Positions 1 to 64,000 of a stretch of DNA of 64,000 nt are shown in pieces. The notes under the pieces were generated by a model. The model searched no databases. It saw only the letters and a program-made list of their open reading frames with translations, and was not told where the DNA came from. Source of the stretch: Macrostomum hystrix (lineage: Eukaryota > Animalia > Platyhelminthes); contig CATNEN010000026.1 in assembly GCA_950097015.1 (NCBI GenBank), forward strand, positions 1,302,001 through 1,366,000. Direction: 5' to 3'. Made by a program: the position numbers and the translations under genes. Numbering within the stretch: the stretch's first letter is position 1; each line of letters starts with the position of its first letter.

Positions 1-426
1 TTGGCTGCCTATTTCAGCATTAACGCTGGCCTGCACCTGTTTCAGGCGCATCCGCAGCTGCCGCTGATTGGTCAAGCCAGGCAGACTCTTGAGCACACTG
101 TTAACGAGCTATTGGAACCCGTAGCTCAGCGCTGCGTGCGGATTGTTCTAACTACAGTAGAGGGCATTGTTCGCAAAGATTTTGCATTGGACGATGATGA
201 AGGCCGCCTGCGCACAGCCGCTCACAATATGGCCAGATTTCTCACTGCCGGCATGGTTCTCATCACCTGCCGCGAGGCTCTCAGCCTCAACATGGAGAAT
301 AAGCTGAGGCAGCAGTTTCTAGCCGTGATTAGTTCGCCTACACCGCACCAGAAGGACATGATTGATGAGGCAGCCAAGACTATCGCTGTCGACAATCTGG
401 AGTTCGGCACCGCCTTCATTCAGAAG
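1..426 (+). CDS. CNOT1: CCR4-NOT subunit 1, internal exon (5' end outside window)
   Basis: Translation (..PVAQRCVRIVLTTVEGIVRKDFALD..RTAAHNMARFLTAGMVLITCRE..AFIQK) matches the CNOT1 central region. Donor CAGAAG|GTTTGC, phase 0. Confidence 0.92.
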
Positions 427-469
427 GTTTGCATTTCTGGGCCATTTATGCCGTGTGCCATTTGAGATT

Positions 470-815
470 TGTGCTCTGCATATAGTTGGTGTGATTTGAG
501 CACACTGCATATTAGTGAGATTTGAGCACACTGCATATTAGTTAGATTTGAGTACACTGCATATTTGTGAGATTTGAGCACACTGCATTTTAGTGAGATT
601 TGAGTACACTGCATATTTGTGAGATTTGAGCACACTGCATATTAGTGAGATTTGAGTACACTGCATATCTGTGAGATTTGAGCACACTGCATTTTAGTGA
701 GATTTGAGCACACTGCATTTTAGTGAGATTTGAGTACACTGCATATTTGTGAGATTTGAGCACACTGCATATTTGTGAGATTTGAGCACACAGCATTTTA
801 GTGAGATTGAGATTA
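470..815. repeat. 26-27-bp minisatellite (GTGAGATTTGAGCACACTGCATATTA) in CNOT1 intron
   Basis: Direct inspection. Confidence 0.9.
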
Positions 816-950
816 ACTTAAATTTCCTTTAGAATGGTTGATTTTAGACCTTGGAGCGATTTCATCATGTGAGATGTCTCATGTCTAATCCTATCCTTGT
901 TACTCTAAGATGTAACCCCGAACGGTCCTTAAAAACTGCACTCCACTCAG

Positions 951-1228
951 GCCTGCGTACTCAAGGCTCTCGGCCAGGTGGACACCAACCTGGAGTCGGA
1001 CTATCGCGCCCGCATACTGGCTCGCCAGGAGGGCCGTCGCTACCATGACGCCCAGCAGTACGCTTATCACAGCGGCGAGTCCATGCCAGCCCAGCTGCGC
1101 AAATCTCTCGGCCAGCCATCTCTGTTCAGCTTGGCTGTGTACTCGGAGTATGCCGACAATGTACCCGGATTTGCGTCTCCTGCCCCGCCGGCTGCCACTG
1201 CCGTCTCGTCAGTTGCTGTTCAACCTCC

Positions 1229-1261
<33 letters not shown>

Positions 1262-2209
1262 GGTCATTCAGCAGCCGCAGCCGCCAAGAAACGAAGCCGC
1301 CCAACTATTTGACACCATCGCCTCAGAGGTTGAACGCCAGTCGCAGTACATCGCCAATTCGCCGTCGAATTCAACGGACAGCGTCCAGCTGGTTCAACGG
1401 CTTCGCGTCCTAGTAGAGCGCGCCCAGGTTGCTAAGCAGAACCCTGGCAACGATGCCTGCGTCAGCGAGATGGTCAAAGCTGCCGTTGTGTCGCTATTTC
1501 AAACATTCAAGCGCCAAGCCCTGCAGTCACTGTACCCCAGGGAAGTGCTGGAAAGGTACAAAGATGCTCACACTGTTGTGCTCAGGCTCATGTATCAGCC
1601 CAAGATTAGCGGCCTAGGCTACTCTAGCTGCATGAGTCACGTGGTTACTCAGATCTGGACAGAGATGAACGAAACTCACAAATGGAATAGCGATGCGTTT
1701 ATAGAATTATTGAAGATACACATAGTTAGCCTGCATTCGTTGGATTCACACCTGGCTAGACAGATTCGTGCTAACAATCTGCGAGCTGTACGCTTTGTAT
1801 TAGATCTATTTCACGCGCTTGTACTGTGCGACAATCGAGAACAGACTGTTCTCAATGAATGCGATCTAACTGGCACTATAGCTGTGCTCAGTCATTGGGT
1901 TGAGAAGTCTCCGGCTGGTCAGGCTCCAGACGATTGCGCCAGGGTTTGTCGCCGAATGCGCAGTCTGTTAGACTTTGGCCTACTGGAACAGCATCAGGTG
2001 CCGGCTACGGTGTACCTGTACAGCGGCTGCTCTCAGGCCAGGGAGTTCGACGATCCGCCATGGCTGCAGAAGACTAGCGAAGATCTCATGAAGAACTGGT
2101 ACTCTCTGTACAGCAGCACCCAGAGAATGGTTGATCAGCAGAGTTTCAACGGATTTGTTAAAGAGATGACTAAACTGGGCATTCTCAAGACTGACGACCT
2201 GATTACAAG
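951..2209 (+). CDS. CNOT1: CNOT1 exon (ACVLKALGQVDTNLESDYRARILARQEGRRY...LKTDDLITR), includes Q10 tract
   Basis: Acceptor CCACTCAG|GCC, phase 0. Donor ACAAG|GTAAGC, phase 2. Motifs ARQEGRRY and LKTDDLITR are as in CNOT1. Confidence 0.93.
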
Positions 2210-2324
2210 GTAAGCTTGCTGACTGTCAATTGTATCATATACTGTATAGTATAGTGTATAGAGGTAGCAGAGATAAGATTATTACAGCTAACAGGCATAT
2301 GTATGTTACAGATAGCACAAACAC

Positions 2325-2620
2325 AGGTATTTTACAGGTAGCACACTGGTATGCTATAGGTAGCACGCACAGGTGCATTACAGGTAGCACGCACAGGTAT
2401 ATTACAGGTAGCACACAAGGGTATATTACAGGTAGCACACACATGTATATTACTGGTAGCACGCACAGGTGTATTACAGGTAGCACGCACAGGTATATTA
2501 CAGGTAGCACGCACAGGTGTATTACAGGTAGCACGCACAGGTATATTACAGGTAGCACGCACAGGTGTATTACAGGTAGCATGCACAGGTGTATTACAGG
2601 TAGCACGCACAGGTGTATTA
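2325..2620. repeat. 24-bp minisatellite (ATTACAGGTAGCACGCACAGGTRT) in CNOT1 intron
   Basis: Direct inspection. Confidence 0.9.
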
Positions 2621-2668
2621 CGGATATCACATACAGGCATATTTCCCATCGATTGCGTCACTATTCAG

Positions 2669-3122
2669 ATTCTTTCGCCTAACAACCGATTACGTCATGG
2701 AGCACTGCTTCCGCGCCCTGCTCAAATCTGGCCAAGAGGTGCTCAGCAATCGAATCAGCTGCTACCAAGAGCTAGACGCTTACATTCGCCTGATCGCTGT
2801 CATGGTGAAGCACAGCGGAGAGCAGGCAGGAGAGGCGCAGCGCGAAGCCGCAGCCAATACCAAGCTAAACCTGCTCAACAAGATCCTCGGCATCATCGCC
2901 GGCACGCTGCTGCAGGAGCAGGATATTCGGTCCGACCGGTTTCACCCGATGCCGTTTCAACGCATCTTTGTACTATTGTTCTCCGAGCTGCTCTGCCCGA
3001 TGGAAGCCGACGGGCCCGTGTCGCCAGCGCTGGCTAGCCTGACAGACCAGATGCTGGTTGCATTCGCCAACGCCCTGCATATTGTTCGGCCAACCAAGGT
3101 TCCCGCCTTCAGCTATAGCTGG
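2669..3122 (+). CDS. CNOT1: CNOT1 exon, Not1 C-terminal domain (FFRL..LDAYIRLIAVMVKHSG..TKLNLLNKILGI..PAFSYSW)
   Basis: Acceptor TATTCAG|A completes the Arg codon. Donor TGG|GTGAGA. Strong CNOT1 motifs. Confidence 0.95.
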
Positions 3123-3171
3123 GTGAGAGCTGGCTGTGTCCCCGCTGCGTGTCATGAAAACCTACAGCCTG

Positions 3172-3450
3172 CCCGGAATCCTCTGCTTACCCTGAATCCT
3201 CTGCTTACCCTGAATCCCCACTGCCTACTCTGAATCCTCTGCTTACCCTGAATCCTCTGCTTACCCTGAATCCTCTGCTTACCCTGAATCCTCTGCTTAC
3301 CCTGAATCCACACTGCCTACTCTAGATCCCCACTGCCTACTCTAAATCCCCATTGCCTACTCTAGATCCCCATTGCCTACTCTGAATCCCAATTGCCTAC
3401 CCTGAATCCCACTGCCTACTCTTGATCCCCACTACCTGACCTGAATCCCA
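3172..3450. repeat. 18-20-bp minisatellite (GAATCCTCTGCTTACCCT and variants) in CNOT1 intron
   Basis: Direct inspection. Confidence 0.85.
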
Positions 3451-3492
3451 CTGGCATAGCTACAACAGCGCCAATCCCGCTACCATTTGCAG

Positions 3493-4352
3493 CTGGAGTG
3501 CATCTGTCACCGCTCTGTGCTGTCCAAGTTTCTGGGCACCCCAACCGCCTGGCCCATGTACGCCCAGCTGCTGGTCGACCTGCTGAAGTTCATCTCGCCT
3601 TTCCTGGCCACAGCCAACTTCATCAAGACTGTACAGGCTCTGTACAAAGGCACCCTTCGTCTGATCCTAGTTCTGCTGCACGACTTTCCCGATTTTGTCA
3701 GCGAATTTCATCACGCCCTGTGTGACGTCATACCTGCCAACTGCATCCAGCTGCGCAATCTAATCTTGTCTGCCTTTCCCAAGTCTGTTCAACTATTGGA
3801 CCCGATCCAGAGTCCAACAGCTCAGTGCTACGCCCTGCCAGAGATGCAGCAGGAGCCCAAAGGCTCATTCGCCAGCTTGGAGTCCAGCATTCCCAGCGAA
3901 TTGCGCCAGGAGGTTGACAGCTTCCTGGCCACTAGGAAGCCGGTGCTGTTCCTCACGGACCTGCAGAGCCGCATTCGCTATCAGCAGCAGCCTGACGATA
4001 TCGACGGTCACGCCTGTCTGGCCGTTGATTCAGACCAGTTGTCGCCGTCTGGTCCTCCGCGCTACAACACCGAGCTAGTCAACGCCCTGGTGCTGTACAT
4101 CGGTCGACGGGCTGTTAAACGAATCAACGAGAGTGGCAACTCTCTGCAGCCCTACAATATGACACACTGCGTTGCTACGGAGACTCTGCAGGCCCTAGTG
4201 ATGTTCTGCTGCACCGAGGGTCGCTACCTGCTGCTTAACGCCATGGCTAATCAGCTGCGCTATCCTAATTCGCACACCTTCTTTTTCAATCAGATTCTGC
4301 TGTTCTTCTTCCGGGAGAGCAATAATGAGCAGATCAAAGAGCAGATTACCAG
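3493..4352 (+). CDS. CNOT1: CNOT1 exon (WPMYAQLLVDL..YKGTLRLILVLLHDFPDF..ANQLRYPNSHT..IKEQITR)
   Basis: Acceptor TTTGCAG|CTG. Donor ACCAG|GTATTA, phase 2. Near-diagnostic Not1 motifs. Confidence 0.96.
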
Positions 4353-4419
4353 GTATTAACATTCTTGGTTTTTTATCTAGGATTCTCGCATGAGATTTGA
4401 GACACAAGGTTTATTGGAG

Positions 4420-6535
4420 TTCTTGCTTTGGATTCTTGGGTGTTTTCGTTTCTAATCGTGATTGGGATTTCTGGGTTCTTAATTGTGTTTCCTTGGATTC
4501 TTGATTTGGGATTCCTGGGATCTTGATTTGGACTCCTGGGTTCTTGATTGGGATTCCCTGGTTCTTGATTGGGATTCCCTGGTTCTTGATTGGGATTTCT
4601 GGGTTCTTAATTGTGTTTACTTGGATTCTTGATTGGGATTCCTGGGATCTTGATTTGGACTCCTGGGTTCTTGATTGGGATTCCCTGGTTCTTGATTGGG
4701 ATTCCCTGGTTCTTAAATGGGATTCCTGGGTTCTTGATTAGGATTCCTGGCTACTTGATTTGGACTCCTGGGTTCTTGATTGGGATTCCTGGGTTCTTGA
4801 TTGGGATTCCTGGGTTCTTGATTGGGATTCCTGGGTTCTTGATTGGGATTCCTGGGTTCTGGATTAGGATTCCTGGGTTCTTGATTGGGATTCCTGGGTT
4901 CTTGATTTGGACTCCTGGGTTCTTGATTGGGATTCCCTGGTTATTGATTGGGATTCCCTGGTTCTTAAATGGGATTCCTGGGTTCTTGATTGGGATTTCT
5001 GGGTTCTTAATTGTGTTTACTTGGATTCTTGATTGGGATTCCTGGGATCTTGATTTGGACTCCTGGGTTCTTGATTGGGATTCCCTGGTTCTTGATTGGG
5101 ATTCCCTGGTTCTTAAATGGGATTCCTGGGTTCTTGATTAGGATTCCTGGCTTCTTGATTTGGACTCCTGGGTTCTTGATTGGGATTCCTGGGTTCTTGA
5201 TTGGGATTCCTGGGTTCTTGATTGGGATTCCTGGGTTCTGGATTAGGATTCCTGGGTTCTTGATTGGGATTCCTGGGTTCTTGATTGGGATTCCTGGGTT
5301 CTTGATTGGGATTCCTGGGTTCTTGATAACGATTCCCTGGTTCTTGATTAGGATTCCCTGGTTCTTGATTAGGATTCCCTGGTTCTTGATTGGGACTTCC
5401 AGATTCTTGATTGGGATTCCTGCGTTCCTAAATGGTATTCCTGGGTTCTTGATTAGGATTCTCCGATTCTTGATTAGGATTCTCCGATTCTTGATTGGGA
5501 TTTTCAGGTTCTTCATTGGGATTTTCAGGTTCTTAATTGGGTTTTTCAGGTTCTTCATTGGGATTCCTGGGTTTTTGATTGGGATTCCTGGGTTCTTAAT
5601 TGGATTCTTTGATTCTTGATTGGGATTCTTTGATTCTTGATTGGGATTCTTTGATTCTTGATTGGGATTCCTGGGTTTTTGATTGGGATTCCTGGGTTCT
5701 TAATTGGATTCTTTGATTCTTGATTGGGATTCTTTGATTCTTGATTGGGATTCTTTGATTCTTAATTGGGATTCTTTGATTCTTGATTGGGATTCTTTGA
5801 TTCTTGATTGGGATTCTTTGATTCTTAATTGGGATTCTTTGATTCTTAATTGGGATTCTTTGATTCTTGATTGGGATTCTTTGATTCTTAATTGGGATTC
5901 TTTGATTCTTGATTGGGATTCTTTGATTCTTGATTGGGATTCCTGGGTTCTTGATTGGGATTCTTTGATTCTTGATTGGGATTCCTGGGTTCTTGATTGG
6001 GATTCTTTGATTCTTAATTGGGATTCTTTGATTCTTAATTGGGATTCTTTGATTCTTGATTGGGATTCTTTGATTCTTAATTGGGATTCTTTGATTCTTA
6101 ATTGGGATTCTTTGATTCTTGATTGGGATTCTTTGATTCTTGATTGGGATTCTTTGATTCTTGATTGGGATTCTTTGATTCTTGATTGGGATTCCTGGGT
6201 TTTTGATTGGGATTCCTGGGTTCTTAATTGGATTCTTTGATTCTTGATTGGGATTCTTTGATTCTTGATTGGGATTCTTTGATTCTTAATTGGGATTCTT
6301 TGATTCTTGATTGGGATTCTTTGATTCTTGATTGGGATTCTTTGATTCTTAATTGGGATTCTTTGATTCTTAATTGGGATTCTTTGATTCTTGATTGGGA
6401 TTCTTTGATTCTTAATTGGGATTCTTTGATTCTTGATTGGGATTCTTTGATTCTTGATTGGGATTCCTGGGTTCTTGATTGGGATTCTTTGATTCTTGAT
6501 TGGGATTCCATGAGATTCTTGAATGGGATTCTTTG
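4420..6535. repeat. Composite 20-21-bp array (TTCTTGATTGGGATTC core) with higher-order duplications
   Basis: Direct inspection. Source of spurious ORFs. Confidence 0.92.
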
Positions 6536-6748
6536 AGTCATTGATTTACAATTTTTATAATCAGACGGAGAACAGTTTATTATAATATAACTTGATTCTT
6601 GATTGCTTTTTTGGGCTTTTAACCTTCAAATTAAGAATACTTGACCTGCACTTTATAAAATATTGTATTCTCGTAATTACAAATTTAGTCTCGGCTTTTT
6701 ATGGCTGAAATACAAAAAATGTGCTCAAATACAACTTAATTCACCCAG

Positions 6749-6883
6749 GGTTCTGCTAGAACGCCTAATCGTTCTCCGCCCGCACCCCTGGGGCCTGCTG
6801 CTGACCTTCACCGAGTTGCTGAAGAATCCCAGCTACCGGTTCTGGGACCACGAGTTCGTGCGCTTCTCGCCTCAGATTGAGAA
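6749..6883 (+). CDS. CNOT1: CNOT1 exon (VLLERLIVLRPHPWGLLLTFTELLKNPSYRFWDHEFVRFSPQIE)
   Basis: Acceptor CACCCAG|G. Donor GAGAA|GTGAGT. Contains the RPHPWGLL motif. Confidence 0.96.
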
Positions 6884-6999
6884 GTGAGTCTGTGAAACTG
6901 CAACTGGCCTCAGTTTACTCTCCGCGGTTTCGCCTTGGCTCCATCATTTTTATTCAATTCACACTTAATTCAACAAAATTAAGGCTGATCTTAGCCAGA

Positions 7000-7750
7000 A
7001 CTATGCTAATCCGATCATGAACCACGCTAATCCCCCCATAATCCAATCCTGAACTATGCTAATCCGATCATGAACCACGCTAATCCCTTCTTAATAAACC
7101 AGTCTAATCCGATCCTAATTAATCTATGCTAATCCCAACATAAGCCAAGCAAATCCGATCCTAAATTATGCAAATCCGATCCTAAACTATGCAAATCCGA
7201 TCCTAAACTATGCAAATCCGATCCTAAACTATGCAAATCCGATCCTATACTATGCAAATCCGATCCTAAACTATGCAAATCCGATCCTAAATTATGCAAA
7301 TCCGATCCTAAACTATGCAAATCCGATCCTATACTATGCAAATCCGATCCTATACTATGCAAATCCGATCCTAAACTATGCAAATCCGATCCTAAACTAT
7401 GCAAATCCGATCCTATACTATGCAAATCCGATCCTATACTATGCAAATCCGATCCTAAACTATGCAAATCCGATCCTAAACTATGCAAATCCGATCCTAA
7501 ACTATGCAAATCCGATCCTAAACTATGCAAATCCGATCCTATACTATGCTAATCCGATAATTAACTATGCTAATCCGATAATTAACTATGCTAATCCGAT
7601 AATTAACTATGCTAATCCGATCCTAAATTATGCTAATCCGTGCCTTAACTATCCTAATCCATTCAAAGGCAAGCTAATCCTATCCTGAAGCATGCTAATT
7701 TAGGAATAAGGATTTAGGATTAATTTAGGATTAAACTATGCTAATCCGAT
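7000..7750. repeat. 21-bp minisatellite (CTATGCAAATCCGATCCTAAA) in last CNOT1 intron
   Basis: Direct inspection. Confidence 0.92.
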
Positions 7751-7845
7751 CCTGACCCGCAGTACTGATCAGCTGTAATCAAACAGTAATATAGCCTCAT
7801 ATCTGATTACCTGATGATTATAATCTAAATCTCTCACCTGCCCAG

Positions 7846-8005
7846 GGTGTTGGAGTCTGTGGCCAGATCCTGTGTGCCCGGCTTCCGCATGCCACCTCCG
7901 CCGCAGCCGTTTATGCAGCATCAGCAGCAGCAGCAGCAGCAGCAGATTGAAGATGTGGCGAACGGACTGCAGATTGGCTCGTCCAATTCTTCAGTGGCCC
8001 TCTAA
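7846..8005 (+). CDS. CNOT1: CNOT1 last coding exon (KVLESVARSCVPGF..Q8..SVAL*)
   Basis: Acceptor TGCCCAG|G restores the frame. Aligns with the KLFQSVAQCC-type terminus. Stop TAA at 8003-8005, followed by U-rich sequence. Confidence 0.85.
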
Positions 8006-9129
8006 ACTTCTGACCGGTAAAAAATGCCTTTTAAAAAGGTCTGTCCTATGAGGGCTGACAAGTGACAGCAGTGTTTTTAAAACTACCCTTTGGTGATTGG
8101 GTCATCTGTGTGACATTTTATTTGTCTGCCATTATCTTACGCTTATCTAGCTACCTACTAAGTAGTATATAGCGACCACTTTCTCTTTTTTTCGCGCCTG
8201 CTCTCCTGTGAACTGGTTTAGTGCAATGTGTTGTTCATTCGACTATAATCCAATATTGCCTGTTTAGATATTGGACTAATGCTCTGAAATTGGCTTCATT
8301 GTTTATTAACTGTTGTTTGCTCTTTTCTGTATTGTTGCTGCCTTTCTGTAATCCTCCGGTACGTGTGTTAATTAACAATAACTGGCTTGCTTAGAATCTC
8401 TAAAATGCCATTTTCATGTTCAGAGACATTACAGATTCGCAGCACGTAACCTTTGTGGCTGTTTAATGCTTTTGTTTACTATTTATGACGACCAAAGACA
8501 AAGCTTGATTGCTCTCCCTGCACAAAATCTACCTAAAGACGTACTATTGACAGTTAACTGCGTTTAGAATATATGAATTTATATTCCTGTCATTCTACTT
8601 TTCCCAGTTGCTAGTTGCAAAATCGAACTGACTTTTTTTCAGTGTCACCTGTGAAATTGCTCCAAACCGAACATATATCTATCAAATCTTGTTGTGTATT
8701 TATTTTGCGTGTATCCAGTGCAGTTTGCATCCTCACAGTCCAGATTGCATAATCACCTGTTCGATGCTTTTTCCTGTGTTTTTTCTTCTCTTTCAAATTG
8801 TTTTCCAATTTTTTTTCCGTAGCTGTAACTCGCAGTTCCTACTGAGCTGTTAGTCAGTAGTATTTAGTGAGCGAGTTTTTTCCAGTTTGTATAAGTGTAT
8901 TTGTGCGCGCCCAGAAATCACAGTTCTCTTTCGCTGTTTAAAGTACCCTGAACTCTGAATTTATTATCCTATTTAGCCTGCGAGTGATTATATAATAATA
9001 CATTAGTGCTTGTGTGTTTTCCGCTTTGTTCGCCAGTTTGGTCTTAAAATCCCGTTCAAATTATGCGCAGCAATTTTTTTGTATTTGTGCTTTTGTACTT
9101 CTTAAATACCTCAATTCCTCATGAAATTC

Positions 9130-9970
9130 GCCTTACATCTCACCTGAGAGTCGCCACTTATCTCACGTGGGAGTCGCCACTTATCTCACCTGGGAGTCGC
9201 CACTTATCTCACCTGGGAGTCGCCACTTATCTCACCTGGGAGTCGCCACTTATCTCACCTGAGAGTCGCCACTTATCTCACCTGAGAGTCGCCACTTATC
9301 TCACCTGAGAGTCGCCACTTATCTCACCTGAGAGTCGCTTCTTATCTCACGTGGGAGTCGCCACTAATTTCACTAGAGATTCGCCACTAATCTCACCTGA
9401 GAGTCGCTACTTATCTCATCCGAAATTCGCCTCCCATTCCACTTGAGATTCGCCTCACATTCCACCTGAGATTCGCCTCCCATTCCACTTGAGATTCGCC
9501 TCCCATTCCACCTGAGATTCGCCTCCCATTACACCTGAGATACGCCTCCCATTCCACCTGAGATTCGCCTCCCATTACACCTGAGATTCGCTTTCCATTC
9601 CACCTGAGATTCGCCTCCCATTCCACCTGAGATTCGCCTCCCATTCCACCTGAGATTCGCCTCCCATTCCACCTGAGATTCGCCTCCCATTCCACCTGAG
9701 ATTCGCCTCCCATTACACCTGAGATTCGCTTTCCATTCCACCTGAGATTCGCCTCCCATTCCACCTGAGATTCGCCTCCCATTCCACCTGAGATTCGCCT
9801 CCCATTCCACCTGAGATTCGCCTCCCATTCCACCTGAGATTCGCCTCCCATTCCACCTGAGATTCGCCTCCCATTCCACCTGAGATTCGCCTCACATTAC
9901 ACCTGAGATTCGCCTCACATTACACCTGAGATTCGCCTCACATTACACCTGAGATTCGCTTTCCATTCTA
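9130..9970. repeat. Two related ~22-23-bp arrays (GAGTCGCCACTTATCTCACCTG; GAGATTCGCCTCCCATTCCACCT)
   Basis: Direct inspection. Confidence 0.9.
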
Positions 9971-10609
9971 CCTAAAATTGGCCTCCCATCCCTCACGACA
10001 ATCGCCTCGTCTGAGAATTAGACTTGGTGAGTCTGATCCCAGTGATTAGGCCAACAATGATGCAGCAGCTTTCATGCACAATATTATCAAAAGTTGAATG
10101 AGAGCATCTGCTTTCGCATTCGCTTCCTATAATTTATTTCTTACATTCGTCCGCGCCTTGAAATTAGCGCTCCCCAGAAAGAGCTTTTGGGTTTGATGCC
10201 TGTGTTCATGATAGTGTGCTTCGTGTGTATCGGCGCTTGCGATCAGAGAGCTCGCTCAGAGAACTGCGAGAGGATGAGCCGTTTGTTTGCAGACTATTGT
10301 TCGCAATGACATGAACACGGGACATTCAGATTCGTCTGAGCCTCTTCTGTGCTCACAAACACTAGGAGAACTCATTCGGAGGAGATTATCAGATATGAGT
10401 CATCATTCAACTAATTCATGAACAGTTTCTTTGCCATAGCGTCGGTGCCATAGACAAAAAGCTCTGTACAGGAGCTTCAGGTAACGGACTGGAGTCGGCA
10501 AACTTGGAATCGAAACTTAGATTTCAAGTTCTCTCCCCCGTCTCGTCTCACTCGCATGAATGCTTTTTCAGTCTGCGCAGTTTCGCACTGCCGTTTCATT
10601 CTCTATCTC

Positions 10610-13205
10610 CTGGTCTGATCCCATTCTTGATGTCCCAGTCTGTTCCCATTCTTGATGTCCCAGTATGATCCCATTCTTGATATCCCAGTATGATCCCATT
10701 CTTGATGTCCCAGTATGATCCCATTCTTGATATCCCAGTATGATCCCATTCTTGATATCCCAGTATGATCCCATTCTTGATATCCCAGTATGATCCCATT
10801 CTTGATATCCCAGTATGATCCCATTCTTGATATCCCAGTATGATCCCATTCTTGATGTCCCAGTATGATCCCATTCTTGATGTCCCAGTCTGTTCCCATT
10901 CTTGATGTCCCAGTATGATCCCATTCTTGATATCCCAGTATGATCCCATTCTTGATGTCCCAGTATGATCCCATTCTTGATATCCCAGTATGATCCCATT
11001 CTTGATATCCCAGTATGATCCCATTCTTGATATCCCAGTATGATCCCATTCTTGATGTCCCAGTCTGTTCCCATTCTTGATGTCCCAGTATGATCCCATT
11101 CTTGATATCCCAGTATGATCCCATTCTTGATATCCCAGTATGATCCCATTCTTGATATCCCAGTATGATCCCATTCTTGATGTCCCAGTCTGTTCCCATT
11201 CTTGATGTCCCAGTATGATCCCATTCTTGATGTCCCAGTCTGTTCCCATTCTTGATGTCCCAGTATGATCCCATTCTTGATATCCCAGTATGATCCCATT
11301 CTTGATATCCCAGTATGATCCCATTCTTGATATCCCAGTATGATCCCATTCTTGATGTCCCAGTATGATCCCATTCTTGATATCCCAGTATGATCCCATT
11401 CTTGATATCCCAGTATGATCCCATTCTTGATATCCCAGTATGATCCCATTCTTGATATCCCAGTATGATCCCAGTCTGATCCCATTCTCAATCTCCCAGT
11501 CTGATCCCAGTCTCAATCTCCCAGTCTGATCCCATTCTCAATCTCCCAGTCTGATCCCAGTCTCAATCTCCCAGTCTGATCCCATTCTCAATCCCACAGT
11601 CTGATCCCAGTCTCAATCTCCCAGTCTGATCCCATTCTCAATCCCACAGTCTGATCCCATTCTCAATCCCACAGTCTGATCCCATTCTCAATCCCACAGT
11701 CTGATCCCATTCTCAATCCCACAGTCTGATCCCATTCTCAATCTCCCAGTCTGATCCCAGTCTCAATCTCCCAGTCTGATCCCAATCTCAATCCCCCAGT
11801 CTGATCCCATTCTCAATCCCACAGTCTGATCCCATTCTCAATCTCCCAGTCTGATCCCATTCTCAATCCCACAGTCTGATCCCATTCTCAATCCCACAGT
11901 GTGATCCCAATCTCAATCTCCCAGTCTGATTCCGTTCTCAATCCCACAGTGTGATCCCAATCTCAATCTCCCAGTCTGATCCCATTCTCAATCCCACAGT
12001 CTGATCCCATTCTCAGTCTCCCAGTCTGATCCCATTCTTAATCCCACAGTGTGATCCCAATCTCAATCTCCCAGTCTGATCCCATTCTCAATCCCACAGT
12101 CTGATCCCATTCTCAATCTCCCAGTCTGATCCCATTCTCAATCCCACAGTCTGATCCCATTCTCAATCCCACAGTCTGATCCCATTCTCAATCTCCCAGT
12201 CTGATCCCATTCTCAATCCCACAGTCTGATCCCATTCTTAATCCCACAGTGTCATCCCAATCTCAATCTCCCAGTCTGATCCCAATCTCAATCCCCCAGT
12301 CTGATCCCATTCTCAATCCCACAGTCTGATCCCATTCTCAATCTCCCAGTCTGATCCCATTCTCAATCCCACAGTCTGATCCCATTCTCAATCCCACAGT
12401 CTGATCCCATTCTCAATCTCCCAGTCTGATCCCATTCTCAATCCCACAGTCTGATCCCATTCTCAATCCCACAGTCTATCCCATTCTCAATCTCCCAGTC
12501 TGATCCTCCCAGTCTTAATCTCCCAGTCTGATCCCATTCTCAATCCCACAGTGTGATCCCATTCTTGATGTCCCAGTCTGATCCCATTCTCAATCCCACA
12601 GTCTGATCCCATTCTCAATCCCACAGTCTGATCCCATTCTCAATCCCACAGTGTGATCCCAATCTCAATCTCCCAGTCTGATTCCGTTCTCAATCCCACA
12701 GTGTGATCCCAATCTCAATCTCCCAGTCTGATCCCATTCTCAATCCCACAGTCTGATCCCATTCTCAGTCTCCCAGTCTGATCCCATTCTTAATCCCACA
12801 GTGTGATCCCAATCTCAATCTCCCAGTCTGATCCCATTCTCAATCCCACAGTCTGATCCCATTCTCAATCTCCCAGTCTGATCCCAGTCTCAATCTCCCA
12901 GTCTGATCCCATTCTCAATCCCACAGTCTGATCCCATTCTCAATCCCACAGTGTGATCCCAATCTCAATCTCCCAGTCTGATCCCATTCTCAATCCCACA
13001 GTCTGATCCCATTCTCAATCCCACAGTGTGATCCCAATCTCAATCTCCCAGTCTGATCCCATTCTTAATCCCACAGTGTGATCCCATTCTCAATCTCCCA
13101 GTCTGATCCCATTCTCAATCCCACAGTCTGATCCCATTCTCAATCTCCCAGTCTGATCCCATTCTCAATCCCACAGTCTGATCCCATTCTTGATGTCCCA
13201 GTCTG
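10610..13205. repeat. Composite 25-bp array (GATCCCATTCT core)
   Basis: Direct inspection. Unit type switches at about 11470. Confidence 0.92.
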
Positions 13206-13869
13206 ATCCCAGTCGATATCACAGTCGCCTTACTTCCCCTTTAAAAAGAACGGCAAATACATTAATTTGCCCTTCGGCTCATTGTGTTTAGGCGTGAGTT
13301 TTACGACTCAAACCAGACAAAGCTTCGCAGCGGTGATGCTTTGAGTTCCTTCTGAAAAAAAGTGTTCCGCGTACACCCAACAGCGACCATTGTGCCCGCA
13401 TGAATTTCAGGAGTTCAGCAGTTTTTTGTTGGAAAGCCTTTTTCATAATTAGCCTTGGCTGGGTGGGATGTGCTGGGACTGGATCCCCCACCCTATGAAG
13501 GAGAAAAAGTATGTTTTAGTTCAATTCGTCTTAACTAACCATGAATACACGCTCGGTTGACTGGCAGTGTGTGTTTTTTCATTTTAATTATGCGTCTCAA
13601 TTTGGGCTGATTGACAACTGCCAAACGTTGTAGAGGCCGTTAAGTGTAATGAATCGCGCCTGAATGCATTCATAATTTGGCTAAATTTAGTTTAGGTCCC
13701 TAATTTTGTACTTGTCTGCTTGTATGCAACAATGTCTCACCGCTTATGAAACTATAACACCGGCATCAACTCCACTTGGAGCAGCACTTGTGAGCCCAAT
13801 GCCTCTTCAAGGAGTCATTGATAGCACCAATTTAGAAATGCAATACCTTCACTAAAAGAGAAGATAAGA

Positions 13870-14460
13870 GAAGAGGTGATGGGAGATGGGAGAAGAGGAA
13901 CTTGGAGATGGGGGAAGAGGAACTGGGAGATAGGAGAAGAGGAACTGGGAGATGGGAGAAGAGGAACTGGGAGATGGGAGAAGAGGAACTGGGAAATGGG
14001 AGAAGAGAAACTGGGAGATGGTAGAAGAGGAACTGGGAGATGGGGGAAGAGGAACTGGGAGATGGGGGAAGAGAAACTGGGAGATGGTAGAAGAGGAACT
14101 GGGAGATGGGGGAAGAGGAACTGGGAGATGGGGGAAGAGGAACTGGAAGATGGGGGAAGAGGAACTGGGAGATGGGGGAAGAGGAACTGGGAGATGGGGG
14201 AAGAGGAACTGGGAGATGGGGGAAGAGGAACTGGGAGATGGGGGAAGAGGAACTGGGAGATGGGAGAAGAGGAACTGGGAGATGGTAGATGAGGAACTGG
14301 GAGATGGTAGATGATGAACTGGGAGATGGGAGAATAGGAACTGGGAGATGGGGGAAGAGGAACTGGGAGATGGGGGAAGAGGAACTGGGTGTTGGGGGAA
14401 GAGGAACTGGGAGATGGTAGATGATGAACTGGGAGATGGGAGAAGAGGAACTGGGATATT
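13870..14460. repeat. Purine-rich array (GGAACTGGGAGATGGGGGAAGA)
   Basis: Direct inspection. Confidence 0.9.
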
Positions 14461-14899
14461 GAAGAGGGGAAGACTGTGTAATAGGAAAAGTGAAATGCGG
14501 TGTGAGCTGGCTGCCACTGTGTCCGCAATCGTGCCCTCCATTGTTGTCTCATCGATTCAAGCTCTGCTTTGGCATATTTCGAATAAATTTGTCCAGAATC
14601 CTCACTATGAATTGATTCAGGCACCTTATTAGAAAAGAGCTATTTCTAAGACCCAACGACCCCAGTCCTTACTAGATAGGATCTCAGCTGGAGGGCCAGC
14701 ATGAGAGCAGTCGTCTGACCTCCCTCCCCCTTGACGGAGGCGCCACTTGGGATTTGAAAAGATGGCCCCCAGTTGGTGAGGTCAAGCTACTTGTAAGAAC
14801 AGGCTTTTGAACTGAGTCATTTTCTGCCAATTGTTGAACACCGCATTGCTGCTGCTGCTGCTCGCTCACTGAGGGCTGATTAGGGCGAGAGTTGAAGCG

Positions 14900-15085
14900 C
14901 TTCCCATTGGGGACGCTTCGTCATTGGCTGTGGAGGGGGCACTCAGGGAGGGGCGATTGCTGCGGAGGCGGTTCTGCAGTTATTTAAATTTTCAGCGGCG
15001 TCTGCCGGTTCGCGGTTACTGCACCGTCGGCTGCCCTGACTGACCTTGGACCGGCGATTGATATCTTTATTGGCAGGCAATTTCG
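14900..15085 (+). promoter_or_regulatory. Candidate promoter and non-coding first exon of the neuropeptide gene
   Basis: Reverse CCAAT (ATTGG at 14906 and 14923), half-CRE CGTCA at 14919, GC-box-like GGGAGGGGCG at 14946, TATTTAAA at 14981, then strong donor CG|GTGAGT at 15086. Confidence 0.4.
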
Positions 15086-15184
15086 GTGAGTGCCAGATTG
15101 CATTGTGACGGAAAAATTTACACCTCTTTTATTTTCTGTCATAGAAACCTTTACAATTGGATTGTTGTGACTTCTACAGCTTTA

Positions 15185-15299
15185 CTGGATGAACCTAATA
15201 TAAATGAGTACCAAATGAATGTGGCCTCGCCGTGGAATCGAACTTTATAGGGACGTTGGCGCGAGAGGCGAACGCGTTAACCGCTCTGCCACCGACCCC
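15185..15299 (-). mobile_element. tRNA-derived SINE head
   Basis: A box TGGCAGAGCGG and B box GTTCGATTCC with tRNA-like spacing. No acceptor stem. Head sequence is shared with the elements at 28.4 kb and 55.7 kb. Confidence 0.65.
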
Positions 15300-15817
15300 C
15301 AGCCCGCTCTACTGTCTATGGTATTTTACGTTGCTGTCAGTTTGAACAATGTCCCATCACGCCACCAGCTTGCCATGCGGATTCAGTGACTTTCAAAACG
15401 CATGCAGCCAGTTTCCTGTGAATACCTTTCATTTCCGTCCATTAGGCAGTGCCACTGGCAGCTGTGGCCCACCTTGCGATTAACTTTGTCTAGATTGGCA
15501 CCAATTTGAAATGGCGTTTTTTTAGAGTCCGCCTGCCAATCATTCTTTGATTGGCATCGTCAGTTTGAGAAAGCGCCTTTTCCGACTCTAATGAGTCCTG
15601 AATGTCATGCGTCACTTGCGTGCTAGACTTGAGCATGGCAACAGAAAATGGCTTAATTAAGCTAAGCTGATAGATCGCGGAGGGAGATTGGATTGGCCCC
15701 ATCATTTGTTATAATTTCAGTATCTACTAAATACTCAAACTACCCGTTATTAACTGTTGCGGTTAATACGCATGCCTAGCAACGCGTTTTTTCTTCTAGA
15801 CCTGAATTTGTGATCCT

Positions 15818-16180
15818 CAGAGTGACAGGCAGTACACAGGAGAGTGACAGGCAGTACACAGGAGAGTGACAGGCAGTGCAATGGAGAGTGACAGGCAGTG
15901 CACAGGAGAGTGACAGGCAGAGTACTGGAGAGTGACAGGCAGTGCACAGGAGAGTGACAGGCAGGGCACTGGAGAGTGACAGGCATTGCACTGGAGAGTG
16001 ACAGTCTGTGCAATAGAGAGTGACAGGCAGTGTACTGGAGAGTGACAGGCAGTGCACAGGAGAGTGACAGGCAGTGTACTGGAGAGTGACAGGCAGTGCA
16101 CAGGAGAGTGACAGGCAGTGTACTGGAGAGTGACAGGCAGTGCACAGGAGAGTGACAGGCAGTGCAATGGAGAGTGACAG
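15818..16180. repeat. ~22-bp minisatellite (GAGAGTGACAGGCAGTGCACAG)
   Basis: Direct inspection. Confidence 0.9.
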
Positions 16181-16698
16181 CAGCTGAAGCGAGCAGTTGG
16201 GATGGACAAGAAAAAATATTTTTTCTAAGAGACAAACAATGGGTCCGCAATTAGCGAGGCCTAACAAAACTCCCTGGAACTAAGCTGGCCAACCGAGTGG
16301 AACGCGGCGTGGCCCTCCGTCCGTCTGAAAAATCACTTATTTATGAGCTACGGCTGTGCGGCGCAGCTCATGTTTGAGCAGCATTGAGTTGCAGTTGACT
16401 CTGAGACAATCGCTAAGGAGGCTTCACTCTGTTGGGCAGTCGAAACAACGGGAAGACACTGAAGAATTGGCCTAGAACAATGGTAGACCATTGTGAACAG
16501 CTTGTCTGGTAGCGATAATTAGCTTAATGACTGTTTTTAATTGCTTCTCAATCTTATGAAATCCAAGTCTATAAATAACTCGCCATTGACTTTCACATTT
16601 TCGTTTCTAGAGACATCAGCCGTTTTGCGTTCTGATCTTTATTAACGTCAACGCGTGGAAAAAAATCGATCAGCCTAAGAATCGCAGGAAACTGGAGA

Positions 16699-16773
16699 AT
16701 GAGACTCTGCGCCAAACTGCTACTGTGCTGGGCTGCCTGCCTGCTCTGCTGGGCTGCTCCTGTCAGCCTGCGG
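16699..16773 (+). CDS. Neuropeptide precursor coding exon 1: signal peptide MRLCAKLLLCWAACLLCWAAPVSLR
   Basis: Upstream acceptor TTTTCGTTTCTAG| at 16609, ATG at 16699, basic-hydrophobic-small-residue pattern. Donor CGG|GTGAGT, phase 0. Confidence 0.8.
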
Positions 16774-16789
16774 GTGAGTGCGGAGGGCG

Positions 16790-18115
16790 CGAGTGGGGAG
16801 GAGAGGAGAAGGGAAAGGGAAAAGGGGAGAAGGATATGAGAAAAGGGAAAAGGGGGGAAGGATAGGAGAAAAGGGAAAGGGGAGAAGGATAAGAGAAAAG
16901 GGGAAAGGGGAGAAGTGTAGGAGAAAAGGGAAAAGGGAGAAGCATATGAGAAAAGGGGAAAGGGGAGAAGGATAGGAGAAAAGGGAAAGGGGAGAAGGAT
17001 AAGAGAAAAGGGGAAAGGGGAGAAGGATAGGAGAAAAGGGAAAGGGGAGAAGGATAAGAGAAAAGGGGAAAGGGGAGAAGTGTAGGAGAAAAGGGAAAGG
17101 GGAGAAGGATAGGAGAAAAGGGACAGGGGAGAAGGATAAGAGAAAAGGGGAAAGGGGAGAAGTGTAGGAGAAAAGGGAAAAGGGAGAAGCATATGAGAAA
17201 AGGGGAAAGGGGAGAAGGATAGGAGAAAAGGGAAAGGGGAGAAGGATAAGAGAAAAGGGGAAAGGGGAGAAGGATAGGAGAAAAGGGAAAGGGGAGAAGG
17301 ATAAGAGAAAAGGGGAAAGGGGAGAAGTGTAGGAGAAAAGGGAAAGGGGAGAAGGATAGGAGAAAAGGGAAAGGGGAGAAGGATAAGAGAAAAGGGGAAA
17401 GGGGAGAAGGATAGGAGAAAAGGGAAAGGGGAGAAGGATAGGAGAAAAGGGAAAGGGGAGAAGGATAGAGAAAAGGGAAAGGGGAGAAGGATAGGAGAAA
17501 AGGGGAAAGGGGAGAAGGATAGGAGAAAAGGGGAAAGGGGAGAAGGATATGAGAAAAGGGAAAGGGGAGAAGGATAGGAGACAGGGGAAAGGGAAGAAGG
17601 ATAGGAGAAAATGGAAAGGGGAGAAGGATAGGAGAAAAGGGAAAGGGGAGAAGGATAGGAGAAAAGGGAAAGGGGAGAAAGATAGGAGAAAAGGGAAAGG
17701 GGAGAAAGATAGGAGAAAAGGGAAAGGGGAGAAGGATAGGAGAAAATGGAAAGGGGAGAAGGATAGGAGAAAAGGGAAAGGGGAGAAGGATAGGAGAAAA
17801 GGGAAAGGGGAGAAGGATAGGAGAAAAGGGAAAGGGGAGAAGGATAGGAGAAAAGGGAAAGGGGAGAAAGATAGGAGAAAAGGGAAAGGGGAGAAAGATA
17901 GGAGAAAAGGGAAAGGGGAGAAAGATAGGAGAAAAGGGAAAGGGGAGAAGGATAGGAGAAAATGGAAAGGGGAGAAGGATAGGAGAAAAGGGAAAGGGGA
18001 GAAGGATAGGAGAAAAGGGTAGAAGAAAGGCGAAGAGGGGGATAAAAGGGGAAGAGGACAGAAGGAAAGGAGAAGGGGGACGAGAGTGAAGTGGAAGGGA
18101 ACGGTAAGTAGGAGA
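16790..18115. repeat. Polypurine array (~27-28 bp, GGGGAGAAGGATAGGAGAAAAGGGAAA)
   Basis: Direct inspection. Source of the spurious F/P/L/S-rich minus-strand ORFs. Confidence 0.92.
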
Positions 18116-18549
18116 GGAATATAAACAAGAAAAATAGTCAAGAGTCAAGAGCCAAGGGCAGGGAGAATCAAACACTCGCGAGCGGTGACGCCAGGGTGCC
18201 GAGTGTGAGCGAGCAAGCGCCAAAGGTTTCTAACAGAGGAGTAAATAGATCCAGTGTCAGCCAGGCCTGTCTGTAATTTCTTATATCAATAAATCTCTAT
18301 AGTAAGAAGGACGCTAATTAATTGGCCTCTATCTAGGCCAGGATTCGCCTGTGTGTGATTAACCTTTTATTGAGAAATCCCCACTAGAACCAAGGTATCC
18401 CATTTCGCCAAGGTGGACATCATAACTCGTGTGTCTAATAAGAGGTTGGCCTATCAATGATACTTTTTCTATGAAACCTGAGGGATTATGATCCCAGAGA
18501 GCCGTAGGACTTCAAAGAAAGATAACAGAAAACTGTTCGACTTAAAATC

Positions 18550-20915
18550 CCAAAGAAGGATTATAGAGGCTAGGACGATTTGGATCCCAAAGAAGAATTA
18601 CGGAGGCTAGGAGGATTAGGATCCCAAAGAAGGATTATGAAAACTTGGAGGATTAGGATCCCAAAGAAGGATTATAGAAACTAGGAGGATTAGGATCCCA
18701 AAGAAGGATTATGGAAACTATTGGGATTAGGATCCCAAAGAAGGATTATAGAAACTATTGGGATTAGGATCCCAAAGAAGGATTATGAAAACTTGGATAA
18801 TTAGGATCCCAAAGAAGGATTATGCAAACTAGGAGGATTAGAATCCCAAAGAAGGATTATGAAAACTAGGAGGATTAGGATCCCAAAGAAGAATTACGGA
18901 ATCTAGGAGGATTAGGATCCCAAAGAAGGATTATGAAAACTAGGAGGATTAGGATCCCAAAGAAGGATTACGGAGGCTAGGAGGATTAGGATCCCAAAGA
19001 AGGATTATGGAATCTAGGAGGATTAGGATCCCAAAGAAGGATTACGGAGGCTAGGAGGATTAGGATCCCAAAGAAGGATTATGGAATCTAGGAGGATTAG
19101 GATCCCAAAGAAGGATTATGAAAACTTGGAGGATTAGGATCCCAAAGAAGGATTATGGAAAATTGGAGAATTAGGATCCCAAAGAAGGATTATGGAAACT
19201 TGGAGGATTAGGATCCCAAAGAAGGATTATGGAAACTAGGAGGATTAGGATCCCAAAGAAGGATTATAGAAACTAGGAGGATTAGGATCCCAAAGAAGGA
19301 TTATAGAAACTAGGAGGATTAGGATCCCAAAGAAGGATTATGAAAACTTGGAGGATTAGGATCCCAAAGAAGGATTATGAAAACTTGGAGGATTTGGATC
19401 CCAAAGAAGAATTATGAAAACTTGGAGGATTAGGATCCCAAAGAAGGATTATGCAAACTAGGAGGATTAGAATCCCAAAGAAGGATTATGAAAACTTGGA
19501 GGATTAGGATCCCAAAGAAGGATTATAGAAACTAGGAGGATTAGGATCCCAAATAAGGATTATGGAAACTAGGAGGATTAGGATCCCAAATAAGGATTAT
19601 GAAAACTTGGAGGATTAGGATCCCACAGAAGAATTCTAGAAAACTAGGAGGATTAGGATCCCAAATAAGGATTATGGAAACTAGGAGGATTAGGATCCCA
19701 AAGAAGGATTATGGAAACTTGGAGGATTAGGATCCCAAATAAGGATTATGGAAACTAGGAGGATTAGGATCCCAAAGAAGGATTATGGAAACTAGGAGGA
19801 TTAGGATCCCAAAGAAGGATTATGGAAACTAGGAGGATTAGAATCCCAAATAAGGATTATGAAAACTTGGAGGATTAGGATCCCACAGAAGAATTCTAGA
19901 AACTAGGAGGATTAGGATCCCAAATAAGGATTATGGAAACTAGGAGGATTAGGATCCCAAAGAAGGATTATGCAAACTAGGAGGATTAGAATCCCAAATA
20001 AGGATTATGAAAACTTGGAGGATTAGGATCCCACAGAAGAATTCTAGAAACTAGGAGGATTAGGATCCCAAATAAGGATTATGGAAACTAGGAGGATTAG
20101 GATCCCAAATAAGGATTATGGAAACTTGGAGGATTAGGATCCCAAATAAGGATTATGGAAACTAGGAGGATTAGGATCCCAAAGAAGGATTATGGAAACT
20201 AGGAGGATTAGGATCCCAAAGAAGGATTATGGAAACTTGGAGGATTAGGATCCCAAATAAGGATTATGGAAACTAGGAGGATTAGGATCCCAAAGAAGGA
20301 TTATGGAAACTAGGAGGATTAGGATCCCACAGAAGAATTCTAGAAACTAGGAGGATTAGGATCCCAAAGAAGGATTATGAAAACTTGGAGGATTAGGATC
20401 CCAAAGAAGGATTATGGAAACTTGGAGGATTAGGATCCCACAGAAGAATTCTAGAAACTAGGAGGATTAGGATCCCAAAGAAGGATTATGGAAACTCGGA
20501 GGATTAGAATCCCAAAGAAGGATTATGGAAACTCGGAGGATTAGGATCCCACAGAAGGATTATGGAAACTAGGAGGATTAGGATCCCACAGAAGGATTAT
20601 AGAAACTAGGAGGATTAGGATCCCAAAGAAGGATTATGGAAACTATTGGGATTAGGATCCTAAAGAAGGATTATGCAAACTAGGAGGATTAGAATCCCAA
20701 AGAAGGATTATGAAAACTATTGGGATTAGGATCCTAAAGAAGGATTATGCAAACTAGGAGGATTAGAATCCCAAAGAAGGATTATGAAAACTATTGGGAT
20801 TAGGATCCCAAAGAAGGATTATGAAAACTATTGGGATTAGGATCCCAAAGAAGGTTTATGAAAACTTGGATGATTAGAATCCCAAAGAAGGATTATGGAA
20901 AACTGAAGGGATTAG
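18550..20915. repeat. 38-39-bp minisatellite (AGGATTATGGAAACTAGGAGGATTAGGATCCCAAAGA)
   Basis: Direct inspection, about 60 units. Confidence 0.92.
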
Positions 20916-21454
20916 GATCGCAGATTTCTGAAATACATGTTTTCAGAAGTCTCGAAGTTTAGTCCTATTATAGAATGTTTAAAATTTCACCAGCCGTATA
21001 TATATTTTCTTGCACCCCACAAACTCTAGCAGTTCTAGAAAATCAATAATCCTAAATCCCAATATTGGAAAATCATTAGACCGTGCAGATCTGACCCGCA
21101 ATTATTTGTATCACACATTGGCAAAGCCCAGTTTGCATTCCCTTCTCAGCCCCCGCCTCAGTTCTCACGAGTTGTCAGTCCCAGTTGTGGCCTCTGGCCA
21201 ACCGAAGGTCGAAATTCAAGAGTCGAAGCATCCATGCCCAAACCTACTTCCCATCTTTCATGATCCCAATGCACTTTCACTTATCTTGTTCGCCGAGCTG
21301 ATAGTAGGAGTATCATCAAATTAAGACATAGTACCGGGTCTGCCGGTATACTAAACTAAATTCTAAATTCATTTATTTAGGAGAGAAACTCAATTCTCCA
21401 CGAGCTCTAAACTTTGAGATTCATTATCCGACTCCCACATTTTCCCTTTGGCAG

Positions 21455-22144
21455 AAACTCGAAGAAGCTAACTCGGAAAATCGGATCGATCGCCGTTTCG
21501 ACCCGCTGATCATGAAGCGATTCGACCCGCTGATCATGAAGCGATTCGACCCTCTGATCATGAAGCGATTCGACCCTCTGATCATGAAGCGATTTGACCC
21601 TCTGATCATGAAGCGATTTGACCCTCTGATCATGAAGCGATTCGACCCTCTGATCATGAAGCGATTCGACCCTCTGATCATGAAGCGATTTGACCCTCTG
21701 ATCATGAAGCGATTTGACCCTCTGATCATGAAGCGATTCGACCCGCTGATCATGAAGCGATTCGACCCTCTGATCATGAAGCGATTCGACCCTCTGATCA
21801 TGAAGCGATTTGACCCTCTGATCATGAAGCGATTTGACCCTCTGATCATGAAGCGATTTGACCCTCTGATCATGAAGCGATTCGACCCTCTGATCATGAA
21901 GCGATTTGACCCTCTGATCATGAAGCGATTTGACCCTCTGATCATGAAGCGATTTGACCCTCTGATCATGAAGCGATTCGACCCTCTGATCATGAAGCGA
22001 TTCGACCCTCTGATCATGAAGCGATTTGACCCTCTGATCATGAAGCGATTCGACCCTCTGATCATGAAGCGATTCGACCCGCTGATCATGAAGCGATTCG
22101 ACCCTCTGATCATGAAGCGATTCGACAGCTCAAAGGATGACTAA
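21455..22144 (+). CDS. Neuropeptide precursor coding exon 2: KLEEANSENRIDRR-(FDPLIM-KR)x26-FDSSKDD*
   Basis: Strong acceptor CATTTTCCCTTTGGCAG|AAA, phase 0. Dibasic sites flank every copy. Variation between 24-bp units is synonymous (TTC/TTT, CCG/CCT). AATAAA at 22328-22333. Confidence 0.88.
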   Translation, partial: KLEEANSENRIDRRFDPLIMKRFDPLIMKRFDPLIMKRFDPLIMKRFDPLIMKRFDPLIMKRFDPLIMKRFDPLIMKRFDPLIMKRFDPLIMKRFDPLIMKRFDPLIMKRFDPLIMKRFDPLIMKRFDPLIMKRFDPLIMKRFDPLIMKRFDPLIMKRFDPLIMKRFDPLIMKRFDPLIMKRFDPLIMKRFDPLIMKRFDPLIMKRFDPLIMKRFDPLIMKRFDSSKDD

Positions 22145-22429
22145 AACACAATTTCCGAAATCCGAAATCACCGCAATATCGTTTAAGAATGTCTTGATCT
22201 TCAGTTAATCTATCAGTCGGTGATGCAATTTAACCTTTAATATACTTTTAATGAGATTTTATTTCCATTTTTGTGAAAGAAAACTTGTTGTTCCCGACAT
22301 TATTACCAACCTTGATAACTGGAAGCAAATAAACGGCTTGAAAAGCTGGCAGAAAATGTTCTCAGAACTAACCTAGCTGGTTGCAACAAAACCCAAGGAA
22401 ATTAAACGTCATAATTTCGGATATTTAAA

Positions 22430-23470
22430 ACCACTGAATCCTATTTTGGGGTAGTTGATGCTACAGAATCTAATTTAGGGATATTTTGATTTTCAGAATC
22501 CCATTTTAGGATAATCGAAACTACATAATCCTATCTTAGGACAATTGACAATACAGAATCCCATTTCGGCATAACTGATACTACAGAATCCCATTTCGGC
22601 ATAATTTATACTACAGAATCCCATTTCGGCATAATTTATACTACAGAATCCCATTTCGGCATAATTTATACTACAGAATCCCATTTCGGCATAATTGATA
22701 CTACAGAATCCCATTTCGGCATAATTGATACTACAGAATCCCATTTCGGCATGATTGATACTACAGAATCCCATTTCGGCATAATTGATACTACAGAATC
22801 CCATTTTGGGATAATTGATACTACAGAATCCCATTTCGGCATGATTGATACTACAGAATCCCATTTCGGCATAATTTATACTACAGAATCCCATTTCGGC
22901 ATGATTGATACTACAGAATCCCATTTCGGCATAATTGATACTACAGAATCCCATTTCGGCATAATTTATACTACAGAATCCCATTTCGGCATAATTGATA
23001 CTACAGAATCCCATTTCGGCATGATTGATACTACAGAATCCCATTTCGGCAAATTTGATACTGCAGAATCCCATTTCGGCATAATTGATACTACAGAATC
23101 CCATTTTGGGATGATTGATACTGCAGAATCCCATTTCGGCATAATTGATACTGCAGAATCCCATTTTGGCATAATTGATACTGCAGAATCCCATTTTGGG
23201 ATGATTGATACTGCAGAATCCCATTTCGGCATAATTGATACTGCAGAATCCCATTTTGGGATGATTGATACTGCAGAATCCCATTTTGTGATAATTGATA
23301 CTGCAGAATCCCATTTCGGCATAATTGATACTGCAGAATCCCATTTCGGGATAATTGATACTACAGAATCCCATTGCGGCATATTTGATACTGCAGAATC
23401 CCATTTTGGGATAATTGATACTGCAGAATCCCATTTCGGGATAATTGATAGTACTGATTCCAATTTCGGA
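22430..23470. repeat. 30-bp minisatellite (CAGAATCCCATTTCGGCATAATTGATACTA)
   Basis: Direct inspection. Confidence 0.92.
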
Positions 23471-24149
23471 TATTTTAAACTTTATGAGGTGTTTTTTGCT
23501 TTAGATGACGTCTTCTAGATAAGTCATCAATCAATTATCCAATCAGTTAGTCTGAATGGGGAAACAAAACTAAAGGTTTGAAGATTTCCCTAAGGAGGTA
23601 CCCGATTTTTTTCTGTTGCTAGGTTGTCTCGAACCGAATAGCGGTAAAATAATGAATTATTAAAATACCGCAGGTTTCAATAACTGGTCTTGGAAACAAG
23701 CATGGAAAAAGCAAAAAATCACAAAAGCAGAAAAGAGTTTGCCTTTTCCAGCTGTCACTAATTGTACATATTCATTTTATTGATAGGAAATTCTACACTC
23801 TATAATGCGGTGAAGCAAAACTGGGCAAAGCATTCTTAGAAAGCCAAATTCTAAGAAACAGCTACATAAGAAATATGCCTTTTTGCCTATCGGTTTTTTT
23901 CTAACTTGTAAGTTGTGAAAAAACATACAACAAAGAACTCAAACTAAAAATGATATAAGAAAGTGAATATTTCATAATGCAGCAGTTTAGTATCGGAATA
24001 AAATAGGCAAACAAATGATAGTAAAACTGGTAACTACCTGGTAACTACCTGGTAACTACCTGGTAACTACCTGGTAACTACCTGGTAACTACCATGGCAT
24101 TCTGCTGTCTTGCGGTCGATCATCGGTAATTTTTTCAGCTAACTCTTTT

Positions 24150-24830
24150 AGGATATTTTAAACTACAGAATCCAAGTTTGGTATAATTGAAGCTGTAGAA
24201 TCCCATTTTTGGATACTTGAAGCTACAGAATCCAAGTTTGGTATAATTGAAGCTACAGAATCCCATTTTGGGATAATTGAAGCTGTAGAATCCAAGTTTG
24301 GTATAATAGAAGCTACAGAATCCCATTTTGGGATAATTGAAGCTGTAGAATCCAAGTTTGGTATAATTGAAGCTACAGAATCCCATTTTGGGATAATTGA
24401 AGCTGTAGAGTCCCATTTTGGTATAATTGAAGCTGTAGAATCCCATTTTTGGATACTTGAAGCTACAGAATCCAAGTTTGGTATAATTGAAGCTACAGAA
24501 TCCCATTTTGGGATAATTGAAGCTGTAGAATCCAAGTTTGGTATAATTGAAGCTACAGAATCCCATTTTGGGATAATTGAAGCTGTAGAATCCCATTTTT
24601 GGATACTTGAAGCTACAGAATCCAAGTTTGGTATAATTGAAGCTACAGAATCCCATTTTGGGATAATTGAAGCTGTAGAATCCAAGTTTGGTATAATTGA
24701 AGCTACAGAATCCCATTTTGGTATAATTGAAGCTGTAGAATCCCATTTTTGGATACTTGAAGCTACAGAATCCAAGTTTGGTATAATTGAAGCTACAGAA
24801 TCCCATTTTGGGATAGTTAAAAAATAGAAA
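24150..24830. repeat. Related 30-bp minisatellite (CAGAATCCCATTTTGGGATAATTGAAGCTA)
   Basis: Direct inspection. Confidence 0.92.
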
Positions 24831-24978
24831 AAATCCCATGCGATAATGAAAGCAATCTGGGAATAAATCCCTATCTAGTGGATATTTCCAGTGACCCGCA
24901 ATGCCGCATCTGAAATCTAGAGCACTAACTAAAAAGGGAATCCATTTCAAGCCGCTAAAAGTCAACTGTAAAAGCAAG

Positions 24979-25339
24979 TCAGAAAGTCGAGCTGCCGCCC
25001 TGTTGACTTCGCCAAGCTGCACCATCTGGCGACGGCTGGAGAAGCGATGCCGCGGCAGCGGCGGCGGTGGCGTCGGCACCGAGAACTGACGGAGCCTCCT
25101 GATGCTGCTCGTTGCCAACATTGCTGTTTCGCCTGCTGCCTCGATTGCTGTTGCTTCTGCTGCTGCTGGCGCTGCTGCTGGCGCTGCTGCTGGTTGAAGA
25201 AGAAGACGATGAAGTGGAGGAGGATTCAGCAAGCTGGTCCTGGGCCAGGGCCACCCTGGCGTAGTCGTCAATGTCGATGCTTTTGCAGAAATGAATGGCG
25301 TAGCTGAGTTTCTCCTTTAGGCGAGCCTTGCAGGTGTAC
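24979..25339 (-). CDS. HERC2: HERC2 last exon, end of HECT ([28 protein letters not shown])
   Basis: Acceptor TATTTCAG|G. Matches the HERC2 C-terminus [16 protein letters not shown]. Stop TGA at 24979-24981. Confidence 0.93.
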
Positions 25340-25479
25340 CTGAAATAGGCGGCGATCACACTGGAAATCACACTGATGATCACATTGATCACACTAAAAT
25401 ATAACATTCTCAAACCAAAGCACCAAACTATTGTATTTTAGTGTAAATACAATAGGCATAATCGAATCTCATTCTTAAT

Positions 25480-25795
25480 CATTCTCACCCCTTATCAATC
25501 CCACTCCCTACTAATGCCACTCCCCATCAATCAAATTCATAATCAATCCCACTCCCTATCAATCCCTTTCCCTATCAATCACACTCCGTATCAATTCCCA
25601 CTCCCTATCAATCCCTTTCCCTATCAATCCCAATCCATATCAATCCCACTCCCTATCAATCCCACTTCGTATCAATACCACTCCCTATCGATCTCACTCC
25701 CTATTAATATCAATCTTTTTCCCTATCAATATCTTGATCAAAGTCAATCCTAATCAATCTCACCCCCTATTAATCTCACTCTCTATCAATCTCAC
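25480..25795. repeat. Degenerate CCCTATCAATCCCACT array in last HERC2 intron
   Basis: Direct inspection. Confidence 0.8.
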
Positions 25796-25829
25796 CCAAC
25801 AAATCTCACTATAGTTGCCATGCTCTCAC

Positions 25830-26584
25830 CTGGGCATCTTGAGCAGGAAGAAGCATGTGTAGGCCTCGGGCAGGAAATTGTCTGGCGGCGAGTACTTGTC
25901 CAGGATCTGGATGACAAAGTCTCGGCCGCGCATGTCGGCCATGGAGCGGGGCAGTCTGGCCCGACCCCAGACAAAGCGAAGGAACAAAGACCTCTCCGCG
26001 TTGGAGAATTCCTCCATGACCTCCCAGAACCAGCGGACAAGGGGGCTGGAAGGTTCGACACCTTTGTAGGTGGCGATAGATTTCAATAGGCCGACTGGAA
26101 TGTCAGGATTGCCGCACACAATGGATTCCAGTTGTTGACTGGTGAACAGGGACAAGTAGGGCAGCGGCACAACGAGACTGAGGCCGGCTCGGACATGGGC
26201 CACTGCAGCGTCGAATTCCTTCAGTCGATGCTGAACAGCCAGGCGCAGATAATCCCCCCGATTGCTGGGACTAATCGTGCCCCCGGATGCGCCCAGTGAG
26301 GCGAGGGGCACGGGTTCGCCGCCTGTTATGCTGGCAACTGCAAACGGCAAGTCGGCTAAGGCCAGGGCCGGGTCGTCCATTGTTCGGATGGCCATTAGAG
26401 AGGCCAGAGTGTCCTTGTCCAGATCGCTGAGATCGTCCAGTGCTAGAGGCTCGCCTGAGAATAGCTTCCACATTGCGTCGTGCAGGCTGAGATTCAACGG
26501 GCTGCCAGTCCGAATGGCAACGCCCAGGAGGCTGCCGGCGAAGCGAAGCCACTTGGGCTTGCTGACCGAATGAGGGTTTAACAC
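25830..26584 (-). CDS. HERC2: HERC2 exon, HECT with catalytic Cys ([15 protein letters not shown])
   Basis: Acceptor CCTCCGCAG|GTG. Donor AG|GTGAGA, phase 2. HECT motifs are present. Confidence 0.96.
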
Positions 26585-26649
26585 CTGCGGAGGACAGGCA
26601 GAATGATTGCTCATTTGTTTGACTTGAAGTCTAACTTAACGAAGCCTCA

Positions 26650-26866
26650 AACTGTGCTCTAATTGTACTCAAACTGTGCTCACCTGTGCTAAAACTATGC
26701 TCAAACTGTGCTTAACTGTGCTCGAAGTGTGCTCAAACTGTGCTCGAAGTGTGCTCAAACTGTGCTCAATATGTGCTCAACTGTGTTCGAAGTGTGATCA
26801 AAATATGCTCAAACTGTGCTCGAAGTGTGCTCAAACTGTGCTCAATTGTGCTTAAAGTGTGCTCAC
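26650..26866. repeat. TGTGCTCAAAC/TGTGCTCGAAG array abutting a HERC2 donor
   Basis: Direct inspection. Confidence 0.85.
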
Positions 26867-27116
26867 CATGCAATCCTTGGCCGGAGCGGGGCACAGCAGC
26901 GGCACGGCTCCGGTGCTCAACTCTTCGCAGATCTCGGCGACGCATTCAGAATAGCCGCCGCCGCAGTCGTCGACTGATTCGCCGACTAGTTTGACTTTCC
27001 AGACACGCTGAGGCAGCAGCCAATGATCGGGCAGGGCGGCTTCCATTTTGGCGGCCACTTGGGCCAGCACTGAGCGACTTGGGTCCCGCTTTGTTCGACG
27101 CGCGCTGGCACCAAGC
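26867..27116 (-). CDS. HERC2: HERC2 exon, HECT N-lobe (RVWKVKLVGESVDDCGGGYSE)
   Basis: Acceptor ATTCTCAAAG|G. Donor ATG|GTGAGC. Confidence 0.95.
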
Positions 27117-27194
27117 CTTTGAGAATGGGAATAATGAGTAAGCAATAGTTTACATTCAGTCACAAGAGATTCAAACCAAATGAAATTGTTTTCC

Positions 27195-27612
27195 TAGATT
27201 CTTTCACCTGTTATCCCAGTGTCTTTCACCTGTTATCCCGGTGTCTTTCACCTGTTATCCCGGTGTCTTTCACCTGTTATCCTGTTTTCTTTCACATGTT
27301 ATCCCGGCGTCTTTCACCTGTTATCCAGGTGTCTTTCACCTGTTATCCAGGTGTCTTTCACCTCTTATCCCGGTGTCTTTCACCTGTTATCCCGGCGTCT
27401 TTCACCTGTTATCCTGGCGTCTTTCACCTGTTATCCCGGTGTCTTGCACCTGTTATCCCGCTGTCTTTCACCTGTTATCCCGGTGTCTTTCACATGTTAT
27501 CCCGGCGTCTTTCACCTGTTATCCCGGCGTCTTTCACCTGTTATCCCGGCGTCTTTCACCTGTTATCCCGGCGTCTTTCACCTGTTATCCCGGCGTCTTT
27601 CACCTGTTATCT
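27195..27612. repeat. 22-bp minisatellite (CTTTCACCTGTTATCCCGGYGT)
   Basis: Direct inspection. Confidence 0.92.
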
Positions 27613-27717
27613 TATTGTCTATCATCAGTTAACCTGGTGTCTTAAATCTTTTAACCGGTGTGCTATACCGGTAATCGTGGTACAAAACACAATAACTAGC
27701 AGGTAGATGAGCCTCAC

Positions 27718-27842
27718 CTGTTAACTTCAATAACCGGTCCGTGCTGTTTGTCCCTGACCATGGTGGCTTGAACCACCTTGCGAAACAGGGACTCCTTCAC
27801 GGAGGCCAGCAGCAGGTAACGCAACTGGTGCATGCCGGGCGC
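27718..27842 (-). CDS. HERC2: HERC2 exon (..[23 protein letters not shown])
   Basis: Acceptor GATTCCAG|GCG. Donor AACAG|GTGAGG. Absent from the ORF track in this frame but contains a diagnostic HERC2 motif. Confidence 0.93.
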
Positions 27843-28134
27843 CTGGAATCACAAATAATTCCACATATGTGATACGGTAGAGAAATGCAGGACACCAACT
27901 TACAAGAAATATATATAAGTACATCCGTACCTATAAATGACCTACTAAATAAAAGTGCAAACGCATTAATTTGACGCGTTAAACAGTACGCGTGACCTTA
28001 AAACAGACCTAACTGGAAACTGGTCTGTGAAGGTAAATAGTGCATAAGTACTAAAAAGTACACATGCACAATTAAAGTACGTTTGTTATCCCCTAACAAT
28101 TTAATTATGAGTTGTAATTAATTACACCTGCCCC

Positions 28135-28412
28135 AATCGGGCCAGATGTGCAGCCGACAGCACAGCCGCAGCTATTGCGCAGCGCATCTGAAGGCTGCGT
28201 ACGGCTGTTCAGTCCATGGACTGGGGGTGACGCCACACCCACCTTTAATTACCCCCAGTTGATGCTGGCACCCATTTAACAGCTGTGTGAACTGAAGCAA
28301 AGCAGAGTGAAGTGTCCTGCTAAAGGACACAAAATTGTTTCATAGGAACTGGGGATCGAAGCGTGTGAGTTGTTGAGCTGAGTCTAATGCGTTTGCCTTT
28401 CGCACCAAGGTT
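28135..28412 (-). mobile_element. tRNA-derived SINE with CORE-like domain
   Basis: B-box-like CTTCGATCCCC followed by TTGTGTCCTTTAGCAGGACACTTCACTC..CAGCTGTTAAATGGGTGCCAGC, which resembles the CORE-SINE domain. Confidence 0.55.
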
Positions 28413-28700
28413 ACTAAGCACGATTCTGCGGCGAGGCCACTTCCATTTAGGGCGCAGCCGCGGAGAGAAGGCTTGGAGGCTTGTCGTGCAATCTACGCCA
28501 TTGAGGGCCAGCCTTCAAGGCACAGTGAAAGTGTACACTGCCTGACGATGAGAAAGTCAGGGCAGATGTACACACCTGTGTGAGCATATGCTTGTGTGCT
28601 CAGGAGTCAGCGGAATGGGCAGAATTGCCTCCTCGCTGGCTGCAGGTCTAGTGTCACCAAACGATGTGCCATTGCCCGCAGCCCTCCTGCAATTATCACT
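28378..28700 (+). mobile_element. Dispersed ~320-bp SINE-like repeat, copy 1
   Basis: Clearly homologous to 55450-55775 (reverse), including the shared block GTGTACACTGCCTGACGATGAGAAAGTCA. tRNA-like head. Confidence 0.75.
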
Positions 28701-28761
28701 AATATGACGGGAATCAAACCTCCGACCTTTCAAGTCTAGAATCCGACGCTCTCAAACTCAC

Positions 28762-29348
28762 CTGTAAATTAATAAGTGGCGCAGTGTAGCAGAGCAGCTC
28801 GGAGAAGAAATTCAGCATGACCAGCCGATCTCGCAGCAGCGAAGTAGGCAGGCTGTGCAGAGCAGTGTACTCAACTGGCACCGAGCTGGGCAGTCGGCCA
28901 ACTGTTGATAGGCCGCCATCGGTGCCAGTCTTCTGCGTGCTCCAGGCCAGAGTGTGAGCAGAGCCGCAGGCCACTTGGTTGATCATTTTGCCCTGCAAGG
29001 CGGCTACAAGGCGAGGCCGGCCAACGGAGGTTGTTGTCGAATCACCCAACTGGCCCTCGTCATTGTCGCCCCAGGTGTAGACCTCGCCTTCGGCCGTGCA
29101 GGCTACGCAGTGTAGGGAGCCGCAGCAGACGGCGACAACGCGTTTACCCTCGAGGCTGGCAACAACCTTCGGCCGGCGAACGTGCTCGGGCGGGTCCTGG
29201 GACACGTGACCCAACCGGTGATAATCGCCTTTGCCCCAGGTGTAGACTAGGCCGGAGGCGGACAGGGCCACGGAGAACTGGGAGCCGCATTCCACTTTGA
29301 TGATGTCTTTGCCGGTTAGGGAATCGATCTTCATGGGGATTCTGCAGC
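28762..29348 (-). CDS. HERC2: HERC2 exon, RCC1-like domain 3
   Basis: RCC1 repeats ([25 protein letters not shown]). Acceptor CCACAG|GC. Donor CAG|GTGAGT. Confidence 0.95.
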
Positions 29349-29722
29349 CTGTGGTTGTCCAAAATCAGCGCGTGAGTGTCTGCGTACAGTGTTGTACATT
29401 CACGTGTACATTAATACATGTACACACTGCAGACACACTGTACATCAACTATGTACATATTATATGTACATAAGTAATGTACATACAAAATGTACATGCT
29501 ATAGGCGCATTTTAGATCCTAAATTTACGCACTGTAGGTGTATTGTACAGCCATATATATATTTACACTGTACTTACAATTAAACTTATAGTGTACTCCC
29601 TACAATTTCAAGCACTATAGACATACTGTACATAGTTTTACGTTCACCATTACATTTATAACAGTCCTTCATTAAGTTAAGGATTAAAATCATGAACAAT
29701 GCTGTGCAAAGTAGTCTTAACC

Positions 29723-30317
29723 CAGGGGTCGGCAAACTCCGGCCCGCGGGCCAGATGCGGCCCTCGAAGCTCCCAAATCCGGCCCGTTGCCCCTTCTGAC
29801 ATCTACAGTGTCCTGTTTCATCTCTCCCGTGTCTAATCTCTCCTGTGTCTCATCTCTCCCGTGTCTAATCTCTCCTGTGTCTCATCTCTCCCGTGTCTAA
29901 TCTCTCCTGTGTCTCATCGCTCTCGTGTCTCATCTCTCCTGTGTCTTATCTCTCCTGTGTCTCATCTCTCCTGTGTCTCATCTCTCCTGTGTCTCATCTC
30001 TCCCCTGTCTTATCTCTCCCGTGTCTCATCTCTCCCGTGTCTCATCTCTCCCGTGTCTCATCTCTCCCGTGTCTAATCTCTCCCGTGTCTAATCTCTCCC
30101 GTGTCTAATCTCTCCCGTGTCTAATCTCTCCCGTGTCTCATCTCTCCCGTGTCTAATCTCTCCCGTGTCTAATCTCTCCCGTGTCTCATCCCTCCCGTGT
30201 CTAATCTCTCCCGTGTCTAATCTCTCCCCTATCTCATATTTATACAGCCAATGCGGCCCGCTGTCGTCTTTTAGGTTCTCTCTTTGGCCCGCCGGCAAAT
30301 AAGTTTGCCTACCCCTG
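29723..30317. mobile_element. hAT-superfamily non-autonomous element (MITE-like) with internal 16-bp minisatellite
   Basis: TIRs CAGGGGTCGGCAAACT / AGTTTGCCTACCCCTG (15/16 match). Perfect 8-bp TSD TCTTAACC at 29715-29722 and 30318-30325. Confidence 0.92.
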
Positions 30318-30709
30318 TCTTAACCTGTAAAACGGATGCACAGTAGCATAGGCCCATTGTAGCCAATAATAGGCTCGGGGTACAAGCAATCGAAGTTACA
30401 AAAAAATTTCTAAAGACGGCACAAAGAATGGAGAAAAAAAGACGGTTCATGCTAATCCAATGGGGGCAAAAACCGACTTACAAATCCCAAGGGAATTTAA
30501 TCAGGGCGGCGGCCAACATTTATGCAAATCTAATTCAATGCACGCGAACTAATGCTTCGAGTCTGTCTATTAATTAAAATATTGCCTGGGCAAGTGCTGA
30601 CCCAAACACTGAACTGTAATAAGAATTCAACTTTTAAAATATTGAAGAATCCTAAATTTTCTAGATTGTTTAAAATTGTTGGTCAGCAAACATTTCCAAG
30701 AAGATCTGG

Positions 30710-31095
30710 CATGACCAATATTCACCATCGCATGACCAACATCCATGACATGACCAACATACACAATCATATGACCAACACTCACCATCACATGAGCAAC
30801 ATGCATCATCGCATGACCAAAATACAACATCACATAACTAACTTACACTATTGCATGACCAACTTACACTATCGCATGACAAGCTTACACTATTGCGACA
30901 CTAACATTCACCATCACATGACCAACTTACACTATCGCAAGATCAACTTACACTATTGCAACACTAACATTCACCATCACATGACCAACTTACACTATTG
31001 CATGACCAACTTACACTATTGCATGACCAACTTACACTATCGCATGACACCAACACTCACCATCACATGACCAAAATTCACGATCGCATGACCTA
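30710..31095. repeat. Degenerate 21-bp array (CATGACCAACTTACACTATTG)
   Basis: Direct inspection. Confidence 0.8.
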
Positions 31096-31971
31096 AATAT
31101 TACCTGATGGTCGAAAAATGACCCCACATTTAACATTCAGGTTAGAAGTGCACTCGACTATGCATAATAATATGCATAGTTCCACTCATACAGCAAATCT
31201 CCAAGGATTAAACCCAGATTAAAGATTTAACAACAGTTTTGAGCATGGGAGGTACAGGATTTTGCAAAGGTGGATGGGAAGGCCAGGACTCAGGTGCTTA
31301 AAACCCAGCTGACCAAACACCAGACAGTGTTGAATAAGATACTGATTGAGAAACAGCAGCAGTGAAGGAGAATAATGTGAAATACACTGTCAACAATGAA
31401 ATCCGTGAACCGGTCTGGGGAGCTGGTTAGAAACCTCAATTCCAATATATCAGCTCATCAAAAACGAAATCATTTTATGCTATTTTACAATACGACTAGA
31501 CTACATGACAGACGCACTGTCAGACAAAATAATTCCAACACAAACTAGACAAAGCACAGTTTAGAATGCCACGAGATCAGTGTGATCAGAGTATGACATT
31601 AATAGATGAAATTCACTAGCTCAAACACGCAGCTATTGAAAAAATCATTTACCTCAAAGAGGGAGACACGGGAGAAAAGATGAGCTTTGGGATAAATTAA
31701 ACAACGAAATGCAGAGAGGGAGAGAATCACAGATAGCTGAAATTAGACCACACATTTTATTAAGCCAATGCCACGGTTAGGGTACCAGGAACAATAGGTT
31801 TGCGATGCGAATTTCAACTGCTAACAGGCCCACCTATCAGGCTCCGATGAAGCAGTCAAGCTACACTACTCAATCAAGCGTAGAAAATTACAGACAAACG
31901 GTAATTTTTATTCGGCACTTAGTCTATGAACTGCAATCATTTGCTGTTTAGCGACAGACTCAAAACGCAAA

Positions 31972-32856
31972 TTGAGTCACGTGTCATTGAGTCACGGGTC
32001 ATTGAGTCACGGGTCATTGAGTCCCGGGTCATTGAGGCACGGGTCATTGAGTCACGGGTCATTGAGTCACGGGTCATTGAGTCACGGGTCATTGAGTCAC
32101 GGGTCATTGAGTCACGGGTCATTGAGTCACGGGTCATTGAGTCACGGGTCATTGAGGCACGGGTCATTGAGTCACGGGTCATTGAGTCACGGGTCATTGA
32201 GTCACGGGTCATTGAGTCACGGGTCATTGAGTCACGGGTCATTGAGTCACGGGTCATTGAGTCCCGGGTCATTGAGGCACGGGTCATTGAGTCACGGGTC
32301 ATTGAGTCCCGGGTCATTGAGTCACGGGTCATTGAGTCACGGGTCATTGAGTCACGGGTCATTGAGTCACGGGTCATTGAGTCACGGGTCATTGAGTCAC
32401 GGGTCATTGAGTCACGGGTCATTGAGTCACGGGTCATTGAGGCACGGGTCATTGAGTCACGGGTCATTGAGTCACGGGTCATTGAGTCACGGTTCATTGA
32501 GTCACGGGTCATTGAGTCACGGGTCATTGAGTCACGGGTCATTGAGTCCCGGGTCATTGAGGCACGGGTCATTGAGTCACGGGTCATTGAGTCCCGGGTC
32601 ATTGAGGCACGGGTCATTGAGGCACGGGTCATTGAGTCACGGGTCATTGAGGCACGGGTCATTGAGGCACGGGTCATTGAGGCACGGGTCATTGTGTCAC
32701 GGGTCATTGAGTCACGGGTCATTGAGTCACGGGTCATTGAGTCACGGGTCATTGAGTCACGGGTCATTGAGTCCCGGGTCATTGAGTCCCGGGTCACTGA
32801 GGCACGGGTCATTGAGTCACGGGTCATTGAGTCACGGGTCATTGAGTCACGGGTAA
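31972..32856. repeat. 15-bp minisatellite (GAGTCACGGGTCATT), about 59 units
   Basis: Direct inspection. Intronic. Confidence 0.93.
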
Positions 32857-32874
32857 TTTAGTCATAAGCCTCAC

Positions 32875-33073
32875 CTTCGGAGCCGCCGCGACCCAGCTTG
32901 CCGTAGTCGCCGTCGCCCCAGGACCAGACGCAGCCGTCGGCCGTGATGCAAAGAGTTTGCGCGTCGCCGCTGCCGCAGGCCACGTCAACAACGCGATGGT
33001 CTTTCAGCGCCTCGATGCGCTTGGGCTTGCGCTGATCCTCGGAGTCATTGTGCCCGAGGCGACCGTAGCGGCC
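32875..33073 (-). CDS. HERC2: HERC2 exon, RCC1-like domain 3
   Basis: [26 protein letters not shown]. Acceptor AAACAG|GGC. Donor G|GTGAGG, phase 1. Confidence 0.95.
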
Positions 33074-33348
33074 CTGTTTATTTGTTTGCATTGAGAAGAT
33101 TACTATCAACTGCTGATAAAAAATTTCAATACATATCGGCTAAACAAAAAGTCTTTTTTCGATACATATCGGCAAAAAATAAATTTTGCGATACATATCG
33201 GCAAAAAACGTAGAAATTGTTAGAAACATAAAGGCTATTCTAAATAATCTGCGAAAGCAAAATCTGCTTTATTGTTTTCTTTTAACTTAAATGTCCGTTT
33301 TTGCTACAGATCGTTAAAAATAAATTTCGTATAACCAGCTAGCTTCAC

Positions 33349-33903
33349 CTTGCCCCATGTGTACAAATGACCCTCGGCACTGATGGCGGCCGAATGGGCG
33401 GCTCCGGCGGCCACGTGGGTGACCTCGGTGCCAAGCAGGGCTTCGATGAGTTTCGGCCGGTCGACGCTTTGACAATTGCCGTGGCCCAGCTTGCCATCCT
33501 CGCCCTCGCCCCAACTGTAGACCTCGCCGTTTCTAGTCAACGCCAGGCAGTGCCGGCCACCGCTGCTAACGGCCACCCGGACTACAAACTCGTGCACCAG
33601 CGAGTCAAGCAGAGTCGGCGACGCCATAGAATCGTTGCCGCCGACGCCCAGACGACCGCCAGAGCCGTAGCCGCAGGCATAGACTTTGCCATCGGCGGTG
33701 ACGGCGAATAGGCTCTGCTCGCCGCCGATCAGCTGCACCGGGCGCAGCGCTGTCAGATTCTCGCACAGCGCCGGCGCTTTCACCTTGCTGCCTTCGAGGC
33801 CGCCTAGCTGGCCGCGATGATTGTGACCCCAGCCCCAGATCTGACCGGTGCCAGATGGCCAGGTCAGGGTCCACTGCTCTGGAGCCTTGTTGTACCAGCG
33901 CAC
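33349..33903 (-). CDS. HERC2: HERC2 exon, start of RCC1-like domain 3
   Basis: [20 protein letters not shown]. Acceptor CACCCAG|GTG. Donor AAG|GTGAAG. Confidence 0.95.
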
Positions 33904-34059
33904 CTGGGTGGCGAAAGTTGTTGCTTTTTATTTTTCTATTATCTTTCCAAAACACAAACTGAAACTCAACCAAAACACATCTGGAGCTTTATATTCTCGC
34001 TTGTATTATTATGTCAGTCCTTTCCTTATTCCTGCACTTATCCCTTCTGCAATCTCTCC

Positions 34060-35212
34060 TTTTCCTCCCCGACTCTCCCTTCTCCCATCTCCCCCTACCT
34101 TCTCCAATCTCCCCCTACCTTCTCCCATCTCCCCCTACCTTCTCCAATCTCCCCCTACCTTCTCCAATCTCCCCCTACCTTCTCCAATCTCCCCTACCTT
34201 CTCCAATCTCCCCCTACCTTCTCCAATCTTTCCCTACCTTCTCCAATCTCCCCCTACCTTCTCCAATCTCCCCCTACCTTCTCCAATCTCCCCCTACCTT
34301 CTCCAATCTCCCCCTACCTTCTCCAATCTCCCCCTACCTTCTCCAATCTCCCCCTACCTTCTCCAATCTCCCCCTACCTTCTCCAATCTCCCCATACCTT
34401 CTCCAATCTCCCCTACCTTCTCCAATCTCCCCCTACCTTCTCCAATCTCCCCCTACCTTCTCCAATCTCCCCCTACCTTCTCCAATCTCCCCCTACCTTC
34501 TCCAATCTCCCCTTACCTTCTCCAATCTCCCCTTACCTTCTCCCATCTCTCCCCTTACCTTCTCCCATCTCTCCCCTCACTTCTCCCATCTCTCCCCTCA
34601 CTTCTCCCATCTCTCCCCTCACTTCTCCCATCTCTCCCCTCACTTCTCCCATCTCTCCCCTCACTTCTCCCATCTCTCCCCTCACTTCTCCCATCTCTCC
34701 CCTCACTTCTCCCATCTCTCCCCTCACTTCTCCCATCTCTCCCCTCACTTCTCCCATCTCTCCCCTCACTTCTCCCATCTCTCCCCTCACTTCTCCCATC
34801 TCTCCCCTCACTTCTCCCATCTCTCCCCTCACTTCTCCCATCTCTGCCCTCACTTCTCCCATCTCTCCCCTCACTTCTCCCATCTCTCCCCTCACTTCTC
34901 CCATCTCTCCCCTCACTTCTCCCATCTCTCCCCTCACTTCTCCCATCTCTCCCCTCACTTCTCCCATCTCTCCCCTCACTTCTCCCATCTCTCCCCTCAC
35001 TTCTCCCATCTCTCCCCTCACTTCTCCCATCTCTCCCCTCACTTCTCCCATCTCTCCCCTCACTTCTCCCATCTCTCCCCTCACTTCTCCCATCTCTGCC
35101 CTCACTTCTCCCATCTCTCCCCTCACTTCTCCCATCTCTCCCCTCACTTCTCCCATCTCTCCCCTCACTTCTCCCATCTCTGCCCTCACTTCTCCCATCT
35201 CTCCCATCTCTA
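34060..35212. repeat. Polypyrimidine arrays (CCTACCTTCTCCAATCTCCC; CTCACTTCTCCCATCTCTCCC)
   Basis: Direct inspection. Confidence 0.92.
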
Positions 35213-35714
35213 CACTCTATTCTCATCCAGCCCCCTTTCCATCTCTACCCTGCCTTGCACCATACCATTGCAGGGTATCATACAAGGGTATTGTAACGGG
35301 GCTAAGTGCAGAGAACAATAGGCTAAAAAAAGACAACAGAAGAAAGATAAAAGCACCATCCAGGTTCTTTTATCGTATTAAAATCGTATAATACATCGTA
35401 TTTTCACCAAGGTTAAAATTAGCCCACTTTTAATACACCGCTAGCAATTTAATTAGAGAATCTACCTATTCACGGAAAACTAGACTAGACAGTAGCGATT
35501 TAAAGATAAATTTTTGTCCTTTTAAAAAAAGCAGATAGTCACTTCATTTTTTTAAATAGCCACTTTAGTAGACTACTAGCAACAAAGACCCCTTTGGGGG
35601 GAAGCAAATCACGCTTTACAGCCCTGGGAAGAAGAAGAATTTAAAATATGCAACTTCAATACTATGATTATATTTTCGATATCTCCTTGATAAATCATAC
35701 TAACCCTTTGATAC

Positions 35715-36422
35715 ATCATGCTCTCCCTCGACAATTCATGCTCTCCCCTCGATAGTTCATGTTTCCCCTCGACAATTCATGCTCTCCCCTCGATAATTCA
35801 TGCTCTCCCCTCGATAGTTCATGCTCCCCCCTCGACAATTCATGCTCTCCCCTCGATAGTTCATGCTCTCCCCTCGATAGTTCATGCTCTCCCCTCCACA
35901 ATTCATGCTCTCCCCTCGATAGTTCATGCTCCCCCCTCGACAATTCATGCTCTCCCCTCGATAGTTCATGCTCTCCCCTCGATAGTTCATGCTCTCCCCT
36001 CGACAATTCATGCTCTCCCCTCGATAGTTCATGCTCTCCCCTCGATAGTTCATGCTCTCCCCTCGACAATTCATGCTCTCCCCTCGATAGTTCATGTTTC
36101 CCCTCGATAGTTCATGCTCTCCCCTCGATAGTTCATGCTCTCCCCTCGATAATTCATGCTCTCCCCTCGATAGTTCATGCTCTCCCCTCGATAATTCATG
36201 CTCTCCCCTCGATAATTCATGCTCTCCCCTCGATAGTTCATGCTCTCCCCTCGATAATTCATGCTCTCCCCTCGATAGTTCATGCTCTCCCCTCGATAGT
36301 TCATGCTCTCCCCTCGATAGTTCATGCTCTCCCCTCGATAGTTCATGCTCTCCCCTCGACAATTCATGCTCTCCCCTCGATAGTTCATGTTTCCCCTCGA
36401 TAGTTCATGCTCCCCTTCGATA
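35715..36422. repeat. 21-bp minisatellite (TCATGCTCTCCCCTCGATAGT)
   Basis: Direct inspection. Confidence 0.92.
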
Positions 36423-36709
36423 GATCATGCTACCCTCTTTAAAAAATCTAGCATTAAAATATTGCCTCATAGTTTTGAATCGAATACCGATTACAGAAAT
36501 ACTCGATACAATTTTCTTTAGTTTTGAAAATAAAAGAAAATTGTTGTTAGTTTATATATATATCATTTTTTATATCTCCATTTCTTTTTTTATCCTATTG
36601 AATATTGCTTGCAAGAATGCTTGAAAAACTTTAAAATTTAAAAAAATTTCGAATCTAAAAACGCTAGCAGAAATGATCGAAAATTCTTTACTCAGTTTTT
36701 GCATGTCCC

Positions 36710-37115
36710 CCAAACAGCAGAGAACCAATGTCTCCCCCAGCAGCAGAGAACCAATGTCCCCCCAGCAGCAGAGAACCAATGTCCCCCCCAGCAGCAGAGA
36801 ACCAATGTCCCCCCCCAGCAGCAGAGAACCAATGTCCCCCCCAGCAGCAGAGAACCAATGACCCCCAAACAGCAGAGAACCAATGTCCCTCGCCCAGCAG
36901 CAGAGAACCAATGTCCCCCCAAACAGCAGAGAACCAATGTCCCCCCAGCAGCAGAGAACCAATGTCCCCCAAACAGCAGAGAACCAATGTCCCTCGCCCA
37001 GCAGCAGAGAACCAATGTCCCCTCAGCACATAGAACCAATGTCCCCTCAGCACAGAGAACCAATGTCCCCTCAGCACAGAGAACCAATGTCCCCTCAGCA
37101 CAGAGAACCAATTTC
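36710..37115. repeat. CAGCAGCAGAGAACCAATGTCCCC array
   Basis: Direct inspection. Confidence 0.9.
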
Positions 37116-37257
37116 CTCCAAACAGAAGAGAACCTCCATAATACCAGGCTACCAAACCCCCAGCAAGAAATATTTGCCCTCTTTCTTTGAGGAAACCATT
37201 GCCCCATATAGCAGAGAAACGATTTTACTAAGCCCAGCAGGCAACAAATATCTCCTG

Positions 37258-38295
37258 TACTGATTCTTACCAGAATCCCAACAAACTGATTCTTACCAGA
37301 ATCCGAACAAACTGATTCTTACCAGAATCCCAACAAACTGATTCTTCCCAGAATCCCAACAAACTGATTCTTACCAGAATCCCAACAAACTGATTCTTAC
37401 CAGAATCCCAACAAACTGATTCTTACCAGAGTCCCAACAAACTGATTCTTACCAGAATCCCAACAAACTGATTCTTACCAGAATCCCAACAAACTGATCC
37501 TTCCCAGAATCCCAACAAACTGATTCTTACCAGAATCCCAACAAACTGATTCTTACCAGAATTCCAACAAACTGATTCTTACCAGAATCCCAACAAACTG
37601 ATTCTTCCCAGAATCCCAACAAACTGATTCTTACCAGAATCCCAACAAACTGATTCTTCCCAGAATCCCAACAAACTGATTCTTACCAGAATCCCAACAA
37701 ACAGATTCTTACCAGAATCCCAACAAACTTATTCTTACCAGAATCCCAACAAACTGATCCTCCCCAGAATCCCAACAAACTGATCCTTCCCAGAATCCCA
37801 ACAAACGGATTCTTACCAGAATCCCAACAAACTGATTCTTACCAGAATCCCAACAAACTGATTCTTACCAGAATCCCAACAAACTGATTCTTACCAGAAT
37901 CCCAACAAACTGATCCTTCCCAGAATCCCAACAAATTGATTCTTACCAGAATCCCAACAAACTGATTCTTACCAGAATCCGAACAAACTGATTCTTACCA
38001 GAATCCCAACAAACTGATTCTTACCAGAATCCCAACAAACTGATCCTTACCAGAATCCCAACAAACTGATTCTTACCAGAATTCCAACAAACTGATTCTT
38101 ACCAGAATCCCAAAAAACAGATTCTTACCAGAATCCCAACAAACTGATTCTTCCCAGAATCCCAACAAACTGATTCTTACCAGAATCCCAACAAACTGAT
38201 TCTTACCAGAATCCCAACAAACTGATTCTTACCAGAATCCCAACAAACTGATTCTTACCAGAATCCTAACAAACTGATTCTTCCAAGAATCCCAA
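37258..38295. repeat. 26-bp minisatellite (CTGATTCTTACCAGAATCCCAACAAA)
   Basis: Direct inspection. Confidence 0.92.
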
Positions 38296-38759
38296 CAACC
38301 TGATTATCATTAAAATCGCAAACTGATGCAACCTAAAGTCCTTAGAAAAGTTCTCACCAGAAAAGTTTTCTTCAGAATTAGTAAAATTTCGATTCAGTGA
38401 AAAAATCTGGATTCTTTGATCTCTGGGTTGGAATTGAATTTTCCGCTTCGTAAAAGCAAAATAGATTTTTTGGCAGCAAATTGAAGATATTTTCATTTTT
38501 GTAGATTGCCTTTCATAATTAATGAATTTCACTAAAATAGTTTAATATCAGCTTGATTATGTTTTCCATTTCACTGCTCTACTTATTAAATCGATTTTTT
38601 TAAATGGAAAATTCAAGGTAAGTCAGTGTAACAAATTTCAGTGTCGGGATAAAAGTCTGAAAAAACCAAATTGATTGGCAGTTGCGAATCTCACCAGCTA
38701 GTACAGTGCAGTTGCGATTCCAGCTATAATTCCTGCTCCAATGTCTCTTGGAGCCCGGC

Positions 38760-39352
38760 TGCAATACTAGCAGCCATGATTCTTGCTGCGATTCTAGCCA
38801 TGATTCTTGCTGCGATTCTAGCTATGACTCTTGCTGCGATTCTAGCCATGATTCTTGCTGCGATTCTAGCTATGACTCTTGCTGCGATTCTAGCTATGAC
38901 TCTTGCTGCGATTCTAGCTATGACTCTTGCTGCGATTCTAGCTATGACTCTTGCTGCGATTCTAGTTATGACTCTTGCTGCGATTCTAGCTATGACTCTT
39001 GCTGCGATTCTAGCTATGACTCTTGCTGCGATTCTAGCTATGACTCTTGCTGCGATTCTAGTTATGACTCTTGCTGCGATTCTAGCTATGACTCTTGCTG
39101 CAATTCTAGCTATGACTCTTGCTGTGATTCTAGATATGACTCTTGCTGCGATTCTAGCTATGACTCTTGCTGCGATTCTAGCTATGACTCTTGCTGCGAT
39201 TCTAGCTATGACTCTTGCTGCGATTCTAGTTATGACTCTTGCTGCGATTCTAGCTATGACTCTTGCTGCGATTCTAGTTATGACTCTTGCTGCGATTCTA
39301 GCTATGACTCTTGCTGCGATTCTAGATATGACTCTTGCTTCGATTCTAGCTA
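38760..39352. repeat. 24-bp minisatellite (GCTGCGATTCTAGCTATGACTCTT)
   Basis: Direct inspection. Confidence 0.92.
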
Positions 39353-39366
39353 GCCCCCATTCTCAC

Positions 39367-39735
39367 CAGCTGTTTATCCTGCTCGAAGCCGAACACTCGG
39401 CAGTCAAGAAATCGCTCATCCGGGCTCCACGAGTCGCTCATCTTCTTGCGCAACTCGTCAGCAAACTCCTTCGGCAACTGCTGCTGCTGCTGTTGGCCAA
39501 GAAGGCACTGCATGGTTCGCTGCACAAGGCAGTAGCGCCTGAACCAGGCCCACTTGGCGGCGCAGGGTGCCCGGTCCAGATTGCTATCGCAGGCCAGGCC
39601 GCAGAGGACAATTAGGAATGGACTGTGCATCAGCTGCTTGCCAGAGCGCACGCAGGCCTCTTCAAATTCGTACTGGCGAGACAGCATGTCCGGCAGGGTG
39701 CGCAGCAGCGACTGTGCAGGCGACTCGCGAACGAA
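39367..39735 (-). CDS. HERC2: HERC2 exon (RQYEFEE..GKQLMHSPF..KWAWFRRYC..EQDKQL)
   Basis: Acceptor GTATTTAG|TTC. Donor CTG|GTGAGA. Matches the HERC2 linker before RLD3. Confidence 0.92.
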
Positions 39736-40095
39736 CTAAATACGAATTCGTGTTTTAAAAATGAGCGTTCTAATTGGAAGTTGCCTCATTTAATGAGTTT
39801 GTCTCTTACATGTATTTCCTCAATCAGGGATTCCCTCGTTCGGGTATTCCTAATTTAGGATTTCCCTTTTGGGTTTTTCTTTCAGGGATTCCCCATTTCA
39901 GGGATTCCCCCTATCGGGGATTCCCCAATAGGGGATTCCCCTTTCAAAAATTCCCCCGTTCAGAGATTCCCTTTCAGGGACACCCTTTTCAGGGATTCCG
40001 CCTTTCAGGGATTAAGATTATATTTAGATATTCTTTAGAGATTTAGGAATGAACTTTAAAGGTTCTCATGTCAAACTCTGAAAAAACCGTTTTAC

Positions 40096-41082
40096 CTCAC
40101 TGCCGGTTTTCTGCAAGCCGCGCACCAGTGCGCGCAGCATGTGCAGCGCCCACATGCGCTGATCGGCTGTGAGTGAGTTCAACTGAGCCGTGGCGCCCAA
40201 AGCTGCGGCCAATCGTCCCGCAGAGATAGGCGACAGATTGGTCATGACAGCGGCCGCGGCAGGCGTCGGCGGAACCAGACGACGAAGCAGGCGCTGAGCC
40301 ATGCGAATGCAGGGCCGGTTCAGGACGCAGGCGTCGCTCAGAACTAGTACTGGAGTAGACGATGGCATGGTCGGGTGTACGGTGAATCGCCAGCCCCAGC
40401 CGTTAACGGACAAGTCGGAGGTGAACTTCCAGGCTAACTCGTTGCCGGGTACTTTGATCTCCTGGGACCAATCGGACCATTCCCGACCGGATCTGACAGC
40501 CACAATGCGACCGGCGCCATCCAATATGGCTAGCGGATCGTGCCGCTTCTCAGTTGAGCACTGCCTGTCGAATTCCACAGTGAGCATCTCGGCGCCCGGA
40601 ATGCAGACAACGCCAGAGAGACTGCAGTCGTCAGGGTAGGGATGCGGACTCTCCTGTACCACGGCTGCCGGACGGCGCCTCTGGCCGGCTAAGTCGGTAT
40701 CAGCCGAGGCCGCCTCCAGTTCGTTAACGCAGGCGTCGATGAGTAGGCCGGCTACGCGTTGATTGGCGTCAGCGAGTTGTTCGAGTTTTTCGGCTAGGCG
40801 ACGCGCCGACGACGCTTGGGCAATGGCTGAATTGGCGGCGTCGATCGGCGGCGTTGGCGTTGAAGACGGAGCAGAGGCGACTCGATCGCAGATGGCCAAT
40901 TTGAGTAGGCTGAGCAGCTGAGAAATGCCGCCTGGAGTTAGCAGACGCGGCTGGGAATCTTTCTCCATGGCCTCGCCTTCGCCCTCGCCCTTGGCTTCGG
41001 CTACGGCTACGACCTGACCAGCGTCGGCGGGCAACGTTGGCGATTGTTCTTCAACTGGCGTGGCTTCTAATGAGGATTCTAC
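40096..41082 (-). CDS. HERC2: HERC2 exon (ESPHPYPDD..EFDRQCSTEKRHDPL..SVNGWGWRFTV)
   Basis: Acceptor CACACAG|GTA. Donor GAG|GTAAAA. Conserved HERC2 block. Confidence 0.92.
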
Positions 41083-41271
41083 CTGTGTGATAGATGACAA
41101 TCTAATGATTAATGGGATTTACGCTTTTCGCACGAGACACACCAGGGTTTGAGATCCTTGCATTACAGGTCCTGGGCTCAAACCCACAGGGTGAGTAGGG
41201 TTCCAAACTCTTGCATCATAGGTCCCGAGTTCGATCCCCAAGTGTACCAAAGAATCAGCAATGATAACAAC

Positions 41272-41955
41272 CTCCGCGTGAGTCGGCGAACCGGCCGGCA
41301 ATTCCAATTGAATATCGTCGATGCTGGTCAGCGCGCCACCGTCAAGGTTCTCCAAGGTCTCGGAGCGAGGTGGCGGCGGCGGTGGCGGCGGCGGCAGCAG
41401 CGTAGACGGCGATGGCGATGGTGGAGCTGCGGCTTCCGCTGCGAGCGCCGCCTCGACGCTCAGGCAGTCGATGGCGGCCGAGCGGGCCAGGCGGAGCAGG
41501 CGAGCTTGCAGCAGGCAGGCGAGGGCGTCACGTTTGTCGGCCAGCCGGCGAGCGCTCAATGTCACCCGGCTAAGCGACGGTCGAGTTGACGAGGTCGATG
41601 AAGTTGATGACGGCTTCCCGTCCGCAGTGACATTGGCGGCAGTCGCCGGCGATGCGGTCTCGAACGCGTCGCGCTCCCAGGCGTCCATGGCGAAGCTGCG
41701 ACCAAGCGGGTCGCGCTCGACAGCGAACGGCACCGGCTCGTGGACCGGCGCCGATGCGGCAGCGGCTGCGGCGGCCGCAGCTGCGGCCTGGCCGAAATCG
41801 GCGAGAGTCCAGGCGACGCTGTGCGAACTTCCGCAGGCGACCCTCGTGACGCGATAGCCATCGAGGCCCTGGACTAGGCAGGGACGGCGATTGACGGTGG
41901 TGGAACCGTTGCCCTGCTGGCCGTGATCGTTGTCGCCCCAGGCGTAGACTTGGCC
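41272..41955 (-). CDS. HERC2: HERC2 exon, end of RCC1-like domain 2 (3' boundary 41272 or 41248)
   Basis: [17 protein letters not shown]. Acceptor TTTTCCAG|GGC. Two possible phase-0 donors (GAG|GTTGTT, TTG|GTACAC). Confidence 0.88.
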
Positions 41956-42139
41956 CTGGAAAATAAAACATAACTTTCCTTTTTTCCTCCAATATACTAA
42001 AATTCAAAACTAATTTCTATATATAGGAGAAATTTATTTTCTCCCGAACGGCTCAACCGATTTTCACTATTTCTTCACCAAAAGATTCCAAATATGGGGA
42101 CAATTTTACACCTATTTTTATTAAGGTAATTACTTCAGG

Positions 42140-43650
42140 GAATTACTTCTCTGCTGCTAGGGGGCGGAATTAGTTCTCTGCTGCTGGGAGGAATTAGTTC
42201 TTTGCAGCTTCGGGGGAATTAGTTCTCTACTGCTGGGAGGAATTAGTTCTCTGCTCCTGGGGGGAATTAGTTCTCTGCTGCTGGGAGGAATTAGTTCTCT
42301 GCTGCTGGGAGGAATTAGTTCTCTGCTGCTGGGAGGAATTAGTTCTCTGCTGCTGGGAGGAATTAGTTCTCTGCTGCTGGGAGGAATTAGTTCTCTGCTG
42401 CTGGGGGGAATTAGTTCTCTGCTGCTGGGGGGGGGAATTAGTTCTCTGCTGCTGGGGGGGACTTAGTTCTCTGCTGCTGGGGGGAATTAGTTCTCTGCTG
42501 CTGGGAGGAATTAGTTCTCTGCTGCTGGAAGGAATTAGTTCTCTGCTGCTGGGAGGAATTAGTTCTTTGCAGCTTCGGGGGAATTAGTTCTTTGCTGCTG
42601 GGAGGAATTAGTTCTCTGCTGCTGGGAGGAATTAGTTCTCTGCTCCTGGGGGAAATTAGTTCTCTGCTGCTGGGAGGAATTAGTTCTCTGCTGCTGGGAG
42701 GAATTAGTTCTTTGCTGCTGGGGGAATTAGTTCTTTGCTGCTGGGAGGAATTAGTTCTCTGCTCCTGGGGGAAATTAGTTCTCTGCTGCTGGGAGGAATT
42801 AGTTCTCTGCTGCTGGGAGGAATTAGTTCTCTGCTGCTGGGAGGAATTAGTTCTCTGCTGCTGGGAGGAATTAGTTCTCTGCTGCTGGGGGGGGGGAATT
42901 AGTTCTCTGCTGCTGGGGGGGACTTAGTTCTCTGCTGCTGGGGGGAATTAGTTCTCTGCTGCTGGGAGGAATTAGTTCTCTGCTGCTGGAAGGAATTAGT
43001 TCTCTGCTGCTGGGAGGAATTAGTTCTTTGCAGCTTCGGGGGAATTAGTTCTTTGCTGCTGGGAGGAATTAGTTCTCTGCTGCTGGGAGGAATTAGTTCT
43101 CTGCTGCTGGGAGGAATTAGTTCTTTGCAGCTTCGGGGGAATTAGTTCTTTGCTGCTGGGAGGAATTAGTTCTCTGCTGCTGGGAGGAATTAGTTCTTTG
43201 CTGCTGGTGGGGGGGAATTAGTTCTCTGCTGCTGGGGGGAATTAGTTCTCTGCTGCTGGGGGGGGGAATTAGTTCTCTGCTGCTGGGGGGGGAATTAGTT
43301 CTCTGCTGCTGGGGGGGGGAATTAGTTCTCTGCTGCTGGGGGGAAATTAGTTCTCTGCTGCTGGGGGGGGGGAATTAGTTCTCTGCTGCTGGGGGGGAAT
43401 TAGTTCTCTGCTGCTGGGGGGGAATTACTTCTCTGCTGCTGGGGGGGGAATTAGTTCTCTGCTGCTGGGGGGGAATTAGTTCTCTGCTGCTGGGGGGGGG
43501 AATTAGTTCTCTGCTGCTGGGGGGGGAATTAGTTCTCTGCTGCTGGGGGGGGAATTAGTTCTCTGCTGCTGGGGGGGAATTAGTTCTCTGCTGCTGGGGA
43601 GAATTAGGGGGGAATTAGTTCTCTGCTGCTGGGGGGAATTAGTTCTCTCA
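42140..43650. repeat. GGAATTAGTTCTCTGCTGCTG(G)n array
   Basis: Direct inspection. Confidence 0.92.
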
Positions 43651-44029
43651 GACTAAGTGTCTATTAAGCTGAGTTGTAACTAAAGTAAGTTACTTGCGTA
43701 ATTTTGCCCCAATGGGGCTCTTGCTGTACAGACTGGATGTCTCAGAATGTATTCAAAGTCAGACTAACTATTTGTGTATTTAGTGAGAATTCTAATTCTC
43801 GTTGAATCGCAATCACGTATATTCGCAACCAGGGAAATTAATACTGACGAAATGAGTTTTTGTTTTCGTTTGCTTTCAGGTGTGTTTTGTCCTTCTGTAT
43901 TACACAAGATGTTTTCTGTGAACAGTAGTGCCCCCCAAGGGGGGCTTAGTGTGCTAGTTAGTTTACTATATTCGACTACGCGACAGACTTATATTGGTAA
44001 AAATATAAATTTTTGTATTTTTGAGATTA

Positions 44030-44560
44030 CGCGCTTTTGGGATTCCCAGCTTCTGTGATAACCCACTTCTGGGATTTCCAGCTTCTGGGATTCCTCACTT
44101 CTTAGATTCCCCTCACCTGGGATTCCCTGCATCGAGGATTCCCACTTCTAGGATTCCCGCTTTAGGGATTCCCAGCTTGAAGGATTCCCAGGTTCTGGTA
44201 TAACCCACTTTAAGGGTTCCCCGCATCCGAGATTAGCCACTTCTGGGATCTGGGATTCTGGGATTTGGGATTCCCCGCTTCTGGGATTCCCCGCGCACCT
44301 AGGATTCCCCGCGCACCTGGGATTTTCCGCACACCAGGGATTCCCAAGCACCTGGGATTCCCAAGCACCTGGGATTCCCCACGCCTGGGATACCTCGCTT
44401 CCGGGAAATCCCCGCTTCTGGGGTTTTCCGTTTAGAGATTCCCCACTTCAGGGATTCCTTGATTCGGGGATTTCCTATTCCAACGATTCCCAGCTTTTGG
44501 GATTCTCTGCTTCAGGGATTTTCAGCTTTTGGGATTCCTGCGTCAGGGATTTTTTCTGAT
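44030..44560. repeat. Degenerate CTGGGATTCCC array (similar patch at 39820-40015)
   Basis: Direct inspection. Confidence 0.75.
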
Positions 44561-44640
44561 GCTCTAATGACTATAATTAGAGCTTTGGTAGATAAGGTGA
44601 TTCCTACAGATAGGTCGACATTGGAAGGCAATTCACGCAC

Positions 44641-45000
44641 CTGATCAGTGACAGCCAGGCAGTGCAGGGCCCCAACAGCCACGTGAACAATGCGCTTGTC
44701 TCGCAGGGCTTCAACTAGCGTAGGCTTGCGCACGTGCTCGTCTGTGCCGTGGCCCAATCGGTAATAATCGCCTTTGCCCCAAGTCCACACTTCGCCGCGG
44801 CTAGTTAGGGCCAGGGTGAACTGGGCGCCGCATTCCAACTGTGCGACACCCTTGCCGCATAGGCCATCAATGCGGACTGGGAGGCTGCAGCCTTCGGAGC
44901 CGCCCCGGCCAAGTTTGCCAAAGTCGCCGTCGCCCCAGGACCAGACGCTGCCGTCGTCGGTTAAAGCGATAGTTTGAGCGTCCCGACTGCCGCAGGAGAT
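44641..45000 (-). CDS. HERC2: HERC2 exon, RCC1-like domain 2
   Basis: [26 protein letters not shown]. Acceptor CTTCAAG|ATC. Donor CAG|GTGCGT. Confidence 0.95.
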
Positions 45001-45046
45001 CTTGAAGTTGATTTCAACAATAAATAGAGAATTAAATGCGCTCAAT

Positions 45047-46401
45047 CAGAGCTCTGCAGCAGTACCTCGCAGGCCGAAAATAAATTCGATAATACGAAAG
45101 CAGGCCGGATAGTGTGAGACACGGTATGGGATGGAGGAGATGAGACACGGGAGAGATGGGACACGGGAGAGATGGGACACGGGAGAGATGGGACACGGGA
45201 GAGATGGGACACGGGAGAGATGGGACACGGGAGAGATGGGACACGGGAGAGATGGGACACGGAAGAGATGGGACACAGGAGAGATGAGACACGAGAGAGA
45301 TAAGACACGGGAGAGATGGAACACGGGAGAGATGGGACACGGGAAAGATGGGACACTGTAGAGATAAGACACGGGAGAGATGGGACACGGGAGAGATGGG
45401 ACACGGGAGAGATGGGACACGGGAGAGATGGGACACTGTAGAGAGATAAGACACGGGAGAGATGGAACACGGGAGAGATGGGACACGGGAAAGATGGGAC
45501 ACTGTAGAGATAAGACACGGGAGAGATGGGACACGGGAGAGATGGGACACGGGAGAGATGGGACACGGGAAAGATAATACACGGGAGAGATGGGACACGG
45601 GAGAGATGGGACACGGGAGAGATGGGACACGGGAGAGATGGGACACGGGAGAGATGGGACACTGTAGAGAGATAAGACACGGGAGAGATGGGACACGGGA
45701 GAGATAAGACGCGGGAGAGATGGGACACGGGAGAGATAATACACGGGAGAGATGGGACACGGGAGAGATGGGACACGGGAGAGATGGGACACGGGAGAGA
45801 TGGGACACGGGAGAGATAAGACACGGGAGAGATGGGACACGGGAGAGATAAGACGCGGGAGAGATAAGACACGGGAGAGATGGGACACGGGAGAGATGGG
45901 ACACGGGAGATATGGGACACGAGAAAGATGGGACACTGTAGAGTAGAGATAAGACACGGGAGAGATGGGACACGAGAGAGATAAGACACGGTAGAGATGG
46001 TACACGGGAGAGATGGGACACGGGAGAGATGAGACACGGGAGAGATGGGACACAGGAGAGATGAGACACCGGAGAGATGGGACACGGGAGATGAGACCAG
46101 AGATGAGACAGAGGTAGATCAGAGCTTGTTTACCACTGTAGACAATATATCTATATATCTTCTATAAGGGGAGAGATAAGACACGGAGACATGGAGTTAT
46201 GAGACAGGGAAAGAGATGAGACAAGGGAAGATGAGACTGGAGAGTCTGGGGAGAAAAAACACGGGATAAGACAGGGCGAGCCACGACGAGGAAGAGACTG
46301 TACCCTGGAAAGATGGGACACAGTAGAGATATGATAAGGGAGAAATACGAGTCCAGGGCAGGGTTTGCAAGTGGCCCTGGGCCGTAGATTGCTGACCCCT
46401 G
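45047..46401. mobile_element. Older, inverted copy of a related hAT element with an expanded 16-bp minisatellite
   Basis: Right end reads CAGGGGTCAGCAATCTACGGCCC on -. Degenerate left TIR CAGAGCTCTGCA. Flanks match 5/8. Same GTGTC(C/T)CATCTCTCCC unit in the opposite orientation. Confidence 0.65.
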
Positions 46402-46448
46402 CACGAAATATTCTACTCGGCGAATTAGCATTTGTTAAGGTGTCCAAC

Positions 46449-46652
46449 CTGAACAACACGCATGGATTTGAGCGCTTCAACTCGCTTAGGTCGAAGCTGG
46501 GTCTCATTGTCACCGTGGCCCAGCCGGCCGTACTCGCCCATGCCCCAGGTGAACAATTCGCCGATGGATCCGACGGCGGCTGAGTGCGAGCTGCCGCAGG
46601 CAACGTCGACAATCCGATGGGGCTTTAATGATTCGATGAGGCGGGGCTGCTC
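46449..46652 (-). CDS. HERC2: HERC2 exon, RCC1-like domain 2
   Basis: [15 protein letters not shown]. Acceptor CCCCAG|GAG. Donor CAG|GTTGGA. Confidence 0.94.
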
Positions 46653-46741
46653 CTGGGGTGTACATGGGGTGGGCGGTGACTGACGTCCCTTAGCTCGAAT
46701 AATTGGCGAGGCCAGAATATATAACATATGCGATTGATTAC

Positions 46742-46864
46742 CTGTTGCTTGGTATCGCCGTGGCCCAATTTGCCATCGTCGCCTTCGCCCCAGCTAAATA
46801 CTTGACCGTCGGCGGTCAGGGCCAGACAGTGTCGGCCGCTAGAGTGGACAGCCACCTTTTTCAC
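46742..46864 (-). CDS. HERC2: HERC2 exon, RCC1-like domain 2
   Basis: [25 protein letters not shown]. Acceptor TTTCGCAG|GTG. Donor CAG|GTAATC. Confidence 0.94.
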
Positions 46865-47158
46865 CTGCGAAAAAAATAAAAAAAACTAACAAAAGTGGGG
46901 ACGAACTTTTTTAATACATGCCGGGTCCGAGTTACTATCTTTTTAAACACATCAGGTGTCTAACTACGGCTTCGACAAAAATCGGTTTGCTAACATTTTT
47001 CGATACATATCGGGTTTACATATATTTTTCGATACATATCGGGTCGACAGACATATTTCTACTCATATCGGGTCTACCTACGTTTTCTGACACATATTAG
47101 TCCACATTAGTCCAATTTTTCGAAACATATCGAATTAATGATTCATAAGCGCGTTTAC

Positions 47159-47605
47159 CTTGTATTTAGCCAGGTCAGAGATAACGGTGGGTACGCTGAC
47201 ATTATCGGCGCAGTCGCCGCCCAAGCCCAGTCGATGATTAGACGCCTCGCCGCAGGCGTAGACTTCGCCATCGACAGTAACGCAGAACAGACTCTTAGAG
47301 CCGCCGGCAATTTGTACGCACCTGAGCGCGCTCAGGTGTTCATTAAATTGGGGCAGCTTCACCTTGGAGCCTTTGGCTACACCCAGCTGGTCTTTGTCAT
47401 TTAGACCCCAAACAAAGACGTGGGTTCGAACGCTGGGCGCGTCCGGCTTGGCTGTAGTTGCGGAAGCAGCAGCAGCCGCCGAAGCTGCGACAGCCGGACG
47501 GACAGTTGAAGCGGCAGATGGCACCTCGGCGGAATCGTCAACCAAGTAGGGGTAGATTGCAGTTAGGTCCTGCTGACGATGGCCGAGGATGCGCAGGCCG
47601 TGCAC
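47159..47605 (-). CDS. HERC2: HERC2 exon, end of DOC and start of RCC1-like domain 2
   Basis: VFVWGLNDKDQLG..IAGGSKSLF. Acceptor AAATCAG|GTG. Donor AAG|GTAAAC. Confidence 0.95.
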
Positions 47606-47692
47606 CTGATTTAGGCAAGAAAATAAAATGATTCGCATTATACTACTGAGTTAGTAGCAAGTGTTGGATAGTAAAAATCAATCGTCTCCTAC

Positions 47693-47938
47693 CTTGACAT
47701 TGAACACGGTATCATCGCGGCTATCCATCAAGGCCACTTCAACCATGCGATGAGTTCGTTCGCAGTTCTGCAGCAGCGTCAGCCACTCGGTTGAAGAAGA
47801 GCCTCTGGCTGATGCGGCAGCGCCGCCGGTGGTGGCAGCGGTGGGATTAAAGCGGGCCACCTCTTGGAAGCCTTTGGTTAGGTCGCCCAATGAAACTATG
47901 ACCAGCTTGGGCAGGTAGAGAGGATCCATAGGATCAAG
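47693..47938 (-). CDS. HERC2: HERC2 exon, DOC/APC10 domain
   Basis: LDPMDPLYLPKLVIVS aligns with VDPADSSYMPSLVVVS. Acceptor CTTTTAG|CTT. Donor AAG|GTAGGA. Confidence 0.88.
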
Positions 47939-47964
47939 CTAAAAGGCAATTTTAGCATTCCGGT

Positions 47965-48240
47965 ACAATTATATTGTACTAGCTACAGACTGTTGTAATA
48001 CCTAAAGATTCTGTTGTAATTGCTAAACATTCTGTTGTAATACCTAAAGATTCTGTTGTAATAGCTAAAGATTCTGTTGTAATAGCTACAGATCATTTAG
48101 TAATAGCTATAGATTCTGTTGTAATAGCTACATATTCTGTTGTAATAGCTACAGATTCTGCTGTAATAGCTACAGATTCTGCTGTAATAGCTACAGATTC
48201 TGCTGTAATAGCTACAGATTCTGTAATAATAATTACAGAT
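47965..48240. repeat. 21-bp minisatellite (GTAATAGCTACAGATTCTGYT)
   Basis: Direct inspection. Confidence 0.85.
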
Positions 48241-48271
48241 TATTTCGCAAGAACTTAATATATGAAGTCAC

Positions 48272-48631
48272 CTTAATAGACAGCCGATCAATGACGATCT
48301 CCTCGTTCATCTCTAGGCGGATCCAGTGCCTGGCGCCCGCAGTCTTGGCCGCGCTCCGCCAACAGCCGCCGCCGACGCCGCCGCAGCTATCGTCGCTGGC
48401 GAAACCAAGCATGCGTCTAACTAAGTCGCCTCTACTGGACACTGTCACCTGTTTGACGCAATAGCCCCAGTGAGATCGGCGACGCCTGGGTCGGCGATCC
48501 CGGCTACGCGCGCGTCTACGAAGATCCGCTGAAGCCAAGCCGATGTCGGGCACAGCGGCGGCGGCTCCTGCGACATCGGAGCTGGCGGCAGCTGGTCCAC
48601 CACGCGAGCTCGAGCATGGACCAGCGCGTAC
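48272..48631 (-). CDS. HERC2: HERC2 exon, start of DOC/APC10 domain
   Basis: W..CVKQVTVSS..HWIRLEM. Acceptor TTCAATAG|GTA. Donor AAG|GTGACT. Confidence 0.86.
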
Positions 48632-49006
48632 CTATTGAAAACCAATATAGACATACATTTTCTGCTGACTAAATTTCATCATGGAACGATTGACACAAGC
48701 TGTCAATCAGTCATCGCTGCACCAGGGAACCTATGTTCTCAGCATCCGTCCATCTCCTACACCGACTATGCCTACTGACTGAAGACTGCAAGCAGAAGAA
48801 GGATTCTTAAATTTCAGCTTTTGTTGAAGATCCCGACGGTCGCCGCCGATGCTCCAAACAGCGATGAAGGGGAACCTAGCGGGGGAAAACCCTAGGGGAA
48901 AATAGCTGGTCTTTCTATTGAAAAAACGGAATATCATGAAGCACAATAAACCGTACGAAAAGTCTTAACACTGGAAGCTACACTGAAACACTCCACAGAA
49001 GCTTAC

Positions 49007-49354
49007 GGGCGAAGCGTCCGGCGAGGCGATCTCGAGAAAGTCGTGTCCCAGCGGATGGCCTGACTGGCCGCCCAGGTAGCAGGCCTCGCACAGGTTGAAA
49101 TCCGGACAGATTCGGCAGGCGAAGCGCGACCCGCGAATCGGCGCCCTCCAACAGTCGAAGCAGGCGAAGCCGGGATGACTGGCCGCTGGCACGGCGGCCA
49201 GCTCCGACTGCAGGCAGCGCCAGCCGCGGTGCTCGGGAAAGTCAACGATGGCTTCGGGTTGGATGGCCTGGCCGCACAGGGAGACGAGAATGCCGACGCT
49301 CGCCGGAGTGACGCAGCCCCAGCGATAACGCGGAGTCGCAACATCTGGACGAAC
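49007..49354 (-). CDS. HERC2: HERC2 exon, ZZ-type zinc finger
   Basis: HPGFACFDCWRAPIRGSRFACRICPDFNLCEAC..H. Acceptor TTTTCGCAG|GTT. Donor CCC|GTAAGC. Confidence 0.94.
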
Positions 49355-49369
49355 CTGCGAAAATTGGGA

Positions 49370-50400
49370 GTTTCAGAGAGGTGGCTTTCGTAATAAGTGG
49401 GCCTTCCGTCAAAATGGGATTTTCGGAAATTAAGGAGGTTCGGAAAAAAGAAGTTTGAGTAAAATAAAGTTTCGGAAAATTGGGAAGTTTGGGGAAATGG
49501 GGAGTTTTAGAAAACTATGTTCCAAATTAGGAAAATGGGGAGCTTTGAAAAATGGAGAGTTTTGGAAAATGGATAGTTTTGGAAAATGGAGAGTTTTGGA
49601 AAATGGAGAGTTTTGGAAAATGGGGAGCTTTGAAAAATGGGGAGTTTTGGAAAATGGGGAGTTTTGGAAAATGGGGAGTTTTGGAAAATGGAGAGTTTTG
49701 GAAAATGGGGAGCTTTGAAAAATGGGGAGTTTTGGAAAATGGGAAGTTTTGGAAAATGGGAAGTTTTGGAAAATGGGGAGTTTTGGAAAATGGGGAGTTT
49801 TGGAAAATGGGGAGCTTTGAAAAATGGAGAGTTTTGGAAAATGGGGAGTTTTGGAAAATGGGGAGCTTTGAAAAATGGGGAGTTTTGGAAAATGGGAAGT
49901 TTTGGAAAATGGGGAGTTTTGGAAAATGGGAAGTTTTGGAAAATGGAGAGTTTTGAAAAATGGAGAGTTTTGGAAAATGGGGAGTTTTGGAAAATGGGGA
50001 GCTTTGAAAAATGGGGAGTTTTGGAAAATGGGAAGTTTTGGAAAATGGGAAGTTTTGGAAAATGGGGAGTTTTGGAAAATGGGGAGTTTTGGAAAATGGA
50101 GAGTTTTGGAAAATGGGGAGCTTTGAAAAATGGGGAGTTTTGGAAAATGGGAAGTTTTGGAAAATGGGGAGTTTTGGAAAATGGGGAGTTTTGGAAAATG
50201 GGAAGCTTTGAAAAATGGAGAGTTTTGGAAAATGGGGAGTTTTGGAAAATGGGGAGCTTTGAAAAATGGGGAGTTTTGGAAAATGGGGAGTTCTGGAAAA
50301 TAGGAACTTTGCGAAAAAGGGGAGTTACAAAAATAAGGCGTTTCGGAAAATTGGGAGTTTTGAAAGAAAGTGGAGTTTCTTGGAATGTGAATTTTCGAGT
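49370..50400. repeat. ~17-bp array (TTTTGGAAAATGGGGAG)
   Basis: Direct inspection. Causes the spurious read-through tail of the 1053-aa ORF. Confidence 0.9.
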
Positions 50401-50436
50401 GAAAACAATGATTGTGAGCACTGGCTGTAAGCTCAC

Positions 50437-52743
50437 CTGCACTCGATCGCCAACACGCAGAGCAACTGTGCGATTCAAACATCTCCTCTGACGCCTGGCG
50501 GCAACATCGCCGTCAACTTCGCCATCGTCATAATCGTCGCCGTTGACGTTGGCCTCGTGCCGATTAGTTGACGACTTTTTCGGCCGAGTCGTCGACGCGG
50601 GCGGCACCAGCTCCAGCTGGGCGAATCTGGCCCAGTAAAGCACAGGCGGCGGCGTCGGCTCATCGTCCACACTGGAAGGTCTACTGACGCTTCCGACAGC
50701 GCGGTTCCAAGCTACGCGCACATTCAAATCGTGCAGATCGTCGCAGTCGAGATCCACCACCTGGCCGATGTCACCGGCGCGCACAACGCCTTCGTAGTCG
50801 CGAAGGCAGCGGACGCGACTGCCAACGCGAATGGCGGACTTCACGTAGCTGGCGTAGTCGTCGATACTGCTGAAATCGGCCAGAGTTTTGAAGGCCTCCA
50901 CGCTGGCGCTGGACGCGGCGCTGAACCAGTCTTCGTCATCGTCAACATCGACTTCATCTTCGTCGCTCTCTCTTTTTTGTTGCAGCCTGCAGTCCCATGC
51001 GAGTTCTTCTTCTTCATCGTCATCGTCATCATCGTCGTCATCGTCTTCGTCTTCGTCCGACGAGAAAGCGCCACCGACGGCTGCCAGCGTCGGCGATTGC
51101 TGCTCCGTTGGCGTAGCGTCGCCGCCGTCGTCGCTGCCAACAGCGACCAGGTCGGGATTCTCAATCAGCCATTCGACAATGGCGTCGCAGCTGGGCAGAT
51201 AAGGTTCGCCGGCGGGTGTCAGTCGGCTGCCCAGAGTTCGACTCAGCGCCGCCACTGCGCGCTGAATTGCCCGCCTGGGGAAGCCCATCTCCAGCACTGG
51301 CGCCAGCTGGATTGGAAGCTCGACAGTTCGCCTGCTGTCAGGCGCTCGACTCTCAAAAACTCTTCGCCGATGCTCTCGATGTGAGCGATTGAAGCGGCGT
51401 CGACGACGCCGTTGCGCGGCGGCTCCGGCGGCCCCGGTTGACGAACTGAATGTCGGCGCTGAGGCAACGTTGAGTAGGCTGCGACGAACTTGGCCGCCGC
51501 CACGGACAGATTCTGACACTGCCGCTGACGAAGCCGACGCAGTCAGAGTCGACGAGGCAGCGACTGCTTTCTGCAGTGTCGACGCTGGCTGCTCGGTTGT
51601 CAGCGGCGTCGACGGTTGACAGTCCTGCTGGCGACAATTCAAAGAAGCCAACAGGTAGTGCTCGTGATTGACAATGGCGTAGTCGATTTCGCCAGTGGAG
51701 TAGCAGGGCCGCAGTCGGCTGGCCTGAACGGCCACGGACAGCAGGCGCCGGTACTTGGCCAGGCAGTCGCCCAACCAGGCAAACAGGCGGCCACCAGCCG
51801 TCTCGGATGTGGCCGACGATGCCAGCCGTTCCCCAAGGGTCAGCAGGGCGCGAGTGGCGAACGATTCAACAAGCAGCGATTTGGATGCGGATTTCTCCTG
51901 CTCGTCGCTTTGCCGCTCGTTGTCGGTGCTGGTCTTTGTCGACACAGTTAAAAAATCTGCCGACATCAGGACTAGACGCTCAACAATGCGTCGAAGAGCG
52001 TCGGCGCCGTCGGCGTCGTCAACTAGGAGAGCTCGAATTGTCTCGGTTTCGAGTTGAACACGACGAAGCGAGCTTGAGGGCAAAGCTTCCAGCTTCAGAC
52101 GAACATTCGCCGACGTCGCCGAATTCCTTGTCAGAGTCAGAAGGCCGCTGTTCGAAATCTGCTGCACCACAGCGAGACCTGCGTCGGCGTCTGTTTCGCT
52201 GTTATCGACGTCGCCGTCTTCAACGTCGCCAACACCGGCGCCACAGCCGGTACTGGCCGCGTCGATCGCGCCGAGGCTGACAACGCTGCCAACGTAGAGT
52301 CGGGGCTCCAGGTCACAGACAAGGCAGGCCAGAGTCAGACCGTCAGGAAACGCCTCCGAGGGCCGGCCTGAGTCCAGGGCGTCGGCCAGGCGGACAAGAC
52401 GCCGCCGGGCTTCGTCTAGCAGCAATGGTCGCCAGGCGCGGGTGTTGGCAAACAGGCGAAGTACGCCAATGGCTTCCTGACAGTAGGCCGAGTACATCGG
52501 CGCAGTCAGCAGCACATCCGGCCTGTTGCTAAGTACGCCGTTTTTGCAGGCTCCGGGATCGGCCTCGAAGCCGGCTAATAAAGAGTCGCAGCGTTGCCAT
52601 AGCAACTGGACTAGGCCGGCGTCTGGTCGCACCCGATCGGTTGACGCGGCTGTTAGAATGTGCAGCATGCGGAGAAGGCCGACTTGGAATTCGAAGGAGC
52701 GCGGCGCCAGCTGCGGCTTGTCGGCTTGGCAGAGCAGGCGGGT
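50437..52743 (-). CDS. HERC2: HERC2 2.3-kb exon: UBA-like segment, acidic tract and CPH domain
   Basis: LEMGFPRRAI..VEWLIE; DDYASYVKSAIRVGSRVRC..GDIGQV..DLNVRVAW. Acceptor CGCTTCAG|ACC. Donor CAG|GTGAGC. Confidence 0.92.
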
Positions 52744-53248
52744 CTGAAGCGGTTAAAATCAGTTTTTTTGTTCTCAAATAAAAAAATAGGGCACTGAAAT
52801 CTATCCTAATAGACACAATGACATCGAGATGTCATTTGTTACAATCGTTAAAATCTTTAAAATGACCTTGAAATGTCGATGGCGACCTTGAAATGTTATC
52901 CCATAAAGATTTTTACAATTGAATTCTCATTATTAAAATGATGTGATTTTGAATTCTCTTTCCGAAAAGGATGTGACCTTGAATTTTTTATTTTAAAAAG
53001 AACTTGAAATATAATTCCACAAAGAATGTCACTTTTAACTCTCATTTTAAAAATAATGCTAGCCATTCCCAAAAACAATGTGACCTTGTTGAACTCATAT
53101 TCCAAAAATGTGACTTTGAACTCCCATTCCTTTTCATTCATTTCAGTCATTCATTTTGTCTATGACCAAAACCATATAAATTAAGTGCTTTTAAGAACAC
53201 CCTACGGAAGTGGCCGATAAGATTGGTGACGCACAAGCAGGCACTCAC

Positions 53249-53998
53249 CAGCAGGCTAATCCACTTATCGCTGACCAGGCACTTAACAAAAGCCTGACAG
53301 CAGCACAGTCGCAAGATGAGCTTCAGACTGAACCAGCCGCCTCTTCCGCTTCGTCCACTGAAGCCGCAACCGTCGGCTAGACAAGCTTCTAGAGCGTCGT
53401 AGACAAAAGCCGACAAGCGCGACCAACAACTGGCATCCAGACTGTCTGGCTGAGCCGCCGCCCTGTACAGGAGGCCGAGGCGCCAAGCTGTGCAGAGGCG
53501 CCGCAGTCCGCAGTCCGGGTGTCGGGCCTCACTCTCCTGAGCCCTGCGCCGGCGCTCCAACTGCTGGCGCCGCCTGGCGTCCGCGGTTAGCGCCGGCGTC
53601 GGAGCTGCCGACTTAGCCAGATGTCGGTGGCGCGGATCTCGATGCTGACGATGCCCGCAGCGTCGGCGCTGATGTCCAGGACCTCTGGCGCGACTGATCT
53701 GCGGCACCTCGATTTCGTGCTGCTCGACAGTACCCTCGACCACAACGGCAACGTCTGTGTCTTCGTCGACGATATCGCCGTTGTCTAAATCGTTGTCAAT
53801 GTTGTCCTCGTCGTCTAGCAGTTCTTCGTCGTCATCATCGTCCTCTTCGGAGATCATCGGAGGCTCGGCCAGTTTCAAATCGTACTTGCCCTCTCGACCC
53901 ATTCGATAAGAGTTGGTGCCGCCGCTGTCCCAGTTGACGCGGATCCAACCATCGTCGCCAAGTTCGCCGACAATTGTGCCAACACTGTTGCCCTTGTC
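53249..53998 (-). CDS. HERC2: HERC2 exon, second half of MIB/HERC2 domain plus acidic linker
   Basis: [40 protein letters not shown]. Acceptor CCGCTAG|GAC. Donor CTG|GTGAGT. Confidence 0.92.
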
Positions 53999-54064
53999 CT
54001 AGCGGGCAGGGTTTTTTGTTTGCTAATAGTTAGGCGCGTGTACACAGGAGGTAAGTACGTGAAT

Positions 54065-54695
54065 TCGGGGTTAGAAAGTGGAGTGGGGTTGTCTGACTAG
54101 CATCAGTACTTGGGGTTAGAAAGTGGAGTGGGGTTGTCTGACTAGCATCAGTACTTGGGGTTAGAAAGTGGAGTGGGGTTGTCTGACTAGCATCAGTACT
54201 TGGGGTTAGAAAGTGGAGTGGGGTTGTCTGACTAGCATCAGTACTTGGGGTTAGAAAGTGGAGTGGGGTTGTCTGACTAGCATCAGTACTTGGGGTTAGA
54301 AAGTGGAGTGGGGTTGTCTGACTACCATCAGTACTTGGGGTTAGAAAGTGGAGTGGGGTTGTCTGACTAGCATCAGTACTTGGGGTTAGAAAGTGGAGTG
54401 GGGTTGTCTGACTAGCATCAGTACTTGGGGTTAGAAAGTGGAGTGGGGTTGTCTGACTAGCATCAGTACTTGGGGTTAGAAAGTGGAGTGGGGTTGTCTG
54501 ACTAGCATCAGTACTTGGGGTTAGAAAGTGGAGTGGGGTTGTCTGACTAGCATCAGTACTTGGGGTTAGAAAGTGGAGTGGGGTTGTCTGACTAGCATCA
54601 GTACTTGGGGTTAGAAAGTGGAGTGGGGTTGTCTGACTACCATCAGTACTTGGGGTTAGAAAGTGGAGTGGGGTTGTCTGACTAGCATCTGTACT
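54065..54695. repeat. Near-perfect 45-bp minisatellite, about 14 units, in the GC-AG intron
   Basis: Direct inspection. Confidence 0.93.
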
Positions 54696-54720
54696 TGGGC
54701 AATATATCACGTTCACTCGC

Positions 54721-54895
54721 CTGATCGCCCCACTTCCAGTCCTGACCGCGCACAACCCGGGTGCCAATCTTCATCAGGGCTACCAGCTCCGGGCCAGAAA
54801 GTGGCGAATATGGCACTTGGCGACGACTCCGATGCGATTCAACAACGGGACCCATTGCCGGAGTGGCAGTCGGAATAGCTCGCACCGGATCGTCG
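54721..54895 (-). CDS. HERC2: HERC2 exon, first half of MIB/HERC2 domain (GC donor)
   Basis: [27 protein letters not shown]. Acceptor TACTTTAG|C. The only in-frame donor at the junction is CAG|GCGAGT. Confidence 0.9.
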
Positions 54896-54974
54896 CTAAA
54901 GTAATAAAATAATCAAGCGTTGAAGACATGCAAGTGAGGTCGCGAGTTCGAATCCAATAATCAAAGAAACTCAC

Positions 54975-55330
54975 GCGTCAACCAGCCTAGCAACGGTAGC
55001 CAGCAGGCCCAAGCAGCCGGACTCAATCAGCTGGTTGATGGCGTCAGTCTGCATGAGTGCGCTGAGCAGTAGGGCCACCCAGCCAGCGTTAGGAAGCTGG
55101 CCAAAGTGCACAGTTTTGTTAGCGCCCGAGCCATTAATTAGCGCCAGCTCCCAGTCGGCTGACAGCAGCTGGCTGCGCAGTTCCACTACAAATGCGTCTA
55201 TTAGGGAATGAAATTCGTCGGCTAATTTCTGACTGACAGTTCGACCAGCCAGGCTTGGCGTGAGGCGAGCCAAGCTCAGGTCCGGGCCACCGTGAGACCG
55301 TAGCCAGCAGTGCAGAAGTAAGCAGCGCAC
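54975..55330 (-). CDS. HERC2: HERC2 exon
   Basis: Acceptor AAAACAG|GTG. Donor GC|GTGAGT. Phase is consistent with both neighbours; sequence similarity is weak. Confidence 0.8.
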
Positions 55331-55449
55331 CTGTTTTAGATCAGGTAAGGTTTTAGAATAAGCTGATTGATTGCATCCGGCTTGATCAATAATGCCCTAA
55401 TAGGGTGAATTATCTTCCAGTCAGAGTCAGCGACCTATAGAGTAAATAA

Positions 55450-55775
55450 TAATAATTGCAGGAGGGCTGCAGGCAAAGGCACATCATTTGGTGACACTAG
55501 ACCCACAGACGCGAGGCGGCAATTCTGCCCATTCCGCTGACTCCTGAGCACACACGCACACAGATACCGTATGCAGGCACACGCTCACACAGGTGTGTAC
55601 ATCTGCCTTGACTTTCTCATCGTCAGGCAGTGTACACTCACTGTGCCTTGGAGGTTGGCCCTCAAGGGCGTAAATTGCATGACAAGCCCCCAAGCCTTCT
55701 CTCCGCGGCTGCGCCCCAAAAAAAGGTGACCTCGCCGCGGAATCCAGCTCAGGGACCTTGGTGCGACCCTTAGGG
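55450..55775 (-). mobile_element. Dispersed SINE-like repeat, copy 2 (5' truncated)
   Basis: Reverse-complement homologue of 28378-28700. Confidence 0.75.
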
Positions 55776-55937
55776 TAAATTATTCCCAATCCCTATTTGC
55801 AAAATAAAGATGGTCAAATTCATAACTTGTCGAATTTCTAAATTTTCGAATCCTTTTGAGAATCCTAAAATCATCTAGAATTTTCAAATAATATCGTCAT
55901 CACTATGAATCGATAAAAAAGTCGGCAGACGACGTAC

Positions 55938-55971
55938 AGAAGTCAACAGAGGCGACGGGGTCAAAGCAGGC

Positions 55972-56033
<62 letters not shown>

Positions 56034-56186
56034 CTCGTCAGTGCAGCCACCAGATCCGGACTGGGGCATCAGTGCCAGTCTTAGCTGGCGCAGGACACGA
56101 ACTTTTGTTAGGCAAGCGTTGGCGGCCAGTGTTAAGCGAGCTCTAGCATCGGCCGTGTCAAAGGGCTCCTGGCCGAGGATAAATGC
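55938..56186 (-). CDS. HERC2: HERC2 exon with Ala20 tract
   Basis: FILGQEPFD..LTL resembles the HERC2 EPVDxEK block. Acceptor TTTTTTGCAG|GCA. Donor TCT|GTACGT. Confidence 0.75.
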
Positions 56187-56334
56187 CTGCAAAAAAATGC
56201 CAAGTTGGACCAAATTGTGCAGCCAAGTACCTAAGCATCTTACACCAGGATGAACTGACGCACTAACTAATCAAATGCCTTCCTTGCTCAAGGAAACCAT
56301 TTTTCTTTTTGGTTTCAGGACAACAAGCTCCCTA

Positions 56335-57805
56335 GAGGAAGAAGAGAGAGAGGAAGAAAATAGAGAAGAAAACAAGGGGGAGAAATGACAGGTATGAAAA
56401 CGATAGGTTAAAAATCGAGAGGGGAGATTTTCGAGAGGGAAGAAAACCAGGAGACAATTTGGAGAGAGAAGAAAACGAGATGGGAGAATTGGAGAGGGAA
56501 GAAAACGAGATGGGGGAATTCGATAGAGAAGAAAATCGAGAGGGGAGATTTTCGAGAGGGAAGAAAACGAGATGGGGGAATTGGAGAGGGAAGAAAACGA
56601 GATGGGAGAATTGGAGAGGGAAGAAAACGAGATGGGAGAATTGGAGAGAGAAGAAAACGAGATGGGAGAATTGGAGAGGGAAGAAAACGAGATGGGAGAA
56701 TTGGAGAGAGAAGAAAACGAGATGGGAGAATTGGAGAGAGAAGAAAGCGAGATGGGAGAATTGGAGAGGGAAGAAAACGAGATGGGAGAATTGGAGAGAG
56801 AAGAAAACGAGATGGGGAAATTTGAGAGGGAAGAAAACGAGAGGGGAGAATTTTAAAAGGAAGAAAACGAGATGGGAGAATTGGAGAGGGAAGAAAACGA
56901 GATGGGGGAATTGGAGAGAGAAGAAAACGAGATGGGGGAATTGGAGAGGGAAGAAAACGAGATGGGAGAATTGGAGAGGGAAGAAAACGAGATGGGAGAA
57001 TTGGAGAGAGAAGAAAACGAGATGGGAGAATTGGAGAGGGAAGAAAACGAGATGGGGGAATTCGATAGAGAAGAAAATCGAGAGGGGAGATTTTCGAGAG
57101 GGAAGAAAACGAGATGGGGGAATTGGAGAGGGAAGAAAACGAGATGGGAGAATTGGAGAGGGAAGAAAACGAGATGGGAGAATTGGAGAGAGAAGAAAAC
57201 GAGATGGGAGAATTGGAGAGGGAAGAAAACGAGATGGGGGAATTGGAGAGGGAAGAAAACGAGATGGGAGAATTGGAGAGGGAAGAAAACGAGATGGGAG
57301 AATTGGAGAGAGAAGAAAACGAGATGGGAGAATTGGAGAGGGAAGAAAACGAGATGGGGGAATTCGATAGAGAAGAAAATCGAGAGGGGAGATTTTCGAG
57401 AGGGAAGAAAACGAGATGGGGGAATTGGAGAGGGAAGAAAACGAGATGGGAGAATTGGAGAGGGAAGAAAACGAGATGGGAGAATTGGAGAGAGAAGAAA
57501 ACGAGATGGGAGAATTGGAGAGGGAAGAAAACGAGATGGGGGAATTGGAGAGGGAAGAAAACGAGATGGGAGAATTGGAGAGGGAAGAAAACGAGATGGG
57601 AGAATTGGAGAGGGAAGAAAACGAGATGGGAGAATTGGAGAGAGAAGAAAACGAGATGGGAGAATTGGAGAGGGAAGAAAACGAGATGGGGGAATTGGAG
57701 AGGGAAGAAAACGAGATGGGGGAATTCGATAGAGAAGAAAATCGAGAGGGGAGATTTTCGAGAGGGAAGAAAATGAGATGGGAGAATTGGAGAGGGAGGA
57801 AAACG
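56335..57805. repeat. Polypurine 30-bp array with ~300-bp higher-order repeat (GAAGAAAACGAGATGGGAGAATTGGAGAGG)
   Basis: Direct inspection. Confidence 0.92.
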
Positions 57806-57831
57806 GAAGTCAAAAAACGAACAGGTCTAAC

Positions 57832-58312
57832 CTGCAATCGGTCCATCAGCTGTCGATCGACCCCAACGCCTCTCAGACGCCTCCGCAGCATAGCAGCCGA
57901 TGTCGGATCCTTCAAAGCCGAATAGACAATAGTCCAAGGCTTCGATAGAGGCGCTGCAGCCGCCGTAGCCGCAGATTTCCGAGTCAGAGAGTTGGACAAA
58001 TTGATCAGCACTTTATCGGCGGCTCGGCGCCATCGATTTGAATTGCTGAAACGAGTTGAACATTCCGTTGGTTGATGATTGACCAGGGCGGAATCAAAAT
58101 TCTCCAGCAGGAACAGGCAGCGACGTCGCACAGACGAGGCGGCCTCCTTGCCAGCCTGCTGATGCTGGGCCCGCCTCAGCAGCTCCTGTTTGAGCCTGGC
58201 CTGCAGGCGGCACAGGTGCTGAAACGGAGCCGAAGTGTCCGGCGGCGACTGGCTGGGCTGTTCGTCCGCGGCGTCCTTCTTATAGGAGGCCCGCCAGGAT
58301 GTCACCAGTTGT
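57832..58312 (-). CDS. HERC2: HERC2 exon
   Basis: Acceptor CTCTCCCTAG|A. Donor CAG|GTTAGA. Phases fit and codon usage is GC-rich. Confidence 0.8.
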
Positions 58313-58339
58313 CTAGGGAGAGAGGATTTTTTAATCAGA

Positions 58340-58800
58340 ATGTATAATAAAGATGGATATGGGAGAAGACAAGTGAGACGAAAAAAAGAAGCAAAAAGGA
58401 ACGAAATGAAAATATAAACTGGGATCTAAATGCGAAACAGAAGGAGACCGAGGAGAACAAAGAGGAGACAGGACGGCGAGGGAAGAACGAGGAAAGGGAT
58501 AACGATAGAGGGGAGAACGGTAGAGGGACAATGTAAGAGGGGAGAATTGTAGAGGAGAGAATTGGAGAGGGGAGAAGTGGAGAGGAGAGAATTTGAGAGG
58601 GGAGAATTGGAGAGGAGAGAATTGGAGAGGAGAGAATTGGATAGGGGAGAATTGGATAGGGGAGAATTGGAGAGGAGAGAATTGGAGAGGAGAGAATTTG
58701 AGAGGGGAGAATTGGAGAGGAGAGAATTTGAGAGGGGAGAATTGGAGAGGAGAGAATTGGGGAGGGGAGAATCGGAGAGGGGAGAGTTGGAGAGGGGAGA
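58340..58800. repeat. Polypurine array (GGAGAATTGGAGAGG 15-bp core)
   Basis: Direct inspection. Confidence 0.85.
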
Positions 58801-58903
58801 ACTACAAGGATTATACAATGTTTGTAGAAGCAGAGGAATGATAAGGATATTGCAGAGACTGAATACGGCAGACTTGGCATAAGAGCAAGGACGGAACACT
58901 CAC

Positions 58904-59592
58904 TCGGCATAGAATCCCAGATCCAGCAGGCGGAGCATTGCAGCCATGGCCAGCCGGCAGGCGGCCATCACAGGATGCTCTGGCGGCAGTTCGACAGGCA
59001 CATGACAGCCGGCTGCCCGACTGCAGGCGTCAACGAGGCGGCCAAAGTCGGACACCAGAGCGGACTGATGCCGATTGGCAATGAGGAGGCGTAGTAGGCT
59101 ATTATCGCCGCAATCCGAGTCTACATTTTCAACGGCGATTTTCGCCGAGGAGGAGGATGACGACGACGACGAAGAGGCGCCGGTGTCATCGGCGACTTCC
59201 TCTTTCTCGGCGTCGATTAGCCCTCGCGGCTCGGACCTGGCGCAGCGCAGGACGCACTCCGGCAGGCCGTCTAAACTGGCGCCGACAGAATCGGCGCTGT
59301 CTCTGAACAGGCTGGCCAGGCTAAGCGACAAGAGCATCGCAGCTGTGCGCTCCACATGCAGCAGCGGCGATTCCACCTCGCCCAGGGCCGGCTCGGCTGT
59401 GTTCAAATATTCGCCAATGTAGCAGCAGCGCAGAGCCTCCAGGGAGTCGGCGGCGCCGCCTTTGGTGCCGGACGCCAGCTGGTGAAAGGCTTCGGTGGCG
59501 TCACGACCTTTCTGGCGTAACAGAGCTCGGTATGGCGACTGGGCCAGGTCCGGGATTAGCAGCAGATCGTAAACACGGCCGCCAATTATAAC
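58904..59592 (-). CDS. HERC2: HERC2 exon, cytochrome b5-like domain body
   Basis: VIIGGRVYDL..GRDATEAF..CYIGEY. Acceptor TTCCCCAAG|GTT. Donor GA|GTGAGT. Confidence 0.9.
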
Positions 59593-59739
59593 CTTGGGGA
59601 ATCGGGGAAATTATGGGAAAGTATATAATTCGAGAAGCGACAAATAGCTTAATTGTGGCTGTCTGCTTGCCGTCTGAAGTTGGCTTGAAAGTGGGGCGGA
59701 TATAATTATAATAGCTAAGTAAAATAAATAGAAAAGTGA

Positions 59740-60360
59740 GTGTGAGAAACAAAAGACTTAGTGATAAAGGGAAAGTGGAGAAGGGAAAGGTGAGAAAAAA
59801 AATCAGGAGAGGGGAAAGCGGGGAAGGGAATCAGTTAAAGAGAGGGGGTGAGGGAAGAGTGAGAAGGAAAAAAGAGAAATTAGAAAGGGGAGAAGGGAAA
59901 CAAGAGAAGGAAAAGGGGATCAAAAAGAAAACGGGGAGAAGGGAAGGGGATAACGGAAAGGGGATTAGATAATTGGGAAAAGAGAAAGGGTATTATGGAT
60001 TCGGGAGAAGGGAAAGGAGAGGAGAAGGGAAAGGAAAGAAGGGAATGGAAAGAAGGGAAAGGAAAGAAGGGAATGGAAAGAAAGGAATGGAAAGAAGGGA
60101 ATGGAAAGAAGGGAAAGGAAAGAAGGGAATGGAAAGAAAGGAATGGAAAGAAGGGAATGGAAAGAAGGGAAAGGAAAGAAGGGAATGGAAAGAAAGGAAT
60201 GGAAAGAAGGGAAATGAAAGAAGGGAAAGGAAAGAAGGGAAAGGAGAGAAGAGAAAGGGGATAATGGATTCGGGAGAAGAGAAAGGAGAGATGGGAATGG
60301 GGAAAAGGGACGGTGGGAGAAAGGAAAGGGAGAAGGGAAAGGGAAGGGAAAGGTGAGAAT
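59740..60360. repeat. Polypurine array (GGAAAGAAGGGAAT)
   Basis: Direct inspection. Confidence 0.85.
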
Positions 60361-60415
60361 CGAAAGCGGAGGTAACCAAAACAAACGTAGCCAACAGCAA
60401 GTACAATAAGCTCAC

Positions 60416-60950
60416 CCAGCAGCCGCCCAGCAGGTTATGATTGTGAACATCAACCTGCCTAATCACGGGCTGTGGCGCTACGCACTCGTCCAGGTAGCGA
60501 GTGTAGGCGGCGGCCGCAGGGCCGGCCCCGCAGCCGTCGAAGCCGGGCAGGGCGGCGTCTTCGGCGTCCTCGCGCAGCAGATTTGAACAGCGTCGATTTA
60601 AAGAATCCAAGCAGCCTAGCAGCGGCTGTATAAGCAGGCCAATCTCGAATAGGCCGGCGAACTGCTGGCCGCGGTGCTCGGCGATGAGACAGGCCAGGCT
60701 AAGCAGCAGGTTGTGCAATAGAACAATGCAACTGCCGCGTTCCAGCAGGCCTATTGAATAGCGCAGCCGAGTAAATCCGTTAGCTTTCGAGTCTCGATTA
60801 GCCGCAGACACCAGTTCGCATTGTTGACGCACGAGAGTTGCCGTGTAAGCTGACAGTTGCTGCACATTTCCTGCATCCATCGGCGATCGAGTGACCTTGC
60901 GAATCAGGCAGCGCTGCAGCTCTGCTAGCAGGTCTAGGAGGCGGCTCCAC
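60416..60950 (-). CDS. HERC2: First visible HERC2 exon, ending at the start of the cyt-b5-like domain
   Basis: IRQVDVHNHNLLGGCW aligns with IRKADLENHNKDGGFW. Acceptor CCTCATCCCAG|G. Donor TGG|GTGAGC. Confidence 0.85.
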
Positions 60951-60967
60951 CTGGGATGAGGATGGAC

Positions 60968-61355
60968 TTTATCTAGTAGATCTATCAATCAGCATCTACA
61001 TATATCTAGCAGATCTATCAATCAGCATCTACATATACCTAGTAGATCTATCAATCAGCATCTAGATATACCTAGTAGATCTATCAATCAGCATCTACAT
61101 CTACCAATAGATCTATCAATCTGGATCGACATCTATCTAGTAGATCTATCAATCAGCATCTACATCTACCAATAGATCTATCAATCTGGATCGACATCTA
61201 TCTAGTAGATCTATCAATCAGCATCTACATCTGTCTAGTAGATCTATCAATCAGCATCTACATCTATCTAGTAGATCTATCAATGAACATCTACATCTAT
61301 CTAGTAGATCTATCAATCTGGATCTAAATCAATCTAGTGGATCTATCAATGAAAA
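60968..61355. repeat. ~34-bp array (ATCTAGTAGATCTATCAATCAGCATCTAC)
   Basis: Direct inspection. Confidence 0.88.
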
Positions 61356-61499
61356 TCTACATCTCCCGGTTGCCAAAAAAAGTTGAATGGGCCACATTTT
61401 TTGGCCCACTAGTGGGCCAAAGTTTGGTTCTGAGCGGCCCACAGAAAGCCCACATTGACCCACGCTGACCCAGAAAGTGTTTAATGGCAGACACCGGGT

Positions 61500-62930
61500 C
61501 ACACGGCGGCTCATACGGAGGCCCGTACAGGCCCGTACACGGCGGCCCACACAGGCCCATAAACGGCGGCCCTTACAGGCCCATACACGGCGGCCCATAC
61601 AGGCCCGTACACGGCGGCCCATACAGGCCCATACACGGCGGCCCATTTTGGCTTGTATACACTGGCCCTTGATGGCCCATATTGGCCCACAAATACTGCC
61701 ACATATACCGGCCCACATTGGCCCACACATACTGGCCCATTTTGGCCCACATATACTGCCACATATACTGGCCCATATTGGCCCACATATACTGGCCCAT
61801 ATTGGCCCACATATGCTGCCACATATACTGGCCCATATTGGCCCACATATACTGGCCCATATTGGCCCACATATGCTGGCCCATATTGGCCCACATATAC
61901 TGGCCCATATTGGCCCACATACGCTGGTTCATATTGGCCCACATATACTGGCCCATATTGGCCCACATATACTGGCCCATATTGGCCCACATATACTGAC
62001 CCATATACTGGCCCATATTGGCCCACATATACTGGCCCATATTGGCCCACATATGCTGCCACATATACTGGCCCATATTGGCCCACATATACTGGCCCAT
62101 ATTGGCCCACATATGCTGCCACATATACTGGCCCATATTGGCCCACATATACTGCCACATATACTGGCCCATATTGGCCCACATATACTGCCACATATAC
62201 TGGCCCATATTGGCCCACATATGCTGCCACATATACTGGCCCATATTGGCTCACATATACTGGCCCATATTGGCCCACATATACTGGCCCATATTGGCCC
62301 ACATATACTGGCCCATATTGGCCCACATATACTGGCCCATATTGGCCCACATATACTGGCCCATATTGGCCCACATATACTGGCCCATATTGGCCCACAT
62401 ACGCTGGTTCATATTGGCCCACATATACTGGCCCATATTGGCCCACATATGCTGGCCCATATTGGCCCACATATACTGGCCCATATTGGCCCACATACGC
62501 TGGTTCATATTGGCCCACATATACTGGCCCATATTGGCTCACATATACTGGCCCATATTGGCCCACATATGCTGGCCCATATTGGCTCACATATGCTGGC
62601 CCATATTGGCCCACATATACTGGCCCATATTGGCCCACATATACTGGCCCATATTGGCCCACATATACTGGCCCATATTGGCCCACATATACTGACCCAT
62701 ATTGGCCCATATTGGCCCACATACGCTGGTTCATATTGGCCCACATATACTGGCCCATATTGGCCCACATATACTGGCCCATATTGGCTCACATATACTG
62801 GCCCATATTGGCCCACATATACTGACCCATATTGGCCCATATTGGCCCACATATCCCAGCCTATATTGGCCTACATATACTGGCCCATATTGGCCCACAT
62901 ACGCTGGCCCATATTGGCTGGTCCATATAT
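61500..62930. repeat. 24-bp minisatellite (ATATACTGGCCCATATTGGCCCAC) with 36-bp variant
   Basis: Direct inspection. The variants change amino acids in the frames I checked. Confidence 0.92.
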
Positions 62931-63223
62931 TATAGCGCATAGGGCCAAAGTAATTACTAATTACTATAAAAAACAAGTACCTATTTCTCTTTAATACGGC
63001 TTGCCTCTTAAATATTTACTTGCCATGTAACTAATTGTGAATGGATTGTGAATGAGCAATGCTTGTATTGCGCAAAACTTGCACAGCAACATGTGTAGGA
63101 TACAAGTAGGAAACAAATTAATAGAAAGATTGTAACGCATGGATTGATTGGTTGACTGAAAGGTTCAGTCATGTAGGACACATTTGGTTTTCATAACCAC
63201 ATACTCTCCGCTGCATCTATAGT

Positions 63224-63597
63224 CTAGGTTTTCTTCTTCGCTTCAGCAGCTGACAGATCCCGCAATGGCCGCTTACGACGAGGCAACGACTTCATAGCTT
63301 CGATAGGCGCTTCAGGGGGTGTAGGGGGCATCTCGATTGCCCAAAACTGGGCATCGCCAGTTCGAATCTTCGGCTGGTTGCTGCGATGCCTGCCGGCCAC
63401 CTGTAGCCTCTTTCTTCGACTCTCAGGCGACAGATCGGCAAACCAGGCCTCGCAGTCCGGACAACAGTGCGCCTGGAGCTCCAGTCTGTCCTCTTTGCGT
63501 CGGCAGACATGCACACAGGCCGGCCCGGAGCTTCTCTCTGGAAGCCGATTGTAATCCGCTCGAATTTCAGCCGCCGTCTTTCCTTCGAATATGCCGC
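63224..63597 (-). CDS. CtIP/Sae2 (RBBP8-like) C-terminal domain, terminal exon; 5' boundary uncertain
   Basis: RRKEDRLELQAHCCPDCEAWF..RRKRLQVAGRHR..QFWAIEMP follows the CxxC / RHR / FW pattern of the CtIP_C domain. Stop TAG at 63224-63226. ATTAAA on - at 62990-62995. Confidence 0.75.
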
Positions 63598-63850
63598 CTA
63601 AGGCGTGCCGACGAACCCCGTCTCTGGGGCCTGCGGCCTCAGACCCATCATCGCCGCACTCGCCGGGGCCCTGGGTCTCAGACCCATCATCGCCGCATCA
63701 TCATCATATATATTCTCGGGATCGGGATCGGGATTGGGATATATATATATACTCGGGATCGAGTACCTTCAACCCTTAATCGATACTTTATCACTTTGAA
63801 ACCTTCAAGACGAACAAATCAGTTACAAAATCACTGCGGGGAACAATCGC

Positions 63851-64000
63851 TTAAGGATCGATATCGGCGGCATCGTTTTCGCCGGCTCCGGCGGCAACAG
63901 TGGCAGTAGCTGCGGCGCCAGCGTTGTCGCCGACAACGGAGGCACCAGCTGCCGCGGCAGTCGGGACATCGGCGGCGGTAACGGTCTGCAGTCCCCTCTG
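63851..64000 (-). CDS. Probable coding segment running off the window edge (Ala/Gly-rich, ends ..ENDAADIDP*); identity unknown
   Basis: GC-rich and exon-like. The frame is ambiguous because a Pro-rich alternative frame is also open. Confidence 0.35.
   Translation of the reverse strand, partial: QRGLQTVTAADVPTAAAAGASVVGDNAGAAATATVAAGAGENDAADIDP

What the first reader, a model, noticed from the sequence alone, without database searches (positions are those of the whole stretch)
16610..22333. Hidden neuropeptide precursor: 26 x FDPLIM disguised as a tandem repeat
Seen in the sequence: a 25-codon signal-peptide exon (16699-16773, phase-0 GTGAGT donor) joins a phase-0 acceptor at 21455. This gives a 254-aa precursor, MRLCAKLLLCWAACLLCWAAPVSLR|KLEEANSENRIDRR-(FDPLIM-KR)x26-FDSSKDD*, followed by AATAAA. 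Established: signal peptide, acidic spacer and multi-copy peptides between KR/RR prohormone-convertase sites define a neuropeptide precursor. There is no Gly before KR, so the hexapeptide should be non-amidated. Inference: the FDP start recalls, from memory and unverified, planarian FDPIxF-type (SPP-15-like) peptides and pedal-peptide/orcokinin-type peptides. A non-amidated FDPLIM at this copy number may be a new family member. Repeat masking would erase this gene from an automated annotation.
Basis: partly seen in the sequence, partly recalled or inferred. Interest (0 to 1): 0.88.

Follow-up and report, generated by a model that had tools for sequence, protein, structure and literature searches.

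The report
Flatworm multi-copy FDPLIM peptide precursor gene
A 24-base tandem repeat is the main exon of a real, spliced and transcribed flatworm (Macrostomum) gene whose secreted precursor should be cut into 26 identical FDPLIM peptides, most likely a relative of a neuropeptide family already known from planarians and schistosomes.

Summary
Exon 1 (16699-16773) encodes a signal peptide and ends at a GTGAGT donor. Exon 2 (21455-22144) encodes a spacer, 26 x FDPLIM-KR and FDSSKDD-stop. AATAAA lies at 22328. Contigs from two sequencing runs read from 16773 straight into the sequence of 21455, so the 4,681-nt intron is removed. A DNA run stays unspliced.

The organism is a Macrostomum flatworm. 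In M. lignano, a two-exon gene sits in the same orientation downstream of CNOT1 and has a phase-0 intron after the signal peptide. It encodes 16 x FDPLMM between KK/KR and is filed as 'hypothetical protein' with only 5 copies in its model.

Within both arrays, every variant in the peptide codons is synonymous. Between the species, the peptide and the dibasic sites are kept while the spacers are unalignable. That is the usual signature of a prohormone.

Planarian Smed-spp-15 has 8 x FDPIQFG-KR plus FDPIMFG and is expressed in the nervous system. Schistosome npp-26 gives non-amidated xFDPILF/IIY peptides confirmed by mass spectrometry. Both share the FDP core and the precursor architecture.

Homology with that family is plausible but cannot be shown by sequence statistics. 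Verdict: a new member of a known kind, of moderate interest. Neuronal expression and the mature peptide remain untested. The scan also noted an FDPLMM gene elsewhere in this genome.

The parts
16570..16577 (+). TATAAATA, a TATA-box-like motif 33-40 nt upstream of the 5' end of the RNA contig
   Evidence: Promoter function is inferred.
16610..16773 (+). Exon 1: 5' UTR 16610-16698 and CDS 16699-16773, giving the 25-aa signal peptide MRLCAKLLLCWAACLLCWAAPVSLR
   Evidence: The X1 contig covers 16610-16773. The UTR has no upstream ATG. An acceptor-like tttctag at 16604-16610 leaves spliced-leader trans-splicing open.
16774..21454 (+). Phase-0 intron of 4,681 nt, GTGAGT...GGCAG, inflated by two satellite arrays: 16814-18028 (27-mer) and 18547-20919 (37-mer)
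   Evidence: Its removal is shown by the loose ends at 16773.
21455..21496 (+). N-terminal spacer KLEEANSENRIDRR, ending in an RR cleavage site
21497..22120 (+). 26 x 24-nt units, each encoding FDPLIM-KR. There are three unit variants, all synonymous, in the order AABBCCBBCCABBCCCBCCCBBCBAB.
22121..22144 (+). C-terminal peptide FDSSKDD plus the stop codon
22145..22381 (+). 3' UTR with AATAAA at 22328-22333. The exact poly(A) site was not determined.
   Evidence: An X6 contig runs 255 nt past the last repeat.
7847..8005 (+). Context: last coding exon of CNOT1 (...LESVARSCVPGFR...). The same upstream neighbour is found at the M. lignano locus.
25826..26611 (-). Context: HECT-domain exon at the 3' end of a HERC2-like gene that converges on the peptide gene

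Best explanation
This is a two-exon gene of a Macrostomum flatworm that encodes a 254-aa preprohormone. The gene model and the splice are shown; the processing steps below are inferred. Exon 1 supplies a signal peptide that sends the protein into the secretory pathway. Prohormone convertase (PC2-type) would cut after each KR or RR, and a carboxypeptidase would trim the basic residues. That releases 26 identical non-amidated hexapeptides FDPLIM-OH (MH+ 735.3746), an acidic N-terminal spacer peptide and FDSSKDD. The peptide most likely acts as a neuropeptide through an unknown receptor. The gene is most likely the macrostomid representative of the flatworm FDP-peptide prohormones, Smed-spp-15 and Sma/Sja-npp-26. 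The array grew by unequal crossing-over of one- and two-unit blocks, and purifying selection keeps the peptide and its dibasic sites unchanged.
For: The splice 16773|21455 is shown by contigs and the unspliced form by a DNA run. Repeat unitigs and a repeat-to-3'UTR contig are present in X6.

The M. lignano gene at the matching position is PAA57848.1 at L001 8001-8872. It has the same layout: a signal-peptide exon, a phase-0 intron, then an acidic spacer plus 16 x FDPLMM-(KK/KR). It lies downstream of CNOT1 on the same strand. A second M. lignano protein carries FDPLIM itself.

All four variable sites within the peptide codons of the two arrays are synonymous. About 20% and 17% of random single-base changes would be synonymous there, giving a joint chance of about 0.001. 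Spacer codons vary only between K and R. Spacers, tails, the intron and flanks are not alignable between the species, while the repeat is about 79% identical.

From the literature, Smed-spp-15 consists of a signal peptide, a spacer, KR, 8 x FDPIQFG-KR and FDPIMFGR. Its peptides are confirmed by mass spectrometry, and it is expressed in cephalic ganglia, ventral nerve cords and pharynx. Sm-npp-26 peptides NFDPILF-OH, SYFDPILF-OH and others are non-amidated and confirmed by mass spectrometry. M. lignano has a neuronal pc2 homologue.

The nearest neighbours by ESM Atlas features are multi-copy neuropeptide precursors: MIP, tachykinin, allatostatin, FLP-1 and TRH. Scores are below 0.8, so this is only a weak lead.
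Against: There is no tissue or cell-type expression data and no peptide detection for this gene. SignalP was not run.

Sequence searches link it only to M. lignano proteins, not to planarian or schistosome precursors.

Two residues differ from the family motif: Leu instead of Ile at position 4, and Met instead of Phe/Tyr at the C-terminus.

An unrelated-looking nematode precursor (C. angaria, P0031) also carries FDPxx peptides, so an FDP start can arise or persist elsewhere.

The library kind of the runs is guessed ('RNA?' for X1, '?' for X11 and X6).
Confidence: 0.75

Rival explanations
1. The gene is a real convertase-processed precursor, but it belongs to a Macrostomum-specific peptide family that resembles spp-15/npp-26 only by convergence. 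This rival concerns family membership, not the mechanism.
For: phmmer and word-based searches find only Macrostomum relatives. Positions 4 and 6 differ from FDPIx[F/Y]. A nematode FDPxx precursor shows that the FDP start is not unique to flatworms.
Against: The phylum is the same. The peptide length (6) is the same as the planarian peptide. FDP follows the KR site directly in both. Both have near-identical tandem copies after a short spacer. Schistosome npp-26 shares the non-amidated state. Short peptide families are routinely invisible to E-value statistics.
Confidence: 0.3
2. The precursor is made outside the nervous system, for example in gland, epidermal or reproductive cells. FDPLIM would then act as a pheromone, a seminal or adhesive-gland peptide, or a defence peptide rather than a neuropeptide.
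For: There is no expression localisation. Earlier notes of this scan report many secreted peptide genes in this genome (unchecked). The high copy number suits bulk secretion.
Against: The peptide is a short, uncharged, hydrophobic hexapeptide, unlike cationic defence peptides. The closest known peptides (spp-15) are expressed in cephalic ganglia and nerve cords.
Confidence: 0.15
3. The array is an ordinary non-coding satellite with an accidentally open frame, and the gene model is an artefact.
For: The window is full of satellites. Two minus-strand frames of the array are also open.
Against: There is a spliced transcript with canonical GT-AG on the + strand. All variants are synonymous only in the + frame. 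A signal peptide, a stop codon and AATAAA are present. The peptide and dibasic sites are conserved in the M. lignano gene at the matching position although the flanks are unalignable.
Confidence: 0.02

Closest known systems
Smed-spp-15 (secreted peptide prohormone-15, Schmidtea mediterranea; GenBank BK007013; Collins et al. 2010, PMC2953531)
   Same: It is a flatworm gene. It has a signal peptide, a short spacer ending in a dibasic site, then tandem near-identical hexapeptides that begin FDP directly after KR, with a variant last copy. Residues 4-6 are hydrophobic.
   Different: The peptides are FDPIQF and FDPIMF with a C-terminal Gly, so they are amidated. There are 9 copies rather than 26. 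The C-terminus is aromatic rather than Met, and position 4 is Ile rather than Leu. No sequence-statistical link was found here.
Sma-/Sja-npp-26 (Smp_071050; Collins et al. 2010; PMC9495596)
   Same: It is a flatworm gene. Its peptides have an FDPI(L/I) core between KR sites and no Gly, so they are non-amidated -OH peptides, confirmed by LC-MS/MS. They are very hydrophobic.
   Different: The peptides are 7-8 residues long with 1-2 extra N-terminal residues and end in F or Y. The precursor holds only about 5 non-identical copies and has a longer N-terminal region.
Macrostomum lignano BOX15_Mlig023240g1 (PAA57848.1, 'hypothetical protein') and UniRef A0A1I8HH48
   Same: It has the same gene layout, the same CNOT1 neighbour and strand, and a phase-0 intron after the signal peptide. 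Its units are 24 nt long and about 79% identical. A0A1I8HH48 carries FDPLIM itself.
   Different: The peptide is FDPLMM, one ATC/ATG difference in every unit, between KK/KR sites. The genome holds 16 copies but the annotated model only 5. The intron is 320 nt rather than 4,681 nt. The spacer and tail are unrelated.
Classical multi-copy neuropeptide precursors (FMRFamide/FLP, TRH, allatostatin-A, MIP, tachykinin)
   Same: They share the working principle: many copies of one short peptide between dibasic sites behind a signal peptide. They are the nearest ESM Atlas feature neighbours.
   Different: There is no sequence relation. Most of those peptides are amidated.

Membership tests
Flatworm FDP-peptide prohormones (Smed-spp-15 / Sma-,Sja-npp-26) | Encoded in a platyhelminth genome | tested here: met
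   The only sequence relatives are M. lignano proteins. The locus is syntenic with an M. lignano contig.
Flatworm FDP-peptide prohormones (Smed-spp-15 / Sma-,Sja-npp-26) | N-terminal signal peptide followed by a spacer that ends in a dibasic site | tested here: met
   hydrophobic core and the spacer KLEEANSENRIDRR. SignalP itself was not available.
Flatworm FDP-peptide prohormones (Smed-spp-15 / Sma-,Sja-npp-26) | Several peptide copies with an F-D-P core, each bounded by KR/RR | tested here: met
   26 x KR-FDPLIM-KR. Compared.
Flatworm FDP-peptide prohormones (Smed-spp-15 / Sma-,Sja-npp-26) | Ile at position 4 and aromatic F/Y at the C-terminus (FDPIx[F/Y]) | tested here: not met
   The window has Leu at position 4 and Met at position 6. 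Both are conservative hydrophobic replacements, but the strict motif fails.
Flatworm FDP-peptide prohormones (Smed-spp-15 / Sma-,Sja-npp-26) | Statistically supported sequence homology of the precursors | tested here: inconclusive
   No planarian or schistosome hit among the listed hits. This is expected for 6-aa peptides with fast-evolving spacers. A direct pairwise comparison was not run because the supplement text of the reference sequences is garbled by machine reading.
Flatworm FDP-peptide prohormones (Smed-spp-15 / Sma-,Sja-npp-26) | Expression in the nervous system and a mature peptide detected by mass spectrometry | not testable with these tools
   Only the presence of the transcript in whole-animal runs is shown.
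Prohormone / neuropeptide precursor (general) | Peptide and cleavage sites conserved while spacers diverge | tested here: met
   Only synonymous variants occur in the peptide codons of both arrays. Dibasic sites vary only between K and R. Spacers and tails are unalignable between the species.
Prohormone / neuropeptide precursor (general) | Processing machinery present in the organism | not tested
   From the literature only: an M. lignano pc2 homologue has neuronal expression and a lethal RNAi phenotype (PMC4490696).
Pedal peptide / orcokinin | Peptides of roughly 13-20 residues with the family's extended motif (own knowledge) | tested here: not met
   The peptide has 6 residues. Planarians carry separate ppp-1,2 genes for this family. 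No hit supports the link.

The most novel reading that the evidence does not exclude
FDPL(I/M)M peptides form a separate, Macrostomum-specific signalling peptide family that evolves by whole-array concerted change. One ATC/ATG substitution was homogenised through 16-26 copies, switching the ligand between species or paralogues. The peptides may act outside the nervous system, for example in reproduction or social signalling of these hermaphrodites.
Probability: 0.2. Interest if true: 0.55.

Novelty: new member of a known kind. Interest (0 to 1): 0.42.

Why it matters
The gene gives Macrostomum, an early-branching and genetically tractable flatworm model, a high-confidence peptide signalling gene that current annotation truncates or mis-names.

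If the link to spp-15/npp-26 holds, the FDP-peptide family dates back to the base of Rhabditophora. The non-amidated form seen in schistosomes would then not be a parasite novelty.

The pair FDPLIM x26 and FDPLMM x16 at matching positions in two species shows concerted evolution of a ligand array.

It also shows that repeat masking and short-read assembly hide such genes. RNA contigs break inside the array, and the M. lignano gene model dropped 11 of 16 copies.

The planarian relative is reported to be needed for normal brain regeneration (bioRxiv 10.64898/2026.10.10.758126), which suggests a testable phenotype.

Tried and rejected
The two ends were laid separately instead, and the junction was read from loose ends.
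- Full-text searches for FDPLIM, FDPLI, FDPLM, FDPIM and FDPLL found nothing relevant. A search for a Macrostomum neuropeptide catalogue found none that mentions this peptide. McVeigh et al. 2009 (PMC2749192) is not held.
- phmmer against 1.84 billion representatives gave 583 hits. Of the 150 listed, nearly all are unrelated proteins with an 8-residue period. Only P0001, P0069 and the nematode P0031 carry FDP peptides between dibasic sites.
- The Pfam hit CdrL_M (E 4.5e-18) rests on a 6-residue stretch summed over the repeats. It was rejected as a periodicity artefact.
- P0001 has no contig on record.
- blastn, tblastn and tblastx between the window and the M. lignano locus align only the repeat, the CNOT1 terminal exon and low-complexity satellites. 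HERC2 was not reached within the 8-kb downstream flank of L001.
- Structure prediction was not attempted because the product is a short-lived, repetitive and probably disordered precursor.
- The reference precursors from the paper supplement were not typed into tools. The machine-read text is inconsistent with the listed peptides (FDPPIQF against FDPIQF).
Full report
**1. Observation**

- Window 16699-16773 translates to MRLCAKLLLCWAACLLCWAAPVSLR and is followed by GTGAGT.
- After ...TTTCCCTTTGGCAG, window 21455-22144 translates to KLEEANSENRIDRR, 26 x FDPLIMKR and FDSSKDD-stop.
- The joined CDS is 765 nt, or 254 aa. AATAAA lies at 22328-22333.
- Tandem Repeats Finder reports period 24, 26.4 copies and 97% matches.
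- A degenerate codon pattern for FDPLIM matches 26 times, against none in 100 shuffles.
- The 26 units come in three DNA variants that differ only at two third-codon positions: TTC/TTT for Phe and CCG/CCT for Pro.
- Their order, AABBCCBBCCABBCCCBCCCBBCBAB, points to growth by duplication of one- and two-unit blocks. Tandem Repeats Finder also scores periods 48 and 72 higher than 24.
- Two minus-strand frames of the array are open as well, but there the variants change amino acids.

**2. The gene is transcribed and spliced as predicted**

- On 16450-16812, a contig of run X1 (RNA?, organism A) covers 16610-16773. It then continues for 74 letters beginning AAACTCGAAGAAGCTAACTCGGAAAATCGG, which is the window sequence from 21455 onward.
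- A contig of X11 (organism C, the species label of the probable source sample) does the same for 15 letters; the last letter differs from the window.
- The DNA run X7 reads straight through the donor into the intron.
- All differences between these contigs and the window lie in the 5' UTR (16658-16682). None lie in the coding part of exon 1.
- On 21250-21700, run X6 (same study as X11) has deep repeat unitigs and no coverage of the intron. It also has a contig running from the repeat into AGCTCAAAGGATGACTAAAACACAATTTCC and 255 letters onward, which is the C-terminal tail and 3' UTR.
- The array itself is broken into 36-60-nt unitigs in every run. That is why no assembled transcript or protein of this gene exists in the protein databases.
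- The 5' UTR has no upstream ATG. TATAAATA lies 33-40 nt upstream of 16610.
- The X1 contig has five unaligned letters at its 5' end, and the genome reads tttctag just before 16611. I therefore cannot exclude a spliced-leader acceptor instead of a transcription start.

**3. Organism and the matching gene in M. lignano**

The word-indexed protein search found one relative: M. lignano UniRef A0A1I8HH48, mis-named 'PSCyt2 domain-containing protein'. It carries FDPLIM between RKR/KR sites.

The exhaustive phmmer search returned 583 hits, of which the best 150 are listed. Nearly all of those are unrelated proteins with an 8-residue period. Filtering for FDP motifs between dibasic sites left three:
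- the same M. lignano protein;
- M. lignano PAA57848.1 (BOX15_Mlig023240g1, 'hypothetical protein', 95 aa);
- one nematode protein.

The locus of PAA57848.1 (L001, contig NIVC01002440.1) shows the same gene layout.
- Exon 1 (8001-8081) encodes MRHNSTCRIGLACLMAFLLCAGVTHCE and ends at a GTGCGT donor.
- A phase-0 intron of 320 nt follows.
- Exon 2 (8402-8872) encodes MPDSEDMEDDSRDEEKR, 16 x FDPLMM-(KK/KR) and RFLRKLHRLHE-stop.
- The deposited model keeps only 5 of the 16 copies.

The upstream gene in L001 is CNOT1 on the same strand. In the window, the CNOT1 connector/ARM domains are at 978-2210. Its last exon, with ...LESVARSCVPGFR... conserved in M. lignano, is at 7847-8005.

So the order CNOT1 then FDPLxM gene is conserved. 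The gap is 8.6 kb here and 5.8 kb in M. lignano. Outside the repeat (about 79% identity) and that exon, nothing aligns. The window therefore comes from a Macrostomum species other than the M. lignano reference. Two earlier follow-up notes of this scan also call the genome a Macrostomum.

**4. Signature of selection**
- In the window array, both variable sites in the peptide codons are synonymous. 11 of 54 possible single-base changes would be.
- In the M. lignano array, both variable sites in the peptide codons are also synonymous (9 of 54 possible).
- The joint chance is about 0.001 if the four events are independent.
- In the M. lignano array the only variation outside the peptide codons is K/R in the second basic residue; the window's spacer codons do not vary.
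- Between the species, the peptide differs at one residue (ATC Ile against ATG Met in every unit). The dibasic sites are retained. The N-terminal spacers, C-terminal tails, intron and flanks are unrelated in sequence.
- Conservation of the peptide and its cleavage sites against free divergence of everything else is the classical prohormone pattern.

**5. Mechanism (inferred)**
- Signal-peptide cleavage happens in the ER.
- The protein is sorted to secretory granules.
- A PC2-type convertase cleaves after RR and KR, and a carboxypeptidase trims the basic residues.
- The products are 26 x FDPLIM-OH (MH+ 735.3746), an acidic spacer peptide and FDSSKDD.
- There is no Gly before the basic pair, so no amidation.
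- M. lignano has a pc2 homologue with neuron-like expression and a lethal RNAi phenotype (PMC4490696).
- The receptor and the physiological role are unknown.

**6. Comparison with what is known**

- Collins et al. 2010 (PMC2953531) list Smed-spp-15 with peptides FDPIQFamide (x8) and FDPIMFamide, confirmed by mass spectrometry. The prohormone consists of a signal peptide, a spacer, KR and the tandem copies.
- It is expressed in cephalic ganglia, ventral nerve cords, sub-epidermal cells and pharynx.
- Smed-spp-16 contains FDPIMY.
- Schistosome npp-26 (Smp_071050) yields TLFNPILF, NFDPILF, SYFDPIIY, SYFDPILF and EHFDPIIY. All are non-amidated and were confirmed by LC-MS/MS in cercariae (PMC9495596).
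- A 2026 preprint reports that spp-15 RNAi impairs planarian brain regeneration.

The window gene shares the phylum, the FDP core directly after the cleavage site, the hexapeptide length (as in planarians), the hydrophobic C-terminal half, the non-amidated state (as in schistosomes) and the precursor architecture.

It fails the strict motif at position 4 (Leu, not Ile) and at the C-terminus (Met, not Phe/Tyr). No sequence search connects the precursors. I put homology at about 0.6-0.7 and keep convergence as a rival.

Other comparisons add little:
- Nothing supports a pedal-peptide or orcokinin relation.
- Pfam gives only a periodicity artefact, CdrL_M, whose best stretch is 6 residues.
- ESM Atlas feature neighbours are multi-copy neuropeptide precursors at weak scores.

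**7. Novelty and score**

I found no paper in the held library that mentions FDPLIM or FDPLMM. Supplements of papers not held could not be searched.

The family exists in public M. lignano protein sets, but unrecognised and truncated. This is a new member of a known kind: real and well supported, useful for flatworm neurobiology and for annotation practice, but not surprising to a specialist.

The open curiosity is which gene sits beside CNOT1. It is the FDPLIM type here and the FDPLMM type in M. lignano, while each species seems to have both types: P0001 in M. lignano, and the unverified scan note s1-258405 in this genome. This suggests either duplicated loci or homogenisation of a one-base change across an entire array.

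Noticed in passing
L001:8001-8872 (M. lignano NIVC01002440.1): The deposited gene model BOX15_Mlig023240g1 gives 5 FDPLMM copies, but the genomic exon holds 16. The look-up tool flags that the locus does not translate to the deposited protein. Two other M. lignano entries for this family are mis-named: 'PSCyt2 domain-containing' and 'Mucin TcMUCII'.
   Followed up: yes
P0031 (Caenorhabditis angaria CAI5456649.1, 159 aa): An unannotated secreted nematode precursor with about 11 short FDPxx(x) peptides (FDPYA, FDPYT, FDPLS, FDPMFN and others) between KR/KK sites. It looks like an undescribed NLP-type gene. Any relation to the flatworm FDP peptides is unknown.
   Followed up: partly
window 16604-16611: There is an acceptor-like tttctag directly before the first base matched by the RNA contig, and that contig carries 5 unaligned letters at its 5' end. 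The cause could be spliced-leader trans-splicing or a TATA-driven start (TATAAATA at 16570-16577).
   Followed up: partly
window 15819-16180, 16814-18028, 18547-20919, 22414-23469: The gene is embedded in four unrelated satellite arrays with 22-, 27-, 37- and 30-nt units. Two of them inflate the intron to 4,681 nt, against 320 nt in M. lignano. The M. lignano locus is also rich in satellites, but with different units.
   Followed up: partly
window 978-8005 (+) and 25826 to about 60000 (-): The flanking genes are CNOT1 upstream (NOT1 connector/ARM domains, terminal exon 7847-8005) and a HERC2-like gene converging from downstream (HECT at 25826-26611, RCC1 at 28714-29331, Cul7 domain at 49507-52665).
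   Followed up: partly
runs X3, X4: Metatranscriptomes labelled 'outdoor' and 'salt marsh' hold a few words of the repeat region (share 0.03-0.05). This could come from environmental macrostomids or from chance.
   Followed up: no
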